In this document: positions 1 through 64,000 of the stretch, in pieces | How positions within the stretch are numbered: position 1 is the stretch's first letter | Layout of the letters: every line of letters begins with the position of its first letter | Source of the DNA: Patescibacteria group bacterium | GTDB lineage: Bacteria; Patescibacteriota; Minisyncoccia; Phycocordibacterales; PALSA-1337 | Direction: 5' to 3' | DNA: 64,000 nt | Assembly: GCA_038065415.1 (NCBI GenBank) | Contig: JBBTRA010000004.1 | Span: 26,092-90,091 of the forward strand | Position numbers and translations under genes: made by a program | Notes under the pieces: generated by a model | Databases searched by the model: none | Told to the model about the DNA's origin: nothing | The model's input: the letters and a program-made list of their open reading frames with translations, nothing else

Positions 1-681
1 CCTCTCGGAATCGGTATTGACCGTGTCTATGAAGATATCAAGGAAAAATTTCCTTCGATAGATGTATTCAAGATAGATGCCGACAGCACCAAGACTGATG
101 CACAGATCTCCGCAACTTTGGATAGGTTCAAAACGAAACCTGGCAGCATACTTCTCGGCACAGAGATGACACTCGTACATCTTTCAGAAAAAATAGATCA
201 TATCGCGGTTGCCTCACTCGACTCGCTTTTTGCCCTACCGGATTTCCGTATACAAGAGAAGATCATGCACACCCTCATTCGCCTGCGCGGGTTAGCCAAC
301 AGATCATTCCTAGTACAAACTCGTAAAGCGGAGGAAAAAGTATTCGACTACGGCCTCAAAGGCAACCTGAGTGATTTCTATCGAGCTACCCTTGAGGATC
401 GTAGACAGTTCTCATATCCACCATATTCGACGCTCATCAAGATCACCATCGAAGGAAAGAAGGATCTCATTGCTGCACGCATGGCCGAGGTCCAACGACT
501 CCTCGAGCCTCGTGAGATCGACGTCTTCCCCGCGTTCACCGCTACAGTTCGCGGTAATTCGATCATCCACGGGTTGATCAAGCTTCCACAAGGAGGCTGG
601 CCAAATACTGATTTGCTCGAGAAACTGAGGCAATTGCCACCTGACGTGAAGATCAAAGTAGATCCGGAGAGTCTGTTATAG
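1..681 (+). CDS. priA: primosomal protein N' (PriA), C-terminal portion; 5' end lies upstream of window
   Basis: Frame 1 is open from position 1 into the 118..681 ORF. The C-terminal region reads like the PriA helicase C-terminus, and the downstream def-fmt pair matches the classic priA-def-fmt order. Confidence 0.65.
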   Translation, partial: PLGIGIDRVYEDIKEKFPSIDVFKIDADSTKTDAQISATLDRFKTKPGSILLGTEMTLVHLSEKIDHIAVASLDSLFALPDFRIQEKIMHTLIRLRGLANRSFLVQTRKAEEKVFDYGLKGNLSDFYRATLEDRRQFSYPPYSTLIKITIEGKKDLIAARMAEVQRLLEPREIDVFPAFTATVRGNSIIHGLIKLPQGGWPNTDLLEKLRQLPPDVKIKVDPESLL

Positions 682-719
682 AAGTATACAATTCTCATTT
701 TTCCTGTTACAGTTTCACC

Positions 720-1253
720 ATGATCCGCGACATCCTCCAGCGCGAGCACCCTACCCTTCGTGGCACTGCCAAAGAAGTGCCCCTTTCTGATATTGGAACC
801 GACAAGATCAACAGCATCATCGCCGACATGGTGGTCACTATGGACAAACAAAAGGACGGAGTAGCAATCGCCGCTCCACAAATTGACATCCCTCTCCGTA
901 TATTCGTGGTTTCAGGAGATCTCCTCAAACAAGCAGACAAAGAGTACAAAGGTCCTGGCGGCAGTCTCGTATTCATCAATCCAACCCTCCTCAAACTTTC
1001 TCGCGAAAAACGAGAACTAGAGGAAGGCTGTCTCTCAGTCCGTTGGCTTTATGGCAAGGTCAAACGTTCTACCAAAGCCACTATTCGCGCATACAACGAA
1101 AAGGGTGAGAAGATTGAGCGCGGCGCGTCAGGTCTCCTGGCACAGATATTCCAGCACGAGACCGACCACCTCAACGGAACTCTTTTCATAGACAAAGCTG
1201 ATCAAATCTGGGAGATGAGTGAGGAAGAGATCAAAGATCTCCAGAATAAGTAG
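720..1253 (+). CDS. def: peptide deformylase
   Basis: All three PDF motifs are present: G..AAPQ ('IAAPQ'), EGCLS and HExxH ('QHETDHLNG'). The 177 aa length is typical. Confidence 0.9.
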   Translation: MIRDILQREHPTLRGTAKEVPLSDIGTDKINSIIADMVVTMDKQKDGVAIAAPQIDIPLRIFVVSGDLLKQADKEYKGPGGSLVFINPTLLKLSREKRELEEGCLSVRWLYGKVKRSTKATIRAYNEKGEKIERGASGLLAQIFQHETDHLNGTLFIDKADQIWEMSEEEIKDLQNK

Positions 1254-1276
1254 ACCACATAGCACTCACATACCAT

Positions 1277-2152
1277 ATGAACTTTATCTTTTTCGGCTCA
1301 TCACAATTCTCCATATATGTGCTGGATGAGCTTGCGCTGCTCGGCTTCACCCCGACCGCCATCGTTACAACCCCAGACAAACCTCGAGGCAGGAAGCTGA
1401 TCCTGACACCAAATGTGGTCAAGAGTTGGGTGATTCAGCAGAATCATGTTCGGCCGATTCAGCAGAAAATCAAAGTGTATGATCCCGCAAAGATCGACCC
1501 TGCTTTTATCGAAACCTTGAAAAATGATTCTGCAGATGTCTTCATTGTTGCTTCATACGGGAAAATACTCCCAAAGATGCTCATCGAACTTCCGCCACAT
1601 AAAACCTTGAATATCCATCCATCTCTTCTCCCTCAATATCGTGGCGCCTCTCCGTTACAGGCCGCCATCCTCAATGATACTAAATCAACAGGAGTAACCA
1701 TCATGCGAATCGACGAAGAAATGGATCATGGACCAATTGTTGCACAAAAAGATGTCGTGGTAACCGAGTGGCCATCATATGAATCATTCGAGGAAATGAT
1801 GGCACGCGAAGGGGCGAAACTGCTTGCCTCAATCCTTCCTGAATGGGTCGCTCACAAGATACTTGAAAAAGAACAGGATCATGCGCAGGCAACGTATACC
1901 AAGAAAACCAAGAAAGAGGACGGTCTCATAGACCTTTCGGGAGATCCGTATGCAAATTTCAGGAAGATACAGGCGTATCATCAATGGCCCCAAGCATATT
2001 TTTTGATCGACAAAGATGGTGTTCCAATGCGCGTCAAGATAACAGAAGCGTCATTCACCAATGGGACTCTCGTCATAGAAAAAGTCATCCCCGAAGGAGG
2101 AAAGGAGATGAGCTACAAAGATTTCCAGAGCGGATATCTGAACAAAAAATAG
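1277..2152 (+). CDS. fmt: methionyl-tRNA formyltransferase
   Basis: It has the formyltransferase N-domain ('NIHPSLLPQYRGASPLQ') plus the fmt C-terminal domain. It sits immediately downstream of def. Confidence 0.9.
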   Translation: MNFIFFGSSQFSIYVLDELALLGFTPTAIVTTPDKPRGRKLILTPNVVKSWVIQQNHVRPIQQKIKVYDPAKIDPAFIETLKNDSADVFIVASYGKILPKMLIELPPHKTLNIHPSLLPQYRGASPLQAAILNDTKSTGVTIMRIDEEMDHGPIVAQKDVVVTEWPSYESFEEMMAREGAKLLASILPEWVAHKILEKEQDHAQATYTKKTKKEDGLIDLSGDPYANFRKIQAYHQWPQAYFLIDKDGVPMRVKITEASFTNGTLVIEKVIPEGGKEMSYKDFQSGYLNKK

Positions 2153-2181
2153 AGATCCTGCCAGACAGATAGAATAGTTGA

Positions 2182-2355
2182 TTAGCGATGTATCTGAGCT
2201 TGCTGAGTCTTGTACGCAGCACTCACCGTGTCAACGCTTTGGTTGACATAGTATATGACCGTCCAAAGACACCACGACGCCAGGAATATACCCACCAATG
2301 TTGAATTGACCGGCTGGCGGGCTGATTTCATACTAAAGAACGAGGATGAATTCAT
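2182..2355 (-). CDS. possible small membrane protein (57 aa, below ORF-track cutoff)
   Basis: Hand-translated ORF MNSSSFFSMKSARQPVNSTLVGIFLASWCLWTVIYYVNQ... with one predicted TM helix in the fmt-hpf gap. No homology is recognised. Confidence 0.2.
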   Translation of the reverse strand: MNSSSFFSMKSARQPVNSTLVGIFLASWCLWTVIYYVNQSVDTVSAAYKTQQAQIHR

Positions 2356-2370
2356 CTGATCGAGGGTACT

Positions 2371-2739
2371 TTATTTCCAGGGCCAGAGACCTCTCATCAT
2401 ATCTTTGACGGCCGCTCCTCCCCTGCGGATGCTCGACATATTCTTCTGGCGATGAGACTTGAGCTCCCTGAGCACAGCGTCACGCATCTCGTCTATAGCA
2501 GCATAGAGGTCTTCCTTTTCGCATGCGTGGAATATATTGAGGCCAGCACCGACGATGTGTGCCTCTGCTTTGAATATGTCACCCTTGTTGTGATGGGCAG
2601 TCGTGCGAGCGAGCTCGATATCGCACTGAATAGATGTGTCATCCCCGACGAGCTTTTCTATCTTCTCCATCCTTTTCGAAACATACTCGGATATAGCGTC
2701 GGTCAGTGAGATGTTGGTAGTCTTGATATTTGTATTCAT
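2371..2739 (-). CDS. hpf: ribosome hibernation promoting factor (HPF/RaiA, sigma-54 modulation protein family)
   Basis: A 122 aa protein with 'ISLTDAISEYVSKRMEKIEKL' and the beta-alpha-beta HPF pattern. Confidence 0.8.
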   Translation of the reverse strand: MNTNIKTTNISLTDAISEYVSKRMEKIEKLVGDDTSIQCDIELARTTAHHNKGDIFKAEAHIVGAGLNIFHACEKEDLYAAIDEMRDAVLRELKSHRQKNMSSIRRGGAAVKDMMRGLWPWK

Positions 2740-2867
2740 GTGGGTATGGTTAGTCCTATTAATCGATCAGCTACCGTACGCTCTCATTATATCAGCTCTT
2801 CGCCCCCAGAGAAACTAGTATGCATATTTTGATTTCGTGTACCCGATGTGGTACATTATCCCCACAT

Positions 2868-2940
2868 TCCGCGGTAGCTCAGCCGGTAGAGCGCCTCGCT
2901 GTTAACGAGGATGTCCCAGGTTCGATCCCTGGCCGCGGAG
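2868..2940 (+). tRNA. tRNA-Asn (anticodon GTT)
   Basis: The 7-bp acceptor stem TCCGCGG/CCGCGGA pairs correctly. The D-arm is GCTCAGCCGGTAGAGC and the anticodon loop CTGTTAA has U33 and A37. The T-arm is CCAGGTTCGATCCCTGG, the discriminator is G, and the total is 73 nt without an encoded CCA. Confidence 0.85.
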
Positions 2941-2979
2941 CAGATAGCATTGCCTCAGATTCCTTGGAATACTATACCC

Positions 2980-3309
2980 ATGACACATTTTGTTCCAAAA
3001 ATTGTAACTGCTGTATTCTTGAGTCTTCTCATTAATGCCCCATTTGCCATCGGGGAGTTCCTGACAAGGGAGATCACGGGTCCGCGTGCGTATTTTCCGT
3101 TCAAGCTCATGGTGGGGCTCTGGCTCCACATGGCACTTCTAGTGTTTCTATTGATTCCAATAATCCAAACTTCTAGAGACGGCAGCGCGAGCAAGAAACC
3201 AATCCTCCTCAGCATACGGTTACTCATTCTCGGAATCTTGGCATGGGCCTGGATAACACTAATTATTGATCAGTGGCCCTGTTTTTTCCTTGGGGGTAGT
3301 GGTTGCTAA
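2980..3309 (+). CDS. hypothetical membrane protein
   Basis: Hydrophobic ORF with 3-4 predicted TM segments. The start was moved to the internal Met at 2980 to avoid overlap with the tRNA. Confidence 0.3.
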   Translation: MTHFVPKIVTAVFLSLLINAPFAIGEFLTREITGPRAYFPFKLMVGLWLHMALLVFLLIPIIQTSRDGSASKKPILLSIRLLILGILAWAWITLIIDQWPCFFLGGSGC

Positions 3310-3399
3310 ATATTGACGCAAACAAATTCATATTGTAATCTGAGTATTAGAATTTGTTGTAGCTTCACTGAAATCTCAACCGATCAAACCTTTGAAAGT

Positions 3400-3945
3400 A
3401 TGAAGACTCCCGTCTTAATTGAACTTGCCATTCAGACCGTTCTCGTCGCATTTGCCGGAGAACTCCGCACAGGACCCTTTTCACTCCCCAGTGCGACACA
3501 TTCGCTACGGGTTGGACTCTCACTCATGAAGTGGGGGTATGAGATCGATGTGTGTTTGGGTGGATTCTTCCATGATGTCGACGAGGACACCTCGCTTAAT
3601 CGAGAATTCATTCGAAATAAATTTGGGGACAGAGCACATTTTTTGATGCTAGCCTGCACCCTTGACCCGACACTTGAAGAAAAGGGTCCCGGGGAAGATG
3701 AGCTGTATCAAAGAGTGATCAAGTATGCAGAAGCGGGAGATCTTGATCCCCTTCGCATTAAATGTGCTGATTCATTTGATAACCTGGGAACAAATGCTTG
3801 TCTAAAGCCGGAGTGGCAAGAACATGCTTTTAAGAAAGGGCTCAACTGGCACGTAGCTGCACTTCGCTTTTTTCCTACAGAGGCTTTAACAAGAGAGCTT
3901 GGTTACCTGCTCCAATGGGAAGCCACAAGGTTAGCGTCAAAATAA
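3400..3945 (+). CDS. HD-domain metal-dependent phosphohydrolase
   Basis: Metal-ligand motifs are visible at H...'FFHDVDED'...'CADSFDNL'. The start was chosen at 'MKTPVLIEL', but the ORF stays open back to 3313. Confidence 0.5.
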   Translation: MKTPVLIELAIQTVLVAFAGELRTGPFSLPSATHSLRVGLSLMKWGYEIDVCLGGFFHDVDEDTSLNREFIRNKFGDRAHFLMLACTLDPTLEEKGPGEDELYQRVIKYAEAGDLDPLRIKCADSFDNLGTNACLKPEWQEHAFKKGLNWHVAALRFFPTEALTRELGYLLQWEATRLASK

Positions 3946-3956
3946 AACACTCTGTC

Positions 3957-3996
3957 ACCCGCACTACATCCAAATCGTATGCGGGTTTTTTAATAT
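3957..3996 (+). terminator. intrinsic terminator (copy 1 of a duplicated terminator element)
   Basis: Stem cccgca...tgcggg followed by TTTTTT. The first ~20 nt nearly match the element at 4520. Confidence 0.5.
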
Positions 3997-4156
3997 CCAC
4001 ATTCTAATAAGCCCGCAGAATCGGAGCAGATTTGACTATATTCAAGCATGTGATACTTTTGAATAACTCCATGAGCAGTTGCTTGTGAAGTGTGACTGGC
4101 GTCGTTCGCTTGCTCACCCTGTACCTATAACAATAGAAAAAAGGAAAGGATAGTAT

Positions 4157-4504
4157 ATGGTATACACCAAAGATCGTGTCACGCGAGAGACACTCATGAA
4201 ACTCCTCGCATACAGCCTAGCACCCGAGTGCCAGGTTTTACTGTGTATCAAGCCACCAACCAACATTGTAAACGATGGGGAAATTAAAAAAACCTCTGTC
4301 ATTTCCTTTCAAAAGGTTGAGGAAAAAGTGTTCAAGTTTAGTGGCAAAAAACCTGATGACCAACACCATCGTGCCTTCACAATCAAGGTAGTAGTCGAGG
4401 ATGAACACCTTGAATGGATCGATGACAAAAAAGAAGACACTGTATTGGTTCCCGTCTCATCAGTGATTCTCAATAAAGTGGCTCAAATCTTGAACGCAGG
4501 CTGA
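4157..4504 (+). CDS. hypothetical protein
   Basis: A good RBS (aaaggaaagga) precedes the ATG. The gene is flanked by two similar terminator elements. Confidence 0.45.
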   Translation: MVYTKDRVTRETLMKLLAYSLAPECQVLLCIKPPTNIVNDGEIKKTSVISFQKVEEKVFKFSGKKPDDQHHRAFTIKVVVEDEHLEWIDDKKEDTVLVPVSSVILNKVAQILNAG

Positions 4505-4519
4505 CTAGATTTGTAGAGC

Positions 4520-4560
4520 GCCCGCACTACGTCCAGACTGTAGTGCGGGTTTTTTAATAC
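4520..4560 (+). terminator. intrinsic terminator (copy 2)
   Basis: A 10-bp stem cccgcactac/gtagtgcggg followed by TTTTTT. Confidence 0.6.
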
Positions 4561-4633
4561 TTAGGTTCTAACTTCCCCACAGATCTGGAGTAAATAACTT
4601 TATCAAACCACTTTAGTTTGATAGCATTAGAGT

Positions 4634-5062
4634 ATGATAATAATAAATCCTTGGATTAACTTCAATGGTAATGCTGAAGAAGCATTTACCTTTTACAAAT
4701 CGGTCTTTGGTGGCGAATTTACAAAAATTACCCGTTTCAAAGACATTGCGAGCGCCGAGGTCCCTGTGGCAGAAAAGGAAGAAAATAAAATTATGCATAT
4801 TACTTTACCTATCAGCAAAGGTAATGTGTTGATCGGGAATGACGTTCCAGAATTTATGGGACCCGTAAATGAAAACGAAAACAGAAGTAAAATCTCAATA
4901 CACACGGAAAGCAAAGAGGAAGCGGACAGATTATTTAATGGGCTTTCTGCAGGTGGAACAGTAGAAGGACCTATGGGTGATAGTCCTTGGGGGTCATATG
5001 CGGGAATGTTTCGAGATAAATATGGTATTGAGTGGTTAATCGAATTTTCTCCTGAGAAATAA
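4634..5062 (+). CDS. VOC/glyoxalase-fold protein, PhnB-like (3-demethylubiquinone-9 3-methyltransferase domain family)
   Basis: About 140 aa with 'EEAFTFYKSVFGGEF....MHITLPISKGNVLIGND....YGIEWLI'. A paralog lies at 15695..16105. Confidence 0.7.
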   Translation: MIIINPWINFNGNAEEAFTFYKSVFGGEFTKITRFKDIASAEVPVAEKEENKIMHITLPISKGNVLIGNDVPEFMGPVNENENRSKISIHTESKEEADRLFNGLSAGGTVEGPMGDSPWGSYAGMFRDKYGIEWLIEFSPEK

Positions 5063-5067
5063 AATAC

Positions 5068-5097
5068 AAAATGACCCTGCGTGCAGGGTCATTTTTG
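5068..5097. terminator. bidirectional intrinsic terminator
   Basis: Stem gaccctgc-gtg-cagggtc flanked by an A-run and a T-run. It sits between convergent genes. Confidence 0.5.
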
Positions 5098-5529
5098 CTA
5101 CTGGTGATAGAACCATTCCAAGGAAGCTCGAACTTCCCCTGGACTAGCCTTGTGTACTGCATTCAAAAAATAAACAACATCGCCATACTTCACTGTTCCC
5201 AGCCGCCCGAATACATACCGGATCGTATGCGGCTCGCATAGTTCCCCGTCAAAATGTCTGCCAGCCAGATCAAGAAATCTTTCCACCGCAGACTCACCTT
5301 CAAGGATACACACCTCCACCTGCTTACCAGCTGAATGCCGCTTCGCAGCCTCCAAAAGCGGAGAAGCCAAGTCATCTCCATACAAAGCATCTATGTCGGC
5401 TTCGGTAAGTCGTATGATGCGTGACTCGACCAATTTCAGGTCGGAATGTGCGGCAATATAGCCTTTGATATCATTTCTGATTTCAAATGCTTCGGGTTTT
5501 ATAATGAAAAAAGTTTTTTGAATCGGCAT
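5098..5529 (-). CDS. ndk: nucleoside diphosphate kinase family protein
   Basis: 'KTFFIIKPEAF', 'ILEGESAV' and 'NAVHKAS' align to the NDK motifs, but the usual HGSDS is replaced by HKASP. The start was set at the internal Met, 1 nt overlapping the upstream stop. Confidence 0.6.
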   Translation of the reverse strand: MPIQKTFFIIKPEAFEIRNDIKGYIAAHSDLKLVESRIIRLTEADIDALYGDDLASPLLEAAKRHSAGKQVEVCILEGESAVERFLDLAGRHFDGELCEPHTIRYVFGRLGTVKYGDVVYFLNAVHKASPGEVRASLEWFYHQ

Positions 5530-6296
5530 TATTGTTTCCAAACCAACAATTTCTTCTCGACAAAAACTAGGATGCCGACACATATCACTCCCGCTACAGT
5601 TACGCTAATAAGCGAGGCATACAGCAAACCGGGACGTAATTGGTACATAGCCACAGTTATAAGCTGACCGATGCCCGTCCGAACACCGAGCCATTCGCCG
5701 ATAGTGGCGCCAATAATGCTCGCAGGAATCGCCAATCGCAATGCAGTCAAAAAACCTGGGATCGCTGACGGCAAGAATATCTTGAAGAGCATCTGTTTCT
5801 GCGTGGCATTGAATACGCGCATCACTTCCAAAATATCCTTCGAGACATTTCTGAATGAACTATCCAATCCTACCAAGATAGGAAAATAGCTGATTATCAT
5901 CGAAACAAAGACAATTGAAAACCACGACCCTTGTCCAAATGCCAATATGATCAGCGGCGCAAAACCCACTATCGGAAAGGAATTCATGGCAAAGCTAAAG
6001 GGAAAGCCTATATTCCTGACCGTCGGGAAAAATAGGAAGACAATGGACACAACAAAAGCCAGCAGTATCCCGAGTAATAATCCCCCACCAGCTCGTGCCA
6101 ATGTATACCCCAAATTAGACAGTATGACCCCTCCATCCACCACGAATGTTTTGATGATGGTATGTGGCGACGCAATGAAGAGCTCAATTGAAGTATCGTC
6201 GTTTTCGATGCGATGATAATCTACGGCATTTTCAATCAATTGCCATAAAAAGAGGAAGGCACAGATGAACAAAAAAATGGATAGGGTCTTCTTCAT
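5529..6296 (-). CDS. ABC transporter permease (NitT/TauT family)
   Basis: Six TM segments and a BPD_transp_1-like EAA region. It lies in an operon with the ATPase and the substrate-binding protein. Confidence 0.8.
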   Translation of the reverse strand: MKKTLSIFLFICAFLFLWQLIENAVDYHRIENDDTSIELFIASPHTIIKTFVVDGGVILSNLGYTLARAGGGLLLGILLAFVVSIVFLFFPTVRNIGFPFSFAMNSFPIVGFAPLIILAFGQGSWFSIVFVSMIISYFPILVGLDSSFRNVSKDILEVMRVFNATQKQMLFKIFLPSAIPGFLTALRLAIPASIIGATIGEWLGVRTGIGQLITVAMYQLRPGLLYASLISVTVAGVICVGILVFVEKKLLVWKQ

Positions 6297-7054
6297 ATAC
6301 TTTTGAGCATATTCCTTACTTTTATCGTCTCTTGAAAAAAACGGGGATCCGTTCTCAGGCGCGCATCGCGTACCAAGGGAAGATCGATAGGAATAATCCC
6401 TACTACGCTTCCTGGTTCAGGCGAAAGAACTACTACCCTATTTGCCAGGAAAACCGCTTCCTCAATGTTATGGGTCACATATACAATTGTGGTTTTCAAT
6501 GCAGATTGGATACGCAGAACCTCTTCATTTAATTTTTCCTTAATCATTTCATCCAGTGCCGCAAACGGTTCATCCATAAGCAACACTCTCGGGTGACATG
6601 CGAGGGCGCACGCGATAGCCGTCCTTTGTTTCATTCCCCCTGAAAGCTCCGAGGGAAAGTAATTTTCAAAACCTTCCAGTGCACACAGTGATACGAGCTC
6701 TTCTACCCGTGAAGCATCGGGGGTGCCTTTGATTTCTAGTGGTAGGCGTATATTCCCGACAACACTCCGGAAAGGAATGAGTGATGGCGACTGCGGCACA
6801 TAGCCGATCAAGCCGGTGATTCGAGCGTGATTTATGCTTCGATTTTCATAAACCACAGACCCTGTGTCCGGAGAAATAATATCCGCAATCATGCGCAAAA
6901 TCGTCGTCTTGCCGCAGCCCGAAGGACCAACAAGCGCAATGATCTCCCCTTCTTGTACACTAAAACTGACATTACTTACACCGACAGCACGAGCACCATT
7001 CTTTTTATACGCCCTGCTCACATTCTTCAGTTCGATAAGGGGGGCGATACTCAT
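6293..7054 (-). CDS. ABC transporter ATP-binding protein (NitT/TauT family)
   Basis: Walker A 'GPSGCGKTT', ABC signature 'LSGGMKQR' and Walker B 'LLMDEPFAALD' are all present. Confidence 0.85.
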   Translation of the reverse strand: MSIAPLIELKNVSRAYKKNGARAVGVSNVSFSVQEGEIIALVGPSGCGKTTILRMIADIISPDTGSVVYENRSINHARITGLIGYVPQSPSLIPFRSVVGNIRLPLEIKGTPDASRVEELVSLCALEGFENYFPSELSGGMKQRTAIACALACHPRVLLMDEPFAALDEMIKEKLNEEVLRIQSALKTTIVYVTHNIEEAVFLANRVVVLSPEPGSVVGIIPIDLPLVRDARLRTDPRFFQETIKVRNMLKSI

Positions 7055-8104
7055 CTATTTATATATCGCTTGCAAGATCGAATAGTCAACCAACTCGCTC
7101 AAAGAAGGGGCATGCGGAATCTGGCCCAACTCGGCATATGCCTTAGCAAAATCTGCAACCTGCTTTTCATATATCCAGCCCGGCTTCACTTCATCGAAAA
7201 GCGGCAAGGACTTCCGTATCAGCCATGTTTCCTGTGCTTTATCGAAAGATGGTCCTCCACAACGAGAATCAAGAATATGTTCCGCGGCTTTTTCAGGATT
7301 CGCAACAACGAAGCCGACACCTTTGTTTGTCGCATTCAACCACGCGACAAGGAGTTCTTTCTTTTCACGAATCGTTTTTTCTGAGGCGACAGCGATCATC
7401 GAGGGTTGATCGAACCCTGGAATTTCACTTGAAGATAGGAACGTATATGCGATCCCCGCCTTATCCAACTCATATGCCTGCGTGGTCCAATAACCCGCAA
7501 GTGCATCTACCTGCTTCGACAAAAATGGTGAAGCATCAAAACCGACAATTACGAGCTCAAGTTCCTCAACCGGCACTCCAATGTATTTTGCGATTGCATA
7601 TTGAATAACTGAATCCGCAGTAACACCGATCTTGTATTTACTTCCATCAGGCTTTCTTTTGGCAAAATCTTTGATACTTGTCAGTCCTGAATCCGTACGC
7701 ACCATGAAACCGTACGGATTCTCATTCCAGAAAGCACCAAACACCTTTACCTGTATTTGACCCTCTTGTACAGTTCTCGCCTTACCTCGTATTAGTGGCA
7801 CGAGATCCCCGTCGATACCCAGAGTGATGGAATCATCGAGAGCAACAGCGTTCGTGGCAACAATGAATGATGCGCCCGTCGGTCCGCCCGGAAGAAGCTC
7901 AACGTCCATTCCCGCGTCACGATAATATCCATTTACGATTGCGGAACATACATTGGCGAATTCGCCATTGAGGAGCCATCCTGCCTGAACACGAACCTTG
8001 GCAAGTTCGCTCTTTGGATTACGGTCGACTGAGGTATACGCAATTGCTGCGATAATGAGCACAATGACCACGATAATTGTTATGGACGAATTTTTTTTAT
8101 TCAT
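7055..8104 (-). CDS. ABC transporter substrate-binding protein, NMT1/THI5-like (SsuA/TauA-type)
   Basis: An N-terminal signal/TM anchor is followed by a periplasmic-binding-protein type 2 fold. It abuts the ATPase gene. Confidence 0.7.
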   Translation of the reverse strand: MNKKNSSITIIVVIVLIIAAIAYTSVDRNPKSELAKVRVQAGWLLNGEFANVCSAIVNGYYRDAGMDVELLPGGPTGASFIVATNAVALDDSITLGIDGDLVPLIRGKARTVQEGQIQVKVFGAFWNENPYGFMVRTDSGLTSIKDFAKRKPDGSKYKIGVTADSVIQYAIAKYIGVPVEELELVIVGFDASPFLSKQVDALAGYWTTQAYELDKAGIAYTFLSSSEIPGFDQPSMIAVASEKTIREKKELLVAWLNATNKGVGFVVANPEKAAEHILDSRCGGPSFDKAQETWLIRKSLPLFDEVKPGWIYEKQVADFAKAYAELGQIPHAPSLSELVDYSILQAIYK

Positions 8105-8906
8105 ATTTTTTCAGGGATACATCCCATAAAATGAGGAATGACGGCACAAATCTATCTAAAAATGAAATGAGCTCAGTCTTGTCAGAAATAGGGTTCATGG
8201 CATACTGAAGCGCCTTGGCCATATCACCGGCATATTCAGGATATGCAGTACTGAAAACAGCGTAGCATGTTTCCAAATCTTGTGAATAGACAGGGGTCTC
8301 AAACATGACCAGGCCCAGACCCGATCGCAGCAGCACACGCATATTCCATACACACCAGAATGCAAGGGTTTTTTCTTCTCCTAGATAGGTTTTTTTACCA
8401 TCTCCAGAAATAACATTCCGTAAATCAGCACATTCCTCTCTCAATCCTGCATACATGCGCCGCGCCAAATCTGGACCTGGTTTAACATCAGCAATGTGCA
8501 TGAGAATATCTTCTCCATACGCAATATACGATTGCGTTTTGAGGTATATTTTAAGATTTGAATACTCTTTCGAAGTCAGGATCTGGTCGAGTGTAAGAAC
8601 AGTAATATCAACAAAAGTCACATGGGGATATTTTTTCTCTAGCAGCCGTGCTTCTTGAGAAAACCAGGCGAGTTCCGCGGCGGATACTGAATGATAGACC
8701 ACAATCACTGAATCCAGATCTGAAATTCCAGGAACAGCCCTTCCTACACTGACACTTCCTCGTATATATACACTTCGAAGATTCGTGGTCAGCTTCGTTT
8801 GAGCAAGACTGAGGACATCAGCCACCAATGGAATGTATTCGCCTTGAACTTTATCCGCGCTTGCCTCGTTTATCACACACCCATTTTCATCAATAGGATA
8901 CAGCAT
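8097..8906 (-). CDS. nucleotidyltransferase-fold protein
   Basis: 'IRGSVSVGRAVPGISDLDSVIV' matches the hG[GS]x9-13Dh[DE] NTase motif. Confidence 0.45.
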   Translation of the reverse strand: MLYPIDENGCVINEASADKVQGEYIPLVADVLSLAQTKLTTNLRSVYIRGSVSVGRAVPGISDLDSVIVVYHSVSAAELAWFSQEARLLEKKYPHVTFVDITVLTLDQILTSKEYSNLKIYLKTQSYIAYGEDILMHIADVKPGPDLARRMYAGLREECADLRNVISGDGKKTYLGEEKTLAFWCVWNMRVLLRSGLGLVMFETPVYSQDLETCYAVFSTAYPEYAGDMAKALQYAMNPISDKTELISFLDRFVPSFLILWDVSLKKYE

Positions 8907-8913
8907 GAGCTGA

Positions 8914-9558
8914 TTAGAGAGTATGTATTCTAGTGTCAGATCCTCGAACCACAATAACCTCACCATCTCTCAGGGTCTTGTAGGGGATTTTTTCTTTTTC
9001 GCAGAACTCAACATACTGATCGACCGCAGAAGATTCAGGATGATCTGATTTGTAATGGACCGCAACTACATAATCAATCAGACCGAGGCCCTGAAGACTG
9101 ATTTCATTTTGATACATAGGCGGCACAATATCCGGATCATCAACGATTTCTACACCCTTCAAAGTAGGTGTGATGACAACAACGGCCGCACTGAAGCCCC
9201 CGTATACGAGCTCATCTTTCTGTACCAAATCAGCAACGATGAGATCGAAGCCACTTTGTTCATATGCGCGTTTCAATACAAAAGAATTTCCACCGTGTAC
9301 CCATACCAATCCGTATTCTTTCATTTGTTGCGCCAGTTCGTCTTTCTTACCAAAATAATTCCTCAAATCAAGCTGTTCAGCAGCAAAACCCAAAGACGCA
9401 AGGCCAGCAATCTGTTTTTCCAGACTTTGGGATACCCGCACCGGGTCACCATAATCGAGAGCGTTCATTATGACAGCTGCCCGTTTGTTGGTACCAACCA
9501 ATTTTACCAGCTCGTCCGTGAAGTTCCCGAACTTATAGGAAGATAAATACAATCTCAT
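8914..9558 (-). CDS. peptidase S51 family (dipeptidase E-like)
   Basis: 'MRLYLSS...' and 'VWVHGGNSFVLKRA' resemble PepE/cyanophycinase-family motifs. Confidence 0.55.
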   Translation of the reverse strand: MRLYLSSYKFGNFTDELVKLVGTNKRAAVIMNALDYGDPVRVSQSLEKQIAGLASLGFAAEQLDLRNYFGKKDELAQQMKEYGLVWVHGGNSFVLKRAYEQSGFDLIVADLVQKDELVYGGFSAAVVVITPTLKGVEIVDDPDIVPPMYQNEISLQGLGLIDYVVAVHYKSDHPESSAVDQYVEFCEKEKIPYKTLRDGEVIVVRGSDTRIHTL

Positions 9559-9605
9559 CGCGTGATTTTATCACAGACCGAAGGTCCAACCTAGCCTCTT
9601 CATAT

Positions 9606-9634
9606 TTGACTTTCTATATATATTGTGTTAATAC
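9606..9634 (+). promoter_or_regulatory. sigma-70-type promoter (TTGACT-17-TAATAC) for PheRS-like copy 1
   Basis: Hexamers were read directly. The -10 region and start-region block 'tgtgTTAATACtTACTCA' is duplicated upstream of copy 2. Confidence 0.45.
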
Positions 9635-9687
9635 TTACTCAAACAAGGAGAATCCTTACGATCTTTAACAACAGGAGAAAGCAACCT

Positions 9688-10800
9688 ATGAAAAAAGAAG
9701 TCATGGCTCCAGAACTGCTGGCAAAATCGCTTGCAGTTCCTGACCTTTCGGACCCAAAGAACGGGATCAACGCGATAAATCTAGTCGTTGAGCGCATCAT
9801 AAAATCCCTGAGTAATTCCTTCGGGCCTCTGCCGATCGATGTGTACCGGGCATCGCCGGAAGTTTCAGTCGAAGAAAATTACGATCTTCTTCTCTTCCCT
9901 GCTGACAATGCAGGAAGATCATCCCGCTACACCCGTTATGTCAACGATACGACGGTGCTTCGCACGCATACATCAGCTGCTATTCCCGCCTGGCTCAAAA
10001 GGTCAGGAAAGAATCATGATGATCAAATCGTCGTCGCACCTGGCATCTGTTATCGCAGGGACGTAGTTGATCAGACCCACTGTGGCGAACCTCATCAAAT
10101 GGATGTGTGGCGCATCAGGAAAGGCCTTCCGCGGCTAGAAAGACCTGAGTTAATCGCCCTGATCGAAGTACTGATCAACGGCGTGATTCCTGGGTATCGA
10201 TACCGTGCGAACGAAGTGGTTCACCCATATACCATCAACGGCCTGGAGGTAGAGATCTTGGTCGGTGATACGTGGATGGAAATCCTCGAATGTGGCGAAG
10301 CACACCCGACAATCCTCAAAAATGCAGGCCTCGATCCTGCGGAATACTCTGGATTGGCCATGGGTATGGGTCTTGATCGGCTCGCAATGATCATCAAGGG
10401 AATTGATGACATCCGCGTCTTCCGTTCAACTGACCCTCGCATCACCAAGCAGATGACCACCTTGCACAAGTACGTTTCTGTTTCAAATCAACCGGCAACA
10501 AAGCGTGTCCTCTCATACTCGGCATCCGTCGACAAAAATGAAGAGGATATCTGCGAAGCCATTCGGGATGTACTTGGAGCCAATGTGATCCATCTTGAAG
10601 AGGTAAAAGTGGAGGAGTTCCCCTACGAAAGCCTCGAACCCATCGCCCGTGAACGGCTCGGGATCCATCCAAGCCAAAAGAACGTGGTAGCCACGCTTAT
10701 CTTCCGCTCAATCGAGGGCTCGCTGCCCAAAAAGACAGTAAATGAGTGGATGCAGAACATTTACCCACGCCTGAATGAAGGCTCGAAGGGTTACATGTAA
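9688..10800 (+). CDS. monomeric (mitochondrial-type) phenylalanyl-tRNA synthetase-like protein: PheS-like class II core + C-terminal FDX-ACB domain
   Basis: PheS motif 1 'LRTHTS', motif 2 'ICYRRD..DQTH...PHQ' and motif 3 'WMEILECGEAHPTILKNAGLDPAEYSGLAMGMGLDRLAM' are all present. The C-terminal ~100 aa has an FDX-ACB-like pattern. The start was chosen at MKKEV by alignment with its paralog. Confidence 0.7.
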   Translation: MKKEVMAPELLAKSLAVPDLSDPKNGINAINLVVERIIKSLSNSFGPLPIDVYRASPEVSVEENYDLLLFPADNAGRSSRYTRYVNDTTVLRTHTSAAIPAWLKRSGKNHDDQIVVAPGICYRRDVVDQTHCGEPHQMDVWRIRKGLPRLERPELIALIEVLINGVIPGYRYRANEVVHPYTINGLEVEILVGDTWMEILECGEAHPTILKNAGLDPAEYSGLAMGMGLDRLAMIIKGIDDIRVFRSTDPRITKQMTTLHKYVSVSNQPATKRVLSYSASVDKNEEDICEAIRDVLGANVIHLEEVKVEEFPYESLEPIARERLGIHPSQKNVVATLIFRSIEGSLPKKTVNEWMQNIYPRLNEGSKGYM

Positions 10801-10808
10801 CCAACCCC

Positions 10809-10839
10809 GCGGTACCAATCTTTGGTACCGCTTTTATTT
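10809..10839 (+). terminator. intrinsic terminator
   Basis: Stem gcggtaccaa-tct-ttggtaccgc followed by TTTTATTT. Confidence 0.65.
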
Positions 10840-10856
10840 ACACCGTGAAAACTTCG

Positions 10857-10885
10857 TTGACCAGTTTTTTTCTTTGTGTTAATAC
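10857..10885 (+). promoter_or_regulatory. sigma-70-type promoter (TTGACC-17-TAATAC) for PheRS-like copy 2
   Basis: It has the same architecture as the copy-1 promoter and shares a block of about 25 nt with it. Confidence 0.45.
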
Positions 10886-10938
10886 GTACTCAGCAATAGA
10901 GTCCAAGTTCCTTAACATACTCTCAACCAAGGACCTGC

Positions 10939-12066
10939 ATGAAAAATACCATGTCTCCAGAGGAGGTTGCTGAATCTTTGGCGATTCTCGACCTTTCAGA
11001 TCCAAAAAATGGGATCCATGCGGTGAACCTCGTACTTGATAAAATCTTCACACATTTTTCAGGTACTACCGCATATCCCGCTCCACAAATCCATCGCGGT
11101 ACGCCACTCACAACGGTGAAGGAAAATTTTGGTAATTTGCTTTTTCCTGAACACAGCAAAACACGATCATCGACCTACACACGGTATGCTTCGGCGGATA
11201 CTGTTCTGCGCACGCAGAGTTCCTCTCTCGTACCCCCTGTACTCGTTAGCCTTCACAAAGCAGGGCTCTCGGATGGACTGATACTCTGTCCGAGTATCTG
11301 CTATCGACGACTGAAGGCTGCAGGACGTTTGCACGCGAGCGAGCCGCACCAGTTGGACATCTGGTATATCAAAAAAGGACCACCCTTCTTGGGATCGAAG
11401 TCTTTGTTTGATTTTACAGATGCTATCGTTGCCGCCATTCTCCCCACACATGCGTACACCCTCAAAAAAGTGGAGAAGGACATTAGCGTCTCCCATCCCT
11501 ATTTGCATGAAGCCTATAAGGGCAGAGTGTTTTATGGGGGTAAAGACGTAAGCTTTATGGAAGCAGGCGTGGTTCACACACGCTTTCTCGAAAGCCTGTG
11601 TATTGATGGTTCAGCATATTCTGCAGTCTCTGCAGGAATCATGCTCGATCGCGTCGCGATGCTCATCAAAAATATGGACGACATACGGCTGCTTCGATCC
11701 CCTGATGTACGCATTCGAGAGCAGATGAAAACGCTGGATCGCTTCGTGCCCGTGTCGAAATTTCCACCGATACTGCGCGACTTCTCCTTTGTGAGGGCCG
11801 ACAAGACTACTGAGGAGGAGATTTATTCGATGATTCAGAGAGCACTGGGTGACGCGGCGTACCTGCTCGAAGAGGCATCGATACTTGCCCAAGTTCCGTA
11901 TCAGGACCTACCCGAAAGCGCCCGCATTCGCCTCGGCATCAAACCGTTCCAGAAAAATATTCTCGTACGAATCACCTTGCGATCTCATGAGAGGACTCTT
12001 CTCAAAAAAGAGGCGAACGAAATCGCCGAAAGAGTTCAGTACGCACTTGCACAACCGGTAGCCTAA
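10939..12066 (+). CDS. divergent paralog of the monomeric PheRS-like protein (degenerate catalytic motifs) + FDX-ACB domain
   Basis: Collinear with copy 1 ('DLSDPKNGIHAVNLV', 'TVLRTQSSS', 'ICYRRL....SEPHQLDIW'). Motif 1 His becomes Gln, motif 3 loses 'CGxxHP' and the Gly triplet, and the FDX-ACB hallmark 'FPPILRDFSFV' is retained. Confidence 0.6.
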   Translation: MKNTMSPEEVAESLAILDLSDPKNGIHAVNLVLDKIFTHFSGTTAYPAPQIHRGTPLTTVKENFGNLLFPEHSKTRSSTYTRYASADTVLRTQSSSLVPPVLVSLHKAGLSDGLILCPSICYRRLKAAGRLHASEPHQLDIWYIKKGPPFLGSKSLFDFTDAIVAAILPTHAYTLKKVEKDISVSHPYLHEAYKGRVFYGGKDVSFMEAGVVHTRFLESLCIDGSAYSAVSAGIMLDRVAMLIKNMDDIRLLRSPDVRIREQMKTLDRFVPVSKFPPILRDFSFVRADKTTEEEIYSMIQRALGDAAYLLEEASILAQVPYQDLPESARIRLGIKPFQKNILVRITLRSHERTLLKKEANEIAERVQYALAQPVA

Positions 12067-12096
12067 CCATTACTTTCACGAGTAATGGTTTTTATT
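12067..12096 (+). terminator. intrinsic terminator
   Basis: Stem ccattact-ttcacg-agtaatgg followed by TTTTT. Confidence 0.5.
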
Positions 12097-12352
12097 ATTT
12101 ATCCGTTCGATGAACACACCCCGCCCAGCAACACGGACGACGCTTCCCTCCAATGAGCTCCTCAACAACCCTCTCGATGTGCTGCTTCCTTGTTTCAAGC
12201 CTCTTAACTGAGATTGTCCAGCAGATCCATTCATTGCGTGCGAGCGGCGTGATATCTTCCCAGGCCGCAAGAGCCCGCGAAGATGCAAGTGCTGTGCGCA
12301 GATCATCAGGCAATTTGTGTGCCGTGCCGCCAGAAATAATTTTTTTGGACAT
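12095..12352 (-). CDS. YdeI/OmpD-associated family protein
   Basis: 'LPDDLRTALA....AWEDITPLARNEWICWTISVKRLETRKQHIERVVEELIGGKR' matches the family pattern. Confidence 0.55.
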   Translation of the reverse strand: MSKKIISGGTAHKLPDDLRTALASSRALAAWEDITPLARNEWICWTISVKRLETRKQHIERVVEELIGGKRRPCCWAGCVHRTDK

Positions 12353-12415
12353 AATACTAGCTAGTATACAACTTATGCTATCATTAATACTATAATCGCA
12401 TAACCTTTAAACCAC

Positions 12416-12802
12416 ATGAAAAAAGGAAAATACGTAGACGGATTCCTGTTTGTTGTTCCAAAAAACAAAGTTGCGATGTACAAAAAGATGGCTACACTGG
12501 GTAAGAAGGTGTGGATGAAACACGGCGCTCTCGATTATAAGGAATGTATGGGTCAAGATATCGAACCAAAGGGTATGTCTGGCATGAAGCCTCGCTTCTT
12601 CGCTGATGCAGCCAAGGCAAAGCCGGGTGAGACCGTCTGGTTTTCATTCATCGTCTTCAAATCTCTCAAACACCGTGACCAGGTGAACGCAAAAGTGATG
12701 AAAGATCCACTCATGAATGATCCATCGTGGGGCAACGAAGACATGCCATTCGAGATGAAGCGATTCTGTTATGGAGGATTCGCTGTAGAGGTTGGGGCCT
12801 AA
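12416..12802 (+). CDS. DUF1428 (YbaA-like) family protein
   Basis: 'YVDGFLFVVPKNK' ... 'MPFEMKRFCYGGF' parallels E. coli YbaA. Confidence 0.65.
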   Translation: MKKGKYVDGFLFVVPKNKVAMYKKMATLGKKVWMKHGALDYKECMGQDIEPKGMSGMKPRFFADAAKAKPGETVWFSFIVFKSLKHRDQVNAKVMKDPLMNDPSWGNEDMPFEMKRFCYGGFAVEVGA

Positions 12803-12833
12803 TAGTAATCTGATCATATACTAATCAATTTCT

Positions 12834-13235
12834 ATGAAAATCATACACATCATCTTCAAAGTCATCCTCTGTCTCATACTCCTGTCCCCCGTTCTCGGCG
12901 TTTTGGGTGTTTTCCCGCCACCAACCCCAGATCTCTACAATACTCCGGAAGCATTCGCGTTCATTGAGACACTCATGGCTAGTGGATTCATCATCTACCT
13001 CCAAACTCTTGTATTCGTAGCAGCAGCCATTCTCATCTTCACGAAGCGTACTGCACTCGCAATGCTTCTCATTCTACCGATCACACTTAACATCGTTGGT
13101 TTCCACCTGTTCTTGGATGGTGGTCTTTTCACCGCAGGTGCAATCATGGGCAACGTCCTCTTCTTACTCAATGTGTACTTCCTCTGGAAGAATCGCCAGC
13201 AATACAAGAGCCTGTGGGAAAAGAGCGTTGCATAG
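12834..13235 (+). CDS. hypothetical membrane protein (4 TM)
   Basis: Hydropathy only. Confidence 0.4.
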   Translation: MKIIHIIFKVILCLILLSPVLGVLGVFPPPTPDLYNTPEAFAFIETLMASGFIIYLQTLVFVAAAILIFTKRTALAMLLILPITLNIVGFHLFLDGGLFTAGAIMGNVLFLLNVYFLWKNRQQYKSLWEKSVA

Positions 13236-13338
13236 TTTAAAAATACTTGACATTTGCACATATTAGTGCTACTCTACTTTCCAGTACACGTTAGAGGGTA
13301 TGGTACCCTCCCTTCAAAACAACTAGGAACAGCACACT

Positions 13339-13977
13339 ATGAAAATGCCCGAAGACTTCGCAACAGCACTCAAAGAGGAATCGTATGCGACCTGTCATCT
13401 GTGGAACCGCCACGGTACCCAAGCCTCCAGTATTGTCATCCGAAAGGAGATCTGGATCCGACTCGAGAAGAAGCCTGGTGAAGATTGGAAATATCCTGTC
13501 TTCTTCGTTTACAACTACTTCGAGTACGGAATGACCGTGCCGAATTGCGGTTGTCGAGTCAACGAGAAGCCTTTCCACACACTCGCAGAAGCCCTTAAAG
13601 TCGCACAATTCCATGAATGGAAAGTTCGCCGCCTTACACGCTGGGGATGCGCGAAGTGGGTTGAGGCCGAGTTGGTCAAACGACCACGCGTTCGGAAGCC
13701 CAAAGATGGTATCTGGGCATTCTCCGATTTGCATCGAGTTCGGAAGATCAAACCGAACCAACTCACAAAGACCTTGCAGCACTACGCCTCATCTGGGGCG
13801 GCCATTCTGGCTGATGTGGTACTCGAAATCACTCGCCGAACCCGATTGACGCTCCGGCGCAAGCATCTCGTGATTGAAGCAGCCAAACTCGGTGCGCGCA
13901 ATCAGTCGAACAGCAATGAGCGTGAGCAGTATCTGAAGGTGGCTCGTTCAGTTACACTCTATCCTGTGTATCGGTAA
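13339..13977 (+). CDS. hypothetical protein
   Basis: ORF with an upstream TTGACA promoter and a downstream hairpin plus T-run. No family is recognised. Confidence 0.4.
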   Translation: MKMPEDFATALKEESYATCHLWNRHGTQASSIVIRKEIWIRLEKKPGEDWKYPVFFVYNYFEYGMTVPNCGCRVNEKPFHTLAEALKVAQFHEWKVRRLTRWGCAKWVEAELVKRPRVRKPKDGIWAFSDLHRVRKIKPNQLTKTLQHYASSGAAILADVVLEITRRTRLTLRRKHLVIEAAKLGARNQSNSNEREQYLKVARSVTLYPVYR

Positions 13978-14057
13978 CCCGCAAAGCACACAAACCTGCC
14001 TTGGCGGGTTTTTTATTATCTGTATACTTGTAATTAATTATCACTTCACACGTCATA

Positions 14058-14444
14058 TTGACCACTATGAAAAAATCATTACTTATAGGAATCGTTTTAT
14101 TATTGATTGCAGTCGGAATTGTAGCGGGCGTCTATTTTGACCTTGGTAGCACACGTGAAGAGTCAAGCGGATCGACCGTGACCCGTTCAGGCGTCGTTGT
14201 AGAAGTGAACAAAGAAGAAACACTGTTCGACGGACCATATCGTCTCACTATCGAGAGCTCGGATGGAAAGCGCTCAATGATTGCAGTCCCTTCAATGGGT
14301 CTGCCTCTCTGCGCGGCCTATAAGAACGGTACAATCAAAGACCCCTACTCCATAGAAGTAGGGGCTTCGATCCAAGTATCAGGAACACTTTCTGAAGACG
14401 GTTCCATCATTCCTTGTGACTCTGTCGACCACTATCTGAGATAA
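14058..14444 (+). CDS. hypothetical secreted/membrane-anchored protein
   Basis: N-terminal TM/signal sequence. Confidence 0.35.
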   Translation: MTTMKKSLLIGIVLLLIAVGIVAGVYFDLGSTREESSGSTVTRSGVVVEVNKEETLFDGPYRLTIESSDGKRSMIAVPSMGLPLCAAYKNGTIKDPYSIEVGASIQVSGTLSEDGSIIPCDSVDHYLR

Positions 14445-14472
14445 TTGAGTGTAGCTACTGCGAGTATCTCTA

Positions 14473-15000
14473 CTACTGCACGATCGTGAATGAACCGTTG
14501 CTCATATCACATTTGAGCGTCTCCGTGTTACACACATTCATCTTATACGTACCAGTCGGAACCTCAGAAGCCGTCCACATATGCGAAGCGACCCCGTCAA
14601 TACCCGAAGCTCTCACTGAGACTTCCGCTATAATCTTGCCTACTCCACCTGTTTCCACGTTGGCCGCATAAATGCGCACATTGCTCAGGTCACGACTATC
14701 AACCCACGTAATCTTGTACTGCTTTCCTGCTTCGAACACTTCTCCACCATTTGGTGAGATCAACCTGATATGATCATTGGCTGTCGATACTGGCTTCACA
14801 ACAGGGGCAGGCGATGCCGCAGGCTTAGCTGTTCCTGTCTGTGATGGTACCGGAGTCTTTGTGGTGGATGTAGTAGATGTGGTAGACGAAACACCTGATG
14901 TCTCAGGGCTGACAGACGCACCCTTCTTTCCCATAACATATGAACCTATTGCAACGATGATAATAAGAGCGATAAAAAGACCTTTTTGATTGTTTTTCAT
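14473..15000 (-). CDS. hypothetical secreted protein with Ser/Thr-rich linker
   Basis: The start is at the MKNNQKG... ATG (15000). A TM anchor is followed by a 'TSTTSTTKTPVPSQTGTAKPAASPAP' linker and a beta-rich C-terminal domain. Confidence 0.35.
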   Translation of the reverse strand: MKNNQKGLFIALIIIVAIGSYVMGKKGASVSPETSGVSSTTSTTSTTKTPVPSQTGTAKPAASPAPVVKPVSTANDHIRLISPNGGEVFEAGKQYKITWVDSRDLSNVRIYAANVETGGVGKIIAEVSVRASGIDGVASHMWTASEVPTGTYKMNVCNTETLKCDMSNGSFTIVQ

Positions 15001-15137
15001 GTCAAAACTGTACCACAGAGCGGTTTTGGATGGTAGGTGTCCAGACACGTTGACTATCATTGACTTTATTGGATAAATATGATATTTTATTACACAGCCA
15101 TTTTACATCACAATCACACACCCGAAAGATACCTCGC

Positions 15138-15557
15138 ATGAGACTAGAACTGACAAGTGAAGACCTCGAACCCAAGTACAAAAATTGCAATGCGTCACAG
15201 ACGACTTTTGCCAAGTTCACCGAAGCCGTCCAAAATGCAATTCATGCAGTTGGACAAGCCACCTACTTTGGATTCAACCGCGACACCCACAAGGTCATCT
15301 ACCCTCCTCGTGACAAGAAGTACGAACGGTTCCACGTGGAAGATACCGTCTATTGGAATGAGTCATACTATCCGAGTGCGTTGGCTTCAATGAAGCAGGC
15401 GCATGGCGACGGCCCATTCACGGTAGTAACAGTCCGGCTCCATCCCGTCGATATAATCGGCAGTACCGGACATCCTGAGTCAGTGACCATTCAAAACAAA
15501 GAAGGTCACCGAGACAACCTATCGGGTGCGTGGTTCACGAAGAAGAAACCATCCTGA
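15138..15557 (+). CDS. hypothetical protein
   Basis: ORF followed by the terminator gccgccgaa..ttcggcgg+T-run at about 15602..15635. Confidence 0.3.
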   Translation: MRLELTSEDLEPKYKNCNASQTTFAKFTEAVQNAIHAVGQATYFGFNRDTHKVIYPPRDKKYERFHVEDTVYWNESYYPSALASMKQAHGDGPFTVVTVRLHPVDIIGSTGHPESVTIQNKEGHRDNLSGAWFTKKKPS

Positions 15558-15694
15558 GCATGTCCACCCTGCTCTTCTGTGAAGTTCAACTGACACAGCA
15601 CGCGCCGCCGAATAAACTTGTTCGGCGGTTTTTATGTATACTATATACTCAGTCTTGTATCGGCCAGCCATTACTATCCTTAACCATAAAAAAC

Positions 15695-16105
15695 ATGTCT
15701 ACATTAAGTCCATTTATCAGATTCAATGACGGTAGGTGTCGTGAGGCGATGAACTTTTACAAGGATTGTCTTGGTGGCGAGCTCTTCTTCAGGCCCGTCA
15801 AAGGAAGTCCTATGGAAAAAGACATGCCCGCAGACAAACATGATCTCATCATGCATTCAACACTCACAAAAGACAACTGGATACTGATCGGTTCTGACAT
15901 GATGCGCGATACCGCAGTCAAAGGCGATAGCGTCGGAGTATCCTTGTCATATGAAAATGAAAAGGATGCACGAGATGCATTCGCAAAACTAGCAGAGGGA
16001 GGAGAGATCTTCATGCCAATCGAGGTGATGTTCTGGGGTGACCTCTTCGGATTGGTGACAGACAAATATGGCGTAGAGTGGATGCTCAATTGCCCTATGA
16101 AATAA
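15695..16105 (+). CDS. VOC/glyoxalase-fold protein, PhnB-like (paralog of 4634..5062)
   Basis: 'FYKDCLGGELF...MHSTL....ILIGSD......YGVEWML' is collinear with the first copy. Confidence 0.65.
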   Translation: MSTLSPFIRFNDGRCREAMNFYKDCLGGELFFRPVKGSPMEKDMPADKHDLIMHSTLTKDNWILIGSDMMRDTAVKGDSVGVSLSYENEKDARDAFAKLAEGGEIFMPIEVMFWGDLFGLVTDKYGVEWMLNCPMK

Positions 16106-16150
16106 AAATACCGATGGATTACCCATCGGCATGTGTACAAACAGAACCCC

Positions 16151-17575
16151 TCAACCCCGGAGATACGCGAGCGCCTGAGCAGCATCATATGAGCTTGTCT
16201 TCTCGGTCATGAGAGATGGAATGAATCCCAAATCATCTCCCAGTGTAACGATGGGTGCATCTTCGCTTTCTGCGAGAATGGTGGCATTGAGCAAACCGTT
16301 GCAGAGACAGCACCTGTTCACTGTATCTTCGAGTTTGCCGCCTTTGCGGACATACTCTCCCACTGGTTCAGCCGGACATCGATAGCCGATAGACCCATCG
16401 GGTTTCTCATACAGAGAAGCAAGTGCGCCCTGATCGCATGCACGCTCTCTACCTGCAAGGACCGCGGGATCAGACAACGTACCTTGGAGCGACGCCACCT
16501 TGAAAGGAAACCCCGTAGGTGACGCTTCCATATCAGTCTTCACATGCAAACTTCTTTCAAAGCCTTGTGCGCGGACCTCACGACGGATATCCGGACGAAG
16601 GCCACTCTCTTCACACAGTGCAAAGATCGTGCCCGCCTGGATACCTGTTGCACCAGTGGCACGTGCTTCCCTGAGTTTCTCAGGAGAGGCATATGAACCA
16701 CCGATCCAGAACGGAAGACCGATATCAGCTATCTTGCGATAGTCTACCTTGTCTTTTTCTCCATATGTGAGACGTGTACCACCACTCGCATCAGGGACTT
16801 TGGTTCTCGGAGGAGCATTGTGCCCACCAGCTGCGGGTTCCTCGATAACAAAACCTGCTAGATCTCGGAGAGGCTCGTCGAGTCTCTTCATGAGAATTCC
16901 CGCAAGAAGATTCGAGGCGATGATGGGTATGAAACCAGGAACCTCGATCATTGGCAATGCACAACCGAAGAACCGAGCCGGGTCGAATGTCATGGTATGC
17001 GACTTGATACGCTCTCCTATGACGGGTATGTCGTACCGAGCTTCCCTTCCCTCTGCGATATCCCTCATCAATCCAGGTATGGCGAGCGGAATGCCCGCAC
17101 CCATCGTGACATAATCAACACCTGCCAACAGAGCACCTGTGAGCGCGTAGACATGTGGCATCGCAATCTTCTCGAGATAGTTGATGCTGATCGGATGATC
17201 ATGTCCTTCTTTGGCCAACCAGACAAATGCATAGTTGGCGCATAGTGTAAGGGCGATGAGAGATCGTGAGGGGTTGATGCTGAAGACCGGAGTGCCTTTG
17301 CGAGGCATACCGTTCCTCCAACCTCCTTCGATGAAGTATTCCTTGAGGACCAGTTCCGCAATCTCGGGGAATGGAAACTGAGCGAGTGCCCGGCGATAAT
17401 GCCCACCCTGATCACCAGCCTGCAAGATGCGGACAAGAACCCGTTCCGGCGCCGTACCTGAAACCGTACCGAGCGCTCCGAGGCGAGAGACTGTGTTGGC
17501 CAGGAATGGCGTTGAGATATAGACTCCCATGCCGCCCTGAATGACGGTAACATCGAGTGCTTGTTTCGTTTTCAT
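16151..17575 (-). CDS. nitronate monooxygenase / 2-nitropropane dioxygenase-like FMN oxidoreductase
   Basis: It has the NMO N-terminal signature 'VIQGGMGVYIS' with a TIM-barrel FMN-binding pattern. A long C-terminal extension carries Cys clusters. Confidence 0.65.
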   Translation of the reverse strand: MKTKQALDVTVIQGGMGVYISTPFLANTVSRLGALGTVSGTAPERVLVRILQAGDQGGHYRRALAQFPFPEIAELVLKEYFIEGGWRNGMPRKGTPVFSINPSRSLIALTLCANYAFVWLAKEGHDHPISINYLEKIAMPHVYALTGALLAGVDYVTMGAGIPLAIPGLMRDIAEGREARYDIPVIGERIKSHTMTFDPARFFGCALPMIEVPGFIPIIASNLLAGILMKRLDEPLRDLAGFVIEEPAAGGHNAPPRTKVPDASGGTRLTYGEKDKVDYRKIADIGLPFWIGGSYASPEKLREARATGATGIQAGTIFALCEESGLRPDIRREVRAQGFERSLHVKTDMEASPTGFPFKVASLQGTLSDPAVLAGRERACDQGALASLYEKPDGSIGYRCPAEPVGEYVRKGGKLEDTVNRCCLCNGLLNATILAESEDAPIVTLGDDLGFIPSLMTEKTSSYDAAQALAYLRG

Positions 17576-17756
17576 AGATTCCTATTCAGTTTTGGTTAAG
17601 TGCTTTTCTAGATGCATCATAGCAGAACCGGGACGCATATACAGCACACCTAATACCCTTATCCCTCCACGATTCCTTTCAAGATAGCAACGAAACCCCT
17701 GGACACTACTGTCCGGAGGCTCGCCGCTCTCTTGTGAAGAGAATAGAGGCTCGCGA

Positions 17757-18140
17757 TTAGCCGTTCTCTCGTGCGAATAGTGCCATCCATCCTCGTGCGG
17801 TGAATAGCTCGCTCAAGCGCGTCCTGGTCATAGGACCAAAGTAGCCCGTGGAAGGAACACCTATAGAAGCCTGATAGCGTGCCAATCCGGCCTGCGTCAA
17901 CGAACCAAAATATCCTGGAGCGACGCCGATGGGAATAACCAGATATCCTTGCTCCGCGAGTAATCCCTGCAAATCCGCAACATCTGACCCACTGGCACCT
18001 ACGGACAGGTCTCTTCCCCCAGAAAGTATCCCAATGACTGATGCGGATGCGGTATGGGCAGACACAAGAACCGCTGCAATGAGCAAAGCTACGAGAACCG
18101 AACCCCTCATACGTAGTGCGATTTTAGATATATACATCAT
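17757..18140 (-). CDS. secreted peptidoglycan-binding domain protein
   Basis: A signal peptide is followed by a PG_binding_1-like segment 'DLQGLLAEQGY...GYFGSLTQAGLARYQ'. Confidence 0.5.
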   Translation of the reverse strand: MMYISKIALRMRGSVLVALLIAAVLVSAHTASASVIGILSGGRDLSVGASGSDVADLQGLLAEQGYLVIPIGVAPGYFGSLTQAGLARYQASIGVPSTGYFGPMTRTRLSELFTARGWMALFARENG

Positions 18141-18305
18141 AAAACAGATTGATTACTGATAATGCCTCCGCAACAGCGGATTCGACAGGTTTCCGGCGGC
18201 AGAGACAGCTCAAGGGAGCCTCTATAAGGTTCGACGGATGGGACACGAGCTTCTTACTGCAATAGACTATGACATGTCGAGTTATACACAGTTCTTCTCA
18301 AAAAT

Positions 18306-18692
18306 ATGAAATTGATTTTAAGCTATAATCAAGACAAGATCATGCAACCCCCTAAGCCATATCGCGAAGCGCGACCATGGGGGGAGTTTATTGAGTTTAC
18401 GCGGAACACTCCCTCGACGGTCAAGATCCTTACCGTGAATGCACACGAAGCATTCAGTCTCCAGACGCACTCTAAAAGAGACGAATACTGGAGAGTTATA
18501 TCTGGTACCGGTACCATACAGGTAGCAAATCAAACCTATGCAGTGATTGCTGGTGAAAGCCATTTTATACCTCGAGGCACTCTTCACCGTGTGGAAGCTG
18601 GCGATACTACTGTCATCATCTTGGAAATATCATTTGGTGATTTTGATGAGAAAGACATAACGCGACACGATGACCGTTATGGCCGGCGTTGA
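18306..18692 (+). CDS. cupin, mannose-6-phosphate isomerase type II C-terminal-like
   Basis: 'PWGEF', 'EYWRVISGTGTIQV', 'HFIPRGTLHRVEAGD' and a C-terminal 'DEKDITRHDDRYGR' tail typical of PMI-II cupins. Confidence 0.55.
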   Translation: MKLILSYNQDKIMQPPKPYREARPWGEFIEFTRNTPSTVKILTVNAHEAFSLQTHSKRDEYWRVISGTGTIQVANQTYAVIAGESHFIPRGTLHRVEAGDTTVIILEISFGDFDEKDITRHDDRYGRR

Positions 18693-18734
18693 TTTTCGGA
18701 GTGACTACCTTATGATTTCGTACGCACTATGTAA

Positions 18735-19859
18735 ATGAACTTTTCATCAATCCCCCCTATAGCTCTCATACTGCTCTCATCGGCCATAACGCTTATAGCG
18801 ATAGCCGCCCTCTACGCCCTCTACACCCAGATCAAATCCAGGCAAGCTCCGCAAAGCGAGCGCGTCAAACACGACGTGCGGCGCCATCACGCAAATCCGG
18901 TGATGTCCCCGCGCCCACACCAAGAATGGGAAGCTCATGGCACACTCAATCCAGCTGCTGTGGAAGATGATACCGGACGCGTGCATCTTCTGTATCGAGC
19001 CATTGGAGATGATGGGCTCTCCCATATTGGACATGCTTCCAGTGCTGATGGACTCTCTTTTGATAGAAGATCTTCATTTCCCGTATATCAACCAGGAGTT
19101 GAAGAAAAGCGACCTGATTACAAGAAAGATATTCGAGCCTATGATCCAGGAATATACACTTCTGGCGGTGGCTGGGGTGGACATGAAGATCCACGCGCAG
19201 TGAGGATCGGTAGCAGAGTATATATGACATACACCGCATTCCAGGGTTGGGATTCGGTACGTATCGGTCTGACATCTATCGCAGTAGCAGACCTCAAAAA
19301 AGAACGCTGGAACTGGAGGAAGCCAAAACTCATTTCAGCCGCTGGTCAGGTCAACAAAAACTGGTTAATTTTTCCCGAGAAGATCAATGGTAAATACGCC
19401 ATACTACATAGCATTGTACCCAATGTCCTCATAGATTATGTGGATGACCTAGATGGCACCTTTCCCCCAATACAAAGCAAGAGATTGGCGGGCCCACAGC
19501 CCGGAAGAAAAGGTTTCTGGGATAAGAGTGTTCGCGGAGCAGGACCTCCGCCAATAAAAACAGATATCGGCTGGCTTCTTCTCTACCATGCCCAAGATGA
19601 TCATCGATACAGACTTGGTGCCATGATTCTCGATAAGAACGATCCGACCAAAGTACTCTACCGGTCACCAGAGCCGATATTATCTCCTGAGATGTGTTAC
19701 GAAAATGATGGTAAGCCAGGAGTGGTATACGCATCAGGAGCAGTAGTGAAAGATGGTGAATTGATGGTCTACTACGGAGGCGGAGACAAGCATGTGTGCG
19801 TAGCGCAGACCGGACTCGATTCACTGTTAGCATGGTTGATGCAGTATGGAAAGATGTAG
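18735..19859 (+). CDS. GH130 family glycoside phosphorylase-like protein (membrane-anchored)
   Basis: An N-terminal TM segment is followed by a GH130/DUF377 pattern ('HGTLNPAAVEDDTGRVHLLYRAIG', 'GGWGGHEDPR'). Confidence 0.65.
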   Translation: MNFSSIPPIALILLSSAITLIAIAALYALYTQIKSRQAPQSERVKHDVRRHHANPVMSPRPHQEWEAHGTLNPAAVEDDTGRVHLLYRAIGDDGLSHIGHASSADGLSFDRRSSFPVYQPGVEEKRPDYKKDIRAYDPGIYTSGGGWGGHEDPRAVRIGSRVYMTYTAFQGWDSVRIGLTSIAVADLKKERWNWRKPKLISAAGQVNKNWLIFPEKINGKYAILHSIVPNVLIDYVDDLDGTFPPIQSKRLAGPQPGRKGFWDKSVRGAGPPPIKTDIGWLLLYHAQDDHRYRLGAMILDKNDPTKVLYRSPEPILSPEMCYENDGKPGVVYASGAVVKDGELMVYYGGGDKHVCVAQTGLDSLLAWLMQYGKM

Positions 19860-19907
19860 AAAAAGAAGGAACACAATAACCAAGATACAATAACAAAAAG
19901 CATTTCC

Positions 19908-21788
19908 ATGTTTACACTTACTCGCTCGGAGCACAACCCCATCCTCTCTCCTCTCAAGGAACATCCCTGGGAAGCCGCTGCTGCGTTCAATGGATCACCG
20001 GTGATACAAGGTCGCAAGACTACGCTCATCTATCGAGCCATGTCTGAACCAGAACTCCTCAAAAATCCCCATATCCGCATGTCCATCATTGCTCGTGCAG
20101 ACTCGAAAGATGGGATTCATTACGAGAATCGTGAGGCACTCATACTACCTGATACCGACTTCGATCGTTATGGCTGTGAAGATCCCCGCGTCACCAAGCT
20201 CGGCAAGACCTACTATATCTTCTACACCGCACTCGGTGGCTACCCTTTTGGCGCTGACAATATCAAGGTAGCAGTCGCGTTGAGTAGTGATCTCAAGACT
20301 ATCTCCGAAAAACATCTCGTTACTCCATTCAACGCCAAAGCCATGGCGCTTTTCCCTGAAAAGATCGGTAAAAAAATGGGTGCACTCGTCACCGTCAATA
20401 CCGATCGCAAACCTTCTGACATCTGTTATGCAGAATTTGATACACCTGAAGATATGTGGTCACCTTCCTACTGGGAAGAGTGGTGGAAAAATCTCGACGC
20501 TCACAAAGTCAGCATACGCCGTCTCCCGACGGACCATCTAGAACTTGGCGCGGTCCCGCTCAAGACTGAGAAGGGCTGGCTCATCGTCTATTCTCATATA
20601 CAGAGATACGGTCAACATGATCAAGCCTTTGGTATTGAAGTTGTCCTGCTCGACCTCAAGAATCCCCGTAAGGTCATCGGTCGTACCAAGGGGCCATTCA
20701 TGATACCAGACGAGTATTATGAACATACGGGCCAAGTTCCTCATGTCATATTCCCTTCTGGCGCACTCATTCGGGGCGAACATCTCGAGATATATTACGG
20801 AGCTGCTGATACCTACTGTGCAGTCGCGACCATACCGCTCGATAACCTCCTTTCTAGTATCACTGATGATCATACTGCTGGTATGAAGCGTTTCAAGGGC
20901 AATCCCATCATTACGCCTCGTCCCGGCATGATCTGGGAAGAAAAAGGTACACTCAATCCAGCTGCGATAGACATTGGTGACAAGACCCATATCCTCTATC
21001 GAGCTTTCTCAGCAGATAACATCTCTACAATCGGCTACGCCACATCCAGCGATGGATTCTCAATTGATGAACGCCTCGACAAACCTATCTACAAACCTCG
21101 CGTCGCATTCGAATCCCGCGGTTGTGAAGATCAGCGTGTCATGCAAATCGCCGACCGTATTTATATGACCTACACCGCGTATGACGGCGGTGTACCTCGT
21201 GTAGCAGTCAGCTCCATCAGCACCAAGGATTTTTTGGCTCGTAAGTGGGGTGCGTGGTCCCTACCAAACATCATCACCCCGATGGAAGTCGACAACAAGG
21301 ACGCTGCTATTCTGCCCGAACCTGTCGACGGCAAATATATGGTGTTCCATCGCGTACATGAGAGTATCTGTGCCGACTTCGTATCATCGCTCGATTTCTC
21401 CAAGGAGAAGGTCACTCGCTGTATCGAAATCATCGCTCCCCGAAAAGGAATGTGGGATGGCGGCAAAGTCGGGATCGCAGCTCCACCTATCAAAACAGCC
21501 AAGGGCTGGCTTCTTCTCTATCACGGAGTCTCCTGGAGCACGACGTATCGAGTCGGAGCGGTTCTCCTCGACTTCAAAGATCCGACCATTGTTCGTGCAC
21601 GTACTGCTATACCCCTCTTCGAACCGGAAGAAGAATACGAGCGCAAAGGATACATACCCAATGTAGTCTTCCCGTGCGGTGCAGTCGTCCGCAGTGGCAC
21701 TCTCTATATGTACTATGGTGGTGCAGACAGCGTAGTAGGAGTCGCAACCATCAAGATGGCGACTCTCCTCAAAATGCTCGAAGTATAG
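19908..21788 (+). CDS. tandem-domain GH130 family protein (two GH130 domains fused)
   Basis: Two collinear GH130-like halves, each with 'NP.I...........GCEDPRV' and 'YYGGAD' elements, are fused into one 626 aa protein. Confidence 0.65.
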   Translation: MFTLTRSEHNPILSPLKEHPWEAAAAFNGSPVIQGRKTTLIYRAMSEPELLKNPHIRMSIIARADSKDGIHYENREALILPDTDFDRYGCEDPRVTKLGKTYYIFYTALGGYPFGADNIKVAVALSSDLKTISEKHLVTPFNAKAMALFPEKIGKKMGALVTVNTDRKPSDICYAEFDTPEDMWSPSYWEEWWKNLDAHKVSIRRLPTDHLELGAVPLKTEKGWLIVYSHIQRYGQHDQAFGIEVVLLDLKNPRKVIGRTKGPFMIPDEYYEHTGQVPHVIFPSGALIRGEHLEIYYGAADTYCAVATIPLDNLLSSITDDHTAGMKRFKGNPIITPRPGMIWEEKGTLNPAAIDIGDKTHILYRAFSADNISTIGYATSSDGFSIDERLDKPIYKPRVAFESRGCEDQRVMQIADRIYMTYTAYDGGVPRVAVSSISTKDFLARKWGAWSLPNIITPMEVDNKDAAILPEPVDGKYMVFHRVHESICADFVSSLDFSKEKVTRCIEIIAPRKGMWDGGKVGIAAPPIKTAKGWLLLYHGVSWSTTYRVGAVLLDFKDPTIVRARTAIPLFEPEEEYERKGYIPNVVFPCGAVVRSGTLYMYYGGADSVVGVATIKMATLLKMLEV

Positions 21789-21789
21789 T

Positions 21790-22545
21790 ATGACCGCGTA
21801 CTCAAAACAGCTCATCATATTTGATCTTGACGGAACACTCGCTCCGAGCAAATCTTCTGTCGATCCTGAGATGGCCGAGTTGCTGGGCAAGCTCCTGGAG
21901 CGCAAGAAAGTTGCGATCATGTCCGGTGGCGGCTACCCACAATTCGAAACTCAGCTACTCCGCGCATTGCCGCACACAGGAGAAAACCTCTCCAACCTCC
22001 TCATCATGCCAACTTCAGGTACCAAATTATATATTTGGCAAGGAACATGGCGTGAGCAATATTCCGAACATCTGACGCTCAAGGAAAAAGAAAAGATCAT
22101 GGGAGCGCTCAACGCTGCACTCAAACAAGGTGGATATGAACAACCAGCAAAGATATATGGAGATCTCATCGAGGATCGAGGTTCTCAAGTCACCTTCTCT
22201 GCGCTCGGGCAGAATGCCCCCCTCGAAGCAAAAGCAGCCTGGGATCCCACCCGCACAAAACGTGATGCGATCGTGTCATTTCTGCAAGCACGGATACCTG
22301 AGTTTGATACACGCCTGGGCGGCACCACTTCTATAGATATCACCAAAAGAGGTGTGAACAAGGGCTACGGCATCCGAAAGCTCGAGGAACATCTCAAGAT
22401 GCCACTGGAAAGCATGGTATTCGTCGGAGATGCCCTCTATCGAGGAGGAAATGATTACCCTGCCAAAGCAACTGGCATAGACTGTATACAGGTTTCTGGT
22501 CCCGAAGAGACAAAGAAACTCATTGCAAGCTGGCTTGTAGAGTAG
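21790..22545 (+). CDS. HAD-IIB hydrolase, eukaryotic-type phosphomannomutase-like
   Basis: HAD motif I 'IIFDLDGTL', 'MSGGG' and motif IV 'FVGDALYRGGNDY' are present. The mannose context supports the call. The ATG lies 1 nt after the upstream stop. Confidence 0.5.
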   Translation: MTAYSKQLIIFDLDGTLAPSKSSVDPEMAELLGKLLERKKVAIMSGGGYPQFETQLLRALPHTGENLSNLLIMPTSGTKLYIWQGTWREQYSEHLTLKEKEKIMGALNAALKQGGYEQPAKIYGDLIEDRGSQVTFSALGQNAPLEAKAAWDPTRTKRDAIVSFLQARIPEFDTRLGGTTSIDITKRGVNKGYGIRKLEEHLKMPLESMVFVGDALYRGGNDYPAKATGIDCIQVSGPEETKKLIASWLVE

Positions 22546-22554
22546 CCACCGTCC

Positions 22555-22908
22555 TTGCACGGAAATCTAGGAATTGTACAATACCGGCAGTACCGAAAGG
22601 CATGTATGCTTCAAAGCCCTATAGCAGAGAGGATCTTGAGCGGCGAACACCTCGTATTGGTGACGATCGATGAAGATTGCTCCAGGCTTCAGGTCCTGAA
22701 GCACAATCTCTCGAATCTCGGACGACATGCTGGCATCCGTTGCAATGTCAGCCCACTACCGACTACTCGCGGCGACGAAGGAATCATCCATATCGAACAT
22801 GTGGAATTACCAAATCGCCAACGAGTCATCACCATTCTCGAAAATTCACCCCTCCTAATAACAGTCAAGCAAGACGATCAGTTGCATCCGAACAACACAC
22901 ACCCATGA
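22555..22908 (+). CDS. hypothetical protein (weak)
   Basis: ORF ending in a hairpin plus T-rich tract (22896..22945). No homology is recognised. Confidence 0.2.
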   Translation: MHGNLGIVQYRQYRKACMLQSPIAERILSGEHLVLVTIDEDCSRLQVLKHNLSNLGRHAGIRCNVSPLPTTRGDEGIIHIEHVELPNRQRVITILENSPLLITVKQDDQLHPNNTHP

Positions 22909-22954
22909 ATCAAAGCGGTTCGGGTGTGTATTTTATTCCGCCAAGCGCGAGTGT

Positions 22955-23905
22955 TTATTGCGCACTCAACATAGCTTCTGCTTTGCGAAGCAATATTCGT
23001 GTATCACTTTCCCTATTCTGAGAACCGAGCACTACTACCGCAACCTTCTTTCCACCAATATTCATAATTGTCACCATGGTCTCTCCTGCTTCCGGAGTCC
23101 TACCTGTTTTGCCCCCGATGAACCGAGGATCAGTGACAAATGGGTGCGTGCTCTGAAAAATATGAGACCCATGCTCACTTGTAGTAGCAACCTCCATGAT
23201 AGGAACGCGCGTAATCGCAAGAATGTCAGGACGGTAATTGACGAGATAGCCCGCGAGCGCAAATATATCTCGTGCGGTAGCCGCATTTTGTGGACTCACT
23301 CCCGACGGGTCTGCAAAGAATGAGTTCGGCATACCGATCTCCCAAGAATAACTACTCATCAGTTCTAGAAATTCTGGCCTATCCTCTGTCGATGAAGAGA
23401 GAGCTTCAGCTGCTATATTCGATGAACTGAGAAGTAGTGGATACAATATCTCACTCCGCGTAAAGCGTTCACCTTCCATGAGCCCACTCCTATCGGGAGG
23501 AGCCAAGAGGGCCGCGGGCGTGATTTCAATCGTGGAACTTGCTGACACAATATCGGTCGTCACAAAGGCGGTGACGAGCTTTGACATAGATGCAACCGGC
23601 AGAACCTTCTGACTGTTGTAGTCTGTAAATATATTGCCAGTAACTGTATCTCCAATGAGATACGCTCGAGCTGTTACACCCGGTATCTTCAAGGGATCAA
23701 CGATGGCCACACCTACAACTGGTTCAACATTTGTAGCGGGCGCAAAGAACGACGGATCTGGTTCGGTGGTGACATGGCGCGGTACGAACACCAACGGGCT
23801 ACTGATTACAACTTGAGAAGATTGGTTAATCTTGATACCTGCTGCAATACCGACAGCAGCGAGACAAGCAACTATGATTACGGTGAGAGATTTATCGGAA
23901 AGCAT
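22955..23905 (-). CDS. D-alanyl-D-alanine carboxypeptidase (peptidase S11, PBP5-like)
   Basis: SxxK 'ASMSK', SxN 'SSSN' and KTG 'GGKTG' motifs are in the correct order. An N-terminal TM/signal sequence is present. Confidence 0.75.
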   Translation of the reverse strand: MLSDKSLTVIIVACLAAVGIAAGIKINQSSQVVISSPLVFVPRHVTTEPDPSFFAPATNVEPVVGVAIVDPLKIPGVTARAYLIGDTVTGNIFTDYNSQKVLPVASMSKLVTAFVTTDIVSASSTIEITPAALLAPPDRSGLMEGERFTRSEILYPLLLSSSNIAAEALSSSTEDRPEFLELMSSYSWEIGMPNSFFADPSGVSPQNAATARDIFALAGYLVNYRPDILAITRVPIMEVATTSEHGSHIFQSTHPFVTDPRFIGGKTGRTPEAGETMVTIMNIGGKKVAVVVLGSQNRESDTRILLRKAEAMLSAQ

Positions 23906-23932
23906 TACCCATATATTGTATCCTATATCGAA

Positions 23933-24418
23933 TCATCTGGTAACCGATATACTGGGGGTTAATTCACCTGTCGAGCTTGCAGTAATCCTACCCGTACTAT
24001 CACGCCATATTTCATAGCCCGTGTTGTAGTCCGTTGTGTTAGTGAAGTGTGCTCCCGGTTGTAATGGATCAAATGGAAGCGATGATACATAATCTGGAAC
24101 GAGACAGGTCGCAATATCACCAGGATCACCTGGTATGGAAGAGCTTCTGACAATGGTGGCGGTAGTAGGTATCTCACGAATCACATCCTCGCACACAAAA
24201 CTACCCTTGTGTTCAGACATATTCTGGTGTATCGCGTTCAAGAGTGTATTCACATTACTGGTACGCTGAGAGTCGCGTGCCAATTTGAATTGCCGAGACG
24301 GATTGACGGCAACCAAGACAATCGCCGCCAACACGGCGATGATGCCGATAACCACAAGAACTTCAATCAGAGTAAACCCTGTGCGTACTTTTTGCTTAAA
24401 ATAGATATGTACATGCAT
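23933..24418 (-). CDS. type IV pilin-like protein (prepilin N-terminal cleavage/methylation domain)
   Basis: 'RTGFTLIEVLVVIGIIAVLAAIV' is the class III signal, G|FTLIE. Confidence 0.6.
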   Translation of the reverse strand: MHVHIYFKQKVRTGFTLIEVLVVIGIIAVLAAIVLVAVNPSRQFKLARDSQRTSNVNTLLNAIHQNMSEHKGSFVCEDVIREIPTTATIVRSSSIPGDPGDIATCLVPDYVSSLPFDPLQPGAHFTNTTDYNTGYEIWRDSTGRITASSTGELTPSISVTR

Positions 24419-24513
24419 GAATATATAAGTCTTATAAACTGATAATGCCATAAAGCTACCAAGATCAAATGAAGTAACGATGATGACGTGTTAGATATTT
24501 CATGAACCCAGGC

Positions 24514-24633
24514 AAAACAACCCGGGAAACTGTATGTGTGTGCTGTGTGGTTATGCAGAACGGTTCCCTAAGGTGCGGTGTACAGACACTACATAACCAC
24601 ACAGCACACACATACAGTTTCCCGGGTTGTTTT
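24514..24633. repeat. perfect inverted repeat, 42-bp arms, 36-nt spacer
   Basis: Left arm 24514..24555 (aaaacaacccgggaaactgtatgtgtgtgctgtgtggttatg) is the exact reverse complement of 24592..24633. It sits in the divergent pilin/dnaB intergenic region. Confidence 0.85.
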
Positions 24634-24701
24634 CTTTTCCCCATCTTTTCCCCCTTTATCCATTTACACGCCACTTTTTGACACATGATACAATTACGGC
24701 C

Positions 24702-26087
24702 ATGAATACAGCATCCCCCTACTTCAAGACAAAAGATCTCAAGATACCTCCACAAAATATAGAGGCAGAAAAGGCCCTTCTAGGCTCCATACTTATCCGC
24801 GGAGAGGCTATGCACGACATCGTAGATATCGTCGGAGAGGCATCCTTCTACTCCAACCAGCACAAAAACATCTGGGCTGCCATCTTCGAGCTTCACAGCA
24901 AGACGACTCCCATAGATCTGTTATCTCTCTCGGCTCGCCTCAAAGATAAGAACCTCCTCGAACAGTCCGGTGGCATGACATATCTGACCGAACTCATTAA
25001 TGCGGTCCCATCATCCACCAATGCCGACCACTACGCTGAGATCGTGCAAAAAAAGCACATCATGCGTGAACTTCTGCGTGCGGCGGAACATATCACTGGT
25101 CTCGGATATGATGAGGAGGGCGAACTCCACGACATCCTCGAGAAAGCTGAGAAGGCACTCTATGCCGTGACCAACAAAACTGGTTCACACAAGTTCGTAG
25201 CCCTCAAAGATACTCTTCATGAAGCATGGGAGCGTATCGATCGTCTGCACAGCACCAAGGATGAGCTCCGCGGAGTGCCTACTGGTTTCGTGGAGATCGA
25301 CAACAAGCTCGCAGGCTTTCAAAAATCAGACCTCATCATTCTTGCCGCGCGTCCTTCTATGGGTAAGACTTCCCTCGCACTCGATATCGCGCGCAAGTCT
25401 GCCGTCAACCACAAAGTACCCGTAGCAATATTCTCGCTCGAAATGAGCTCTCAGCAGCTCGTAGATCGTATGCTCGCCGCAGAGTCGCAGGTCGACTCTT
25501 GGAAGATTCGTACGGGTCATTTCGAGAAGCTCTCGGCCCAACATGACTTCAAGGCTATCAACGAGGCCATGGGTCGCCTCTCGGAAGCCCCAATCTATAT
25601 CGATGACCAGCCTGGCAACAATATCCTCAAAATGCGTGCCACTGCTCGCCGTCTCAAGAATGAGAAAGGTCTCGGCCTCATCATCGTCGACTATCTCCAG
25701 CTCATGGTACCGACGCAGGCCCGTGGTTCTGACAACCTCGTCCAACAGGTCACCGAGATCTCGCGATCCCTCAAGAACCTCGCCCGTGAACTCGAGGTAC
25801 CCGTCCTTGCCCTCTCCCAGCTCTCTCGTGAAGTCGAGAAACGCGGTGGTAAACCTCGCCTCTCCGATCTCCGTGACTCGGGTTCCATCGAGCAGGATGC
25901 TGATGTGGTTATGTTCATCCATCGTGAATCAGATCAGGATCAGGGTGGTCGCCGTGAAGAGGCCGAGATCCTCATCGAAAAGCACCGCAACGGTCCTACC
26001 GGTATCGCCAAACTCTTCTTCGACAGCAAGAAGACAACGTTCATGTCGGTCGACAAGGCTGATTTTGGTGGATTTGAGAAGATGTAA
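24702..26087 (+). CDS. dnaB: replicative DNA helicase DnaB
   Basis: DnaB N-domain 'IPPQNIEAEKALLGSIL', Walker A 'ARPSMGKTS', Walker B 'LIIVDYLQLM' and 'SQLSR'. The ATG at 24702 is preferred over the TTG at 24627, which lies inside the inverted repeat. Confidence 0.9.
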   Translation: MNTASPYFKTKDLKIPPQNIEAEKALLGSILIRGEAMHDIVDIVGEASFYSNQHKNIWAAIFELHSKTTPIDLLSLSARLKDKNLLEQSGGMTYLTELINAVPSSTNADHYAEIVQKKHIMRELLRAAEHITGLGYDEEGELHDILEKAEKALYAVTNKTGSHKFVALKDTLHEAWERIDRLHSTKDELRGVPTGFVEIDNKLAGFQKSDLIILAARPSMGKTSLALDIARKSAVNHKVPVAIFSLEMSSQQLVDRMLAAESQVDSWKIRTGHFEKLSAQHDFKAINEAMGRLSEAPIYIDDQPGNNILKMRATARRLKNEKGLGLIIVDYLQLMVPTQARGSDNLVQQVTEISRSLKNLARELEVPVLALSQLSREVEKRGGKPRLSDLRDSGSIEQDADVVMFIHRESDQDQGGRREEAEILIEKHRNGPTGIAKLFFDSKKTTFMSVDKADFGGFEKM

Positions 26088-26090
26088 TCT

Positions 26091-26708
26091 ATGGACTCAC
26101 TCCATCGCCTCGAAGAACTCTTCGCAAAATTTCCTGGAATTGGCCCTCGCCAAGCCAAGCGTTTTGTATACTACCTCCTCAACAAGTCCCCTTCATATAT
26201 TCGTGAGTTCACGCAACTCGTGGAAGAGGTCAGGAAATCCACCAGCGAATGTACCCAGTGTCACCGCATCTCATTTGGAAGTGCGAGCTCTCTCTGTTCT
26301 ACGTGCTCAGACAAAAATCGTGACGGTTCCCTGCTCATGATCGTGGCGCGCGACTCCGACTTTGAAACTATTGAAAAAAGTGGCGCATATCGTGGTCTCT
26401 ACTTCATTCTGGGAGGAACTATTCCCATCCTCGACAAAGAACCCGACAAGAGAATTCGGCTGCAAGGACTTCTCGAACATGTATCGAGGGCCATTTCAGG
26501 AAATCAGCCTCTCAAAGAAATCATCCTTTCCCTGAATGCGACTCCCGAAGGCGAACATACAGCAACTATCGCCAAAGAAGCCGTTGGTAAGATACTCAAG
26601 GACTCACCAGTCAAAATATCCCTTCTTGGTCGTGGTCTCTCGACGGGCGCTGAGCTCGAGTATGTGGATGGTGAGACCATCAAGAACGCCTTGCTCAACA
26701 GAAACTAA
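26091..26708 (+). CDS. recR: recombination protein RecR
   Basis: HhH 'FPGIGPRQAKRFVYYLL', a C4 zinc finger (CTQCH...CSTC) and a Toprim domain ending in 'DGET'. Confidence 0.85.
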   Translation: MDSLHRLEELFAKFPGIGPRQAKRFVYYLLNKSPSYIREFTQLVEEVRKSTSECTQCHRISFGSASSLCSTCSDKNRDGSLLMIVARDSDFETIEKSGAYRGLYFILGGTIPILDKEPDKRIRLQGLLEHVSRAISGNQPLKEIILSLNATPEGEHTATIAKEAVGKILKDSPVKISLLGRGLSTGAELEYVDGETIKNALLNRN

Positions 26709-26739
26709 AAAACCACCTTCATCAGGTGGTTTTTATTTG
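26705..26739. terminator. bidirectional intrinsic terminator
   Basis: aaaaaa-ccacct-tcatc-aggtgg-ttttt between convergent recR and rplU. Confidence 0.6.
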
Positions 26740-27050
26740 ACCGCGTCAATCTTCACTTTGAAGAAAGGCTGGCGATGGCCGTTCTTCTTGTAGTACCTGC
26801 TCTTCTGTTTGTAGTGGATGACCGTAATCTTCGGGGCGCGGCCAATCTCAGTGATAGTTGCCTTAACCTCGGCCTTAGCGATGTACGGGGTACCTACAGT
26901 GGTATCCTTACCATCATCAACAAGGAGAACTTTGTCGAATACAACCTTGTCACCTTCCTTGTGGGTATCGGAAAGTTTCTCGATAGTGATGACATCACCC
27001 TTCGAGACGGTGTATTGCTTGCCTCCTGTAGCTATAACTGCAAATTCCAT
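26733..27050 (-). CDS. rplU: 50S ribosomal protein L21
   Basis: 'MEFAVIATGGKQYTVSKGDVI...KITVIHYKQKSRYYKKNGHRQPFFKVKIDAV'. Confidence 0.9.
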   Translation of the reverse strand: MEFAVIATGGKQYTVSKGDVITIEKLSDTHKEGDKVVFDKVLLVDDGKDTTVGTPYIAKAEVKATITEIGRAPKITVIHYKQKSRYYKKNGHRQPFFKVKIDAVK

Positions 27051-27209
27051 ATGTGGAGACTATTCTACATTATTACCGGAAAAATGCAAATCTGAGGCGT
27101 GATCTCAAGGATATTCTCGTTCTGGGGTATAAAAAAGGGAGAATCCGTGAGGATCCTCCCTGTGCGCCCGCGATCACGCGGGACAAAGAACTAAACGAAC
27201 TTCTTGTGC

Positions 27210-28019
27210 TTATGGAGCTCCGAAGCCGCCTGCTGCAGTTTTCGAGAAACTGCCCGCCGCTGCTTGGCTGGCCCGCTGAGCCGACTTCGAGACCATGGCG
27301 AATGCCTTGCGGATTTCGGTCGGACTATTGCCGGGGGTCAGGATCCATTCTTTCGGGATACCCATGTCTCCGAACACCTGTTCGAAGTTCGTACTGCCGT
27401 CATCGATACCGACGCCACAGACGATGTGGTTCTCCTTCTTCAAGAGATCCCGCACCACCTTTTTGACATCAGCCGCTGACGAGTTTGAACCTTGGTCACA
27501 ACCATCAGTGATGATAGCCGTCACCGTCCGAGCGGGGATTCCGTTGTTTTCGAAATCCGCCGTCTTGGCGATGAGTGTAGCGAGGATGGCCAGCGACTGA
27601 TCGTAGAGCGGCGTGCCGCCGTTCGGATTGTAATTACGCTGAGTCATCTCCACCGCATGATCAAGTGGGACGAACGGGTACAGGAGTGTGCCGTTAAGAT
27701 ACCGACAATGAACCTGAACACCGTCGCCTGCTTTTGCACCTTTCAGGGCATCGAGGACGGTATTGTGGCCTTCCCGAACTGCTTCGGTATTACCAGCAAC
27801 CATCCGGATGGAACCCGAGTCATCGATGAGGAGCTGAACCAGCACCACTTCGCTTGCTTGAGTATCCCCTGCCGGTGCACCCATCGCTGCGGCGATCTGT
27901 TCGCCGATATCAGCGATCTGAAGAGCATCGGCCGCCCCTTGTGAGAGGAGACCGCTACTTTGCGCCGCTTCGAGGAGCACGGTAACATCCGCGCTTTTAC
28001 TGCCAGGATTAGTCTGCAT
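27210..28019 (-). CDS. von Willebrand factor type A (vWA) domain protein, TerY-like
   Basis: MIDAS DxSxS 'LLIDDSGSI', T motif 'GGTPL' and 'ITDGCD' are present. A hairpin plus T6 terminator follows at about 27137..27165 on the minus strand. Confidence 0.7.
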   Translation of the reverse strand: MQTNPGSKSADVTVLLEAAQSSGLLSQGAADALQIADIGEQIAAAMGAPAGDTQASEVVLVQLLIDDSGSIRMVAGNTEAVREGHNTVLDALKGAKAGDGVQVHCRYLNGTLLYPFVPLDHAVEMTQRNYNPNGGTPLYDQSLAILATLIAKTADFENNGIPARTVTAIITDGCDQGSNSSAADVKKVVRDLLKKENHIVCGVGIDDGSTNFEQVFGDMGIPKEWILTPGNSPTEIRKAFAMVSKSAQRASQAAAGSFSKTAAGGFGAP

Positions 28020-28055
28020 TCTATAGCCTTTCTTTTCTGTTTGTTTTTGTGAGGT

Positions 28056-29156
28056 TCAGCCCATGAAGCCGTCCCAGTTTTCCACTGGATCGGTCGATTT
28101 TACGAGGTGCATACCTTCGCTTGCGAACCTGGCAAACGCTTTATCGGCGTCGGCCGTGAAGTCCACAAAGAAGCCGCCTGCCGGATTCGGGACCGCCACC
28201 GGTGAGGTGCAGTCTTCCAGCAGATAGACCTTCTTGGCCAGCTCAGGATCCTGAGCTTTGATCTCCGACAGGAGGTCGGCGATGGTCCACGCCACACAGT
28301 GGCTCTTGGCCTGCCCCGCGATGATGACGCGGTGCGACCGGAGCAGCGTGCGGATGAATTTGGTATTCTTCTGAGCGATGGCGTTACCGCCATGCCCGAT
28401 CAAGACTTCAGGGCGCAGGATCGAGTAGTTCTCGGTCAGCACCTTGTTGCCCTTGATCTCCGGCCACATCATACTGGCGCGAGCCATGCTATGGAAGTAG
28501 CCTGCTTCTTCGACGGCAGATACCAACGCGTGGCCGATGCCGCCCAACATGGCGTGATAAGGCCAGATGGTCAAACCGAACTTGCCTTCCTTTTCCAAGG
28601 TCGCGCAATAGTGAATCGCATGCTGTTGCAGGCCATTATAGGTCTTGGCCACCGCAGCTTTGCTTTTGTCTTCCGAGAGTGACCAGGCAATTTCCGGATT
28701 TACCTTCCACTGACCGCTCCGAAGAGTGGCCGAGGTGACAGGAACCGGATCAACGATCGGCACCGGATGATCCCCTTGAGCGTTCACGAAGAACGTCCGG
28801 TGGAAAATCTGCATGGTCGCATGCGTATCCATCGTCGGCGCAATCTGGGTGATGATCCCGAGATTACGATAGATGAATTCACACAACCGGCGATTGTCAT
28901 CAACGGCACCTGTGCCGCTCTGCCCGCCGACATACAATTCGAAGCCGGGGATGCAGAACGTGTTCTGAGCGTCAACAATAAGCAGAGTCACATGGCGATC
29001 GTCTTGCGATGCCACGGGGATCCGGTGCTGTTGGCGCCATTTGAGCGCTACCGGCTCGAGGCCGTTGTAATCAACCCGACGAACCGTACCAACGGTCTTA
29101 GGATCGAAGTGAGGTGGAATCGGCAATTGCCGAGTAGGAGTAGCCGTAGCTGTCAT
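28056..29156 (-). CDS. isochorismatase-family hydrolase, nicotinamidase (PncA)-like
   Basis: The catalytic triad context reads 'LLIVDAQNTFC' (Asp), 'KVLTENYSIL' (Lys) and 'IIAGQAKSHCVAWT' (Cys). The ATG at 29156 has a purine-rich RBS. An alternative ATG at 29288 would add a 44 aa Lys/Arg-rich tail. Confidence 0.5.
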   Translation of the reverse strand: MTATATPTRQLPIPPHFDPKTVGTVRRVDYNGLEPVALKWRQQHRIPVASQDDRHVTLLIVDAQNTFCIPGFELYVGGQSGTGAVDDNRRLCEFIYRNLGIITQIAPTMDTHATMQIFHRTFFVNAQGDHPVPIVDPVPVTSATLRSGQWKVNPEIAWSLSEDKSKAAVAKTYNGLQQHAIHYCATLEKEGKFGLTIWPYHAMLGGIGHALVSAVEEAGYFHSMARASMMWPEIKGNKVLTENYSILRPEVLIGHGGNAIAQKNTKFIRTLLRSHRVIIAGQAKSHCVAWTIADLLSEIKAQDPELAKKVYLLEDCTSPVAVPNPAGGFFVDFTADADKAFARFASEGMHLVKSTDPVENWDGFMG

Positions 29157-29295
29157 AACTTTCTTTTGTACCTTTCTTTGCTGTTTGTTTTTGTGTTTAT
29201 TGCGTTTGGAACTAATTGCCTTTTTGCTTTTTCTGAAGGGTCGCGCCGGCAACCTGCGCGCGACCTTTTTTTTCTGCTTGGTTTTCATACGCCAA

Positions 29296-31185
29296 TCAAG
29301 TGATCCGGAGAAGTGTCATCTCCTTTCGTGAGACCACATAGAGCCCGTCGGCCCCGACAATGAGGGAATCGTCGCTTGAGACGAAAGGTTCCGTATCCGG
29401 ATACCGTTTCGCTTCGGCGATAGTTGCCCCGTCATGCTTGACCTGGATTATTCCTTGGTCAGTAGCACAGAGAAGAACATTCCCTGTTGCACACTTACCA
29501 CGGATGGTCCCAAGCCAGCTGCCATCACCGTCTTCCGCCTGAGCATGTCCTTCGACAGCTCCGGTTGGGCGGACGACAACACAGTGATTTACTCGGCGAC
29601 CATTTTCCTGAGCGCTCCACAAGAACCACGCTCGGTCGCTTGAGAAGTAACAGGACGTATCGATGAGTTGACCCGGCATAGGCGGCAGCTTGACGCTGTC
29701 GTTCATACCGCTCCGTTTGGCGTCGAATACGAAGCCTGTTCGTATTCTGCCCGCCCAGTAAAAGCCAAACCCGAAGGCTGGCCCCACCCAGAACAAGGTC
29801 TGCCCCTGCAAGATGTCACCCATGTGCTCATGTCCCATATCGGCATCGCGCAGGATCTGTCCGTTGCGGCCGAAGTAGTAATGAGACTGATTGCTGTCTA
29901 CCAATGAATGCGTGCCGTTCATATCGATGGTGAGGCGCTCTTTTTGTTTCGCCCCATCAAAAATGATGGCTGTCGCTTCCTTGGCTATGATAGTCCGATC
30001 ACCGGAGATCCGGCATCGAACTCGTGCGTCGAGCGCTCCCGTTAAGACGACCGTGCCATCTTCGCGACGATATTGATTGTTGTCATGTTCCAGATAGCGG
30101 AGTGATCCACCCTGAAACACGGCCGCAAGTATTACGCCCCGATTCATGTACACTTTTGTCGCTTTCACAGTTCCTCGTATCTCCACACTTTGTTTGACTA
30201 CGCCGATAGCTCCCGGCTGACATACCGGACAAGCGAACCGCGCGTGCTCCAGAGAGCACTTCGGACACACTTGCCAGTTAAGGCCATCGAGGAGACGCCG
30301 TGGGAATTCCCCGCGTTCATCTTTCTTGAAGACCCTGTGGAATTGCTGCAGGAGATCATCCGGGAGGATGCTCCAGTGCACTGCCGGCTTCGGATAGCGC
30401 ACTTCGGGATCGAAGACGGTTATCCGATGCAACGAACGAGCATCATGATTAACTCGATCCTTGGCGGCTTTGGGAATGTAAACACCCCCATATGGGCCGA
30501 CAAAGAGTAGAGACTGCATGAGGAGCGCCGCGAATGCATACCAATCAGAATTCTCGTTGTGAGGCTTCACCAGTAACGGTGAATCCCCTTTCGGATCGCA
30601 CAACGTCGGGTCCACGAATTTCTGCGTGAACACCGTACAGAAGAAGCGGCCGAATTGCATGGAATCCGCATCAATGAGGTGTATGGCATCGCCTTTCACA
30701 AGACCGTTGAGGTCGTTGAAGTCGCCGATGACCACTCCCGCACGATGTATGCCACCGACGGTCGCATGCAGGTCTTTGAAACCCGCAACAACAGTTGGTG
30801 TGGGGAAACCCTTGAGACGGGAATCTTTTTGACTGTACCGTATCATCAGTTCCGCCCCGGGCACGAAGTTCATCGTGTACCCGCAGATCGAACCTACACC
30901 AGGCCCGGACGCTACGGTCGCGAGCTCGACAGGAGTTACGACACGCGCAGGCAAACCTTTGGGAAACGCAGGCAGCTTCTGTTGATGCTGCTTGAGCCTC
31001 ATTTCGGCACCTTTGCGTTCGCGTTTGAGTTCGGGCGAGTCGCCCGCATAGTCAGGATGATCTGGAGTCTTGAACAGCTTCAGTATAAGACCGCTGCCCA
31101 AATCCAGAATATCGGCTTCTCCCCCTTTGCCAATGGCTTTGAGGGAACCGACGCGAACTTTCCGTTTACCAATCATGATATCCAT
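29296..31185 (-). CDS. atypical protein kinase-like protein (RIO/Bud32/KdkA-type catalytic loop) + Zn-ribbon + C-terminal beta-rich domain
   Basis: Gly-loop 'IGKGGEADI', beta3 Lys 'LKLFK', hinge 'YTMNFVPGAEL', catalytic loop 'GDFNDLN' (D-x4-N) and metal site 'LIDADS'. These are followed by 'CPKCS...CPVCQ' and about 330 aa of unassigned domain. The start is coupled to the PP2C stop (TAACCATG). Confidence 0.6.
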   Translation of the reverse strand: MDIMIGKRKVRVGSLKAIGKGGEADILDLGSGLILKLFKTPDHPDYAGDSPELKRERKGAEMRLKQHQQKLPAFPKGLPARVVTPVELATVASGPGVGSICGYTMNFVPGAELMIRYSQKDSRLKGFPTPTVVAGFKDLHATVGGIHRAGVVIGDFNDLNGLVKGDAIHLIDADSMQFGRFFCTVFTQKFVDPTLCDPKGDSPLLVKPHNENSDWYAFAALLMQSLLFVGPYGGVYIPKAAKDRVNHDARSLHRITVFDPEVRYPKPAVHWSILPDDLLQQFHRVFKKDERGEFPRRLLDGLNWQVCPKCSLEHARFACPVCQPGAIGVVKQSVEIRGTVKATKVYMNRGVILAAVFQGGSLRYLEHDNNQYRREDGTVVLTGALDARVRCRISGDRTIIAKEATAIIFDGAKQKERLTIDMNGTHSLVDSNQSHYYFGRNGQILRDADMGHEHMGDILQGQTLFWVGPAFGFGFYWAGRIRTGFVFDAKRSGMNDSVKLPPMPGQLIDTSCYFSSDRAWFLWSAQENGRRVNHCVVVRPTGAVEGHAQAEDGDGSWLGTIRGKCATGNVLLCATDQGIIQVKHDGATIAEAKRYPDTEPFVSSDDSLIVGADGLYVVSRKEMTLLRIT

Positions 31186-31187
31186 GG

Positions 31188-32036
31188 TTAGGCCTTTGGT
31201 TGAGGACGACGGCGGACAACGACCAGGGTCGTATCATCCGTGAGTCGTCCATGTTCTTCAGTTGTTTCCCGCGCCTTCCAATCTGTCTGGCAGGCACTGT
31301 TATTGATGAGGTTGAGGCGTCGACGGATACCTTCGGGATTCTTGAAGTATCGGTCATCTACCCAAAATTGGGACAGCGGACCCACAAGCTCCTTTCTCCC
31401 AGGCAACGTCTTACTCGCGGCGCGATCAAGATCACCTACGCCATCAGTGCCGATGAGGGCACTGGTAAGCTCAGCAGTTGGTATCGTTTTGTGAACGGTA
31501 AACCGTACGAGTTCCGGACTGATGGTGCTTTTGAGTAGGCCACCATACGCAAGGTACGGCGGCTTATTTTCCGGGAAGGGTCCTATCTGGACAACTTCCC
31601 CGTTGATCGCATAGATCCCATCTCCAATACCAATCACGTAGGTCGTCACCGGAGTGACAACGAGCGCAAGAAGTGTGAAGAGGAAGTGATCCAGCACCGC
31701 CTTGGCGCGTGAACCTCGTTCCATCTCCATAGCTAGCGGTTGGAGAGACAACAGCAGAGACATCCTGAGACCTTCGAGAAGGTCATCAAGGACGGCAGGA
31801 GTGACTGTCTGACCAGTAGCGAAAATTTGTGCCAAACGATTTACCGTAAGATGTGCTGTCAGCCGAGCACCAAGCTCGCTGTATGCACCCTCACCGCAGC
31901 CGTCCGACACAACCGCAATGGTACAATCACCCTCTTCTCGCACCACGAGGGCGTCCTGGTTGTTTTTCCATACGAACTGTTGTCGATGGTCAGTCCCCAT
32001 GATGGAGCCTGCCGCCGATTCAAACTGGTTTCCCAT
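31188..32036 (-). CDS. PP2C-family Ser/Thr phosphatase
   Basis: 'NQDALVVRE....AVVSDGCGEG' and 'IGTDGVGD' are PPM metal-binding motifs. Confidence 0.75.
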   Translation of the reverse strand: MGNQFESAAGSIMGTDHRQQFVWKNNQDALVVREEGDCTIAVVSDGCGEGAYSELGARLTAHLTVNRLAQIFATGQTVTPAVLDDLLEGLRMSLLLSLQPLAMEMERGSRAKAVLDHFLFTLLALVVTPVTTYVIGIGDGIYAINGEVVQIGPFPENKPPYLAYGGLLKSTISPELVRFTVHKTIPTAELTSALIGTDGVGDLDRAASKTLPGRKELVGPLSQFWVDDRYFKNPEGIRRRLNLINNSACQTDWKARETTEEHGRLTDDTTLVVVRRRPQPKA

Positions 32037-32279
32037 GAGATGTCCTTTCTAGTTGTGTTGTTTTATTACTATGAGATTGTCAAAAATCCCTTTTCTAATC
32101 GAGCTTTTTGCCTGCTGGCATGGGCCCAAAACCAAATATGAAGCTATCACGAAATGCAAGAAATGTCAAATACTTTCTTGACACCGCCAACATACATGAT
32201 ATGCTCTACTTAGTGTTCTAAATACACTATATACCAACCCGGTTTCTGATGCAAGTCTTTGAATAGCCTCTCCCCTGAT

Positions 32280-32308
32280 TTGGTATATGCTTCCCTTTAC
32301 TCTACAAT
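32280..32308 (+). promoter_or_regulatory. candidate promoter TTGGTA-17-TACAAT ending ~10 nt before the NrtR ATG (possible leaderless transcript)
   Basis: Hexamers were read directly. No RBS precedes ATG 32318. Confidence 0.3.
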
Positions 32309-32317
32309 TAACCTTAT

Positions 32318-33001
32318 ATGCCTGAGAAAAATATCCAAAAAGAATATTTCAATCCCGGAGTGACGGTGGATATCGCTATATTCACCATAGAGGACGGCGC
32401 ACTCAAGATGCTCGTCGTCAACAGAGCCCATGAGCCATTCAAGGGCGCCCCTGCCCTACCCGGAGGATTCATCCACGAAGGCGAAACATCTCGAGATACC
32501 GCCCTCCGCGTACTTGCAGACAAAGCGGGGGTGAGCGGAGTGTATGTGGAGCAACTCTTTACCTTCGATGCACTTGATCGTGACCCGCGCGGACAAATCA
32601 TGTCCGTAGCATATTTTGCACTTGTCCCCCGTGATCAGATTCACATTCATACCGAAGCAGCAACAGAGAATCCTTCCCTCATTACTATCAGCGCTCTCCC
32701 AAAGCTCGCCTTTGACCATCAGTCGATCGCCTCATATGCACTCAAGCGTGTACAAGACAAGATCCAGTACACGAATATCGCGTATTCACTTCTGCCAAAA
32801 TCATTTTCACTCTCCCAACTTCAGTCGGTCTATGAGACTGTTCTCGGTAAGAAGCTGGACAAACGCAATTTCCGCAAAAAATTCTTGCAGCTCGATCTGA
32901 TCCGCGCTACCAAGAAGAAGTCTTCTGGTGGAAGACAGCGCCCTGCCCTACTCTATAAGTTCATGAAAACGATGCCATCGGAGCTTAGGAGGTTCTTCTA
33001 A
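32318..33001 (+). CDS. nrtR: NrtR-family Nudix-related transcriptional regulator of NAD metabolism
   Basis: The N-terminal Nudix fold has a degenerate Nudix box (GFIHEGETSRDTALRVLADKAGV: RE to RV, EE to DK). The C-terminal wHTH carries the NrtR-typical 'LDKRNFRKKF...GGRQRPALLYKF'. It is divergent from and adjacent to the NAD genes. Confidence 0.65.
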   Translation: MPEKNIQKEYFNPGVTVDIAIFTIEDGALKMLVVNRAHEPFKGAPALPGGFIHEGETSRDTALRVLADKAGVSGVYVEQLFTFDALDRDPRGQIMSVAYFALVPRDQIHIHTEAATENPSLITISALPKLAFDHQSIASYALKRVQDKIQYTNIAYSLLPKSFSLSQLQSVYETVLGKKLDKRNFRKKFLQLDLIRATKKKSSGGRQRPALLYKFMKTMPSELRRFF

Positions 33002-33071
33002 AAAATTATCTTTCAATGCAGTAAAAAGAGCGCCTGAGAAATTTCTCAGACGCTCTTTGGCTTGACCGAAA

Positions 33072-33500
33072 TCAAACCAAGTTGGTAGCAAGCCATTCTT
33101 CGGCCTCGGCCAACGTGGCAAAGATCAGCGCCCCCGGAAAGCGTGCCTTCAAGTCTTTGCACGCCTTGATGTTGGCCTTCTCGACATGCTTGGGCATGCC
33201 GGTCGTATCGAAAACGACAACCGTCCGCTCGGAATGATCATACAGACCCATCGTCGCCTCGAGCAACGAGTAGAAGCTGCAACGATTATCGGCTTGGCCC
33301 GGATCCCCCAAGTAAAACAAGTTGAAGGCAGCATCTTTCTTCGCCTGATCTTCGCGCTGTTGTGCTGCTTCATTCCAGTCAGGGACCACGGGGTTGAACA
33401 GGCTATCTGCAGAAACACCGCGAGCAGTCAACCGAGCGATCAATCCATCACGCCAATTGTTGTTTCCGCATGTTCCGCCAAGGAATACGATCTTAGTCAT
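33072..33500 (-). CDS. flavodoxin-like fold protein, possibly nucleoside 2-deoxyribosyltransferase-like
   Basis: 'KIVFLGGTCG..W' and 'FYLGDP' resemble the NDT/Rossmann-like nucleoside-processing families. The assignment is weak. Confidence 0.3.
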   Translation of the reverse strand: MTKIVFLGGTCGNNNWRDGLIARLTARGVSADSLFNPVVPDWNEAAQQREDQAKKDAAFNLFYLGDPGQADNRCSFYSLLEATMGLYDHSERTVVVFDTTGMPKHVEKANIKACKDLKARFPGALIFATLAEAEEWLATNLV

Positions 33501-33617
33501 AGGTATGTTATTTTTGTGTTCTAGCCAACACGCGAGTGTTCTACATGAGCACCCTCGTATTGTATCGGTTCAATTTGAATAATAGCATACATAATATTAT
33601 TTGTCAATATACTCTAT

Positions 33618-33646
33618 TTGACATATCACACATAATAGTGTATAAG
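33618..33646 (+). promoter_or_regulatory. sigma-70-type promoter TTGACA-17-TATAAG (nadE)
   Basis: Read directly. It is preceded by a direct repeat of the -35-like block (tatttgtcaatat / tatttgacatat). Confidence 0.45.
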
Positions 33647-33717
33647 TAGCATCAGCAAAAAGGCCCTGATTTACAGGGAAAACCGAACATTGAGAACCAC
33701 ACAAAGGAACACATATA

Positions 33718-35670
33718 ATGAGACCAACCACAAGAAGAAAGACCTTCGGATTTGTCCGTGTCGCAGCAGTATCCCCCGCTTGCAAAGTGGCAGGAGTCGA
33801 ATATAACCACGAAGAAATCAAGAGGATGGCATCGCTGGCCTGCCTACAAGGCGCTCAGCTCATCGTCATGCCCGAACTCTGCATCACTGGCTATAGCATC
33901 CGTGATCTGGTCAACCAAGACCTCCTGCTCCGCAAGGCACAGGAGAGTCTAGAAGAACTCCTCATTTGGTCGCATGAACTGAATGCCGTGCTCGTCGTCG
34001 GACTCCCCATGGAGATCGACGGCATGCTCGTCAATATTACTGCGGTTATAGACCGCGGTTATCTGCTCGGCCTCGTCCCAAAATCGTATCTGCCCGAGTC
34101 GGGTGAATTCGAAGAGGGGCGCTGGTATCGGCCAGGCCATGACCTGCTCTCGAGTGAAATCCAGATCATGGGCAAAACGATCCCTGTCGGCGTGAACATG
34201 TTGTTCAAATCAAAGACGCTCAAGGGAGCAACGTTCGCCATCGAGACCTGTGAAGATGCTTGGGTAACAATCCCTCCGGGAGCGTTCCACGCCCTCGCAG
34301 GAGCGACGATCATCGTCAACCCATCGGCCTCTAACGAGCTCGTCGGAAAGGCGGAGTATCGTCGCGATCTGGTACGCATGCATTCTGCTACACGCATCTG
34401 CGGCTACATTTATGCCTCGTGCGGACCCGGCGAATCGACCACTGATGTGGTGTTCGGCGGACACTGTCTGATCGCAGAAAACAACATCGTGCTACAGGAA
34501 TCTGAGCTATTCCAGAAAGATGGAACGTTCATCCTGGCAGACTTCGACACTCAGAAGCTCATGCATGATCGCATGGTCTCCAAGAGCTTCGGCGAAAACA
34601 CCAGGGTGGTCAAAGGTATTCCATACCGGAAAATCGCAGTCACCCTGGAATCCTGTTTGCCTGAAAACTTGCTGCTGCGTCCGATCAACATCCATCCGTT
34701 CACTTCGGAGAAACCGGAGAAGCAGAAGGAGATCTGTGAGATCGTGTTCAGCATCCAGGTGCATGGTCTCATCAAACGACTGGAGCATAGCGGCCTCAAG
34801 AAAGTTGTCCTCGGGCTCTCGGGAGGCAAAGACTCACTGCTGGCCTATCTGGTCTGCATCAAAGCATTCAAGGCATTGAATTGGCCTCTCAGCGATATCC
34901 ATGCCATCAGCATGCCTGGTCCCGGAACCTCGAAAGAGACTCGTGACCTGGCGAAGCAACTGGGGTCGGCGACCTCCTTTGAGGAGATCGACATCACAGA
35001 AGCAACAATGCTGACCTTGAAAAACATCGGCCACGATGGAAAGACACAAGATGTCACCTACGAGAATGCTCAGGCTGGCAATCGAACGTTGACCTTATTT
35101 CGAAAAGGAAATCAGATCGGTGCGCTCGTCATCGGCACCGGTGACCTCTCGGAGATCGCCAATGGGTTCTGCACTTTCGGTGCAGATCATCTCTCGACCT
35201 ATAACGTGAATTGCGGAGTCCCCAAAGGCCTCGTGAAATACGTTCTCGGGTATGCGGCGCACACATTCGAAGGACCCACATCCATGCGCACAGCTATCGC
35301 CGGCGTCCTCAACCTCGTGGATTCGCCTGAGCTGACCCACAGTACGCCAGGCACCATCAGTCAGGTGACTGAAGACAAGGTTGGCCCGTACGAGCTTGCA
35401 GAGTTCTTTCTCTACGAGTTCGTGCGCTGGGGCAGCGAGCCTCAGAAGATTCTGTACCTGGCAGAGATGGGCTTCGGACAATACTACAAACCTGAGTTCA
35501 TCAAGAAGTGGCTCATCTCCTTCTACAAACGGTTCTTCGGCAATCAGTGGAAACGCTCGGTTGCGACAGATGGACCACAGGTCGGCTCGATATCTCTCTC
35601 CCCTCGTGGCAAGTGGCGCATGCCATCTGACGCAGAGGTGAGCATGTGGTTGGCAGAGTTGGAAGATTGA
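33718..35670 (+). CDS. nadE: glutamine-dependent NAD+ synthetase (N-terminal nitrilase/CN-hydrolase domain + NAD synthase domain)
   Basis: A CN-hydrolase N-terminal half is followed by a PP-loop 'LGLSGGKDS' in the C-terminal half. The length is 650 aa. Confidence 0.85.
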   Translation: MRPTTRRKTFGFVRVAAVSPACKVAGVEYNHEEIKRMASLACLQGAQLIVMPELCITGYSIRDLVNQDLLLRKAQESLEELLIWSHELNAVLVVGLPMEIDGMLVNITAVIDRGYLLGLVPKSYLPESGEFEEGRWYRPGHDLLSSEIQIMGKTIPVGVNMLFKSKTLKGATFAIETCEDAWVTIPPGAFHALAGATIIVNPSASNELVGKAEYRRDLVRMHSATRICGYIYASCGPGESTTDVVFGGHCLIAENNIVLQESELFQKDGTFILADFDTQKLMHDRMVSKSFGENTRVVKGIPYRKIAVTLESCLPENLLLRPINIHPFTSEKPEKQKEICEIVFSIQVHGLIKRLEHSGLKKVVLGLSGGKDSLLAYLVCIKAFKALNWPLSDIHAISMPGPGTSKETRDLAKQLGSATSFEEIDITEATMLTLKNIGHDGKTQDVTYENAQAGNRTLTLFRKGNQIGALVIGTGDLSEIANGFCTFGADHLSTYNVNCGVPKGLVKYVLGYAAHTFEGPTSMRTAIAGVLNLVDSPELTHSTPGTISQVTEDKVGPYELAEFFLYEFVRWGSEPQKILYLAEMGFGQYYKPEFIKKWLISFYKRFFGNQWKRSVATDGPQVGSISLSPRGKWRMPSDAEVSMWLAELED

Positions 35671-35722
35671 TCCTTATAGTCACGGCGCGGAATTCCCATT
35701 CCGCGCCTTTTTAATACATATA

Positions 35723-35750
35723 TTGACATATCTATATTATATGTTAATAT
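35723..35750 (+). promoter_or_regulatory. sigma-70-type promoter TTGACA-16-TAATAT (pncB)
   Basis: Read directly. An upstream terminator gcgcggaattcccattccgcgc+T5 ends the nadE unit. Confidence 0.5.
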
Positions 35751-35810
35751 ATTTTTTAGCAGTAACGATACATTTGAACACTGACAATCAACTACAACGC
35801 AAAGGAAACT

Positions 35811-37088
35811 ATGCAAACCCATGTACGGCTCCGGCCGCACTTCCCTGACGAACCAATCATCCATAGCCTGACGGATACGGACTTCTACAAGTTCCCCATG
35901 GGACAGTTCATATTCAACTACTTCAGGTATGCGAAGGTGACCTTCGGTCTCAAGAACCGTACCCTCACGATTCCGCTCGCGCGGATCATCCCCGAGGCGC
36001 AATTGCGCGAAGAGCTCGACCATGTGCGCACACTGCGGTTCAACAATACCGAGCTCCATTACCTCCGCGGGACCTGGGAATACCAGGAGCGGATGTTCCT
36101 CGAGCCCTATCTCGCCTACCTGAAGGAATATGCTCCGCCCGAATACGAACTGGAGTATCGCGGGGATGACATCATCCTCACCTTCTCTGGCGACTGGTGC
36201 GACTCGTCGCCCTGGGAGATCTACGGGCTTGAGATCATCAATGAACTCTACTTCCGCAACATGCTCAAAGGCTACACGGCATTCAACAAGGATGTCGTTC
36301 TCGCCGAAGGCAAGAAACGGCTCGCGGAGAAGATCAAGATCCTCAAGCAGAATCCTCAGATCACGTTCAGCGAATTCGGCACCCGGCGGCGCTTCAGTCG
36401 CGACTGGCAGGAATATGTGGTCGCAGCGCTCGCAGAAGAGCTCCCTCCGGAGCAATTCCGCGGCACTTCGAACACCTTCCTCGCGCAGAAATATGGACTG
36501 CTCCCGATGGGTACCAACGCCCACGAGTTGCAGATGGTGATCGCCGGGCTCATGCAGGCGACTGACCGACTGCTTCTCGATTCGCAGAACTACATGCTCG
36601 AGACCTGGTGGCGCCAATATGGCGAGCCTCTATCCATATTCCTTCCCGATACCTTCGGGACAGAATCGTTCCTCAAGATCATCTCGCCTGAGATGCTGCG
36701 GACCTGGAAAGGCTTCCGTCAGGATTCGGGCGATCCGATCGCCGAAGGCGAGCAGTGGATCAGGGCATACGAAGCCATCAAGGTCGAGCCGCGCAAGAAG
36801 ATGATGGTCCCGAGCGACGGCCTCGAGCTCGAGACTATGCTCAAGATCGAAAAGCACTTCCGCGGGCGCCTTATGACCAGCTTCGGCTGGGGCACAAACC
36901 TGACCAATGATCTGGGCCTCAAGCCTCTATCACTGGTCATCAAGGCCCAGAGCGTCAACGGAATCGGCCTGGTCAAGCTCTCGAACAACCCGGCCAAAGC
37001 AATGGGCAAGAAGGAGGACGTTGAACGCTACATGCGCGTCTTCGGATATCAGAATACCGAGCACGCCCAAACGGCCTGCAAGTACTGA
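35811..37088 (+). CDS. pncB: nicotinate phosphoribosyltransferase
   Basis: 'SLTDTDFYKFPMGQ' matches the PncB N-terminal signature. The length is 425 aa. Confidence 0.75.
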   Translation: MQTHVRLRPHFPDEPIIHSLTDTDFYKFPMGQFIFNYFRYAKVTFGLKNRTLTIPLARIIPEAQLREELDHVRTLRFNNTELHYLRGTWEYQERMFLEPYLAYLKEYAPPEYELEYRGDDIILTFSGDWCDSSPWEIYGLEIINELYFRNMLKGYTAFNKDVVLAEGKKRLAEKIKILKQNPQITFSEFGTRRRFSRDWQEYVVAALAEELPPEQFRGTSNTFLAQKYGLLPMGTNAHELQMVIAGLMQATDRLLLDSQNYMLETWWRQYGEPLSIFLPDTFGTESFLKIISPEMLRTWKGFRQDSGDPIAEGEQWIRAYEAIKVEPRKKMMVPSDGLELETMLKIEKHFRGRLMTSFGWGTNLTNDLGLKPLSLVIKAQSVNGIGLVKLSNNPAKAMGKKEDVERYMRVFGYQNTEHAQTACKY

Positions 37089-37158
37089 TTGATCGAACAC
37101 TACACGACGGACATTCACATGTCCGTCTTTTTAATGCCTAGAATGAGCAGCCCAGGTA

Positions 37159-37187
37159 TTGACATACTGAATATTATGTAGTAGTAT
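37159..37187 (+). promoter_or_regulatory. sigma-70-type promoter TTGACA-17-TAGTAT with shared 'TGTAGTAG' element
   Basis: Read directly. The same TTGACA-N12-TGTAGTAG spacing recurs at 38388. Confidence 0.45.
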
Positions 37188-37222
37188 CATTTTAGGTAAA
37201 ACCCTGCACACTGAAAGGAACC

Positions 37223-37738
37223 ATGACCCCAGAGATACTCCTCGGATCGAACAGTATCCACAAGCTCGAAGCGGTACGCAAAGCCTGTAAACAGGTCGGT
37301 CTAGAGACAACCGTCACTGGACTGAAGACTGCATCGGGACAGAACGAACAACCAGTCGGATGGGATGAGACGTACGCAGGCGCATTCGCACGGGCTTCTG
37401 CCGCACAAAAAGCGGACCCCGAAGCCATCGCCATCGGCATTGAAAGTGGCATCATGCGCTTCAACGAAAAAATGCCGATCACGCTCGACATCGCGATCAT
37501 CGTCATCCTGACACCCGACTGTCGAGAGATAGTGAGCTCATCTCCTGGCATACGCTTCCCCGAAGAATGCGTGCTCACAGCCCAAACACGTGGCTTCGAC
37601 AAATGCACCGTGGGATCAGTGATTCAAGAACGCTTCGGCGGAGACGCTACTGATCCTCACTGGATACTGAGCAATGGAAAAGTGCGTCGCGAGGCAACTC
37701 TCGTGAATGCCTTGGAAATAGCCCTCCATCAAATCTGA
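37223..37738 (+). CDS. YjjX-like non-canonical purine NTP phosphatase (ITPase/XTPase family)
   Basis: 'QPVGWDETYAGAFARA', 'IGIESGI' and 'DIAIIVI' parallel E. coli YjjX. Confidence 0.45.
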   Translation: MTPEILLGSNSIHKLEAVRKACKQVGLETTVTGLKTASGQNEQPVGWDETYAGAFARASAAQKADPEAIAIGIESGIMRFNEKMPITLDIAIIVILTPDCREIVSSSPGIRFPEECVLTAQTRGFDKCTVGSVIQERFGGDATDPHWILSNGKVRREATLVNALEIALHQI

Positions 37739-37776
37739 TCAAGTAAGAAGCCCCAACCATTCGGTTGGGGCTGTTT

Positions 37777-38271
37777 TTATTTTTGAGCACGTCCCGCGAG
37801 ACTGGCGATAATAGCCGATGTCGACGAGTGATCGATCTGATCGTGGAGGATCATGACCTTCTTCGCATGCTTCTTGCCAACAATGTCCGCCTCTTTACCC
37901 ATGAATGCGTCATTCTTGAAGATGACGTCGGGCTTGAAGATCTTGGCGGCCTTGCCGAAGTCGTCCAAGCCATTCATGACGAAAGCGAATGTAACCGGTC
38001 TGAGCGCATCCACCATGATGACCCGGTGGAAATCTGGCACGATAGGCCTGGTCGGGCCCTTGATCTGTCGAACCAGTTCGTCGGAATCGACCCCCACGAT
38101 GAGAATGTCACAATTCTGTCGGCAGCGGATGAAAAAGCTGAAATGGTAGAAGTGCACCAGATCGAAACATCCCGAGGCAAGACCGACGGTGATCTTCCCC
38201 TTCTTTCTCAGGGCAGCGATGCGATCCTGCACGACTTCGACAGTGTCGGGTACGTTGATATTGAAGACCAT
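37777..38271 (-). CDS. cytidylyltransferase-family nucleotidyltransferase (HxGH-type; RfaE domain II/TagD-like)
   Basis: 'VGLASGCFDLVHFYH' is the (T/H)xGH motif. Confidence 0.5.
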   Translation of the reverse strand: MVFNINVPDTVEVVQDRIAALRKKGKITVGLASGCFDLVHFYHFSFFIRCRQNCDILIVGVDSDELVRQIKGPTRPIVPDFHRVIMVDALRPVTFAFVMNGLDDFGKAAKIFKPDVIFKNDAFMGKEADIVGKKHAKKVMILHDQIDHSSTSAIIASLAGRAQK

Positions 38272-38387
38272 ATTCGAATTTCCTTTTGGTTGTGCTGTTA
38301 TTCCTCTTTTACAATAAAGCTAATTTATACACTACTATGATATTTATCATATGTCAATACCATGTCTGAACCCACTCCCCAGGATAT

Positions 38388-38416
38388 TGACATAACCTAT
38401 ATTTTGTAGTAGGGTC
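38388..38416 (+). promoter_or_regulatory. sigma-70-type promoter TTGACA-17-TAGGGT with shared 'TGTAGTAG' element (prs)
   Basis: Read directly. Confidence 0.4.
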
Positions 38417-38473
38417 TCTATCAGTTCATGCGGCCCAAAACAACAGCCGACTTCGGTTCATTTACAGCAACAT

Positions 38474-39388
38474 ATGAAAAAAACTCACTTAGTCACCCAT
38501 ACTCAGCATGCTCGCCATCTCATGGGAAACAGCCTCGGCCTCGCCGAATTGCTTCCTGCCGGGACGCGCATCGTGAAGCCAACGCCCAACAAGGAAGGTA
38601 AGTTCAACTTCCCCGACGGAGAGATCTATCTCCGACTGCCACACCTCAAGGATGTCGGGAACATCACGATCGTGCACAGCGGGTATCCCAATCCCAATGA
38701 CGGCCTGATCGAGCTCTACATGATGCTCGACATCATCAGGGGACACAAAAACGCATTGGGGAAAATTCACATCGTATTCGCCTCGTTCCCGTACGCCCGA
38801 CAAGACAACAGCTACTATGACGGCGAATTGAACGCAGCGCGCGAGCTCCTTCGCACGCTCATAGACAAAGGTGCGAGTTCGTTCAGTGTCATCGATGCTC
38901 ATTTCGCAGGCGAATCCTGGACACGGAGCTTGCCCATCGAAAACGTCAGCATGACGGAAAATCTCATGCAATACGCTCAACTCTCCCATCCAGGAATAGT
39001 GTTCATGACGCCTGACGCTGGATCGAGGCGCCGTACCAGGATCAAGTCGGGAACGACCAAGACGCGGACCAACTCGTTCGAAGTCGAAGTCAAAAGCGAC
39101 GACATGTTCCGCGACCAAGTCAGTGGCAAGATCGTCGCCGTAGTCGACGATCTCCTGAGCACCGGCATGACGCTGCAGCGCTTCCTCACAGAAGCGAAGC
39201 GAAGCGGCGCCAAGAAGGTGGCGGCGCTCGTCACCCACGGGGTCAATCCGGCCGGCATCGAGCTGACCAAGTCAACATTCGACGGCGGACTCTTCATGAC
39301 GAACACCATCGATCGCCCTGAAGCGAACATAGACGCCACCCAGACTGTCTGGGGGCTCATCCAAAAGGACGTCCTGCATGCACACTAA
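38474..39388 (+). CDS. prs: ribose-phosphate pyrophosphokinase (PRPP synthetase family), divergent N-terminus
   Basis: 'FPDGEIYLRL', 'NPNDGLIELYMMLDII', 'FPYARQDN' and the PRPP-binding 'IVAVVDDLLSTGMTL' are present. The canonical N-terminal 'FSGSS' segment is absent. Confidence 0.7.
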   Translation: MKKTHLVTHTQHARHLMGNSLGLAELLPAGTRIVKPTPNKEGKFNFPDGEIYLRLPHLKDVGNITIVHSGYPNPNDGLIELYMMLDIIRGHKNALGKIHIVFASFPYARQDNSYYDGELNAARELLRTLIDKGASSFSVIDAHFAGESWTRSLPIENVSMTENLMQYAQLSHPGIVFMTPDAGSRRRTRIKSGTTKTRTNSFEVEVKSDDMFRDQVSGKIVAVVDDLLSTGMTLQRFLTEAKRSGAKKVAALVTHGVNPAGIELTKSTFDGGLFMTNTIDRPEANIDATQTVWGLIQKDVLHAH

Positions 39389-39899
39389 GGCGAGCATCGA
39401 CTGTCCTCTTCCTACATACGTACACCCCAAGTGGCGCAACCGGAGAAGGTCGACAGTACGATTCGGATTCGATCTGCACGGAGTGGTCGACACCAACCCC
39501 GTGGGATTCCGCAAAATGATGGCCGCGCTCATCGCCAGTGGCTGTGAAGTGCACATTATCACTGGGGCAACCTGGGAACGGGAGCGTCCGACGCTCAAGA
39601 GGCTCCGGATACCCTTCACCCACTTCTTCTCGATTACCAATCATCATATGACAATCGGCACGAAGGTAGTTTGGGCGGATGCCGACAACCCTCATATCGA
39701 CCGGCATTTGTGGGATGAAACCAAGGCGATCTATTGCAAAGTCCATCGGATGACGATGCACTTCGATGATTCGGATCTCTACGGCCTGTATTTCCAAACT
39801 CCGTACATCCGCTTCTTCGCGAAGGACAGCGACCGCATCTTGAAAATGCATATCGTCCCTCCGAAAATCAAAGCGAATTGTCGTAAGAAAAAGAAGTGA
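39378..39899 (+). CDS. hypothetical protein, possible HAD-like hydrolase/nucleotidase
   Basis: 'FGFDLHGVV' (non-canonical motif I, D-x-H) and 'HFDDSD'. It overlaps prs by 11 nt. Confidence 0.3.
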   Translation: MHTKASIDCPLPTYVHPKWRNRRRSTVRFGFDLHGVVDTNPVGFRKMMAALIASGCEVHIITGATWERERPTLKRLRIPFTHFFSITNHHMTIGTKVVWADADNPHIDRHLWDETKAIYCKVHRMTMHFDDSDLYGLYFQTPYIRFFAKDSDRILKMHIVPPKIKANCRKKKK

Positions 39900-39993
39900 T
39901 GGACACACCGCATGCGAAAGTATGCGGTTTTTTATTACCGGGTAACAAAATAAAAAGGCCTTCCGAAGAAGACCTTGAAGGAACCGAGCATAT

Positions 39994-40773
39994 TCAGAAC
40001 AAGCCTTGCAATTTGGCAAGCGCATACGCGATGAAGAATTTCCCATCACGAGTGCGGTACGGCACCTGTTCAAGCGGAAGGATCAGTAGGCAGATCATCT
40101 CGCCCTCATCCTTGTTACCCGTCAACTTGCCCTGCAATTCTTTGATCACATCTCCAGAAACCTCTTTGCGAAAGAGGAAGAACCGCATACCCTCATCGCA
40201 TGCTCCAGGTGAGAGTGCAATCGGTTTTTCGAAAGGGATCAGCTGCGTGCATCCCACCGGATCAGGAGTGAGCGGAATGAGCTCTGCAGGATCCAATCTC
40301 ATGCCGACCTCCTCTTCGAATTCTCTGGCCGCGACACCGATGAAGTTGCTGCTTTGGTCGAGCATACCCGCGGGAATCTCAACCAACTCAGGATCACCGA
40401 CTGGCAACCGTACTTGACTGGTAAGGATGACAAACTTCTCATCCGAGCCCAAGATAGTCAATATCGGGAGGATCGCCACCGAATCACCCCTCAGGAATAC
40501 AACATCTGGCAAGATTCGTTTGCCATCTTTGCCGTGTGCTTCCACCGACAGTTTTGCGAAGATCGGTTTGTTATCGGCCTTGAAGTCGACCGAGACCATA
40601 GTCACCGACTTGATGGTTATGTCGGGATGGATCGAATCAATCCAACGCTGGAACAATGCGGACCCGCCAAAGATCGAGACTTCGGGCGAATCGATATGCG
40701 AATAGCCATGGAGTTTGAACTGGTTTCCGTTGCAAACATATGTGTTGCTCATGTAAATGTGCCTTTCTTGCAA
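39994..40773 (-). CDS. NUDIX hydrolase, ADP-ribose pyrophosphatase-like
   Basis: Nudix box 'GMLDQSSNFIGVAAREFEEEVGM'. It has its own TTGACT-17-TATACA promoter on the minus strand at about 40785..40815. Confidence 0.6.
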   Translation of the reverse strand: MQERHIYMSNTYVCNGNQFKLHGYSHIDSPEVSIFGGSALFQRWIDSIHPDITIKSVTMVSVDFKADNKPIFAKLSVEAHGKDGKRILPDVVFLRGDSVAILPILTILGSDEKFVILTSQVRLPVGDPELVEIPAGMLDQSSNFIGVAAREFEEEVGMRLDPAELIPLTPDPVGCTQLIPFEKPIALSPGACDEGMRFFLFRKEVSGDVIKELQGKLTGNKDEGEMICLLILPLEQVPYRTRDGKFFIAYALAKLQGLF

Positions 40774-40829
40774 ACATGTATATCACATTTATATACGATA
40801 GTCAACAGCTACCCACCCTTTGCGCTATC

Positions 40830-41351
40830 CTATATCTTTTTGAATTTCTCCCACTTCTCCTTGAACAGGCTCTGTAATTCCGGCAGTATAGTTTGGTCTA
40901 TCAACCCTTCAAGCGGCCTACCAGCAATGAGACAATCGCGTACTTCGGTAGCCGAGGTCTTCACAGATGTACCATCAAATCTATTGAGTATAGTGCAGTC
41001 TCTGCCGTCATCGAGAAAAAAGCGGATGTCTTCCTCACAGCCTCCAAAGAAAGTTACTTGAGCGGGATCCATACCTGCGACACGGATAATATCGTCGAGC
41101 GCAGCAAGCCATTCCCCGTCATTGTGATAGTCAGGTAAACCGACAAGTTTGATGCCAGGAAATAATTTCTGGATGAATTGCTTGCGCTCGTGATATGAGA
41201 AAAAATGACGGAGCGAAAATGGTGCATTTGAGCTTCCGATCACCAAGAAGCAGTTGTCGAGACCATATCTCTCTATCATCTGGCGCACAACAATCACATG
41301 ACCGTTGTGAACGGGATTGAACCTGCCGACATATATGGCTGACTTCTTCAT
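40830..41351 (-). CDS. nadM: nicotinamide/nicotinate mononucleotide adenylyltransferase, archaeal NadM type
   Basis: 'AIYVGRFNPVHNGH' is the GRFQPFHxGH motif, with 'SATEVR' downstream. The start is taken at MKKSAIYVGRF. Confidence 0.7.
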   Translation of the reverse strand: MKKSAIYVGRFNPVHNGHVIVVRQMIERYGLDNCFLVIGSSNAPFSLRHFFSYHERKQFIQKLFPGIKLVGLPDYHNDGEWLAALDDIIRVAGMDPAQVTFFGGCEEDIRFFLDDGRDCTILNRFDGTSVKTSATEVRDCLIAGRPLEGLIDQTILPELQSLFKEKWEKFKKI

Positions 41352-41480
41352 ATGCGACAGATTGTAACATGCTGACGCTAGAGAACGCAGTGTCTTAGAG
41401 ATCATAGATATATTGACATAGCGCCATTTAAATGCTATCGTTTTACCGGATAAACCTTTCAAAATTCAACCCATTGAAAA

Positions 41481-42047
41481 ATGAATACCGAATCATTCGA
41501 CATCTCGGGACTCCTACAAAGGGTCCAGAATTATGTATTGGATGACCCATCATCCCCTTCACCATTCTCTCGGAGGCTCGCCTCCGACAATGGATGGACT
41601 CACGAGTACGCTCTACGTGCACTCGAGGAATACAAACGATTCACGTTCCTGAGTGTCGTCGCCGGACATCCTGTGACACCCTCGGACGAAGTGGACCAAG
41701 CATGGCACTTGCATATGATCTACACCGAAGAGTACTGGGGCAATTTCTGTCCCAATATCCTCGGCCGACCACTGCATCATGGACCGAGCAAGGGTGGCAG
41801 AAAAGAGAGCGATAAATTTGAGGACTGGTACGCAAAAACCAAATCCTCCTATGAACGCTTCTTCCACCACCCTCCACCCGCCGATATCTGGCCATCACAT
41901 GAGATCCGCTTCAAACGCGAGTTCATGCGAGTCGATGTGCGAGAGCACGTCATTATCAGGAAGGAAGACTTCCCCGTCATCTCTTCCCTTGCCGTACTCA
42001 TGCTCGAAACCATAACCAGACTCACCAAGAGAAAGGCTCACCGATGA
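41481..42047 (+). CDS. hypothetical protein, possibly GRDP-like (DUF1399)
   Basis: 'VDQAWHLHMIYTEEYW' resembles the GRDP 'WH.H' core. The stop overlaps the next start (ATGA). Confidence 0.3.
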   Translation: MNTESFDISGLLQRVQNYVLDDPSSPSPFSRRLASDNGWTHEYALRALEEYKRFTFLSVVAGHPVTPSDEVDQAWHLHMIYTEEYWGNFCPNILGRPLHHGPSKGGRKESDKFEDWYAKTKSSYERFFHHPPPADIWPSHEIRFKREFMRVDVREHVIIRKEDFPVISSLAVLMLETITRLTKRKAHR

Positions 42048-43051
42048 AAATTACGACTACTGCATGCGCAGCCCTTGTGGCCATACTCATGCTCGCAAAC
42101 ACTTGGAATGGGAGTTCGGCAAGCTTGCCCGACTTCCCCGAGCGGCCCACGCTCGACCAGGCAGAAATGCTCAGTACGAAGCAACGGGATCACCTCGATG
42201 CGCGCGTGCAGGCATTCATGGATAAGACGTCAATGCAGATCAGACTCGTGACGGTGGTCGATACGGCCCCCTATCCGACCGCATCGGCCTATGCCGAAGA
42301 TCTGTATCACCAATGGAAACTCGGTAACCGGAGCACGCACAACGGCCTGCTCCTCGTCATCGCAGGATCCGTCGGCACCAACAGTCATGACATGCAGCAC
42401 TATTGCCGTATCATGACTGGATGGGGCATCGTCAGGATCATACCCGACGACGCCGTCATATCGATCAAGCATGAATACATGATGGCTCGTCTACCAGACC
42501 AGCCATTCCTAGCATTCAACAACACGCTCGATGTACTGTTCGCACGAATTGAGGACTGGCATTCGAAACATCCAAACGACAAAACGATACAAGGATCGAT
42601 AGTTGGGAACCAGGAGGTTTCAGCTACACAGGCACCTGAACAGGAAACCTCAACAGACAGTGGAGCGGGAAGCGCTATACTGATCATCGTGATCATGGTA
42701 GTCATCGTGATCGTCGCACTCATCATATCCGCAATACTATCGGGATCGTCGACCCCGAGCTACTATGCCTCGCCCAAAATCGAGCTGAGAACACCACCCT
42801 CAAGCGTACCAGTAGCATCGACGGCACCGGCACCGATCACACTCGCCGCAGCAGCTGTGCCTACAGCAAAGGAAATTCCTCGGACAATCTACTCTTCGAA
42901 AGTTGAGCAGAAATCCAAGAAGAAATCCTCTTCTGATGGTGGTTCAGGATGTGGAACCACTATCGCAGCTTGTGGTACTACCTCATCGTCATGTAGTTCC
43001 GCATCATGTGGCGGAGGAGGTGGATGTGGAGGCGGAGGATGTGGTAGTTGA
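42044..43051 (+). CDS. TPM-domain (TLP18.3/Psb32/MOLO-1) protein with C-terminal TM helix and Gly/Cys-rich tail
   Basis: A signal peptide is followed by a TPM-like 'HNGLLLVIAGSVG...' core, a TM helix 'ILIIVIMVVIVIVALII', and the tail 'CGGGGGCGGGGCGS'. Confidence 0.55.
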   Translation: MKITTTACAALVAILMLANTWNGSSASLPDFPERPTLDQAEMLSTKQRDHLDARVQAFMDKTSMQIRLVTVVDTAPYPTASAYAEDLYHQWKLGNRSTHNGLLLVIAGSVGTNSHDMQHYCRIMTGWGIVRIIPDDAVISIKHEYMMARLPDQPFLAFNNTLDVLFARIEDWHSKHPNDKTIQGSIVGNQEVSATQAPEQETSTDSGAGSAILIIVIMVVIVIVALIISAILSGSSTPSYYASPKIELRTPPSSVPVASTAPAPITLAAAAVPTAKEIPRTIYSSKVEQKSKKKSSSDGGSGCGTTIAACGTTSSSCSSASCGGGGGCGGGGCGS

Positions 43052-43061
43052 ATAACCGATA

Positions 43062-43092
43062 CAAAACAACCAGCGCTTGAGGAATTCCTCAA
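43062..43092. terminator. bidirectional intrinsic terminator
   Basis: agcgcttgagg-aatt-cctcaagcgct followed by TTTTT. Confidence 0.6.
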
Positions 43093-43117
43093 GCGCTTTT
43101 TATATACCTCAACTTAC

Positions 43118-44260
43118 CTACGCCTCATCCCCACCCTCAGGCTTCTCGAGCATCGCTACCTCTATACCCGGTGTCTCGCCCGTAATGCGCAAAACATCTT
43201 TGTCTACCTTCTTGAGTTCCTTGCCGGAATTGTTGTAGTGATTGACCACGGTTGAGAGCGAGGTACCAAGCTTCACATGATATTCCTCATACTTCTTGAG
43301 GTGCGTGCCGAGCTGGCCCACATGTTTGACGATATCCTTTGCTGTCTCCTCGATGACCATCGCCTTGAGTCCTTGGAGCACTGTCTGTAGATATGCAAGG
43401 AATGAGGTCGGCGATACGATGATCACCTTATACTTGCTCGCCGCGCGCTGGATGAGGTTGTCGGTCTCCTCGAGAGATGCACCAATCTTGTTAACCAAAA
43501 GATCATAGTAGATAGCCTCGTGAGGTATGAACATGAATGCAAAATCCATCGTGTTTTCTGCTGGACGGATATACTTGGATGTTTCCTGGATACGGATCTT
43601 GAGATCTCCGACAAATGCCTTCTCGAGCTTGTCGCGTTCGGCAGGATTCTTCTCTTCGACCAGTTTGTTGTAGTTTTCGAGAGAGAACTTGGAATCGATC
43701 GGAATAACCTTGTCTTTCACGAAGACGGCCGCATCGACGATCTCCCCATTCTTGAAGGCATACTGCATCTGATACTGACCCGGTGCCAACACATTCTTGA
43801 GAAGCGTCTCGAGATAGTACTCTCCGAGGATCCCACGATGTTTTGGATTCTTGAGGATGTCCTGGAGATTCTGGAGCTGATCCGCAAAAGACACCACCTG
43901 CTTGTTGGTCTCATCGAGCTTGGTGAGACCTTGAGTTACTTCGCGGATGAGCTTGGACGACTCAGAGAGCTGGGAGCGCATAGACTCCTGCATATTCTTG
44001 GACGACTCATTGATCTTACTATCCACGGTCTTGGTGAGGTCACCAACCTTACTGTCGACCGTGCGCGTGAGATCCTTGGTCAGATCCCCCACTTTACGAT
44101 CCACAGTACGAGACATCTCGTTGATTTGCTCGAGGATGAGCTTGAGGCCGGTGTCGTCCTTGGGAGCCTCCGGAGCGGCTTTCTTGCGCAAAAAAAGAAC
44201 GCCAAGCACAACATTGGCGAGGATGGCGACGATCACGAGGATGATAAGGAGAGTGGTCAT
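43118..44260 (-). CDS. rmuC: DNA recombination protein RmuC
   Basis: An N-terminal TM segment, a coiled-coil and the RmuC C-terminal nuclease-like region ('FMFIPHEAIYYDLL'). Confidence 0.75.
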   Translation of the reverse strand: MTTLLIILVIVAILANVVLGVLFLRKKAAPEAPKDDTGLKLILEQINEMSRTVDRKVGDLTKDLTRTVDSKVGDLTKTVDSKINESSKNMQESMRSQLSESSKLIREVTQGLTKLDETNKQVVSFADQLQNLQDILKNPKHRGILGEYYLETLLKNVLAPGQYQMQYAFKNGEIVDAAVFVKDKVIPIDSKFSLENYNKLVEEKNPAERDKLEKAFVGDLKIRIQETSKYIRPAENTMDFAFMFIPHEAIYYDLLVNKIGASLEETDNLIQRAASKYKVIIVSPTSFLAYLQTVLQGLKAMVIEETAKDIVKHVGQLGTHLKKYEEYHVKLGTSLSTVVNHYNNSGKELKKVDKDVLRITGETPGIEVAMLEKPEGGDEA

Positions 44261-44299
44261 GGGTATAGTCTACTAGGGTTTAAGCGTATTTACAAAATG

Positions 44300-44555
44300 C
44301 ATCGCACCCCACTTTCAACAGCTTTTGCGTGTCAGTTGCCTTCCCGCTCCCCATTTAGTATCATTCCCTATGCAGAAGTCGTCACAGTTACCACCTGTGA
44401 TCGGGCGCTCAGAGGAGCCTCGAGTCTTTGAACCCAATCTGTATCAAATGAGTGTCCGCTTAATAGTGGAAAACTCGGTGGAACCGCGAGGAACGATGTT
44501 CTCCGCCCGAGTATGTGCGTGAATTTTCATGCATATACTCGGGCGCATTTTATTA
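44300..44555 (+). promoter_or_regulatory. T-box riboswitch-like leader of thrS (Thr ACC specifier candidate, T-box sequence, terminator)
   Basis: 'GGTGGAACCGCG' (44477..44488) matches the T-box consensus AGGGUGGNACCGCG. It is followed immediately by an 11-bp terminator stem (44504..44514 / 44535..44545) and a T-run. A short hairpin tcacag-ttACCAc-ctgtga at 44382..44400 places ACC followed by A in its loop. Confidence 0.55.
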
Positions 44556-44582
44556 GCAAAGCCTTATCAAATCCCATCACCA

Positions 44583-46330
44583 TGAACCCAGACCACCTCC
44601 CCCATCTCCGCCACACGCTTGCCCACCTCTTGGCAGCCGCAGTACTCGAGCAATATCCAGATGCAAAGCCGACCATCGGTCCCGCCATCGACAACGGCTT
44701 CTACTATGACTTCCAATTCTCGACCCCGATCGCTGAGACTGATCTCAAGGATATCGAGAAGAAGATGCGCAAACTTCTCCCTTCATGGAAGACGGTCGAG
44801 CACAAAGAAGTCTCCAAGGAAGACGCTTTGAAACATTTTGAGGCCAATCCATTCAAGCTCGAACTCATCAATGAAATCGCCGAGAAGGGTGAAAAGATCA
44901 CCTTCTATACTATGGGCAAGTTCACTGATCTTTGCCGTGGTGGACATATCGAGAGTCCAGCAAAAGAGATTCCTTCAGACTGCTTCAAACTCTCCAAGAT
45001 CGCGGGCGCATATTGGCGCGGTGACGAGAAGAATCCTCAGCTCACCCGCATCTACGGACTCGCGTTCGCGACCAAGGATGAGCTCGAGGGTCACCTCACC
45101 ATGATGAAAGAAGCCGAGAAACGCGATCATCGCAAAATCGGCAAGGAAATGGATATCTTCGAGTTCGACGATGATGTAGGTCCTGGACTTCCCCTCTGGC
45201 TGCCAAATGGTGGCGCTCTCATAGAAGAACTCGAGAAACTCGCCAAGGAGACAGAATTCAAGATGGACTATGTCCGTGTACGCTCGCCACATCTCGCCAA
45301 GGAGGCTCTCTACAAAACCAGCGGCCATCTACCCTACTATGAGGATTCTATGTACCCTCCGATGGAATACGAGGGCGGCAAGTATTATCTCAAGGCAATG
45401 AACTGCCCGCACCACCACAAGATCTATGCGGCTCGCCCTAAGAGCTACCGAGACCTTCCGCTCAGGCTGGCAGAGTACGGCACCTGCTATCGCCATGAGA
45501 AATCCGGTGAGCTCTTCGGTCTCATGCGTGTACGAACTCTTCAGATGAACGATGCGCATATTTACTGCACCGAGGAACAGTTCGCTGATGAATTCCGTGC
45601 AGTGAATGAGATGTATCTCAAATACTTCAAGATATTCGGCGTGGACAAATATGTCATGCGCTTCTCCACTCATGATCCCAAGAGGCTTGGAGAGAAGTTC
45701 GTCAACGAACCAGAGCTCTGGAAAAAGACTGAGGACATGGTCAGGAAGGTGCTCATCGACTCCAAGATCCCCTACATCGAAGTACCCAATGAAGCCGCCT
45801 TCTACGGCCCCAAGATCGATGTACAGGTCTGGTCTGCAATCGGCCGTGAATTCACCTTAGCAACAAATCAAGTCGACTTCGCTGTACCAGCCCGCTTCGG
45901 CCTCACCTATACCGACAAGGATGGCGGTCTCAAGACACCGCTCTGTATCCATCGTGCACCGCTCGGCACTCATGAACGCTTCATTGGTTTCCTCATCGAG
46001 CACTATGGGGGCAACTTCCCACTCTGGCTCGCGCCTGTGCAAATCAAAGTCATTCCTGTGCTCGAGGCACATTTTGAGGAGGCGCAAAAAGTCCACAACG
46101 CCCTCCGAGCTCTCATGATCCGTTCCGAGATTGATCTCTCGAACGACGGCTTCGGCAAGAAGATCAGGAATGCAAAAAATGAGCGTGTACCATATACCAT
46201 CATTCTCGGAGACAAGGATATCGCGGCCGGGAAAGTTACCTTGGAAAGTAGGGATAAAGGCCAGGTCGGACAAGTTTCGATCGATGAAGTATTGAAAACG
46301 CTCGAAGCCGATATCAAAGAAAGAAAATAG
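44583..46330 (+). CDS. thrS: threonyl-tRNA synthetase lacking the N-terminal TGS (N1) domain
   Basis: Editing-domain 'HTLAHLL', class II motifs ('FRDLPLRLAEYGTCYRHE', 'RVRTLQMNDAHIY') and a C-terminal anticodon-binding domain. 582 aa from MNPDH. Confidence 0.85.
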
Positions 46331-46357
46331 CGACCCTCAAAATATCTCCACAATAGT

Positions 46358-46388
46358 AAAGGCCCTTGCTTCGCAGCAAGGGCCTTTG
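46358..46388. terminator. bidirectional terminator hairpin
   Basis: aggcccttgc-ttcgca-gcaagggcct between convergent thrS and the zinc-ribbon gene. Confidence 0.45.
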
Positions 46389-46393
46389 TGATG

Positions 46394-46624
46394 TCAGTTA
46401 GTTTTTGCGGGGACCTCCTTTCGTTTTCGCAACTTGAGGTCTGCGTGGCTAGACTGTTTTCCCGGAGCACAGCGCGGGCATTTCGCACGGAAGTGGAGGA
46501 TGGCGTCCTTGTCGGGACCATACTTCCTCTCCAGCTTTGCCAGCATGTCCGGGGTAATGAACTGCTTGAAGTGATCTTCCTTCACCTCGTATTCAGGGCA
46601 TGCCTCACATCGAAACAGGAACAT
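46394..46624 (-). CDS. small zinc-ribbon protein (CxxC...CxxC)
   Basis: 'RCEACPEY...AKCPRCAPG'. Confidence 0.35.
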   Translation of the reverse strand: MFLFRCEACPEYEVKEDHFKQFITPDMLAKLERKYGPDKDAILHFRAKCPRCAPGKQSSHADLKLRKRKEVPAKTN

Positions 46625-47120
46625 ACGACTTCCTCTCCTTTCCGAAGGTAAGCGGCGGAGCAGTAATAGCCGGCTGCTTCATCCAATGGAAGGCATCGGC
46701 GATATCCTTTGCCGAAAATTCGAAGTCGTTCGCTACATCTTGGAGATGCACGACCACATTCGCCTTCGCTCGGTCCTTCTGCTCCTTCATCGTCACGTCG
46801 ATCGTGATCACGATGCCCTCGAACTCGAACCAGGCATCGACCCCATGTATGAGGTCGAGCGGAGTACCGACAGCGGTATACAGCTTGAGCTGCTTGCTAT
46901 CAGCAATCTTGAGCTCGCGCGCAACCGCACCGTGAAGCATACGCGCTCCCGAGAGACGCGGGGCAGAAGGGTTGTCGGTTTGATTGTCGCGCGCCATATT
47001 CATAGCATCACGATAATTGACATACCCCTTGCCATCCCAGCATACCCGACAGGTGCCGAGGAATTCCTCTTCAGCTATGTGGCCTGTCTCGCCACTGTTA
47101 CTGTAAAACCTTCCACTCAT
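46605..47120 (-). CDS. hypothetical protein
   Basis: The start is at MSGRFYSN. A strong promoter lies upstream. Confidence 0.4.
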   Translation of the reverse strand: MSGRFYSNSGETGHIAEEEFLGTCRVCWDGKGYVNYRDAMNMARDNQTDNPSAPRLSGARMLHGAVARELKIADSKQLKLYTAVGTPLDLIHGVDAWFEFEGIVITIDVTMKEQKDRAKANVVVHLQDVANDFEFSAKDIADAFHWMKQPAITAPPLTFGKERKSYVPVSM

Positions 47121-47404
47121 ATTTATTCTTTCTGTTGATTGTTGATGTTGTTCAGTAGAGGCGCGTCCTTTTGGGATGAAACTCCCGGAGGATACCCTTG
47201 AATGCGGATGGCGAACTTTCCGCGCCACGACATACTAGACGGATGTGCAGGGCGATATGAACGAAACTGCTATTCACAGCCAAGTTCACTGCCCATTGAG
47301 AGATCTTATTCTTCATACCAATTTTCTGTTTTCAAAGATTCGGGCGTTGTGTGTGTTCAACCCGTAGATATGGCGCCGTATTTCAGACCATCATATCTGT
47401 GTAT

Positions 47405-47434
47405 ATTATAGCATATTTAATGCCATAATGTCAA
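47405..47434 (-). promoter_or_regulatory. sigma-70 promoter TTGACA-18-TATAAT (minus strand)
   Basis: The reverse complement of 47399..47437 reads cttgacattatggcattaaatatgctataatatac. Confidence 0.5.
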
Positions 47435-47444
47435 GTAAACGTAA

Positions 47445-47474
47445 AGCCGCGCTCATCTTGCGATGAGCGCGGCT
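47445..47474 (-). terminator. terminator hairpin (13-bp stem)
   Basis: agccgcgctcatc-ttgc-gatgagcgcggct, downstream of gene 47479..47733. Confidence 0.45.
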
Positions 47475-47478
47475 GGGA

Positions 47479-47733
47479 TCACGTTTTTGGCCGCTTGATG
47501 CGGTGTAAATAAGGAACAATGAGTCCCGGGTACAAGCACAGGAACCGTGTGCGGTTCAGGAGGGTATCTGTGGCGAGCATTTGCACGATCGCCTCACGAT
47601 GAGTCCCTTCCCTGATTCGCTCTTTGAGCTGTGCGTGGAGCAGGCTGAGCCTCTCGTCTCCATCTCGAGCCTTGATCGCATCGATGAGGTCCTGGAGGAG
47701 TTGATCGTATTTCTGCTTCTTAGGCTCGGACAT
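47479..47733 (-). CDS. hypothetical small protein
   Basis: ORF only. Confidence 0.3.
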   Translation of the reverse strand: MSEPKKQKYDQLLQDLIDAIKARDGDERLSLLHAQLKERIREGTHREAIVQMLATDTLLNRTRFLCLYPGLIVPYLHRIKRPKT

Positions 47734-48091
47734 ACGACCTTTCTCCTTGGAGCATCGTCCGAACCTGGGCGACACCTGCGAGAAGCTGGTTACGATTTGG
47801 GATTTCCATCCCGAACCAAGCACCGAACTCCTTCAAGGACTGGATCATCTCCGCTTTCGCACCGGGTTCGCCGACGCAGAGCGGGATGAACTGTTTGCGC
47901 TGCAATGAGTTCTTGAGGAACTCCTTCGCGCCTGTGACGGAGGCTTTCACCTGCACGCCACCGAATCCAGGAACCACGACATCTTTGCCGTGATCATTGA
48001 ATCCGCCGTTGACCGTTCCACCGAATGCGTGCGCATATGCGGTTTCGAAGTCATCGCCGATGAAATCGGCTGTCGTTCTAATCGTTTTCAT
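47720..48091 (-). CDS. hypothetical protein
   Basis: ORF only. It has an upstream promoter-like TTGAGT-16-TATATA(AT) on the minus strand. Confidence 0.3.
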   Translation of the reverse strand: MKTIRTTADFIGDDFETAYAHAFGGTVNGGFNDHGKDVVVPGFGGVQVKASVTGAKEFLKNSLQRKQFIPLCVGEPGAKAEMIQSLKEFGAWFGMEIPNRNQLLAGVAQVRTMLQGERSYVRA

Positions 48092-48266
48092 GAATAACTG
48101 TCTTTCTGGGTTGAGTGTTGATTTTTCAAAGTATTCAGATATCCCTTGTGGATGCCTGCAGATCCGATATGTCATCGTATCTTTGTATAGTATACCACAT
48201 TATATACTAATTTGTCAAGTATACTCAAGCCGCCACAACCGCTCTATAGAGGCCCCTTTCCCATAC

Positions 48267-48294
48267 CAAAAACCCCCTATTTCAGGGGGTTTTT
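48267..48294. terminator. bidirectional intrinsic terminator
   Basis: aaaaa-accccct-atttc-agggggt-ttttt. Confidence 0.6.
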
Positions 48295-48334
48295 GTAACA
48301 TTTCTATATTTGGAGGCTCGCACCCGTCTAAGCC

Positions 48335-49738
48335 TTATATCTTCGGCCTGTTGAAGAGAAGATATACCACGGTACCAAAGAGGACGAGGATGATCAGGAT
48401 GGCCACCCAACCCCATGGAACATTCTTGAGTGAGAAGAGGGCTGCGGCCGAGAGACCATTGTCATCATCGGTCGGAACTGGCGCAGGCTTCACTGTTGTG
48501 CCTGATGAAGGAGAATAGACCGTGACGCTCGTGCTACATGCGCGGGTCTCAGAACGACCATCAGCGGACTTGACCGTGATGATAGCAGTCTTGTTCCCTG
48601 CAGAACCATAGTATTTGGTAACTGTGCTTGTGTTGCCCGAGAGATCATCGCTACCGCTCCAGATGTAGGTGTACGGAGTGATGCCACCGGTGACTTCTGT
48701 GGTCCAGCTTGCAGGCTGATTGACTGCAACGCTGCGAGGATTTGAGTAACATGCGATATCGAGACCGCTATTGTTATTTTGCGGATATGTAGGATACGGT
48801 GTGACATAGTATCCACCGACATTGATGGAACCACAATTCTGAGATACAGACCTACCACCAGAATAAACTGTGACCGAAGCCTGTTTGTATCCAGCATTGT
48901 TGTAGGTACGATAGACGGTCTGAGAATTACCATAGAGGTTGTCAGTACCATTCCAGGTATATGAGTATGAACCGCTACCACCCGAAGCAAATGCTGTCCA
49001 ACGAACTGAGCTGCCGACATTAGAACCGGTTACATTTGCAGAACAAGAAACAGACAATGGATATCGATTGTAGTCATTATCGTAATCGTAGTCGTTATCA
49101 TAGTCATAGTCTCTGTCTGGGCGAACATGAACGGATCCGTCACAGTTTCGTGAGACAGTCTTGCTTCCAGACCTGACGGTCACGGTTGCATTCTTGTAAC
49201 CATCGCTGGTATAGCGCTTGGAAACTGACTGGCCTGTGCCAGACAATCCATCGTTACCGTCCCATGAGAAATGGTACGAACCATTGCCTCCGTATGCCTG
49301 AGCCTGCCACGTGACGCGCTCTCCCTCATCGATCGTGAGTGGCATCGGGTAACATGAGACCTGAAGTGGTCCCTGGTTGTTATAGTCGTAATCGTAGTCG
49401 TTATCGTAGTTGTAGACCGGGGTATTGTACCCGACAGTTCCAACGGCGACGACGGCGCCTGGGCTGTTGATGTTGCTATTGACGTTATTGCTGTTCGTAT
49501 TGGTATACGTGTTGTTGACTGTCTGAGGATACGAATCATCATCGTCGAAGTCAGGAAGACCTGGCAACTGAGGAAGATCGGTATTGCCACTGATCACACA
49601 GAACGGATCGAGAAATCCGAGCGCCTTGATACACGCCTCGGCTTGTGCCGGTGCGACAGAGACCGCGCCGAGCATGAACGCGAACGTCATGCTTGCGAGG
49701 ACGATGTATTTAGATGTCGTAGTGTTGATATTGGTCAT
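48335..49738 (-). CDS. cell-surface protein with three PKD-like repeats, DY-repeat linkers, signal peptide and C-terminal TM anchor
   Basis: Three ~85 aa repeats follow the pattern (W.A.A.GG.GSY.Y.W.G.D.L.G...V...Y...G.K...VTV.S). The linkers are 'YDNDYDYDYNN' and 'RDYDYDNDYDYDNDY'. An N-terminal signal and a C-terminal hydrophobic anchor are present. Confidence 0.55.
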   Translation of the reverse strand: MTNINTTTSKYIVLASMTFAFMLGAVSVAPAQAEACIKALGFLDPFCVISGNTDLPQLPGLPDFDDDDSYPQTVNNTYTNTNSNNVNSNINSPGAVVAVGTVGYNTPVYNYDNDYDYDYNNQGPLQVSCYPMPLTIDEGERVTWQAQAYGGNGSYHFSWDGNDGLSGTGQSVSKRYTSDGYKNATVTVRSGSKTVSRNCDGSVHVRPDRDYDYDNDYDYDNDYNRYPLSVSCSANVTGSNVGSSVRWTAFASGGSGSYSYTWNGTDNLYGNSQTVYRTYNNAGYKQASVTVYSGGRSVSQNCGSINVGGYYVTPYPTYPQNNNSGLDIACYSNPRSVAVNQPASWTTEVTGGITPYTYIWSGSDDLSGNTSTVTKYYGSAGNKTAIITVKSADGRSETRACSTSVTVYSPSSGTTVKPAPVPTDDDNGLSAAALFSLKNVPWGWVAILIILVLFGTVVYLLFNRPKI

Positions 49739-49917
49739 ATGGTTTCAGCATATCCCTCCCATGCGGCCTTGTAAAGCCGCACAATCAAGGATATAGGCTC
49801 TTAAATGTGTAACGTCAGCACTATATACTATAATTGATAAAAAGTCAAGTCCTCATTCATATAAAAATCCCGAGCATCTCACAAAGTGAGACATTCGGGA
49901 TTAACCAAAAAAAATCT

Positions 49918-50589
49918 TCAACCTTTTCTACCCACAAGATCAAGGAGCCAATTTTGCAATCGAGACTCAGGAGGAGCGATGAAATGCATCCAGAGCATCG
50001 CGGCTTCCCAGAACCAATAACGCAACGGTCCTTTACTGACCGGTACAAACAGGATGTCTGCTCGTTTTGGCTCTGGTATGGCTTTTGTTGCTCTTCGCCA
50101 CAAGAGACATATCCGTGCAATATGGGGTGCCAAACCTATGACTGCATGTTTGGAAGAACCTAGCCGCCAGATTTCCTTCTGAGTCTCTTTGACTTCACCG
50201 AAGGTTTCTCGCACCGACCGGTTTCGTGCAACGATAACTTGGACTCCATGATTTGGGCCAAACCTGTTGACCAAGGCATCACGGTACATCTCAGCTTCCG
50301 TTCGTAATTCCCCTGGTACAGTATTTCCCACGCTCAAAATCAGAGGGATGTTGTGACTCGCAGCCACGTTATAGCCTTTTGTCAACACGAGCCAACCTCT
50401 GTATGGAACGACGGAATTACGTGGTTTATATGTGTGGACCGAAACAGTCTGAATGTTCTTCCAATGAAGCTTGTACTCTTCAAGCTGATTTCGAGCCACG
50501 ATCCACATACAGAGCATTGTTACCCCACAAGCAGCAAGTCCAAATAGGAAAATACCTGCAAACACATACACGACGATGTGCATATTCAT
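49918..50589 (-). CDS. DUF218 (YdcF/ElyC/SanA-like) membrane-associated protein
   Basis: An N-terminal TM segment, 'LILSVGNTVPGE' and 'TEAEMYRDALVNRFG'. Confidence 0.4.
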   Translation of the reverse strand: MNMHIVVYVFAGIFLFGLAACGVTMLCMWIVARNQLEEYKLHWKNIQTVSVHTYKPRNSVVPYRGWLVLTKGYNVAASHNIPLILSVGNTVPGELRTEAEMYRDALVNRFGPNHGVQVIVARNRSVRETFGEVKETQKEIWRLGSSKHAVIGLAPHIARICLLWRRATKAIPEPKRADILFVPVSKGPLRYWFWEAAMLWMHFIAPPESRLQNWLLDLVGRKG

Positions 50590-50680
50590 TTTTTGATGTC
50601 CTTTGTTTGTTTTGCTAAAAAATTTATAGCATTTTTATTATCATTTGTCAATAACACCCCTCCTTTGCTACAATATCCCC

Positions 50681-51988
50681 ATGTCAAAAGACGCCAAAAA
50701 ACTATCAACAGACTCCTACAAGGGAGTCCGCGACTTCTTCCCTGCCGAAATGGCCGTCGAGAAGTACATTTTCGACATCTGGAGGAAGACCGTCGAGAAG
50801 TATGGATACGAAGAATACGGAGCGTCTGTGTTGGAACCAGCAGAGCTCTATCAGGCAAAGTCCGGCGAAGAGATCGTCAGCCAGCAAACTTATACCTTCC
50901 AGGATCGCGGCGAGCGCCAAGTGACGCTCCGCCCCGAGATGACTCCGACACTCGCGCGTATGGTGGCAGCCCGTAAGCGCGAACTCACCTTCCCTCTCCG
51001 TTGGTATTCCATACCTAACCTCTTCCGCTATGAGCAACCTCAGCGTGGTCGCGTACGTGAACATTGGCAGCTCAATGTTGATATCTTCGGCGTCGATTCT
51101 ATTTCTGCGGAGATCGAAACCATCAACATCGCCTATGACATCATGAAGGCGTACGGACTCAAGGATACCGACTTTGAAATCCGTATCAATAACAGAAAGC
51201 TGATGAACTACGTCACCAGAGATGTATTCGGGCTGGATGAAACTACCGCACAAACGATCGCCAAGCTCATAGACAAGAAAGACAAGGTCAAACAAGAATG
51301 GTTTGAAGCGGCCGCTACAGAAGTGCTCGGTGACAAAACAAAGGCATTCCTTACACTGCTCAATAGCAAGAACTTCGAGGAATTCACCACCAATCTCCAG
51401 CAGACAAAAGAAGAACATGTTGGACTCAAGGAGATTCGTGCCGTCATTGCTGGCCTCGAACGCCTCGGAATCACCAATGCCCGTTTCGATCAGACATTGA
51501 TGCGCGGCTTCGACTACTATACCGGCATCGTCTTCGAGATATATGACTTGAACCCCGTCAACCGTCGCTCAGTATTTGGAGGAGGACGATATGATGACCT
51601 GCTTTCCCTCTTCGGCAATGACAAAGTTTCTGCCGTTGGTTTTGGCGCTGGTGACGTCATCGCTCGTGACCTCATGGAGACATACGGAACCCTTCCCAAG
51701 AATGAATCTCCGGCCGATCTGGCTCTCATCGTAGTTGGAGACCAGAATACCCCGTATGCACTCGAGCTCGCGCAGTCACTCCGCAACCAGGGTATCAAAG
51801 TTGCTGTAGATCTTTCGAACAAGAAAGTAGGTGATCAAATCAAGAATGCAGACAAGCGCGGAATTCTCCGGATCATTTGTATTGGTGATGAAGAGACAGG
51901 CACAGGTACGCTCAAAATGAAGACATTGGCGAGTGGCGAAGAAGTTTCCGGTACTGATACAGACATCGTAAAAATATTGACAAAATAG
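50681..51988 (+). CDS. hisS: histidyl-tRNA synthetase
   Basis: Class II motifs 'GVRDFFP' and 'LRPEMTPTLARM', plus the HisRS 'RWYSIPNLFRYEQPQRGRVREHWQLNVDIFG' and an anticodon-binding C-terminus. Confidence 0.9.
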   Translation: MSKDAKKLSTDSYKGVRDFFPAEMAVEKYIFDIWRKTVEKYGYEEYGASVLEPAELYQAKSGEEIVSQQTYTFQDRGERQVTLRPEMTPTLARMVAARKRELTFPLRWYSIPNLFRYEQPQRGRVREHWQLNVDIFGVDSISAEIETINIAYDIMKAYGLKDTDFEIRINNRKLMNYVTRDVFGLDETTAQTIAKLIDKKDKVKQEWFEAAATEVLGDKTKAFLTLLNSKNFEEFTTNLQQTKEEHVGLKEIRAVIAGLERLGITNARFDQTLMRGFDYYTGIVFEIYDLNPVNRRSVFGGGRYDDLLSLFGNDKVSAVGFGAGDVIARDLMETYGTLPKNESPADLALIVVGDQNTPYALELAQSLRNQGIKVAVDLSNKKVGDQIKNADKRGILRIICIGDEETGTGTLKMKTLASGEEVSGTDTDIVKILTK

Positions 51989-52043
51989 GATATTAGAGTC
52001 AATATAATATCCAGACTTCTAAACCACAAAACGAAAGGTCCCT

Positions 52044-52490
52044 GTGAATCCTGTTCTTACTAAACCCCGTATTCTGATTGTCGGTGCCCATCTTCGCTAT
52101 CATGTATATTATTTGGACGCTCTCGAGATGTTCGATTGCCAATCGGTAAACATCGGTATCGGGTCAAATGACCTCTTCGCCGGGAAAATCGAGGGTCTGT
52201 CAGCTGTCGTTTTCGATCTGTACTACAACCGAGTTCCGGCCGACATGTCGATCGACAGATGTGCGGACGGGTTTCTCGCTGGCCCAAGGATGATTGAGCG
52301 TCTCCTGCCATTGTACCCCAACACCGCATTCTTCCTGTTCGGCGGAGCACTGCAAAGCATCGTCAAAGCTGGAGAAAACGTTTTTTTCCTCAAGCTCGTG
52401 CGCGAAACGACCTTGGAAAAATTCGGTAAGGATCTCACCGCTCAAATGACGGCGCGCCTCAAGCGGGAGGAAGCGGCGGCCTTGATATGA
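52044..52490 (+). CDS. hypothetical protein (possibly receiver-like fold)
   Basis: 'RILIVGAH' opens a CheY-like beta-alpha pattern without a clear phospho-Asp. It is convergent with the histidine kinase. Confidence 0.3.
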   Translation: MNPVLTKPRILIVGAHLRYHVYYLDALEMFDCQSVNIGIGSNDLFAGKIEGLSAVVFDLYYNRVPADMSIDRCADGFLAGPRMIERLLPLYPNTAFFLFGGALQSIVKAGENVFFLKLVRETTLEKFGKDLTAQMTARLKREEAAALI

Positions 52491-52506
52491 GCGACTAATC
52501 CAACCA

Positions 52507-52530
52507 ACCGAGATGTATCTCGGTTTTTTA
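52507..52530. terminator. bidirectional intrinsic terminator
   Basis: accgagat-gt-atctcggt followed by TTTTTT. Confidence 0.55.
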
Positions 52531-52535
52531 TTTTA

Positions 52536-54110
52536 TTATTTCAATATTGCTGGCAACACAACACTGAATGTAGAGCCCTTCCCTTCACCCTCAGACGATA
52601 TCTCAATCTTTCCGCCATGGCGTCGAGCAATAGACTGAGCGAGATAGAGCCCAACACCAAAACCTTCCGTATCGACGCTTTTTGCCAACTTGGTGCGATA
52701 GAATTTGGAGAAGACGCGAGACATATCTTCTCGTGCGATACCGATACCACTATCGGTAACAGCAATGTGAGCCTTGGACCCAGCAACGAAAACGTGCACA
52801 GTCACTTTGCCGCCTTCGGGTGTGTATGCAGCGGCATTCTCAAGCAGGGTCTGAATAACGAACTGCATACGCTTTTTGTCTATATGTGCCTGAATCCCTG
52901 GTGAACCGCAAACCAGCGTCAAGAGTATATGCTTGTCATCGAAAGCGGGTTTGAATGTCGAGACCATACCTTGAACGAGCGGGCACACTTCCATTGTTTC
53001 GAAGGTATACTGACCTCCACCTCCTCGGTCTGTATCGGTCAGCTCCACAAGTGCTCCTGTCAAATCAATGAGCTTGTTGCTCGAATCATGCAGGTTTGAA
53101 AGAGATGCTTTCTTCTCCGAGTTATCTTCAACAGCGATCATCTCTTCTAGTGTCCACTTTGCTTGTGTAAGTGGAGTACGGAATTTGTGGGCAATGATGG
53201 TGATGAACTCATACTTGAGAAGGTCGCTCTCACGAAGTTTGTTCCAGAAAAACACACCGATGAACACCCCAATGATTGACGATGCGAGCGGCACAGCCCA
53301 TATCGGGAAACCAGGAATAATCGATTGCAGGAAATATGTGAGTGCATTGGAAAAACTGATGAATCCGACCAAAACAGCAAGTGTCAGACCGTAGATGAAC
53401 GCGCGTTGAATAATGAATCGCACCTCGAGAAGCTGGTAGCGCACCACAGCGTAGGCAATAATCAATGGGAAGAAGCCGAAGAGACTCGCCCACATCGGAT
53501 CGAACTGGATGTCATAGACGAGCAATATAGCGGTAGAGCCAACAATAAAAGCGTACAATATCGCGATGAGTACGTAGAGGTAACGGTTCTTCTTGACTGG
53601 ATCATTCTCATGTCGATACGCCCATGCCAACTCAGCAAAGTAATACGCACCGACCAGATTAAACCACAGTCTCGTCACCCACTGCAGAGGTCCCGGCTCA
53701 TAATAAAATGGAAAATACATTTTTGGAACTGAAGCCACGAGATACGTCTCGGGAAAGATGAGGTGGATCAAGAACAGAATGATTCCGGTAGTATATATGA
53801 GTGTGAGTATAGGTCTCCTCTGCTTGGCTTTGCCAATGAGCAACAGGAACCAGTGTGCCATGAATATATTGATCGGCATCATCGAGATATTGAACATAAA
53901 TATCTGACGCGATGATTCTGCATCTGGAGCCATGACCCCGAATACCTGCGATATCTGGAATACGGCAATCGATAGCGAGGTGAGCGCAAATGTCACTATG
54001 AGTGCATCGAGCTTCTTCCTGCGCACGAAGATGACCGCAAGCGGCAACACGATATTGAGGACTCCCCCGAAAAGGAACAGGATGTTATGAGTGAGCAGTT
54101 GGTAGTTCAT
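52536..54110 (-). CDS. sensor histidine kinase with multi-TM N-terminal sensor region
   Basis: Seven TM helices are followed by the H-box 'IAHKFRTPLT' and HATPase_c 'GGKIEISSEGEGKGSTFSVVLP'. The start is at MNYQLL. Confidence 0.65.
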   Translation of the reverse strand: MNYQLLTHNILFLFGGVLNIVLPLAVIFVRRKKLDALIVTFALTSLSIAVFQISQVFGVMAPDAESSRQIFMFNISMMPINIFMAHWFLLLIGKAKQRRPILTLIYTTGIILFLIHLIFPETYLVASVPKMYFPFYYEPGPLQWVTRLWFNLVGAYYFAELAWAYRHENDPVKKNRYLYVLIAILYAFIVGSTAILLVYDIQFDPMWASLFGFFPLIIAYAVVRYQLLEVRFIIQRAFIYGLTLAVLVGFISFSNALTYFLQSIIPGFPIWAVPLASSIIGVFIGVFFWNKLRESDLLKYEFITIIAHKFRTPLTQAKWTLEEMIAVEDNSEKKASLSNLHDSSNKLIDLTGALVELTDTDRGGGGQYTFETMEVCPLVQGMVSTFKPAFDDKHILLTLVCGSPGIQAHIDKKRMQFVIQTLLENAAAYTPEGGKVTVHVFVAGSKAHIAVTDSGIGIAREDMSRVFSKFYRTKLAKSVDTEGFGVGLYLAQSIARRHGGKIEISSEGEGKGSTFSVVLPAILK

Positions 54111-54159
54111 ATGAACGGCACCCACAGTATAGCAAATCCAGAAATTCCGTTGTTCACAT

Positions 54160-54771
54160 TTGCCTGAGAAGACTGCCTCCCGTACAATGGTCCCTATGCG
54201 CATCATCACCTTCGATATCGAGACCAAGAACATATTCCAGGATGTAGGCTCGAATGACCCCGCCGATCTCGATATATCTGTCATCTGCTTACATGACTCC
54301 CTCGATGGCAGCTTCACAAGTTATCTCGAAGCAGATTTTGGGAAACTCTGGCCGATACTCGAGCAAGCAGATGCCTTTGTCACCTGGAATGGAGATCATT
54401 TTGACATACCGTTACTCAATAAGTACTACCCAGGTGACTTGACCAAGATCAAGAGTATCGATCTCATGAAAGAGGTCCAACTCGTCCTTGGCAGGCGTCT
54501 CAAGCTCGATACCGTAGGTGAAGCGACACTCGGCAGGAATAAATCGGGTCACGGTCTCGATGCAATCGAATGGTGGAAGAACGGCGAAATCGACAAGATC
54601 ATCAAGTATTGTATCGAGGATGTACGACTCACTCGGGATCTCTACGACTTCGCGATGACACATAAATGCCTCAAATATAAAGAGCTGGGGACTCTGAAAG
54701 AAGTGAAGCTCGATACTTCGAAGTGGCTGGAAAAAGAAGAGAGTGCGCTGACATTCACCCTACCCTTCTGA
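54160..54771 (+). CDS. DEDDy-type 3'-5' exonuclease (RNase H-like, PolB-exonuclease-related)
   Basis: Exo I 'FDIET', Exo II 'WNGDHFDIPLL' and Exo III 'YCIEDVRLTRDLY'. Confidence 0.5.
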   Translation: MPEKTASRTMVPMRIITFDIETKNIFQDVGSNDPADLDISVICLHDSLDGSFTSYLEADFGKLWPILEQADAFVTWNGDHFDIPLLNKYYPGDLTKIKSIDLMKEVQLVLGRRLKLDTVGEATLGRNKSGHGLDAIEWWKNGEIDKIIKYCIEDVRLTRDLYDFAMTHKCLKYKELGTLKEVKLDTSKWLEKEESALTFTLPF

Positions 54772-54852
54772 TTATTGGATCTTTAGTTATTGGTTATTAT
54801 CCTTATAGTGGATTATAATTAGGAGGTACAAATCTAATCTCCTTTTCTCCTC

Positions 54853-55590
54853 ATGGACCAAAAACCTCAAGCCTCACTCACTCTCCCGGGCGCCATCATC
54901 ATCGCTGCTGCATTGATTTCTATTGCTATCATCTGGGTGAGAAAGCCCGCTGGTGCTCCATCAACTTCCAATCAACCGACGCTCAAGGAAGTTTCCATGG
55001 CCCCTGTCACATCTGCAGATCACATCCTCGGCAACCCGGACGCACCAATCAAGATTGTCGAATACTCTGACCCGTCCTGTCCCTACTGTAAAATATTTCA
55101 TCCTGTCATGAAAAAGGTCATCGATGAATACGGCCCATCCGGGAAGGTGGCTTGGGTGTACCGCTCGTTCCCTATCGATAAGCCAGGTTCACGCCCAGAT
55201 GGCGGGATCCTACACCCGAACGCTGGTTATGAAGCTCAGGCACAGGAGTGTGCTGCTGCTCTTGGTGGCAATGAAGCATTCTGGAAATTCACCGACCGTC
55301 TCTATGAAGTCACTCAGTCCGACCAAGGTATAACACTCGATCGTAGTGAGGCTCCGAAGATAGCAGCGTATATCGGACTCGATGCTATCAATTTCAATGA
55401 ATGCCTCTCGAGCGAGCGATTCAAGGGTAAGGTCGAGAAGAGTTATCTCGATGGGCTCAATGCAGGAGTCTCTGGTACGCCATATTCCATCATCATCACT
55501 CCGTCAGGCTCGAAGATACCACTCGTAGGCCTACAGAGCCATGCGACCCTCAAACAGGCTATAGATGCACTGCTCAGTGAGGTGAAGTAA
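54853..55590 (+). CDS. DsbA-family thiol:disulfide oxidoreductase (membrane-anchored)
   Basis: An N-terminal TM segment and the thioredoxin CxxC motif 'CPYC'. Confidence 0.65.
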   Translation: MDQKPQASLTLPGAIIIAAALISIAIIWVRKPAGAPSTSNQPTLKEVSMAPVTSADHILGNPDAPIKIVEYSDPSCPYCKIFHPVMKKVIDEYGPSGKVAWVYRSFPIDKPGSRPDGGILHPNAGYEAQAQECAAALGGNEAFWKFTDRLYEVTQSDQGITLDRSEAPKIAAYIGLDAINFNECLSSERFKGKVEKSYLDGLNAGVSGTPYSIIITPSGSKIPLVGLQSHATLKQAIDALLSEVK

Positions 55591-55642
55591 GGATCTTATA
55601 TAATGTGGCAAAAGAGCTCTCAACGGGGCTCTTTTCTATATA

Positions 55643-55672
55643 TTGACAATATGGTGTTAAATGTGCTATAAT
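55643..55672 (+). promoter_or_regulatory. sigma-70 promoter TTGACA-18-TATAAT
   Basis: tatattgacaatatggtgttaaatgtgctataatag, upstream of the pilin gene. Confidence 0.55.
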
Positions 55673-55774
55673 AGTACTAGTAAATACCTAACCCGTCGGA
55701 GGCTTGAACTAAGCTTTCCTCGGATGAGGAAAAGTGATCTTTCACAGCTGAAGACAAAAGAAAACACCTAGTAA

Positions 55775-56206
55775 ATGAACTCGAAGAAAACGTCAGCAGT
55801 TACACTCGTTGAAATCATGATCGTCGTCGCTATCCTTGGTCTCCTGGCAGCCATCGCGATCCCGAACTTCATGATGTCACGGGATGCAAGTCTGCGGGCA
55901 CGCGAAGAAGAAAAACGTGTTTACCTGGAGGTCGGCTCTGATAACCGCGAGCGCATCCAATTCTCAGGATCTGAAACGGGGATCGTGAATCGTATCTTGG
56001 AACTCCCCAACACTCCAATGAACCAACCATTCCCTATCGTCGAGATTATGGTGACGAATAACAGTGGTCACACTTATCTTCGAAGCTCGTTTCCGCAAAA
56101 TCCCGAAAAGCTCGCAAAGGGTGACGCGGTACTCGTCACGACGATTAGACATAGTGATATTGGCGGCAGTAAGCCGATTCACTTCGTGACCAAACTGCAT
56201 CAGTAA
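55775..56206 (+). CDS. type IV pilin-like protein (prepilin-type N-terminal domain)
   Basis: 'AVTLVEIMIVVAILGLLAAIAIPNF' (Gly to Ala at the cleavage position). Confidence 0.55.
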   Translation: MNSKKTSAVTLVEIMIVVAILGLLAAIAIPNFMMSRDASLRAREEEKRVYLEVGSDNRERIQFSGSETGIVNRILELPNTPMNQPFPIVEIMVTNNSGHTYLRSSFPQNPEKLAKGDAVLVTTIRHSDIGGSKPIHFVTKLHQ

Positions 56207-56222
56207 TCAATTGTCTTCAGCA

Positions 56223-56250
56223 AACCCCATGGAAAATTCCATGGGGTTTC
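56223..56250. terminator. bidirectional intrinsic terminator
   Basis: aaccccatgg-aaaatt-ccatggggtt. Confidence 0.6.
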
Positions 56251-56276
56251 TGCTATATGGATCTGCTAAGACCGCA

Positions 56277-59267
56277 TCAGATCCCCGCGATTCCACACCA
56301 CTCACACTTCTCATCATCACATTTCTTGTCCACCACTTCCCCGCTCCAGACAGCGTCGACGAGCGATTGGATCTCCTTCTTGACTCGATCTACATCTACA
56401 TCCGTGACCGGGATCGACACTGTAGGACACCTATCCTTGTCATCAGGAGATACGAATACGAGTGATGGAACTATCTTTTTCATACGCCACTTGATGTCAT
56501 CAGCAAGCAAGAGTTTGTAGAAGATGAGCTGGCGGAAATATCCTCCATCGGAATTCTTTGTCTCACCGCGAATCGCATTCTCAGACATGGCCTGCTTGGT
56601 CTTGTAGTCGAAGACCAAAACCTCATCCTGACGATCTAAGATCGCGTCGAGTTTTCCATGTATGGGTATATCTATCTTCATACCAGCATACGAGGCACTG
56701 AAAATAGTCTTCACCCAATGTTCGGCATATATCGCATCTTTGTCTCCTTTCAAGGCAAAGTGAGCATCAAGTGCACGAGCGACTGCGGGAGCGTCTGCAA
56801 TCAATCCTTTCTTGACTGCCTCTTTGTCCGAAAGTGGCAAGAACGATGTTCTGAAATATTCATGCACCGAGTCTTCGATAATCCCTTGTATTCGTGGCAA
56901 CCGCGCTTCACCCCCAGACATCTCAGATATATCGGATCTCCAGACATTTGAGAGAGCCTCGTGCATAGCATTACCCTTATCAGCAGAGATAGATGGAGCT
57001 TGCGGAATCCTAAGGATGCTCTGGTACAGAAACGCATTGGGGCATGTCAAAAAATGATTGAGTGCAGTTACTGAGAGACCCCGTTCAGTGAGGGCATGTT
57101 TGGCCAGATCTATGAGTCGCTCATCACGGATAGAGCGGCCCAGATTCCGCGAGGCGGCATCATTATGAGCTGCTGACAGCACAGGACCCGCATCTCGTCG
57201 CGGGAGTGAACTATGTGTCGCATGCGTTGCATCCAATTCTGCAATGAAACGAAGCGGTGTCAGACCCTTGCCGTCCGACTCTTCCAGGGCCGTAAGTACG
57301 GTGACCTTCTCACGCGCACGGGTGAGCGCCACATAAAAGAGACGCCGCACATCGCGCACATCACTCTGACTTGATTCTTTCTTGGGCAAGACAAAAGATG
57401 ATCCTCGAGTTTTGCCCACCCACGCCTCTTCAGTCGCATACGGTATGAAGACGTAGTCAAACTCAAGCCCCTTACTTCCATGAGCCGTGAGTGCTTGCAT
57501 CGGCACATCCGGCGCACCCACAGTGACTTTTACCATTCTTGATTCTGCCGAGAGCCTGTAGGCAAGCAAAGCTTCCATGAGCTTCATAGGATCAGTCAGA
57601 CTACCATCGCGGACGATGGATTCACCGAGTGTCACAATGCCACGCCACACATGCACATAGGATGGATCTCGCACCAAAAGTGACGTGTATCCAGACCTAT
57701 CCGCTGCATGGATGAGAAATCCAACCGGTGAATCATTTAGGAGCTGTCTCTGGATATGGAGGAGGCCAGGTAGTTTCTTCTCAAAATATCCTGCTTCACC
57801 TTGCCCACTCTTCACTGACCTCACCACATCACCCGCCTCCTCGAACGAGAGATGCCACATTCCTGCAATGACTGTGCGAGATAATGCATCTATACGACTC
57901 GGGTCGACCAGGTATTGGATCAGATCAAAAAAAAGTGAACCTACAGGATGATTGAATATGTCCACACTACGTTCCGATGATATTCTGATGCCATTAGTCT
58001 CACAGAGACGAATCACACGATCGAGATCACGATTTCTGCGCGCAATAATGGCGACAGTCGCGTGCGGTTCATGTTCAGCGATATTCCTGAGCTCAGCCGC
58101 GAGATGAGCTTCCATGGCCGCTACATTCTCGCCCGTAACGACTTCAACCGCATGATTATTTGAGGCATCTTTACTAATACCCCTTCCGCCCTTGAGCTCG
58201 ATGCGAAGATCTGCATGCTCACCTTCTTCATAGTTATTCTCTATCATTCCGAAACTCACATCGAGGATACTCTGGTGTGAGCGATAGTTGGTATCAAGAG
58301 AAATAAGCTTCATGGCAGGCCACCTCTTTTGCAGAAGCAAAAAATTCTCTACTGACGCTCCTTGGAATCGATATATAGCCTGCTTCTCATCCCCCACCAT
58401 GAAGATATTGGGTGTCTCGAAGAATTCAGCGATAAGAGCTACGATGAAATTCTGCGCATCGTTGGTATCCTGATGTTCATCGACAAGGATATAGAGGAAT
58501 CGCTCTTGGATAAGCCGGAGCAGAAGTTCATCATTCCTCAGAGTAACCAGAAGTTCGATGATAAGATCGCTGAAATCAAGCTTCTTAGCTTCCCGCTTCT
58601 TGAACTCATAGAGTTCGTAGACATCGGCAAACAGGAGTGTCCTCTTACACTTCTCGATAGATTCTTTTGCATCAGCTTTCAACTGCCCTTTTGTTGCACC
58701 ACGTGTGGAGATCGAATCAGGATCTTTCTCGATACGCTCGATCTCTTGTCGCACATGCTGACGCACCATGTCTGGAGTCAAAGCCTGTCGCTTGGATTCC
58801 TCGATAGAGCGAATGATGCCTGATACATATGCATCAGGTTTCCCTAGGGGACGAATATCTGAAAAAGCTTCGCCGGCAATGATTTCCCTGACCAAGGTCT
58901 CCTGTTCGATATCGGTCATGACCTTCATCTCGTGGATATGCAAGAAGCGGTCGGGATACTCGGCAATCATAGCTGACGCGAAACTATGGAATGTATAGAT
59001 ACAAACATCGTGAGCGCGACCCCCGATGATACTTTCGAGCTTGCTGCGCATAGCTTTGACTCCTGCATCAGTGTATGTGATCGCCAGAATACCGTTGGCA
59101 GGAGTATCCGTCTTCCTGAGGATGTTCGCGATACGCAGGGTCAAGATCGTCGTCTTTCCGGTACCTGGGCCGGCAATGACCATGATTGGCCCCTCGATCG
59201 CGTCCACCGCCTGGCGTTGACCCGCATTGAGCTTGGCATAAAATGTGTCGAAAGCTTGTTCCTTCAT
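56277..59267 (-). CDS. UvrD/AddA-family ATP-dependent DNA helicase with C-terminal RecB/Cas4-like PD-(D/E)XK nuclease and Cys cluster
   Basis: Walker A 'AGPGTGKTT' and the UvrD motifs, then C-terminal 'DYKTK', 'QLIFYKLL' (QxxxY) and 'CDDEKCEWCG'. The start is at MKEQAFDTFY because a hairpin lies in the upstream extension. Confidence 0.7.
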   Translation of the reverse strand: MKEQAFDTFYAKLNAGQRQAVDAIEGPIMVIAGPGTGKTTILTLRIANILRKTDTPANGILAITYTDAGVKAMRSKLESIIGGRAHDVCIYTFHSFASAMIAEYPDRFLHIHEMKVMTDIEQETLVREIIAGEAFSDIRPLGKPDAYVSGIIRSIEESKRQALTPDMVRQHVRQEIERIEKDPDSISTRGATKGQLKADAKESIEKCKRTLLFADVYELYEFKKREAKKLDFSDLIIELLVTLRNDELLLRLIQERFLYILVDEHQDTNDAQNFIVALIAEFFETPNIFMVGDEKQAIYRFQGASVENFLLLQKRWPAMKLISLDTNYRSHQSILDVSFGMIENNYEEGEHADLRIELKGGRGISKDASNNHAVEVVTGENVAAMEAHLAAELRNIAEHEPHATVAIIARRNRDLDRVIRLCETNGIRISSERSVDIFNHPVGSLFFDLIQYLVDPSRIDALSRTVIAGMWHLSFEEAGDVVRSVKSGQGEAGYFEKKLPGLLHIQRQLLNDSPVGFLIHAADRSGYTSLLVRDPSYVHVWRGIVTLGESIVRDGSLTDPMKLMEALLAYRLSAESRMVKVTVGAPDVPMQALTAHGSKGLEFDYVFIPYATEEAWVGKTRGSSFVLPKKESSQSDVRDVRRLFYVALTRAREKVTVLTALEESDGKGLTPLRFIAELDATHATHSSLPRRDAGPVLSAAHNDAASRNLGRSIRDERLIDLAKHALTERGLSVTALNHFLTCPNAFLYQSILRIPQAPSISADKGNAMHEALSNVWRSDISEMSGGEARLPRIQGIIEDSVHEYFRTSFLPLSDKEAVKKGLIADAPAVARALDAHFALKGDKDAIYAEHWVKTIFSASYAGMKIDIPIHGKLDAILDRQDEVLVFDYKTKQAMSENAIRGETKNSDGGYFRQLIFYKLLLADDIKWRMKKIVPSLVFVSPDDKDRCPTVSIPVTDVDVDRVKKEIQSLVDAVWSGEVVDKKCDDEKCEWCGIAGI

Positions 59268-59372
59268 GGAAGAAGTATAGCAGGAATATACCATCCGGGG
59301 ACAAAAAGAGCGCACATCCCCACTTGAGGATGCGCGCTCGCACAAAAGAACTATACCGAACTGATCAACCGA

Positions 59373-60158
59373 TTATTTCCGCCGACGGATACGCTGCGCG
59401 ATGGCCAGCGAGCCGATCCCGAGCAGAGCCAGAGACGAAGGCTCAGGAACTGCCACGGTCATGTTGTCGAAGTACACATCGTAGTTACCATTCACTGGAC
59501 CGAAGTTGTACGTTTCAGCGAACATCGTGGTGAACTGAGCCGCCAATGGTCCCACCACTGCCTTGGTATAGACCGAGGCGTTGTCGAGACCATACGTGAG
59601 ACTCGTCAACCCATCATACGACATCGAGAGAGTATGCCACCCTCCCGTAACGGGCGCAGCCAGATCAACCCATCCATTCACTGTACTTGCGTCCCAGACG
59701 CGCCAGGTCGTAGATATGTTGGAAGCCAACGTATTGAAGGGATCAGCCGGATCGAAGCGCCGGAAACCCATGATGGAGTAGTCGGCACCCGTTTCGTCAC
59801 CCACCAATCCCGTACGACCCCAGATATCCCCGCGGCGCAACGTGTTGCCCGTAAGGAAGTCTGAGGAGATGTAGATCTGCCCAGTCAATGTCCACGGCCC
59901 CGTGACGAGCGCCTGGTGTTGCCGACCTTGGGTCCGATAGAACGTCGAGTCATACGGCGAAGCTTCGGTGACGCCACTCGCCGTGATCTTGAGACGATTG
60001 TCGCCATCGAAGAACGCTGACGTGAAAGACGCAGGTTCGCGACGATCCGTGACCCATCCTGGGTCAATCGAATTGAATGGGTCCGAATAGGGTGCAGCGT
60101 AAGACAGTGATGCTGCAAAAAGCGCCACAGCGGCGCCAATGAGGAGGTTTTTCTTCAT
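59373..60158 (-). CDS. PEP-CTERM sorting-domain secreted protein
   Basis: A signal peptide and the C-terminal 'VPEPSSLALLGIGSLAIAQRIRRRK' (PEP motif, TM helix, basic cluster). Confidence 0.6.
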   Translation of the reverse strand: MKKNLLIGAAVALFAASLSYAAPYSDPFNSIDPGWVTDRREPASFTSAFFDGDNRLKITASGVTEASPYDSTFYRTQGRQHQALVTGPWTLTGQIYISSDFLTGNTLRRGDIWGRTGLVGDETGADYSIMGFRRFDPADPFNTLASNISTTWRVWDASTVNGWVDLAAPVTGGWHTLSMSYDGLTSLTYGLDNASVYTKAVVGPLAAQFTTMFAETYNFGPVNGNYDVYFDNMTVAVPEPSSLALLGIGSLAIAQRIRRRK

Positions 60159-60308
60159 GGTACGGATTAGCTTTCGGTTTGTTTTCAGTTTTCAAAGTGC
60201 ACATGCCACACAGCAGGTGCGTTCAAATAGAATATGACATGAGAATAAAAAAGAAGCAAGCTGGAAAGCTTGCTTCTTGAACCAAAGCGAAGAAACGAAA
60301 ACCAAACC

Positions 60309-61013
60309 TTACCGACGACGAATCCGCTGCAAGAACACCAGTGATCCGATGCCGAACAGAGCAAGGGATGAGGGCTCGGGCACCAATACGGCCATATCAA
60401 CCTGAGCCACTCGTGCACCACCTGAACCAGCACCAAGAGCAGTTGCATACAGGCTGAACGAGTACAAGCCGAGGGCGTTGAGATCACCTCCAGCGAACAC
60501 TATGTTCTGGGAATTTTGGCCAATGTTGTTGAAAGGAGCAAATACCCCCGAGAGTCCTTCAACGCCTGCTCCGTTGGCTGTAGTATTGTCGCCGTAGGAA
60601 TTGTCGAGATACGTCGTGAGAACGTTGATGGTGAACGGTCCGAATCCTGGACCATTCGCCGACAGATAGAAATCGAAATCATCGAGTTTCTGGAGGCCGC
60701 CGTTGGAAGGATCGGTGTTGATGCTGAACTCATAGTTCCACTTGGCTCTCACCGGCCCCGCATAGCTGCCTGGCGAGAACAAATAGGTGCCAGCGCCATT
60801 GTTAGGGGTACTGCCATCAGAACGATCTTTCGCACGAAGCGACAGATTGAGATTCAGATTTGGGTTGAAGCTGGTGACCCAGCCAGTATTGGGATTGCCA
60901 CCGCCATAAATGGCGACCTGCGTGTCATCATAGACAGTGGCAGCTGAGGCAGGAACCGCGGACGAGATGACCAAACCGCAGACGACGAGGGACAGGAGCA
61001 TGGACTTCTTCAT
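60309..61013 (-). CDS. PEP-CTERM sorting-domain secreted protein (second, divergent)
   Basis: The start is at MKKSMLLSL. The C-terminus reads 'VPEPSSLALFGIGSLVFLQRIRRR'. Its own terminator (gaagcaagc-tttcc-agcttgcttc + T6) follows on the minus strand. Confidence 0.55.
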   Translation of the reverse strand: MKKSMLLSLVVCGLVISSAVPASAATVYDDTQVAIYGGGNPNTGWVTSFNPNLNLNLSLRAKDRSDGSTPNNGAGTYLFSPGSYAGPVRAKWNYEFSINTDPSNGGLQKLDDFDFYLSANGPGFGPFTINVLTTYLDNSYGDNTTANGAGVEGLSGVFAPFNNIGQNSQNIVFAGGDLNALGLYSFSLYATALGAGSGGARVAQVDMAVLVPEPSSLALFGIGSLVFLQRIRRR

Positions 61014-61160
61014 AGGTAGTACGGGATTGTTTTCAGTTTTTTCGGTTTTCAAAGTGCGCATGCCACACAGCGTGCGCTCCTTTCTCAATATGGCACGGTA
61101 CAACAAAAGAAACAATCTTGCTGGATTGTTTCTTTTGTTGCGTCGAGTTGTCCTACTCAC

Positions 61161-62387
61161 CTAATAGTTCTTGAGTTGATTGATCCTCTCGTGCTGGCGG
61201 ATCTTTTCGTGGGCCTTGGCTTCAATCTGGCGGATGCGTTCGCGGGTGACACCAAATTCCTTGCCCACCTCTTCGAGAGTATGAGTGATACCGTCATTGA
61301 GACCATGGCGCATCTCTAGGATTTTGCGCTCCTTCTCTGAGAGGTCTCCGAGAATCATATTGACCTGATCGCGAAGGATACGACGAGACGATTCCTGTTC
61401 AGGAGAAAGTATCTTGTCATCGGGAATGAAGTCTTGGAGTGTAGATTTGCCATCATCGCTATCATCACCAACCGGACTCTCGAGCGACACAACATCCTGC
61501 TCGATCTTCTCGATCTGATATATCTTGTCGACATCCATGCCCATTTCGGTAGCAATCTCATCAGGAAGCGGCTCACGACCAAGATCGTGAGAAAGGCGTC
61601 GGACGACCTGCTTATATTTTGCAATGGTCTCAACCATATGCACAGGCACGCGGATAGTGCGTGACTGATCAGCAAGAGCGCGTGTGATAGCCTGGCGGAT
61701 CCACCAAGTTGCGTATGTTGAAAACTTGTAACCCTTGGTCCAGTCGAACTTATCAACGGCACGGAAAAGGCCGAGGTTTCCCTCTTGAATAAGGTCAAGA
61801 AGCGTCAAATCCGGAGAACGGCCGACATACTTCTTGGCGATAGAAACCACGAGACGGAGGTTGGCCTTGGCGAGGAGGTTCTTGGCCTCTTCATCACCTG
61901 CCTGGATACGACGAGCGAGATCTTTCTCATCCGATGCGGTGATGAGCGGATACTGACCAATCTCTTTGAGGTACATCTGAATGGAATCATATGCACTATC
62001 GGAACCGGTACGCGAATAATGCGTAGCGGCTTTCTTAGGATTGAGCTCTTCGATCTCGAGCAGACCTCCACCTTCGAGGACATCAACGTTAGCAGCGGTA
62101 AACTTGCTGTAGAGCTCATCGAGGAAGAGGATATCATTCTCGATCTGCGGGAATTCCTTGAGAATCTCGTCATAGGTGACGAAACCACGATCACGACCTT
62201 TGTTGATAAGCTTGGTTGCGCGCGTCTCAAAATCCTTAGCTTTGTCTGCCTTGTTGAGTTTCTTTGCTACGGGTTTCTTGCCAGCCTTTGTGACCTTCGA
62301 CGGCTTCGCCACACCCTTCTTTTTGGGAGCAGCGTGACGCTTGACCGAGGAATTCCCCTTCGAGGCCTTCTTTTTTGTTGTACTCAT
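61161..62387 (-). CDS. rpoD: RNA polymerase primary sigma factor (sigma-70)
   Basis: Regions 1.2-4.2 are present, with '[13 protein letters not shown]' and '[23 protein letters not shown]'. Confidence 0.9.
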
Positions 62388-62479
62388 GAAAAAGGTAGAG
62401 GTAGTTAATTAACCAGATGATTATAAAGTATTATCCTAGAATGCGCAAGGTTTTTTGTTCATCCAAAAATTATGTGCTA

Positions 62480-62508
62480 TTGACATAACTGTAAGTTCGT
62501 GCTAATGA
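62480..62508 (+). promoter_or_regulatory. sigma-70 promoter TTGACA-17-TAATGA
   Basis: Read directly. Confidence 0.45.
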
Positions 62509-62546
62509 TAAAGGCAGAATCACCACACAATCACAACTGAATACCT

Positions 62547-63758
62547 ATGAACATTCACATGCCCGGCCGCGGAAATCGCGACCTTCCCAAAACAACCAAA
62601 CCGATCGAATCGGTGCTCAGAAGATTTTGCACAAAAACGGGTCTCAATCCCGAGAATCTGACACTCACCGTCGCCGGTGGCAATTGGGAACATCGGATAC
62701 AAAAGCACGGTGTACGAATCATCAGCTTCACCGACAAGAACCCCTTCAGCGTCCACGTCCTCATCGGATGCGAGCAAAACTCGATCCGGGGCTACATCGC
62801 TTACCGCGAAAACGGCACAAGTGTACGGGCTCAGGATTTGCACGGACGTCTCTCAAAGTTCTTCGAGAATGGTGGCAAGGAAAAGTTCATCGCCGTGCCC
62901 GAAGAGAAGCCCTCTGAAGGTGCCGCGGAGCGTAGTACTGGAATCACCAAGGAGACCGAGCCTACCGGAGACATGCCAGCACCCGCAGAAGAAAAAGCGG
63001 ACTCTGTCACAGAGGCTCCCCCTGTGCCTCCTATCCAGGAACCTCAAGAGCCTACGCAGCTGGACTACAAGCACTTCTTTGACAACAAGAGCAATCTGCA
63101 TCTGGCTGTAGTGGCATTGGTTGCCAAATTCCAGCCACATCAACTCTTCACATTCGAAGACTTCGCTGATACGCTCCGGAACGATGTAGGGATCAAACTG
63201 GAATCCATGAAGATGGCCTCGATGACTCAACGATTCATCAATGGCGGATTCATGGTCAAGCGTTCCAAGCCGGGCGTATCTGCACGCTACAGCATCACCG
63301 AGAAGGCGCAGGCCTATGCTGCTGAAACCGTGACCGATGCTTCGGCATCCGTAAAGCAGCGCCCGCAGCATGAGTCCAAGCTCGAGACGACATCGCTCAG
63401 AAGCTTGATGGCGCAGTTTGCCGAGCTTCAAAAGCATGAGAGCCGTTACCAGGCGATCCTGGCGCAGGTTGCCGTGAACGACTCAACACTGAGTGGGATG
63501 AAGCTCACTGACCTGCAAAGGGAAAAGGGTCAGATCTCAGGCGAGATTGCCTCGTTGAATACGAGAATCGCCACTCTTCGCAGAAGAGAGGAGGAGATCC
63601 AGGCTATCAGTGCGAAAGCGTCGAGTATCCAGACTGAGACGATCGCCTTGCAAGAGAAGCTACGGTCCAAGGATATCGCCGCACGGCATGCCGAATTCAT
63701 GCAGATGAAGGCCGAACTCACAGAACTCCAAAACCTCATGGGAAACGCTCAAGCATAG
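62547..63758 (+). CDS. hypothetical protein with acidic/Pro-rich linker and C-terminal coiled-coil
   Basis: ORF only. No family is recognised. Confidence 0.4.
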   Translation: MNIHMPGRGNRDLPKTTKPIESVLRRFCTKTGLNPENLTLTVAGGNWEHRIQKHGVRIISFTDKNPFSVHVLIGCEQNSIRGYIAYRENGTSVRAQDLHGRLSKFFENGGKEKFIAVPEEKPSEGAAERSTGITKETEPTGDMPAPAEEKADSVTEAPPVPPIQEPQEPTQLDYKHFFDNKSNLHLAVVALVAKFQPHQLFTFEDFADTLRNDVGIKLESMKMASMTQRFINGGFMVKRSKPGVSARYSITEKAQAYAAETVTDASASVKQRPQHESKLETTSLRSLMAQFAELQKHESRYQAILAQVAVNDSTLSGMKLTDLQREKGQISGEIASLNTRIATLRRREEEIQAISAKASSIQTETIALQEKLRSKDIAARHAEFMQMKAELTELQNLMGNAQA

Positions 63759-63909
63759 TTTCTCCCATCGCACAGACCTCCCGGTTTGTGCGATTTTTAA
63801 TACCAGACACGATACCAGCAGCTATTGACATATTCTATAAATTATGTACAGTGATTGAAGATACGCCAGCATACGCTGGAGAAACCTTACGGCTATTTGA
63901 AAACACATT

Positions 63910-64000
63910 ATGAACGCTCAACCTCGAAACAACAGCGCCGCCCTATCGGTGACTGATTGCTTGTCGGATTTCTTCAAAAGGACCGATTCTACTGCGGAAA
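63910..64000 (+). CDS. hypothetical protein, 5' partial (runs off window end)
   Basis: An ATG at 63910 follows a TTGACA promoter at about 63827. Thirty codons are open to the window end. Confidence 0.25.
   Translation, partial: MNAQPRNNSAALSVTDCLSDFFKRTDSTAE

Follow-up and report, generated by a model that had tools for sequence, protein, structure and literature searches.

A palindrome with concertedly evolving arms upstream of dnaB in a lineage of Paceibacteria

What kind of element is a long, perfect inverted repeat between two bacterial genes, and does the perfection of its arms tell us its age? The question is raised by a palindrome of 120 nt in a 64,000-nt stretch of a genome from the Patescibacteria group (the whole stretch analyzed is called the window below), where it separates the divergent genes of a type IV pilin-like protein and of the replicative helicase DnaB. 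A preliminary description of the window read the perfection as a mark of recent origin or of selection, and named a MITE or foldback element, a pair of transposon ends, a structured RNA and a replication or partition site as candidates. We compared the palindrome with the same site in related genomes, and with other long hairpins found around dnaB in these relatives.

The palindrome and its surroundings

The features of the window that the argument needs are the following.

23933–24418, minus strand: type IV pilin-like gene with an N-terminal methylation (N_methyl) motif; orthologues in relatives
24440–24468, minus strand: putative pilin promoter, from by-eye comparison (−35 TTGATC at 24463–24468, −10 TTATCA at 24440–24445)
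24514–24555, no strand: left arm, 42 nt, perfect; sequence AAAACAACCCGGGAAACTGTATGTGTGTGCTGTGTGGTTATG
24556–24591, no strand: central spacer, 36 nt, weakly structured
24592–24633, no strand: right arm, 42 nt, exact reverse complement of the left arm
24635–24654, plus strand: conserved block TTTTCCCCA-TC-TTTTCCCCC, from sequence comparison; putative DnaA-binding site
24686–24694, plus strand: extended −10 of dnaB, TGATACAAT, in a promoter predicted by sequence comparison, 7 nt before the ATG
24702–26087, plus strand: dnaB, replicative helicase, ATG at 24702

Re-reading of the sequence bears out the geometry first described: the arms at 24514–24633 are complementary at 42/42 positions around a spacer of 36 nt, and the CCCGGG site and the TG-rich tract attributed to them are both seen. 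Pairing reaches 45 nt with one mismatch, which leaves an unpaired center of 30 nt; this lone mismatch, in the outer 3 nt on each side of the spacer, is C·A on the plus strand and G·U on the minus strand. None of the 42 arm pairs is a wobble pair. Chance arm matches were absent from all 100 shuffles, and the RNA fold of the region reaches −84.8 kcal/mol (z = −11.9, 200 shuffles). No other inverted repeat in the window comes close to it in length, the runners-up reaching 27 nt (70%) and 20 nt (90%). Gene calls agree with the divergent neighbors proposed earlier and place the repeat 68 nt from the dnaB ATG; the pilin-like gene probably starts at ATG 24418, its ORF being open up to 24451, and a D-Ala-D-Ala carboxypeptidase gene and recR lie beyond the two neighbors. 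By its DnaB homologues, the genome belongs to Patescibacteria of the Paceibacteria/Parcubacteria type.

The outermost part of the palindrome is similar to the intrinsic terminators of the window. The outer 13 nt of the left arm, AAAACAACCCGGG, are like the left half of the A-tract/GC bidirectional terminator hairpins, and the right arm has the 3' end CCCGGGTTGTTTT followed by a T-rich tail (U-rich as plus-strand RNA). The same outer style recurs as AAAAACCACCT..AGGTGGTTTTT at 26708–26734, and again at 48267–48295 and other sites, a resemblance which suggests that the palindrome may be divided into a terminator-like outer part and an insertion. The outer clamp and the T-rich tail are thus both present, but the loop, longer than 8 nt, keeps the terminator scan from calling the hairpin, and with divergent neighbors there is no gene end here. 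The example at 26708–26734 is a compact bidirectional terminator, AAAAACCACCT-tcatc-AGGTGGTTTTT, in the 24-nt gap between the convergent recR and rplU genes.

The shape of terminal inverted repeats, the variable presence among relatives (L002 is without the palindrome) and the IS110-like transposase genes of related contigs would all suit a classical MITE, or a transposon reduced by deletion to its two joined ends. The sequence of the arms speaks otherwise. With up to three mismatches tolerated, AAAACAACCCGGGAAACTGTATGTGTGTGCTGTGTGGTTATG has one occurrence per strand in the 64 kb; the check for multiple copies proposed in the preliminary description returns only the two arms themselves there. 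Exact searches with 22–23-mers of the arms gave no match in JGI metagenome contigs, IMG/VR or 182 related loci, and blastn with the 151-nt element found nothing in phage or plasmid collections. The flanks contain no direct repeat at the borders of the palindrome, as had already been noted, and hence no target-site duplication; no transposase gene is adjacent, and species that share the site have completely different arms. The MITE or transposon-end reading is largely refuted, and we regard it as highly improbable. The IS110-family-like genes, recognized by weak Transposase_20 matches, lie a few kb from dnaB in two relatives (L002 7229–7386; L168 15047–16453). IS110 elements target palindromic repeats; a link between these genes and the hairpins was not established.

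Integron attC sites were considered as well and rejected. These carry conserved outer R boxes (RYYYAAC / GTTRRRY) and extrahelical bases, and end cassettes near an integrase. The palindrome ends in AAAACAA / TTGTTTT, has no extrahelical bases and is surrounded by housekeeping genes.

Comparison with relatives points to promoters on both sides of the palindrome. An extended −10 of the form TGNTANAAT sits 7–9 nt ahead of the dnaB ATG in all close relatives, and the pilin −35 is kept among relatives as TTGATAC. If these conserved elements are correctly taken as promoters, the palindrome is located outside both mRNAs: the dnaB mRNA would be leaderless and without the palindrome, which would be upstream of the pilin promoter as well, in an apparently untranscribed stretch between the two promoters. 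A consensus scan of 24300–24800 returned no canonical promoter. We rejected a minus-strand small ORF that runs from GGGGAAAAGATG into the hairpin: its ATG is not conserved (CTG or GTG in L083, L166 and L175), and the length and sequence of the peptide vary between relatives. The spacer ahead of the pilin −35 (window 24440–24513) is full of short repeated motifs (GATGAAGAT / TGAAGAAA / GATAAAG), which are also found upstream of the hairpin site in L003, L083, L092, L166 and L175. They may be binding sites of a regulator, and do not fit the DnaA-trio pattern.

The conserved block on the dnaB side has the consensus T(C/A)TCCACA-NN-TTTTCCCC in relatives and is DnaA-box-like, with a perfect TTATCCACA in L084; a second box-like TTATCCATT is found at 24656–24664. 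The block occurs about 45–60 nt upstream of TGNTANAAT in the window, L001–L005, L083–L085, L092, L166, L168 and L175, which suggests that a leaderless dnaB may be under the control of DnaA. In the clade of the window the palindrome is 0–2 nt away from the block (1 nt in the window itself). A palindrome that abuts a DnaA-box-like motif upstream of dnaB in several lineages, in a group where hairpin elements cluster at dnaB/recR junctions in other genera, might be a replication-related cis site, such as an origin, a site of helicase loading, or a cruciform through which DnaA binding or dnaB expression is modulated. Yet many relatives keep the box and the promoter without any hairpin, and the clustering is inflated by the sampling of all related loci around dnaB. 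GC skew keeps its sign in the vicinity, and the cumulative curve runs essentially monotonically through the window without turning near 24.5 kb. DnaA boxes with up to one mismatch number 7 in the window against 13.9 expected, with none in 24400–24750, and the 16-bp parS palindrome TGTTNCACGTGAAACA is absent, the sole site with three mismatches (15328) being at chance level. The replication or partition site proposed in the preliminary description therefore finds no counterpart in skew, DnaA-box enrichment or parS, and we consider it very unlikely.

Concerted evolution of the arms at the same site in relatives

We took the orthologous pilin–dnaB spacers from independent assemblies, arranged here by the amino-acid identity of DnaB to that of the window.

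L001, L163, L164: DnaB 96% identical; palindromes with perfect stems of 38, 32 and 35 bp
L002: DnaB 96% identical; a short hairpin, formed by the outer portion of the left arm alone
L166: DnaB 89% identical; palindrome with a perfect stem of 27 bp
L175: DnaB 89% identical; plain 15-bp hairpin
L003, L083, L084, L092, L168, L174: DnaB 81–91% identical; without hairpin

The comparison of presence and absence suggested in the preliminary description thus shows palindromes in L001, L163, L164 and L166 and their absence from other relatives. Because related palindromes occupy the same position in four independently assembled genomes (JGI, NCBI, ENA), the palindrome is not an assembly artefact. The carriers are separate species rather than strains, since their dnaB genes are only 79–85% identical in nucleotide sequence. 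A single copy lacking conservation had been named earlier as the mark of an unexplained palindrome rather than a mobile element; the copy is indeed single, but its position is conserved in four sister species. More distant relatives (L004, L018 and L086) have hairpins of 119, 121 and 134 nt at the site upstream of dnaB. The dnaB-upstream hairpin is also the exact point where several contigs from other samples stop or continue into unrelated DNA (L165 at about 200–220; L167, L176 and L177 at their starts), which reflects either assembly failure at the inverted repeat or real rearrangement.

The two arms are alike within each species and divergent between species. When the outer 45 nt of the left arm are compared with the reverse-complemented right arm, identity within a species is 80% in L166, 89% in L001 and 96–98% in the others, and the paired stems are perfect over 27–42 bp within each species. 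By contrast, the same arm is only 24–53% identical between species in ungapped comparison, with the exception of the closest pair, L163 and L164, where it is 84–89% identical (also ungapped). This pattern shows that the arms evolve in concert, and their perfection is due to concerted evolution, not to youth or to selection on each base pair. The earlier reading of perfection as recent origin or selection is thus overturned: the palindrome predates species whose dnaB genes differ by 15–20%, and its arms have changed together. The absence of wobble among the 42 pairs makes copying at the DNA level an easier explanation than selection on an RNA stem.

The center of the palindrome has been inverted at least once, in one species: the spacer of L163 matches that of L164 at 30/37 positions when inverted and at 21/36 in direct orientation, and the orientation in L001 agrees with L164. 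The observation comes from one pair of species and from assemblies, in which spacers can be mis-oriented where the arms are longer than k. A flipped spacer next to a surface-structure (pilin) gene recalls an inverton, that is, a phase-variation switch in which a recombinase flips a promoter in the spacer. The spacer here, however, is just 30–36 nt long, is not conserved in sequence and has no promoter-like site, each gene has a conserved putative promoter of its own outside the repeat, and no invertase or recombinase gene is found within several kb; such a switch is barely conceivable.

A selected, functional RNA hairpin deserves more attention. The palindrome could encode an sRNA, form an RNase III substrate served by a weak upstream promoter, or act as a terminator or insulator against pervasive transcription. 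Its fold is extremely stable, the hairpin is followed by a U-rich tail on the plus strand, its sole mismatch is G·U on the minus strand, and a −10-like hexamer, TATGAT, is conserved just upstream of the palindrome in L001, L002, L163 and L164; plain terminators and three-way-junction hairpins, moreover, interchange at one junction in relatives (L108 and L109, see below). A wobble-free stem of 42 pairs is nevertheless unlike the outcome of selection at the RNA level, the spacer flips between species, and several close relatives do without the element. The promoter scan is empty and there is no Rfam family: at the gathering threshold of Rfam 15 the sole match in the window is a tRNA at 2868, and in E-value mode the palindrome is matched only by miRNA-precursor models, far below their thresholds. 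The structured RNA of the preliminary description is thus retained as a candidate, although the palindrome appears to be upstream of both predicted promoters and its only Rfam matches are these non-specific, sub-threshold miRNA hairpins. We find a selected RNA unlikely.

Hairpins with a conserved three-way junction in other Paceibacteria

A scan for long perfect hairpins in 162 dnaB-centered loci yielded two classes. Hairpins of the first class have stems of 18–28 bp and loops of 3–15 nt, and many of them are flanked by A- and T-tracts; those with such tracts are likely bidirectional terminators. The second class comprises hairpins of about 100–134 nt with long, site-unique stems, most of which (L009 and L174 are exceptions) enclose a conserved center that folds as a three-way junction. 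In this core, the P2 helix has a CGAC(U)G loop and a conserved G(N)A/GA internal loop, and P3 has a CAGCAG loop on 7 bp, which a bulged A separates from a further 3–4 bp. With a covariance model of the core, R1, we detect 18 copies spread over 11 loci, as many as three of them within 12.6 kb; canonical members score 27–84 bits, and there is one weak match of 21 bits. Element lengths are mostly 117–125 nt within a full range of about 102–136 nt, and the lengths of stem and loop trade off. The copies are found in the following contexts.

Upstream of dnaB: L004, L018, L086
Between dnaB and recR: L007, L033, L098
recR/rplU junction: L086, L098, L108
rpmA/rplI and fmt/rplI junctions: L007, L008, L042
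Upstream of mraZ: L042
Upstream of rpmA: L004
After cysS: L085

Their coordinates within the respective loci are as follows.

L004: 4691–4813, 9782–9900
L007: 11394–11510, about 5391–5510, 3338–3414
L008: 4892–5000, 5034–5144
L018: 9816–9936
L033: 12645–12747
L042: about 5690–5812, 18320–18495
L085: 3396–3523
L086: 3791–3924, 6724–6845
L098: about 5405–5523, 6153–6268
L108: 5947–6060

The proposed structure is strongly favored by covariation. In the R1 alignment 85% of cells pair, against 62% in shuffles, and the covariation score of 0.589 against 0.199 is reached by none of 500 shuffles; the alignment was fitted to the model and so favors the structure, yet the margin is large. When the alignment is slid as a control, the paired fraction drops to 35–50%. 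All ten pairs of P3 have changed on both sides. The counts of G·U against A·C pairs (27 against 9) do not decide the strand of function, since the entire excess comes from three junction columns. Upstream of dnaB the orientation of the core varies among lineages; in the four tandem-gene contexts and in cysS it follows the coding strand. A stand-alone sRNA gene was rejected as the identity of these elements, since no −10 element is conserved upstream of them. Five IMG/VR matches to a degenerate pattern of the core were not confirmed by the model and are chance matches. No family in Rfam 15 matches the elements, and full-text searches of the literature on Patescibacteria found no description of such hairpins; the family appears to be undescribed.

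Individual copies give an impression of how the elements vary. The two copies of L004 share 51/53 core positions, with both differences compensatory, and their outer arms are unrelated. In L115 an element is placed in frame within cysS (gene at 2453–3916, element at about 3449–3566, core at 3478–3553), where it adds some 25–29 residues that are missing from the CysS homologues compared (14 in one comparison, 2 in another); the cysS site of L042 is without a hairpin. L108 has a three-way-junction element where L109, which is 88% identical, has a plain terminator hairpin. This last case would fit an origin of the stem arms from a pre-existing hairpin, whereas the alternative, that they were copied from the flank, is favored by L002, which keeps only the outer left arm.

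Several further observations were made at the same junctions. The recR/rplU junction, which holds the compact terminator in the window, has three-way-junction elements instead in L086, L098 and L108. In L175 a gene for a 23S rRNA-intervening-sequence protein (2878–3328; PF05635, E = 6e-38) is inserted between dnaB and recR and flanked by imperfect inverted repeats of about 32–39 bp, at the junction that is occupied by three-way-junction elements in L007, L033 and L098. Another palindrome is present at the dnaB–recR junction of L174 (2157–2267). The dnaB gene of the Kaiserbacteria MAG L033 (9989–12622) encodes 877 aa including an intein with a LAGLIDADG endonuclease domain (Pfam Intein_splicing, LAGLIDADG_3).

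The palindrome of the window shares with this family its site upstream of dnaB, its size of about 120 nt and its long, perfect, site-specific stem. We rejected it as a member, as R1 does not find the defining core: with cmsearch filters off, the best score on 24400–24750 is 2.4–3.8 bits, which is no match, and the palindromes of L001, L163, L164 and L166 have no score. The palindrome might still be a decayed element of this kind, its conserved core lost as the perfect stem extended toward the center. In L004, L018 and L086 this dnaB-upstream site holds canonical elements; most elements of the family have a total length of 117–125 nt, within which stem and loop trade off; and the clade of the window keeps a (C/T)TTAG(A/G)(A/G)AAC motif like the CUAGGAA junction of canonical cores. 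This motif resemblance is short, though, and could be due to chance, and R1 stays silent on all five palindromes. Decay from such an element is an idea that we find somewhat doubtful, if well short of far-fetched.

Origin, significance and comparison with known systems

Among the readings of the palindrome, the one that we prefer, and to which we give about even chances, is a single-copy, vertically inherited foldback palindrome with a terminator-like outer part and concerted arms, neutral or selfish in nature and possibly an insulator. A foldback palindrome of about 120 bp would have been passed on vertically in one clade of Paceibacteria, seated on, or grown from, a terminator-like hairpin between divergent promoters. 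Its outer 13 bp would retain the form of a bidirectional terminator hairpin (A-tract, GC clamp, T-tract), and the inner 94 bp or so would represent a palindromic expansion or insertion. The arms are most likely homogenized by intramolecular recombination or template switching between them, whereby a change in one arm would be copied into the other, and the same arm-to-arm process would occasionally flip the spacer in the center. We regard the element as most probably neutral or selfish; if it has an activity, this would lie in its structure, with a hairpin or cruciform serving as a terminator-like barrier between the two promoters. Of the candidates first listed, a foldback element comes closest to the evidence; the MITE or transposon end pair and the replication or partition site do not. 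Two observations weigh against this foldback reading: a palindrome of such length should be easily lost by deletion and is yet kept in 5/6 close lineages, which suggests some selection rather than pure neutrality, and several relatives (L003, L083, L084, L092, L168 and L174) have no hairpin at the site.

A broader proposal would join the palindrome to the hairpins of other genera. Paceibacteria may carry undescribed hairpins of about 120 nt, made of a covarying three-way-junction core on a site-unique stem, with arms that are homogenized by conversion and a center that flips. Such hairpins would sit at terminator positions and in promoter spacers, and even in frame in an essential gene; the palindrome of the window would be a core-less descendant, and local hairpins would either give rise to the arms or be joined to them, the arms not being carried along by the element. 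We put this forward tentatively, as a possibility with the balance against it. If true, it would mean a mode of spread or maintenance unlike that of known MITE, REP or RPE elements.

These findings imply that a perfect long inverted repeat in a bacterium need not be recent or mobile, and can be old, with arms that homogenize themselves. This bears on how such repeats are read in metagenome-assembled genomes, where contigs break or are scrambled at them (L165, L167, L176 and L177). The palindrome apparently points to a wider, undescribed set of hairpin elements in Patescibacteria, and of the two results we find the three-way-junction family the more interesting: it covaries strongly, has no match in Rfam and includes a copy in frame within cysS. 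Were this family transcribed, it could serve as a 3'-end or processing signal specific to the lineage; were it mobile, it would be a new type of small selfish element, in bacteria whose genomes are among the smallest. The DnaA-box-like motif before a putatively leaderless dnaB is a testable lead on replication control in organisms not yet grown alone.

The palindrome has likenesses to several known systems. With bidirectional intrinsic terminators it shares the outer 13 bp and the T-rich tail, in the A-tract/GC/T-tract form, and it differs from the terminators of the window by its stem (42 bp vs 10–13 bp), its loop (36 nt vs 4–5 nt) and the lack of a gene end. REP/REPIN, ERIC and Correia elements are likewise intergenic, hairpin-forming and about 100–150 nt in length; links to termination, mRNA stability and supercoiling have been described for them. 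Those elements are multi-copy, with conserved arms and often a RAYT, whereas the arms in the window are unique to site and species and present in a single copy in 64 kb; a REP/REPIN identity was rejected because the arms are unique and differ between species at the same site. Rickettsia palindromic elements (RPE), of about 100–150 bp and found in frame in the genes of reduced genomes, are similar to the three-way-junction element in the cysS gene of L115. RPE copies share their full-length sequence, whereas the three-way-junction family conserves only its central core and the copy in the window is without that core. The intervening sequences (IVS) found in 23S rRNA, some of them accompanied by a PF05635 gene, are also sporadic extended stem-loops of about 100 nt that replace a hairpin loop; they reside inside rRNA and are excised by RNase III, whereas the hairpins described here are hosted by intergenic junctions. 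With arms unique to its site and a single copy, the repeat of the window belongs to none of the REP, Correia, RPE or IVS types.

TIGR-Tas stem-loops also occur in Patescibacteria and combine palindromic stems that vary with an enclosed loop that carries small conserved motifs; TIGR units form arrays beside a tas gene (Nop-domain), with two unpaired spacers of 8–12 nt between box C/D motifs (PMC12045711). Set against this description by eye, the elements studied here are isolated, have base-paired hairpin loops, and show no evident box C/D pattern or Nop-domain ORF.

The closest parallel to the behavior of the arms comes from plastids and large palindromes. Small inversions associated with hairpins are found in plastid non-coding DNA, an example reportedly being that of Kelchner and Wendel in 1996, and arm-to-arm gene conversion operates in the plastid inverted repeat and in the palindromes of Y chromosomes. 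Those cases come from organelles and eukaryotes, whereas the window has a bacterial element of 120 bp with arms of 42 bp, for which a similar mechanism is only presumed. In both, however, the arms are identical within a lineage and divergent between lineages, the loop flips, and no dedicated recombinase is needed.

What the first reader, a model, noticed from the sequence alone, without database searches (positions are those of the whole stretch)
32280..41462. NrtR-centred NAD salvage/recycling island with split NadM/Nudix, divergent Prs and several uncharacterised nucleotide enzymes
A Nudix-related regulator with a catalytically degenerate Nudix box (RE to RV, EE to DK) and the NrtR C-terminal 'KRNFRKKF...RPALLYKF' wHTH heads a 9-kb block. 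Downstream lie a flavodoxin-fold NDT-like protein, nadE, pncB, a YjjX-like ITPase, an HxGH cytidylyltransferase, a Prs lacking the canonical N-terminal 'FSGSS' segment, a HAD-like protein with an odd D-x-H motif I, a Nudix ADPR pyrophosphatase and an archaeal-type NadM. NadM and the Nudix gene are adjacent but separately promoted. In some bacteria they are fused.

Together with the PncA-like gene 4 kb upstream, this encodes a complete Preiss-Handler salvage route (PncA, PncB, NadM, NadE) plus ADP-ribose recycling (Nudix, Prs). The YjjX-like, NDT-like, cytidylyltransferase and HAD-like members are not standard NrtR-regulon genes and could point to an additional nucleoside or ADP-ribose-derived metabolite. 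Most genes carry their own strong promoters; no single shared operator is evident.
Basis: partly seen in the sequence, partly recalled or inferred. Interest (0 to 1): 0.65.

Follow-up and report, generated by a model that had tools for sequence, protein, structure and literature searches.

The report
NAD salvage cluster beside NrtR repressor
A candidate-phyla (Patescibacteria) bacterium keeps its NAD-recycling genes next to a Nudix-type repressor (NrtR), but the repressor's single conserved binding site sits only at its own promoter, beside a kinase/phosphatase-wrapped nicotinamidase operon, and not in front of the recycling genes.

Summary
The gene calls are essentially right. The window holds NrtR (degenerate Nudix box RVLADK plus NrtR wHTH), glutamine-dependent NadE, PncB, a DUF84 NTPase, an RfaE-II-like nucleotidyltransferase, a class-III-like Prs, a HAD-like protein with DxH, an ADPR-type Nudix and NadM.

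The 'NrtR-centred island' reading is only partly right. I found the operator: a 21-bp palindrome, TTAGTGTTCTAAATACACTAT (32210-32230), with the published GT-N7-AC core. It is invariant in five CPR relatives. It is the only strong site in 64 kb. It lies at +1 of the distal nrtR promoter, in the region shared with a divergent operon. nadE, pncB, prs-like/HAD-like, nudix and nadM each have their own promoter, most have a terminator, and none has an operator.

The 'PncA-like' gene is a nicotinamidase-like enzyme by fold, catalytic triad and metal ligands. It is the third gene of a PP2C / kinase-Zn-ribbon / nicotinamidase / vWA-like operon. This cassette is the NrtR partner conserved across phyla, and elsewhere the operator lies inside its promoter.

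DUF84 and the nucleotidyltransferase are a lineage-specific insertion. The HAD-like family is fused elsewhere to NrtR, NMNAT and Macro-NADAR.

The parts
27210..28019 (-). vWA-like protein (269 aa), last gene of the divergent operon
   Evidence: MIDAS-type D66-x-S68-x-S70 ... T136 ... D172 is invariant in 7 orthologues. There is no Pfam, PDB or PADLOC hit, so the vWA assignment rests on motifs only. The gene is co-located with PP2C, kinase and iso-like genes in L001, L003, L076, L081, L082, L087 and L088 among others.
28056..29288 (-). nicotinamidase-like amidohydrolase (410 aa; residues 1-48 are a Lys-rich, low-confidence extension)
   Evidence: The AF2 model (pLDDT 72) has A. baumannii nicotinamidase 2wta as top PDB match (E 9.4e-5, prob 1.0), followed by isochorismatase-like hydrolases. 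D106, K279, C331 and D154/H156/H163 are invariant in 31 homologues. More than 8000 homologues exist, about 60% identical in cyanobacteria, named isochorismatase or nicotinamidase-related amidase by their sources. The gene sits between nrtR and pncB in L100 and L114.
29296..31185 (-). protein-kinase-like protein with central Zn ribbon and a C-terminal beta-rich domain (629 aa)
   Evidence: It matches the kinase domain of class IV lanthionine synthetase at 3.1e-5, and Bud32 weakly. In a profile search of PDB, 21 of 23 weak hits are Ser/Thr kinases, and Nop10 Zn ribbon matches at 294-322. GKGGEA, LKxFK, GDFNDLN, DxDS and C307xxC310...C319PxC322 are invariant. The orthologue in L087 carries a precomputed weak Pkinase hit.
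31188..32036 (-). PP2C-type phosphatase (282 aa), first gene of the divergent operon
   Evidence: PF13672 PP2C_2, 6.4e-19.
32141..32169 (-). inferred promoter of the PP2C operon (TTGACA-17-TAGCTT)
   Evidence: Read from the sequence. The -35 and the position of the -10 are conserved in window, L081, L082 and L001 (alignment A2). The consensus scan does not report it because the -10 is weak.
32178..32205 (+). distal nrtR promoter P1 (TTGACA-16-TATGCT, TG-extended)
   Evidence: 10 of 12 matches. Conserved in A2.
32210..32230 (.). NrtR operator, 21-bp palindrome TTAGTGT-TCTAAAT-ACACTAT
   Evidence: One mismatch to the perfect palindrome. PWM score is 27.2 bits, against a training median of 24.6; the next best site in 64 kb scores 12.8. 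The site is invariant in five loci while the flanks diverge. It has the GT-N7-AC core reported for NrtR sites (PMC2330246).
32280..32308 (+). proximal promoter-like site P2 (TTGGTA-17-TACAAT), 9 nt before the nrtR ATG
   Evidence: TACAAT is conserved in A2. The site is not overlapped by the operator.
32318..33001 (+). nrtR (227 aa)
33072..33500 (-). nucleoside 2-deoxyribosyltransferase-like protein (142 aa); variable slot
   Evidence: PF15891, 33.5 bits against a cutoff of 30. The gene in the same slot of L081 and L082 is only 25% identical, and the L082 gene is LDcluster4-like. Its own promoter lies at 33579-33607 on the minus strand.
33618..33646 (+). nadE promoter (TTGACA-17-TATAAG) overlapping a conserved left operator half-site ATAGTGT (33635-33641)
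   Evidence: Alignment A8. The full-site PWM score is only 0.7 bits.
33718..35670 (+). nadE, glutamine-dependent NAD synthetase; terminator at 35684-35707
   Evidence: NF002730, 722 bits against a cutoff of 473. Terminator.
35811..37088 (+). pncB; promoter at 35723-35750, terminator at 37106-37127
   Evidence: NF003704, 419.5 bits against a cutoff of 379. Promoter and terminator.
37223..37738 (+). DUF84 / YjjX-like NTPase (lineage-specific insertion)
   Evidence: PF01931, 7.7e-24. Absent from L081, L082 and L001. Bidirectional terminator at 37749-37772.
37777..38271 (-). RfaE-domain-II-like nucleotidyltransferase (lineage-specific insertion)
   Evidence: TIGR02199, 75 bits against a cutoff of 181; PF01467; phrog_7878. 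Absent from relatives.
38474..39388 (+). class-III-like ribose-phosphate pyrophosphokinase homologue; promoter TTGACA 38387-38392 / TAGGGT 38410-38415
   Evidence: The R5P loop VDDLLSTGMT resembles IIDDIISTGGT of S. solfataricus PRPP synthase 4twb. Conserved in L081, L082 and L001.
39378..39899 (+). HAD-like protein with D-x-H motif I, overlapping prs-like by 11 nt; terminator at 39907-39928
39994..40773 (-). Nudix hydrolase of the ADP-sugar/ADPR pyrophosphatase type (259 aa)
   Evidence: PF00293. NUDT5 matches at 6e-6. REFEEE is intact.
40830..41351 (-). NadM-type NMN/NaMN adenylyltransferase (173 aa from M38; the mechanical ORF runs to 41462)
   Evidence: Relatives start at the residue equivalent to M38.

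Best explanation
This is a genuine NAD salvage and ADP-ribose recycling neighbourhood in a Patescibacteria (CPR) genome. It lies beside a genuine NrtR-family repressor, but it is not a single NrtR regulon.

Shown:
- NrtR has one high-scoring, phylogenetically invariant 21-bp palindromic operator (32210-32230).
- The operator lies immediately downstream of the -10 of the distal nrtR promoter. This is the 281-bp region nrtR shares with the divergent PP2C / kinase-Zn-ribbon / nicotinamidase-like / vWA-like operon.
- nadE, pncB, prs-like+HAD-like, nudix and nadM are separate units with their own sigma-70-type promoters. Most have their own terminators. None has an operator.
- Across phyla, the partner that stays with this NrtR clade is the PP2C(-kinase)-nicotinamidase(-vWA) cassette. 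In a cyanobacterium and a myxobacterium the operator lies inside that cassette's promoter.

Inferred mechanism:
- The NrtR dimer occludes the start site of P1.
- ADP-ribose, the product of NAD cleavage, binds the catalytically dead Nudix domain and releases NrtR. The effector is inferred from family precedent.
- This raises nrtR expression and, by analogy with other lineages, possibly expression of the nicotinamidase cassette.
- Nicotinamide is deamidated to nicotinate.
- PncB uses PRPP made by the Prs-like enzyme to form NaMN.
- NadM adenylates NaMN.
- NadE amidates the product to NAD.
- The Nudix enzyme splits ADP-ribose into AMP and ribose-5-phosphate, which feeds Prs.
- The kinase/PP2C/vWA trio is proposed to act as a phospho-switch on, or around, the nicotinamidase.
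- The HAD-like DxH protein is proposed to be a phosphatase acting on a ribosyl-nucleotide of this network.
For: - Family assignments.
- Organism and relatives: (a 100% identical protein from a Patescibacteria MAG).
- Operator: with the GT-N7-AC core from PMC2330246.
- Clade-wide motif: TTAGTGT-N7-ACACTAA recurs in 83 loci from many phyla. Over 2.05 Mb of loci its density is 0.054 sites per kb. A site lies within 300 bp upstream of PP2C in 10 of 15 loci, NrtR in 33 of 89, NadE in 6 of 22, and Prs-like, Nudix and NadM in 0 of 13.
- Operator inside the cassette promoter: between -35 and -10 in L086, and overlapping the promoter in L076. In L122 one site lies between nrtR and PP2C in nrtR-PP2C-kinase-iso-vWA-pncB.
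- Classical arrangement: nrtR-iso-pncB operons occur in L100 and L114.
- Monocistronic layout.
- Synteny: L081 has vWA-iso-kinase-PP2C <> nrtR, small gene, nadE, pncB, prs-like, HAD-like, nudix, nadM.
- HAD-like family: fused to NUDIX+NrtR_WHD, to an NMNAT-type domain and to Macro+NADAR. A phage homologue lies 650 bp from natV.
Against: - In this lineage the operator centre is about 86 bp upstream of the inferred start of the PP2C operon. Direct repression of the cassette here is therefore not shown.
- A second, operator-free promoter-like site (32280-32308) could keep nrtR on.
- The closest solved homologue is the arabinose-responsive BtAraR, so the ADPR effector is inferred, not tested.
- The NCBIfam NrtR equivalog scores 161 bits against a cutoff of 400.
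- The vWA assignment rests on motifs only.
- No NadD was seen, so the route requires NadM to accept NaMN.
- Promoters are consensus matches only.
- A left half-site conserved at the nadE -10 leaves room for weak NrtR binding there.
Confidence: 0.62

Rival explanations
1. The whole 9-kb block (plus the upstream PncA-like gene) is one NrtR regulon, with NrtR binding weak or divergent sites in each promoter.
For: - Sister CPR lineages carry full operators upstream of nadE or pncB: L003, L008, L041, L053, L057 and L068.
- The nadE promoter here keeps a conserved left half-site, ATAGTGT.
- The genes are functionally coherent and syntenic in L081 and L082.
Against: - The best PWM score in any island promoter other than nrtR is 2.8 bits. 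The weakest training site scores 14.0.
- At up to 3 mismatches there is only one site per locus in window, L081, L082 and L001.
- No site lies upstream of Prs-like, Nudix or NadM homologues in any locus.
- The conserved promoter blocks are -35/-10 elements and a -16 TG-type motif.
- The half-site coincides with the -10 region.
Confidence: 0.12
2. The NrtR + PP2C / kinase / nicotinamidase-like / vWA block is a TerY-P-type conflict (anti-phage or counter-defence) module. It senses NAD cleavage through ADP-ribose and is not housekeeping salvage. The adjacent salvage genes are bystanders.
For: - The architecture matches the TerY-P triad: TerY-like vWA, PP2C, and Ser/Thr kinase with a C-terminal Zn ribbon (PMC11090510). 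TerY-P-like modules were reported there as stand-alone defence systems.
- The cassette occurs at 44-53% identity in Corallococcus (L076) and in other phyla, which suggests horizontal spread.
- The NrtR effector ADPR is the product of NADase defence systems (10.1101/2024.02.11.579819).
Against: - No PADLOC model matches any of the proteins, even at E<=10.
- In L122 the cassette is directly followed by pncB.
- The same enzyme family forms plain nrtR-iso-pncB operons in L100 and L114. This points to metabolism.
- Most members of the enzyme family are stand-alone genes (65 loci).
- No nuclease or other toxic effector is present.
Confidence: 0.15
3. The Prs-like / HAD-like pair is not a PRPP synthase pair. 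It would be a NARP1-like ADP-ribose reactivation step: pyrophosphorylation of ADPR to ADPR-PP, with PncB or another transferase rebuilding a dinucleotide directly.
For: - Prs-like is about as close to a phage Adps encoded next to Namat (26% identity, 52 bits) as it is to solved PRPP synthases (57 bits).
- It falls just below the TIGR01251 cutoff and has a divergent N-terminus.
- Its translationally coupled partner belongs to a family fused to ADPR-processing Macro-NADAR domains and to NrtR.
Against: - The acceptor phosphate loop, VDDLLSTGMT, matches class III PRPP synthase 4twb (IIDDIISTGGT). It does not match the Adps loops DDICDGGRT or C215-D216-x-A218-A219-S220 (PMC13586617).
- 97% of Adps genes sit next to a Namat/Nampt homologue. 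None is present here; the neighbour is a standard PncB that scores above its NCBIfam cutoff.
- A dedicated ADPR pyrophosphatase gene is present, which fits the route ADPR to R5P to PRPP.
Confidence: 0.1

Closest known systems
NrtR regulons of NAD metabolism (Rodionov et al. 2008, PMC2330246; SoNrtR 3gz5)
   Same: - Nudix-like effector domain with a broken Nudix signature, followed by a C-terminal wHTH.
- A 21-bp palindromic operator with a GT-N7-AC core at or just after the promoter.
- Chromosomal linkage to pncB, nadE, prs and nadM.
- Operons of nrtR-pncA-pncB type exist in relatives (L100, L114).
   Different: - Here only the nrtR promoter carries the operator, and the salvage genes are operator-free.
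- The conserved partner is a PP2C/kinase/vWA-wrapped nicotinamidase-like gene. This does not appear among the named regulon members in that paper. Two unnamed targets there, nrtX-nrtY, could not be checked because the supplement is not held.
- The organism is a CPR bacterium. No paper in the searchable library links NrtR with Patescibacteria.
BtAraR (Bacteroides L-arabinose repressor of the NrtR family, 5bs6; PMC4666351)
   Same: - It is the best solved-structure match (1.2e-43).
- The pentose-contacting residues have counterparts that are invariant here: R36, R88/R91 and H134.
   Different: The genomic context here and in relatives is NAD metabolism, not arabinose utilisation. The operators of this clade precede nadE, pncB and the nicotinamidase cassette.
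TerY-P triad (vWA TerY + PP2C + Ser/Thr kinase-Zn ribbon; Anantharaman et al. 2012 as summarised in PMC11090510)
   Same: - The same three components lie in one operon.
- The kinase carries a CxxC...CxxC ribbon after the catalytic domain.
- A MIDAS-type DxSxS...T...D motif is present in the vWA-like protein.
   Different: - An enzyme gene (nicotinamidase-like) is inserted between kinase and vWA.
- The module is under an NrtR operator and in places is contiguous with pncB.
- PADLOC TerY-P models do not match.
- The kinase has a further ~300-aa C-terminal domain.
Phage NAD reconstitution pathways NARP1 (Adps+Namat) and NARP2 (Nampt+Nmnat)
   Same: - A Prs-family enzyme lies next to a phosphoribosyltransferase.
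- NMNAT and ADPR pyrophosphatase functions are adjacent.
- Homologues of the HAD-like protein occur in KVP40-like phages near natV.
   Different: - The transferase is PncB (nicotinate), not Nampt/Namat.
- The Prs-like acceptor loop is of PRPP-synthase type.
- NadM and Nudix are separate genes.
- The context is chromosomal, in a CPR genome.
Nicotinamidase PncA (isochorismatase-like hydrolases; A. baumannii 2wta)
   Same: - Same fold.
- Asp-Lys-Cys triad, Asp/His/His metal site and the KG...YS motif are conserved.
- Genomic position between nrtR and pncB in some loci.
   Different: - About 350-410 aa instead of about 200, with a large insertion and N-terminal additions.
- Not recognised by Pfam or NCBIfam.
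- Frequently flanked by kinase, PP2C and vWA genes.

Membership tests
[quoted passage not shown] | N-terminal Nudix-fold domain | tested here: met
   PF00293 at 7.2e-9. Full-length matches to 5bs6 (1.2e-43) and 3gz5 (1.6e-30).
[quoted passage not shown] | C-terminal NrtR-type winged helix DNA-binding domain | tested here: met
   PF21906 NrtR_WHD at 2.9e-24, residues 156-215.
[quoted passage not shown] | 21-bp palindromic operator with GT-N7-AC core near regulated genes | tested here: met
   TTAGTGTTCTAAATACACTAT at 32210-32230. It is invariant in five loci and the motif recurs across 83 loci. The core consensus comes from PMC2330246.
[quoted passage not shown] | DNA binding relieved by ADP-ribose | not testable with these tools
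   Needs EMSA with and without ADPR. Residues that contact the pentose in BtAraR/SoNrtR are conserved, but this does not identify the ligand.
[quoted passage not shown] | NCBIfam equivalog NF050029 score above its cutoff | tested here: not met
   161.5 bits against a cutoff of 400. The protein is a family member by domains, not an equivalog of the model's seed group.
TerY-P triad | PP2C phosphatase gene in the operon | tested here: met
   PF13672 at 6.4e-19.
TerY-P triad | Ser/Thr kinase fused to a C-terminal zinc ribbon | tested here: met
   The kinase domain of LanL matches at 3.1e-5. Weak PDB profile hits are consistently kinases. Kinase motifs and CxxC...CPxC are invariant.
TerY-P triad | TerY-like vWA domain with MIDAS motif | tested here: inconclusive
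   DxSxS...T...D is invariant.
TerY-P triad | match to the defence-system HMMs (PADLOC) | tested here: not met
   No hit at E<=10.
Nicotinamidase (PncA) | isochorismatase-like fold with Asp-Lys-Cys triad and Asp/His/His metal site | tested here: met
   Foldseek top hit 2wta at 9.4e-5. D106, K279, C331, D154, H156 and H163 are invariant. Mapping these residues to catalytic roles is my inference.
Nicotinamidase (PncA) | recognised by the Pfam Isochorismatase model | tested here: not met
   No Pfam family at E<=5.
Nicotinamidase (PncA) | nicotinamide deamidase activity | not testable with these tools
   Context support only: nrtR-iso-pncB operons in L100 and L114.
PRPP synthase (ribose-phosphate pyrophosphokinase) | Pribosyltran_N plus PRTase domains with an R5P-binding DD..(D/S)TGxT loop and a K-x-R catalytic loop | tested here: met
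   PF13793 at 39 bits against a cutoff of 25. VDDLLSTGMT aligns with IIDDIISTGGT of 4twb. FPDGE, RQD, DAH, PDAG and TKTR are present.
PRPP synthase (ribose-phosphate pyrophosphokinase) | score above TIGR01251 / equivalog cutoffs | tested here: not met
   104.3 bits against 113, and 98.5 against 296. The N-terminal ~40 residues do not align.
Adps (ADPR-PP synthetase, NARP1) | remodelled PP loop and adjacent Namat/Nampt gene | tested here: not met
   The loop is of PRPP-synthase type. There is no Nampt homologue; the neighbour is PncB.
HAD superfamily phosphatases | motif I DxDx(T/V) | tested here: not met
   The family invariant is D32-L-H34-G-V.
HAD superfamily phosphatases | Rossmannoid HAD fold with motifs II-IV | tested here: inconclusive
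   The model has pLDDT 82.6. PDB hits are mostly C0 HAD phosphatases but only at E 0.01-0.1. BFVD hits to 'HAD-like domain' proteins reach 6e-4 to 1e-2. T62, K116 and DDSD are conserved.
NadM-type NMN adenylyltransferase | (H/T)xGH nucleotidyltransferase motif and similarity to archaeal NMNAT | tested here: met
   GRFNPVHNGH; PF01467. The best NCBIfam hits are NadM and NadM-Nudix models, but all fall below their cutoffs, for example NF002243 at 41 bits against 127.
ADP-ribose pyrophosphatase (Nudix) | intact REUxEE Nudix box and similarity to ADPRase/NUDT5 | tested here: met
   REFEEEVGM. NUDT5 matches at 6e-6 and bacterial ADPRases at 1e-3. Substrate was not tested.

The most novel reading that the evidence does not exclude
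Two linked readings remain open.

1. An ADP-ribose-sensing NrtR controls a nicotinamidase that is gated by its own dedicated vWA / PP2C / kinase phospho-switch. This would be a TerY-P-like signalling triad recruited to NAD salvage. It would be spread across CPR bacteria, cyanobacteria, myxobacteria and others, and would act as a regulated valve that restarts NAD synthesis after NAD cleavage.

2. Alongside it, a previously undescribed HAD-like 'DxH' enzyme family acts on a phosphorylated ribosyl-nucleotide of the NAD/ADP-ribose network. The family has about 800 clusters at 50% identity. Members are fused elsewhere to NrtR, NMNAT or Macro-NADAR domains, and some occur in jumbo phages. Here the gene is translationally coupled to a dedicated PRPP synthase.
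Probability: 0.3. Interest if true: 0.7.

Novelty: new variant of a known kind. Interest (0 to 1): 0.5.

Why it matters
CPR/Patescibacteria are thought to depend on hosts for most cofactors. A complete, conserved nicotinamide-to-NAD route with ADP-ribose recycling shows what they must import (niacin or nicotinamide) and what they make themselves.

The finding also revises a simple picture of NrtR. In this large clade the regulator's most faithful partner is a nicotinamidase-like gene set within a kinase/phosphatase/vWA operon, not the biosynthetic genes. That suggests post-translational control of the first salvage step. Such control has no described precedent in the papers I could search.

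The HAD-like DxH family is a concrete candidate for a missing enzyme in NAD/ADP-ribose metabolism. The same chemistry is contested between phages and NAD-depleting defence systems.

Tried and rejected
- **Shared 'TGTAGTAG' / 'TATTATGT' promoter strings.** I first took these for a possible operator. Alignments with relatives show they are -16/-10 promoter elements, and they score below 3 bits with the operator PWM.
- **Second operator at 4150-4170.** It scores 12.8 bits, below the weakest training site. About 1.6 sites with 3 or fewer mismatches are expected by chance. Rejected as probably chance.
- **Defence-system membership.** PADLOC gave nothing.
- **Riboswitch or other RNA elements.** Rfam found only tRNA-Asn.
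- **Adps identity for Prs-like.** Rejected on loop sequence and the missing Namat.
- **vWA confirmation.** Attempts by PDB sequence, PDB profile, Pfam at E<=5 and plasmid tblastn all failed.
- **Literature checks that failed.** The Rodionov supplement, needed to identify nrtX/nrtY, and the Anantharaman 2012 paper are not held.
- **Exact-sequence lookup of the window NrtR.** It found nothing, although a 100% identical cluster exists.

Full report

Profile searches confirm them:
- nrtR, 32318-33001: NrtR_WHD 2.9e-24 and NUDIX 7e-9.
- A nucleoside-deoxyribosyltransferase-like protein, 33072-33500: PF15891 at 33.5 bits against a cutoff of 30.
- Glutamine-dependent NadE: NF002730, 722 bits.
- PncB: 419 bits, above its cutoff.
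- A DUF84/YjjX-type NTPase.
- An RfaE-domain-II-like nucleotidyltransferase.
- A Prs homologue just below the TIGR01251 cutoff (104 against 113 bits).
- A 173-aa protein with no family.
- A Nudix protein closest to NUDT5 and ADPR pyrophosphatases.
- A NadM-like adenylyltransferase.

The closest solved structures are BtAraR (1.2e-43) and SoNrtR (1.6e-30). An identical protein is on record from a Patescibacteria MAG. The nearest relatives are Paceibacteria-type CPR bacteria.

**Conservation of the block.** The closest relatives with long contigs are L081 (NrtR 69% identical), L082 (67%) and L001 (63%). L081 shows the full order, which the others largely share: vWA-like, 365-aa 'isochorismatase', 629-aa protein and PP2C on one strand. 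On the other side come nrtR, a small reverse gene, nadE, pncB, prs-like, the 172-aa protein, nudix and nadM.

Three points follow:
- DUF84 and the RfaE-like gene are missing from all three relatives. They are an insertion between pncB and prs-like. A DUF84 domain is fused to a PPAT-type nucleotidyltransferase in archaeal PRK01170 proteins, so the pair is probably its own unit.
- The NDT-like gene is not orthologous to the small gene in the same slot of L081 and L082 (25% identity). The L082 gene is LDcluster4-like.
- NadM in relatives starts at the residue equivalent to M38, so the gene probably ends at 41351.

**The operator.** Rodionov et al. (PMC2330246) report that most NrtR sites are 21-bp palindromes with a GT-N7-AC core. 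The nrtR upstream region contains TTAGTGT-TCTAAAT-ACACTAT at 32210-32230.

The same 21-mer occurs at the same relative place in L081, L082, L001 and L003, with at most one spacer change. In the alignment of the five intergenic regions it is an invariant block in otherwise diverged sequence.

The motif TTAGTGT-N7-ACACTAA recurs next to nrtR in most of 83 loci from many phyla. I built a PWM from 96 such sites. It scores the window site at 27.2 bits, against a training median of 24.6 and a minimum of 14.0. The next best site in 64 kb scores 12.8 (4150, probably chance). The best site in the nadE, pncB, DUF84, prs, nudix and nadM promoter regions scores 2.8 or less. The refutation criterion 'no conserved palindromic operator shared among these promoters' is met for the island as a regulon. 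The regulator itself is nonetheless clearly an NrtR with a clear operator.

**Promoter anatomy.** One search finds TTGACA-16-TATGCT at 32178-32205, so the operator begins about 5 nt after the -10 and covers the start site. A second promoter-like site, TTGGTA-17-TACAAT (32280-32308), lies 9 nt before the ATG. It is not covered by the operator.

On the other strand a conserved TTGACA (32164-32169), with a -10 seventeen bases on, is the likely promoter of the PP2C operon (my reading). The operator centre is about 86 bp upstream of that inferred start. Direct repression of the operon in this lineage is therefore not shown.

Each salvage gene has a near-consensus promoter. Terminators follow nadE, pncB, DUF84/RfaE-like (bidirectional), the 173-aa gene and nudix. 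The nadE promoter keeps the left half-site ATAGTGT in all four close relatives, but the right half has decayed and the conserved block overlaps the -10. Sister lineages have full sites upstream of nadE or pncB: L003, L008, L041, L053, L057 and L068. I read this as regulon contraction in the window's lineage.

**What NrtR stays with.** The four genes divergent from nrtR are co-located with NrtR in several loci:
- The CPR loci L001, L003, L081 and L082.
- L013, as far as the contig goes.
- L076, a Corallococcus (Myxococcota), at 44-53% identity. There the order is nrtR-PP2C-629-iso-vWA on one strand.

In L076 two operators lie between nrtR and PP2C. The first starts right after a TTGACT -35. In the cyanobacterial locus L086 (nrtR <> PP2C-iso) the operator fills the spacer between TTGACT and TATAGT of the PP2C promoter. 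In metagenomic L122 the order is nrtR-PP2C-kinase-iso-vWA-pncB, with a site between nrtR and PP2C. L100 and L114 are plain nrtR-iso-pncB operons.

Over 2.05 Mb of collected loci the motif density is 0.054 per kb. A site lies within 300 bp upstream of PP2C in 10 of 15 cases, NrtR in 33 of 89 and NadE in 6 of 22. For Prs-like, Nudix and NadM homologues the count is 0 of 13. Stand-alone copies of the enzyme gene rarely carry a site (2 of 65).

**Identity of the cassette proteins.**
- The 410-aa protein has no Pfam or NCBIfam match. It belongs to a family of more than 8000 proteins, about 60% identical in cyanobacteria, that sources call isochorismatase or nicotinamidase-related amidase. Its AF2 model best matches A. 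baumannii nicotinamidase 2wta (9.4e-5), then other isochorismatase-like hydrolases. Asp106, Lys279 (in a KG...YS motif), Cys331 and Asp154/His156/His163 are invariant. This is the nicotinamidase triad and metal site; mapping the residues to these roles is my inference.
- The 629-aa protein matches the kinase domain of LanL (3.1e-5). Its weak PDB hits are consistently Ser/Thr kinases. It has invariant kinase motifs and a CxxC...CPxC ribbon.
- The 282-aa protein is PP2C.
- The 269-aa protein has an invariant DxSxS...T...D motif but no profile or structure support.

This matches the description of the TerY-P triad (PMC11090510). However, PADLOC models do not match, and here the triad encloses an enzyme gene. 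I found no paper in the searchable library that links NrtR with PP2C/vWA modules or with Patescibacteria.

**Prs-like and the HAD-like protein.**
- Prs-like aligns best with class III archaeal PRPP synthases (4twb, 1.3e-14). It shares their DD..STGxT ribose-5-phosphate loop and has FPDGE, RQD, DxH, PDxG and a K-x-R loop.
- It is 26% identical to a phage Adps encoded next to Namat. It lacks the Adps-type loop described in PMC13586617 and has no Nampt neighbour. I therefore favour PRPP synthesis.
- The 173-aa gene overlaps it by 11 nt and is conserved in L081 and L001. The family has 804 representatives at E<=1e-3.
- The family invariants are D-x-H-G-V, T62, K116 and DDSD.
- The model is confident (pLDDT 82.6). 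It resembles HAD phosphatases only weakly in PDB, and HAD-like phage proteins at 6e-4 to 1e-2.
- Members are fused to NUDIX+NrtR_WHD, to NMNAT-type nucleotidyltransferase and to Macro+NADAR. Homologues occur in huge phages and in KVP40-like phages, 650 bp from natV. The link to NAD/ADP-ribose chemistry is therefore solid. The reaction is unknown.

**Verdict.** The region is an NAD salvage and ADPR-recycling neighbourhood beside an autoregulated NrtR. The regulator's conserved target is the nicotinamidase cassette rather than the 9-kb block. NrtR regulons, TerY-P triads and NAD salvage are all known; the combination is a new variant. The HAD-like family is an uncharacterised lead.

Noticed in passing
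window 32070-32088: TATGAGATTGTCAAAAATC lies between the inferred PP2C-operon promoter and the PP2C start codon. It is conserved in window, L081, L082 and L001. It contains a TTGACA on the minus strand, but no -10 follows at a usable spacing. Its function is unexplained.
   Followed up: partly
window 32303-32308 and 41362-41367: A TACAAT hexamer sits 9-10 nt upstream of the ATG of nrtR and of nadM (at M38). Neither has a Shine-Dalgarno sequence, whereas nadE, pncB and DUF84 have AAGGA. This suggests leaderless or very short-leader transcripts for these two genes.
   Followed up: no
window 4150-4170: A weak operator-like palindrome, ATAGTATATGGTATACACCAA (12.8 bits, 3 mismatches), overlaps the start of a 115-aa ORF (4157-4504). 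It scores below every training site and is within chance expectation.
   Followed up: partly
window 37089-38473: The DUF84 NTPase and the RfaE-II-like nucleotidyltransferase form a convergent pair sharing a bidirectional terminator (37749-37772). The pair is inserted between pncB and prs-like only in this lineage. The two domains are fused in archaeal PRK01170-type proteins.
   Followed up: partly
window 35723-35750 and the aligned regions of L081, L082, L001: The spacer of the pncB promoter (TCTATATTATATGTTAAT) and a downstream block (CAGCA..GT...ATTTG.ACAC) are conserved well beyond the -35 and -10. They could bind another factor or form a 5' leader element. They are not NrtR-like.
   Followed up: no
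window 28056-28199 (residues 1-48 of the nicotinamidase-like protein): A Lys/Arg-rich N-terminal extension (MKTKQKKKVARRLPARPFRKSKK...) has very low model confidence. Most homologues lack it and start near residue 45-55. The true start may be internal.
   Followed up: no
window 32237-32246; alignment A2 columns 236-244: A short (A/G)NGCAAGT block, ATGCAAGT in the window and about 10 nt downstream of the operator, is conserved in the nrtR leader of the four close relatives. Its meaning is unknown.
   Followed up: no
window 41481-43051: Divergent from nadM lie a 188-aa protein with no family and a TPM-domain protein with a Cys/Gly-rich tail. They are not conserved next to nadM in L081 or L082.
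   Followed up: no
proteins P0293, P0296, P0289, P0303, P0345 (not in the window): Fusion proteins join the HAD-like DxH domain to a full NrtR, to an NMNAT-type domain, or to Macro+NADAR. P0256-P0258 appear to carry two copies of the domain.
   Followed up: partly
tool behaviour: The exact-sequence lookup found no record for the window's NrtR. The homology search nevertheless returned a 100% identical, full-length cluster seen on three contigs, the longest 243 kb.
   Followed up: no

Follow-up and report, generated by a model that had tools for sequence, protein, structure and literature searches.

Among the described T-box riboswitches, those that act on transcription generally require an elbow-binding distal platform, which allows fast capture of tRNA during transcription (PMC7583486), and an ultrashort Stem I has been tied to slower, reversible translational control (PMC7583486, PMC7778990). 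The actinobacterial ileS T-boxes with a short or 'ultrashort' Stem I are translational, following Sherwood et al. 2015 as summarised elsewhere (PMC7583486, PMC10651847), and the short-Stem-I ileS T-box relies on a K-turn in Stem I, a long S-turn Stem II and a 21-nt IIA/B pseudoknot (PMC10651847). The minimisation seen in glyQS T-boxes has been explained by their GC-rich GGC/GCC codon-anticodon pair, and critical purines are located 5' of Stem III in T-boxes (both PMC7583486). The combination of an ultrashort Stem I with a terminator is atypical as the literature describes these elements, and a terminator-type ultrashort T-box may have been noted in earlier work; our literature search for T-boxes together with Patescibacteria, the candidate phyla radiation (CPR) or Saccharibacteria found no paper. 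The short-Stem-I model of TBDB was run on Actinobacteria only, and on sequences already found by the Rfam model (PMC7778990); from its described methods, TBDB would be expected to lack or miss a compact class of the kind reported below.

The window analysed here is a stretch of 64 kb from a Patescibacteria group bacterium, the sequence of which was also recovered by assembly of Hainich groundwater (0.1-um fraction). The intergenic gap between its rmuC and thrS genes measures 321 nt (44261-44581), and not the roughly 280 nt estimated in a sequence-only reading of the same DNA. Within this gap lies a leader on the + strand, from about 44370 to 44551, which spans ~180 nt from its 5' end to its U-run. 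We consider this leader very likely to be a thrS T-box riboswitch that attenuates transcription according to the charging of tRNA-Thr(GGU). The sequence-only reading had called it T-box-like, a description borne out both by alignment to the Rfam T-box model RF00230 and by 17 other leaders of the same architecture. Every sequence element which that reading had named is present where it had been placed. The features of the locus are given below, where A1 is the MAFFT alignment of 18 distinct leaders (the window and 17 others).

43118-44260, minus strand: rmuC, divergent from thrS (Pfam RmuC)
44336..44364, + strand: promoter-like site, TTGCCT, 17-nt spacer, TATCAT (consensus scan, sigma-70-like)
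44370..44376, + strand: 5' strand of helix P0, AUGCAGA, at the predicted extreme 5' end of the RNA; pairs with 44438-44444
44377..44381, + strand: junction strand J0/1, AGUCG, class consensus RRUYG (alignment A1)
44382..44400, + strand: ultrashort Stem I, 6 bp UCACAG/CUGUGA with 7-nt loop UUACCAC (covariation)
44401..44423, + strand: hairpin 2, at the position of Stem II; variable, 3-9 bp (RNAfold)
44424..44433, + strand: hairpin 3, at the position of Stem IIA; GU..AC in the window, with one C/A mismatch (covariation)
44434..44444, + strand: CCAA junction (class CYAA), then 3' strand of P0, UCUGUAU (alignment A1, P0 pairing)
44445..44454, + strand: linker 5' of Stem III, ending in purine-rich AUGAGUG; aligns to 'AGuG' of RF00230 and is conserved in A1
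44455..44470, + strand: Stem III, UCCGCU/AGUGGA (RF00230 alignment, covariation)
44473..44512, + strand: antiterminator with the T-box sequence (RF00230 alignment at high posterior probability; minimum free energy, MFE, fold)
44504..44551, + strand: intrinsic terminator, 19-bp hairpin 44504-44545, CA, UUUU 44548-44551 (terminator scan)
44582..46330, + strand: thrS, start ATG 44582; the regulated gene in the proposed reading (translation, Pfam)

The product of thrS is a threonyl-tRNA synthetase (ThrRS) of 582 aa with editing (SAD), class II core and anticodon-binding domains, and Pfam detected no TGS domain in it. An in-frame ATG at 44513 was considered as the start of thrS and rejected in favour of ATG 44582. 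Elsewhere in the 64-kb window, hisS (50645-51988) has no compact T-box leader. From the promoter-like site we infer a start of transcription at about 44370-44372; by eye, a -10-like hexamer lies 7-10 nt 5' of the P0 5' strand in 18/18 members of the class.

The 3' half of the leader contains the elements of a T-box discriminator domain. In Stem III, 5/5 modelled pairs covary, with double changes. The T-box sequence GGTGGAACCGCG (= GGUGGAACCGCG) is found at 44477-44488. Helix A1 of the antiterminator is formed by (A)CUCGG with CCGAG(U), at 44474-44478 and 44507-44511, followed by a 7-nt bulge UGGAACC (44479-44485), of which UGGA (44479-44482) is predicted to be available to the tRNA 3' NCCA end, and by helix A2 (44486-44506). 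When the antiterminator segment is folded in isolation, its MFE structure is the canonical arrangement of A1, bulge and A2 at -12.9 kcal/mol. An additional A1 pair, which lies beyond the pattern used to search for relatives, switches between G-C and A-U in 6 sequences (RNAalifold).

The terminator helix that follows is 19 bp long, where the sequence-only reading had counted 11 bp, and folds at -34.7 kcal/mol. The sequence directly 3' of the hairpin is CATTTTATT / CAUUUUAUU; its U-tract is short (UUUUAUU), which counts against the attenuator reading. A comparable hairpin with a U-run is present in 18/18 members. Positions 44504-44511 are common to the 5' arm of the terminator and to A2/A1 of the antiterminator (8-9 nt), and the two folds are thus mutually exclusive. 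This agrees with the UGGA bulge and switch proposed from the sequence, and the suggested folding of both alternatives did yield an exclusive antiterminator, with the A1 pairing of 44474-44478 with 44507-44511. In the window, 37 nt separate the terminator helix from the ATG; in two relatives (L001 and L072) the distance is 130-190 nt, and no sequestration of a Shine-Dalgarno sequence by the alternative helix was found in these three leaders. Given the U-run after the alternative helix and its distance from the start codon, control appears to be transcriptional and not translational. The hairpin is also divergent from rmuC, and from its position 37 nt before the thrS ATG it neither ends another gene nor hides the ribosome-binding site.

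At a relaxed threshold, RF00230 was the sole Rfam family to match the 451-nt region, with 24.3 bits (E = 0.0017) set against a curated (gathering) cut-off of 93 bits. In this alignment, which covers the model from end to end, 87 Stem I positions are deleted, and Stem III, the T-box sequence and the antiterminator are aligned at high posterior probability. The RF00230 scan that the sequence-only reading had put forward therefore has two sides: no match at the curated cut-off, and a full-length alignment below it from which Stem I is missing. At curated thresholds, the sole Rfam match in the window is one tRNA-Asn, with no T-box. The fold of the full leader has a z-score of -6.2 relative to shuffles. 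The T-box 12-mer on its own is not significant, with 2 matches where 1.3 are expected when one mismatch is allowed, whereas the element taken as a whole is.

The compact architecture recurs in 17 other distinct leaders from Patescibacteria-like metagenome-assembled genomes (MAGs) and metagenomes. Three CPR loci with a homologous leader (L001, L002 and L072) were found among 80 thrS loci collected by ThrRS protein similarity. A search of metagenome DNA with the pattern ACCA-N70-100-GGTGGAACCRCGA-N5-35-CCGCCCGAG gave 15 matches, 14 of them distinct (one duplicate), in which ACCA, the T-box core and the 3' A2/A1 strand are imposed by the pattern and invariant by construction. Since the pattern fixes these positions, weight is given instead to the hairpin in which ACCA lies, to the helices that the pattern leaves free and to L001, L002 and L072, which were retrieved by protein. 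In all metagenome matches, ACCA is located in the loop of the same 6-bp hairpin, with a -10 box at a fixed distance and a terminator and U-run downstream. The downstream gene is thrS in the window and in 15/15 other distinct loci with evaluable downstream sequence. Identity of these downstream ThrRS proteins to that of the window falls from 83% to 42%, indicating that the class spans deep divergence.

The closest ThrRS relatives (68-80% identity) come from MAGs labelled Patescibacteria, Paceibacterota, Taylorbacteria or Saccharibacteria, and the next from Bacteroidota, Verrucomicrobiota and Anaerolineae (55-63%). As a guide to lineage, the suggestion that a T-box points to Firmicutes, Actinobacteria or Chloroflexi would mislead here, the nearest relatives of the ThrRS being Patescibacteria/CPR MAGs. 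As judged from sequence, the compact class is typical of Patescibacteria-like genomes. No such leader precedes thrS in several close ThrRS relatives (L003, L004, L006, L007 and L009; 68-77% identity). The thrS genes of Anaerolineales (L045, L046 and L051) are preceded by canonical T-boxes that score 94-108 bits, above the Rfam cut-off, and a Peregrinibacteria locus (L014) has a T-box of 44 bits with a longer Stem I. A match to GGTGGTACCGC in L069 was considered as a second T-box candidate and rejected as a chance occurrence inside a coding region. Genes for tRNA-Thr are commonly clustered with tuf. No tRNA-Thr gene was found in the window, the 10 kb past its end, the strain contigs, 33 CPR loci or, with ARAGORN, the 99 collected loci, and no gene for EF-Tu, a marker of the usual tRNA-Thr/tuf cluster, was found in the collected DNA.

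A covariance model built on the compact class (R1) scores its members at 88-120 bits and the canonical T-boxes of Chloroflexi and Peregrinibacteria at 15-30 bits. Scored with RF00230, members of the class reach 21-35 bits where they are detected at all, and canonical leaders 94-108 bits. Compact and canonical leaders are thus cleanly separated by score in both directions. When run over the whole 64-kb window, R1 returned this leader alone (115 bits, E about 3e-27).

Over all modelled pairs, 86.7% of cells are paired in the MAFFT alignment, and 87-89% over both alignments, the model-based realignment being biased towards the model's own structure. When the partner columns were slid by 1-3 positions, only 31-47% of cells remained paired, and 0/500 shuffles attained any of the observed pairing measures. 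RNAalifold independently recovered Stem I, Stem III and A1. For the 5' half of the leader, which would act as the decoding domain, a four-way junction closed by P0 is a well supported prediction. From 5' to 3', the class order is P0 (xCAGA), RRUYG, Stem I, 1 nt, hairpin 2, 1 nt (usually A), hairpin 3, CYAA and P0 (UCUGx); a variable linker with AUGAGUG at its 3' end then leads into Stem III, which is followed by the antiterminator and terminator.

Every member has a Stem I hairpin of 19 nt. Double changes show covariation at 6/6 of its pairs, and across the 18 sequences 98% of its cells are paired. In the window and in L001, L002 and L072, the helix takes the compensatory forms UCACAG/CUGUGA, UCGCAG/CUGCGA, UUGCGG/CCGCAA and CCGUGG/CUACGG. 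The specifier ACC is located at 44390-44392, with the next purine A at 44393, and the loop reads NN-ACC-A-N in 18/18 members, among which the pattern supplies ACCA in the 14 metagenome sequences and the three CPR leaders were retrieved by protein alone. The comparative data strongly uphold the view, first taken from a single sequence, that a truncated Stem I displays ACC-A in its hairpin loop.

In the unconstrained MFE fold of the first 85 nt of the window's leader, Stem I and hairpin 2 appear together with a 7-bp P0 (44370-44376 with 44438-44444). The four inner pairs of P0 are paired in 100/100/100/78% of the 18 sequences in the MAFFT alignment, AGA/UCU is replaced by GGA/UCC in four sequences and by a G-U form in a fifth, and 3-4 pairs show covariation over the two alignments. 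RNAalifold did not call P0 on the MAFFT alignment, and the call of this helix therefore rests on the explicit pair counts and on the single-sequence MFE fold. In J0/1, U10 and G12 are invariant in A1, and G12 forms a pair with the initial C of CYAA in 17/18 sequences, or in 18/18 after the model-based realignment, with the bias described above. Together, J0/1 and P0 form a conserved run of five purines (AGAAG, AGAGA or GGAAA), and any role of the junction strands is a putative one. On the other side of the junction, C64, A67 and U69 of the CYAA/P0 3' region are invariant in A1, and C65, A68 and C70 are nearly so.

Hairpin 2 is present in every member with differing length and loop sequence, and no conserved S-turn sequence or internal loop was found in it across the class alignment. 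Hairpin 3 has 2-4 bp across the class, mostly 3-4, and a loop of 3-5 nt that is often GNRA-like; 2/3 of its modelled pairs covary, and 75% of its cells are paired in the MAFFT alignment and 88% in the model-based one. CYAA resembles an F-box, and by position hairpin 3 and CYAA resemble Stem IIA and the F-box; the strand 3' of CYAA, where IIB would form, pairs with the 5' end as P0.

No elbow-binding platform, K-turn, S-turn Stem II or IIA/B pseudoknot is recognisable in the leader. A IIA/B-type pseudoknot between the hairpin 3 loop UUUG and CAAA of the linker can be drawn in the window and was rejected, the complementarity being missing in other members; inspection of the class alignment found no loop-to-linker complementarity that is kept across members. 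A K-turn between P0 and Stem I was rejected because RRUYG and CYAA mismatch the tandem G-A consensus. RNAfold also uses a pairing of CCACC, from the specifier loop and stem, with GGUGG; this was rejected because position 7 of the loop is mostly A or U. It is possible that the junction contains a non-canonical S-turn-like motif or a UAA/GAN-like motif. As a speculation, the CYAA strand and the five-purine run could be a groove-binding motif that replaces the S-turn, and more broadly, the conserved purines of P0 and the junction might replace the missing contacts of the S-turn, pseudoknot and platform.

Because the discriminator domain in the 3' half is that of a standard T-box, the usual T-box mechanism is the most economical reading of the leader. 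In this mechanism, the RNA would start at about 44370 and its decoding domain would fold into a junction of four helices (P0, ultrashort Stem I, hairpin 2, hairpin 3), in which the apical loop of Stem I presents ACC, a Thr codon, with A after it. Through its anticodon, tRNA-Thr(GGU) would pair with ACC, and the 3' NCCA end of an uncharged tRNA would pair with UGGA in the T-box bulge; the discriminator of tRNA-Thr is predicted to be U73, pairing with UGGA. With this contact, the antiterminator, weak at about -13 kcal/mol, would be stabilised against a far stronger terminator (about -35 kcal/mol), and RNA polymerase would read through into thrS. Charged tRNA-Thr would be unable to contact UGGA, and the terminator would form. 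By analogy with described T-boxes, we infer that tRNA binding, the sensing of charging and termination take place in vivo.

A T-box is one of several kinds of element that could regulate a synthetase gene. In E. coli, thrS is autoregulated by its own synthetase, which binds mRNA hairpins that mimic the anticodon arm of tRNA-Thr. A 6-bp stem with a 7-nt loop 5' of thrS superficially resembles such an arm, but the loop holds the codon ACC rather than a Thr anticodon (GGU, UGU or CGU), and the hairpin is located about 180-190 nt before the start codon with the terminator in between, not beside the ribosome-binding site. A ThrRS-binding operator would also leave the conserved T-box sequence, Stem III and the antiterminator/terminator switch unexplained, and we regard it as very improbable. 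Ribosome-mediated attenuation, in which Thr codons of a leader peptide are sensed as in the E. coli thr operon leader, has in its favour a 65-codon ORF with a TTG start (44325-44522) that overlaps the leader and has the terminator after it. This ORF, however, encodes one Thr and no run of Thr, and begins 5' of the predicted transcription start. What is conserved is a set of RNA helices with compensatory changes and not a reading frame, and no Rfam leader-peptide family matches the region, so that a leader peptide is scarcely credible here.

If the leader is a T-box, it could conceivably sense another tRNA, since the window loop UUACCAC also holds the overlapping triplets CCA (Pro), UAC (Tyr) and CAC (His). 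Across the class, ACCA alone is constant, and the variable flanks remove UAC and CAC; the base after CCA is A, U or C, whereas ACC fits the downstream gene every time and has a conserved purine after it, as a specifier should. The canonical thrS T-box of Anaerolineales also has ACC-A at the specifier position, and a specifier other than ACC is exceedingly unlikely. A decayed remnant, in which tRNA sensing was lost with Stem I and a constitutive partial terminator was left behind, deserves slightly more attention, although it too is improbable. The low RF00230 score, the loss of the platform and the patchy occurrence among close relatives are all as expected of decay, and in the literature a long Stem I is regarded as necessary for transcriptional T-boxes (PMC7583486). 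Against this, the short form has been kept in 18 distinct sequences while ThrRS diverged to 42-50% identity, and the invariant specifier loop and the compensatory changes in Stem I, P0, hairpin 3 and Stem III point to purifying selection on structure. An unregulated terminator of -35 kcal/mol before an essential single-copy gene would also be costly.

We also propose, far more tentatively and as something we would not yet call probable, that the leader belongs to an undescribed structural class of T-boxes, widespread in Patescibacteria, in which a ~75-nt four-way junction stands in for the platform of a long Stem I, for the S-turn Stem II and for the IIA/B pseudoknot, with co-transcriptional termination still under control of the RNA. 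If this is true, elbow docking and the known Stem II lock would be dispensable for a kinetically controlled T-box, and the junction would be the smallest natural tRNA-decoding module. A conserved ultrashort Stem I joined to an intrinsic terminator tests the rule that links Stem I length to mode of action, and would separate 'ultrashort Stem I' from 'translational control'. It would also mean that tRNA-sensing riboswitches are in use in Patescibacteria (CPR), whose genomes are reduced and whose known regulators are few, and that annotation at the Rfam cut-off would miss the compact class. At ~180 nt, the leader is small, and could be used as a natural scaffold in structural studies and in the engineering of tRNA sensing.

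In comparison with canonical class I T-boxes (RF00230, and the thrS leaders of Anaerolineales), the leader shares thrS as the regulated gene, the ACC-A specifier, the UGGA-ACC bulge, the purine run and Stem III; in both, the A1/A2 antiterminator and an intrinsic terminator overlap. It differs in lacking the ~90-nt Stem I with its K-turn, internal Specifier Loop, AG bulge and distal loop, which forms the tRNA-elbow platform. Its specifier is in an apical loop, neither an S-turn Stem II nor a IIA/B pseudoknot can be recognised in it, and a helix at the 5' end, P0, closes a four-way junction.

The actinobacterial ileS class II T-boxes (M. tuberculosis, N. farcinica) are similar in having a truncated Stem I without the elbow platform, an apical specifier and a canonical discriminator domain. 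The likeness to Actinobacteria seen in the sequence-only reading holds for the short Stem I and its apical specifier, and does not extend to the mode of control, the junction, or the S-turn Stem II and pseudoknot. Whereas the ileS T-boxes expose or sequester a Shine-Dalgarno sequence, the thrS leader has a terminator and U-run instead; its hairpin 2 is variable, it has no covarying pseudoknot, its domain is closed by P0, and both the gene and the phylum are different. The glyQS T-boxes (PMC7583486) offer a parallel of another kind, being naturally minimised and transcriptional, with parts of the decoding domain dispensable. In glyQS, the long Stem I and its platform are kept and Stem II is lost, and the compact class reverses this for Stem I; its ACC/GGU pair contains one A-U, in contrast to the GGC/GCC pair of glyQS.

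The ThrRS encoded by thrS in the window is a 582-residue protein (thrS, 44582-46330) in which the SAD, class II core and anticodon-binding domains are the only Pfam domains, and no N-terminal TGS domain was detected by Pfam. In three members of the class of compact leaders (L082, L083 and L094), the ThrRS match begins only at approximately residue 178 of the window protein, and on this alignment evidence the editing domain too seems to be missing from these enzymes. The window also contains a second synthetase gene:

50645-51988, hisS, Pfam tRNA-synt_His

The gap between hisS and its upstream gene is only ~55 nt and no T-box match was found at this gene, leaving thrS as the sole synthetase gene of the window carrying such a leader. 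Elsewhere in the window, two neighboring proteins at 59373-60158 and 60309-61160 have weak matches to PEP-CTERM/exosortase-sorting domains (PF07589, in the table for locus L096), a finding not expected for a reduced genome of CPR-like type.

Within the leader, GGUGG of the T-box sequence has a complement in CCACC, which consists of the end of the specifier loop and the first base of the stem (window 44386-44395 and 44477-44481). The window shares this complementarity with its nearest relatives, and the pairing is included in the terminated form folded by RNAfold. As the pairing is not kept in most class members, it is probably incidental.

The distribution of the leader is patchy even between close relatives, since five CPR genomes with ThrRS proteins 68-77% identical to that of the window (L003, L004, L006, L007 and L009) have no T-box-like leader upstream of the thrS match (at 3001; 614 in L006). 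In an uncultured-bacterium MAG (L073), the region 5' of thrS is occupied by direct repeats of ~100 nt (TTTAGGGCGATTCCTCGGGAATTTA...GGCTTAGCCTTGAGAATTTGAAACTAAGG; 2581-2920).

In eight Anaerolineales/Chloroflexi loci, a tRNA gene lies 5' of the thrS leader (L028, L038, L045, L046, L051, L052, L062 and L068), as in L046:

2508-2581, tRNA-Val(GAC), ending 10 nt before the T-box

The spacing is larger than this in some of these loci. Only L045, L046 and L051 among them have a T-box above the Rfam cut-off, and the remaining five have the T-box sequence motif alone or a weak model match. A further thrS leader was found in a Peregrinibacteria locus (L014):

2755-2937, T-box, 44 bits on RF00230

Stem I of this leader is longer and its specifier, read by eye, is ACU-A; it would represent a second, distinct T-box form inside the CPR.
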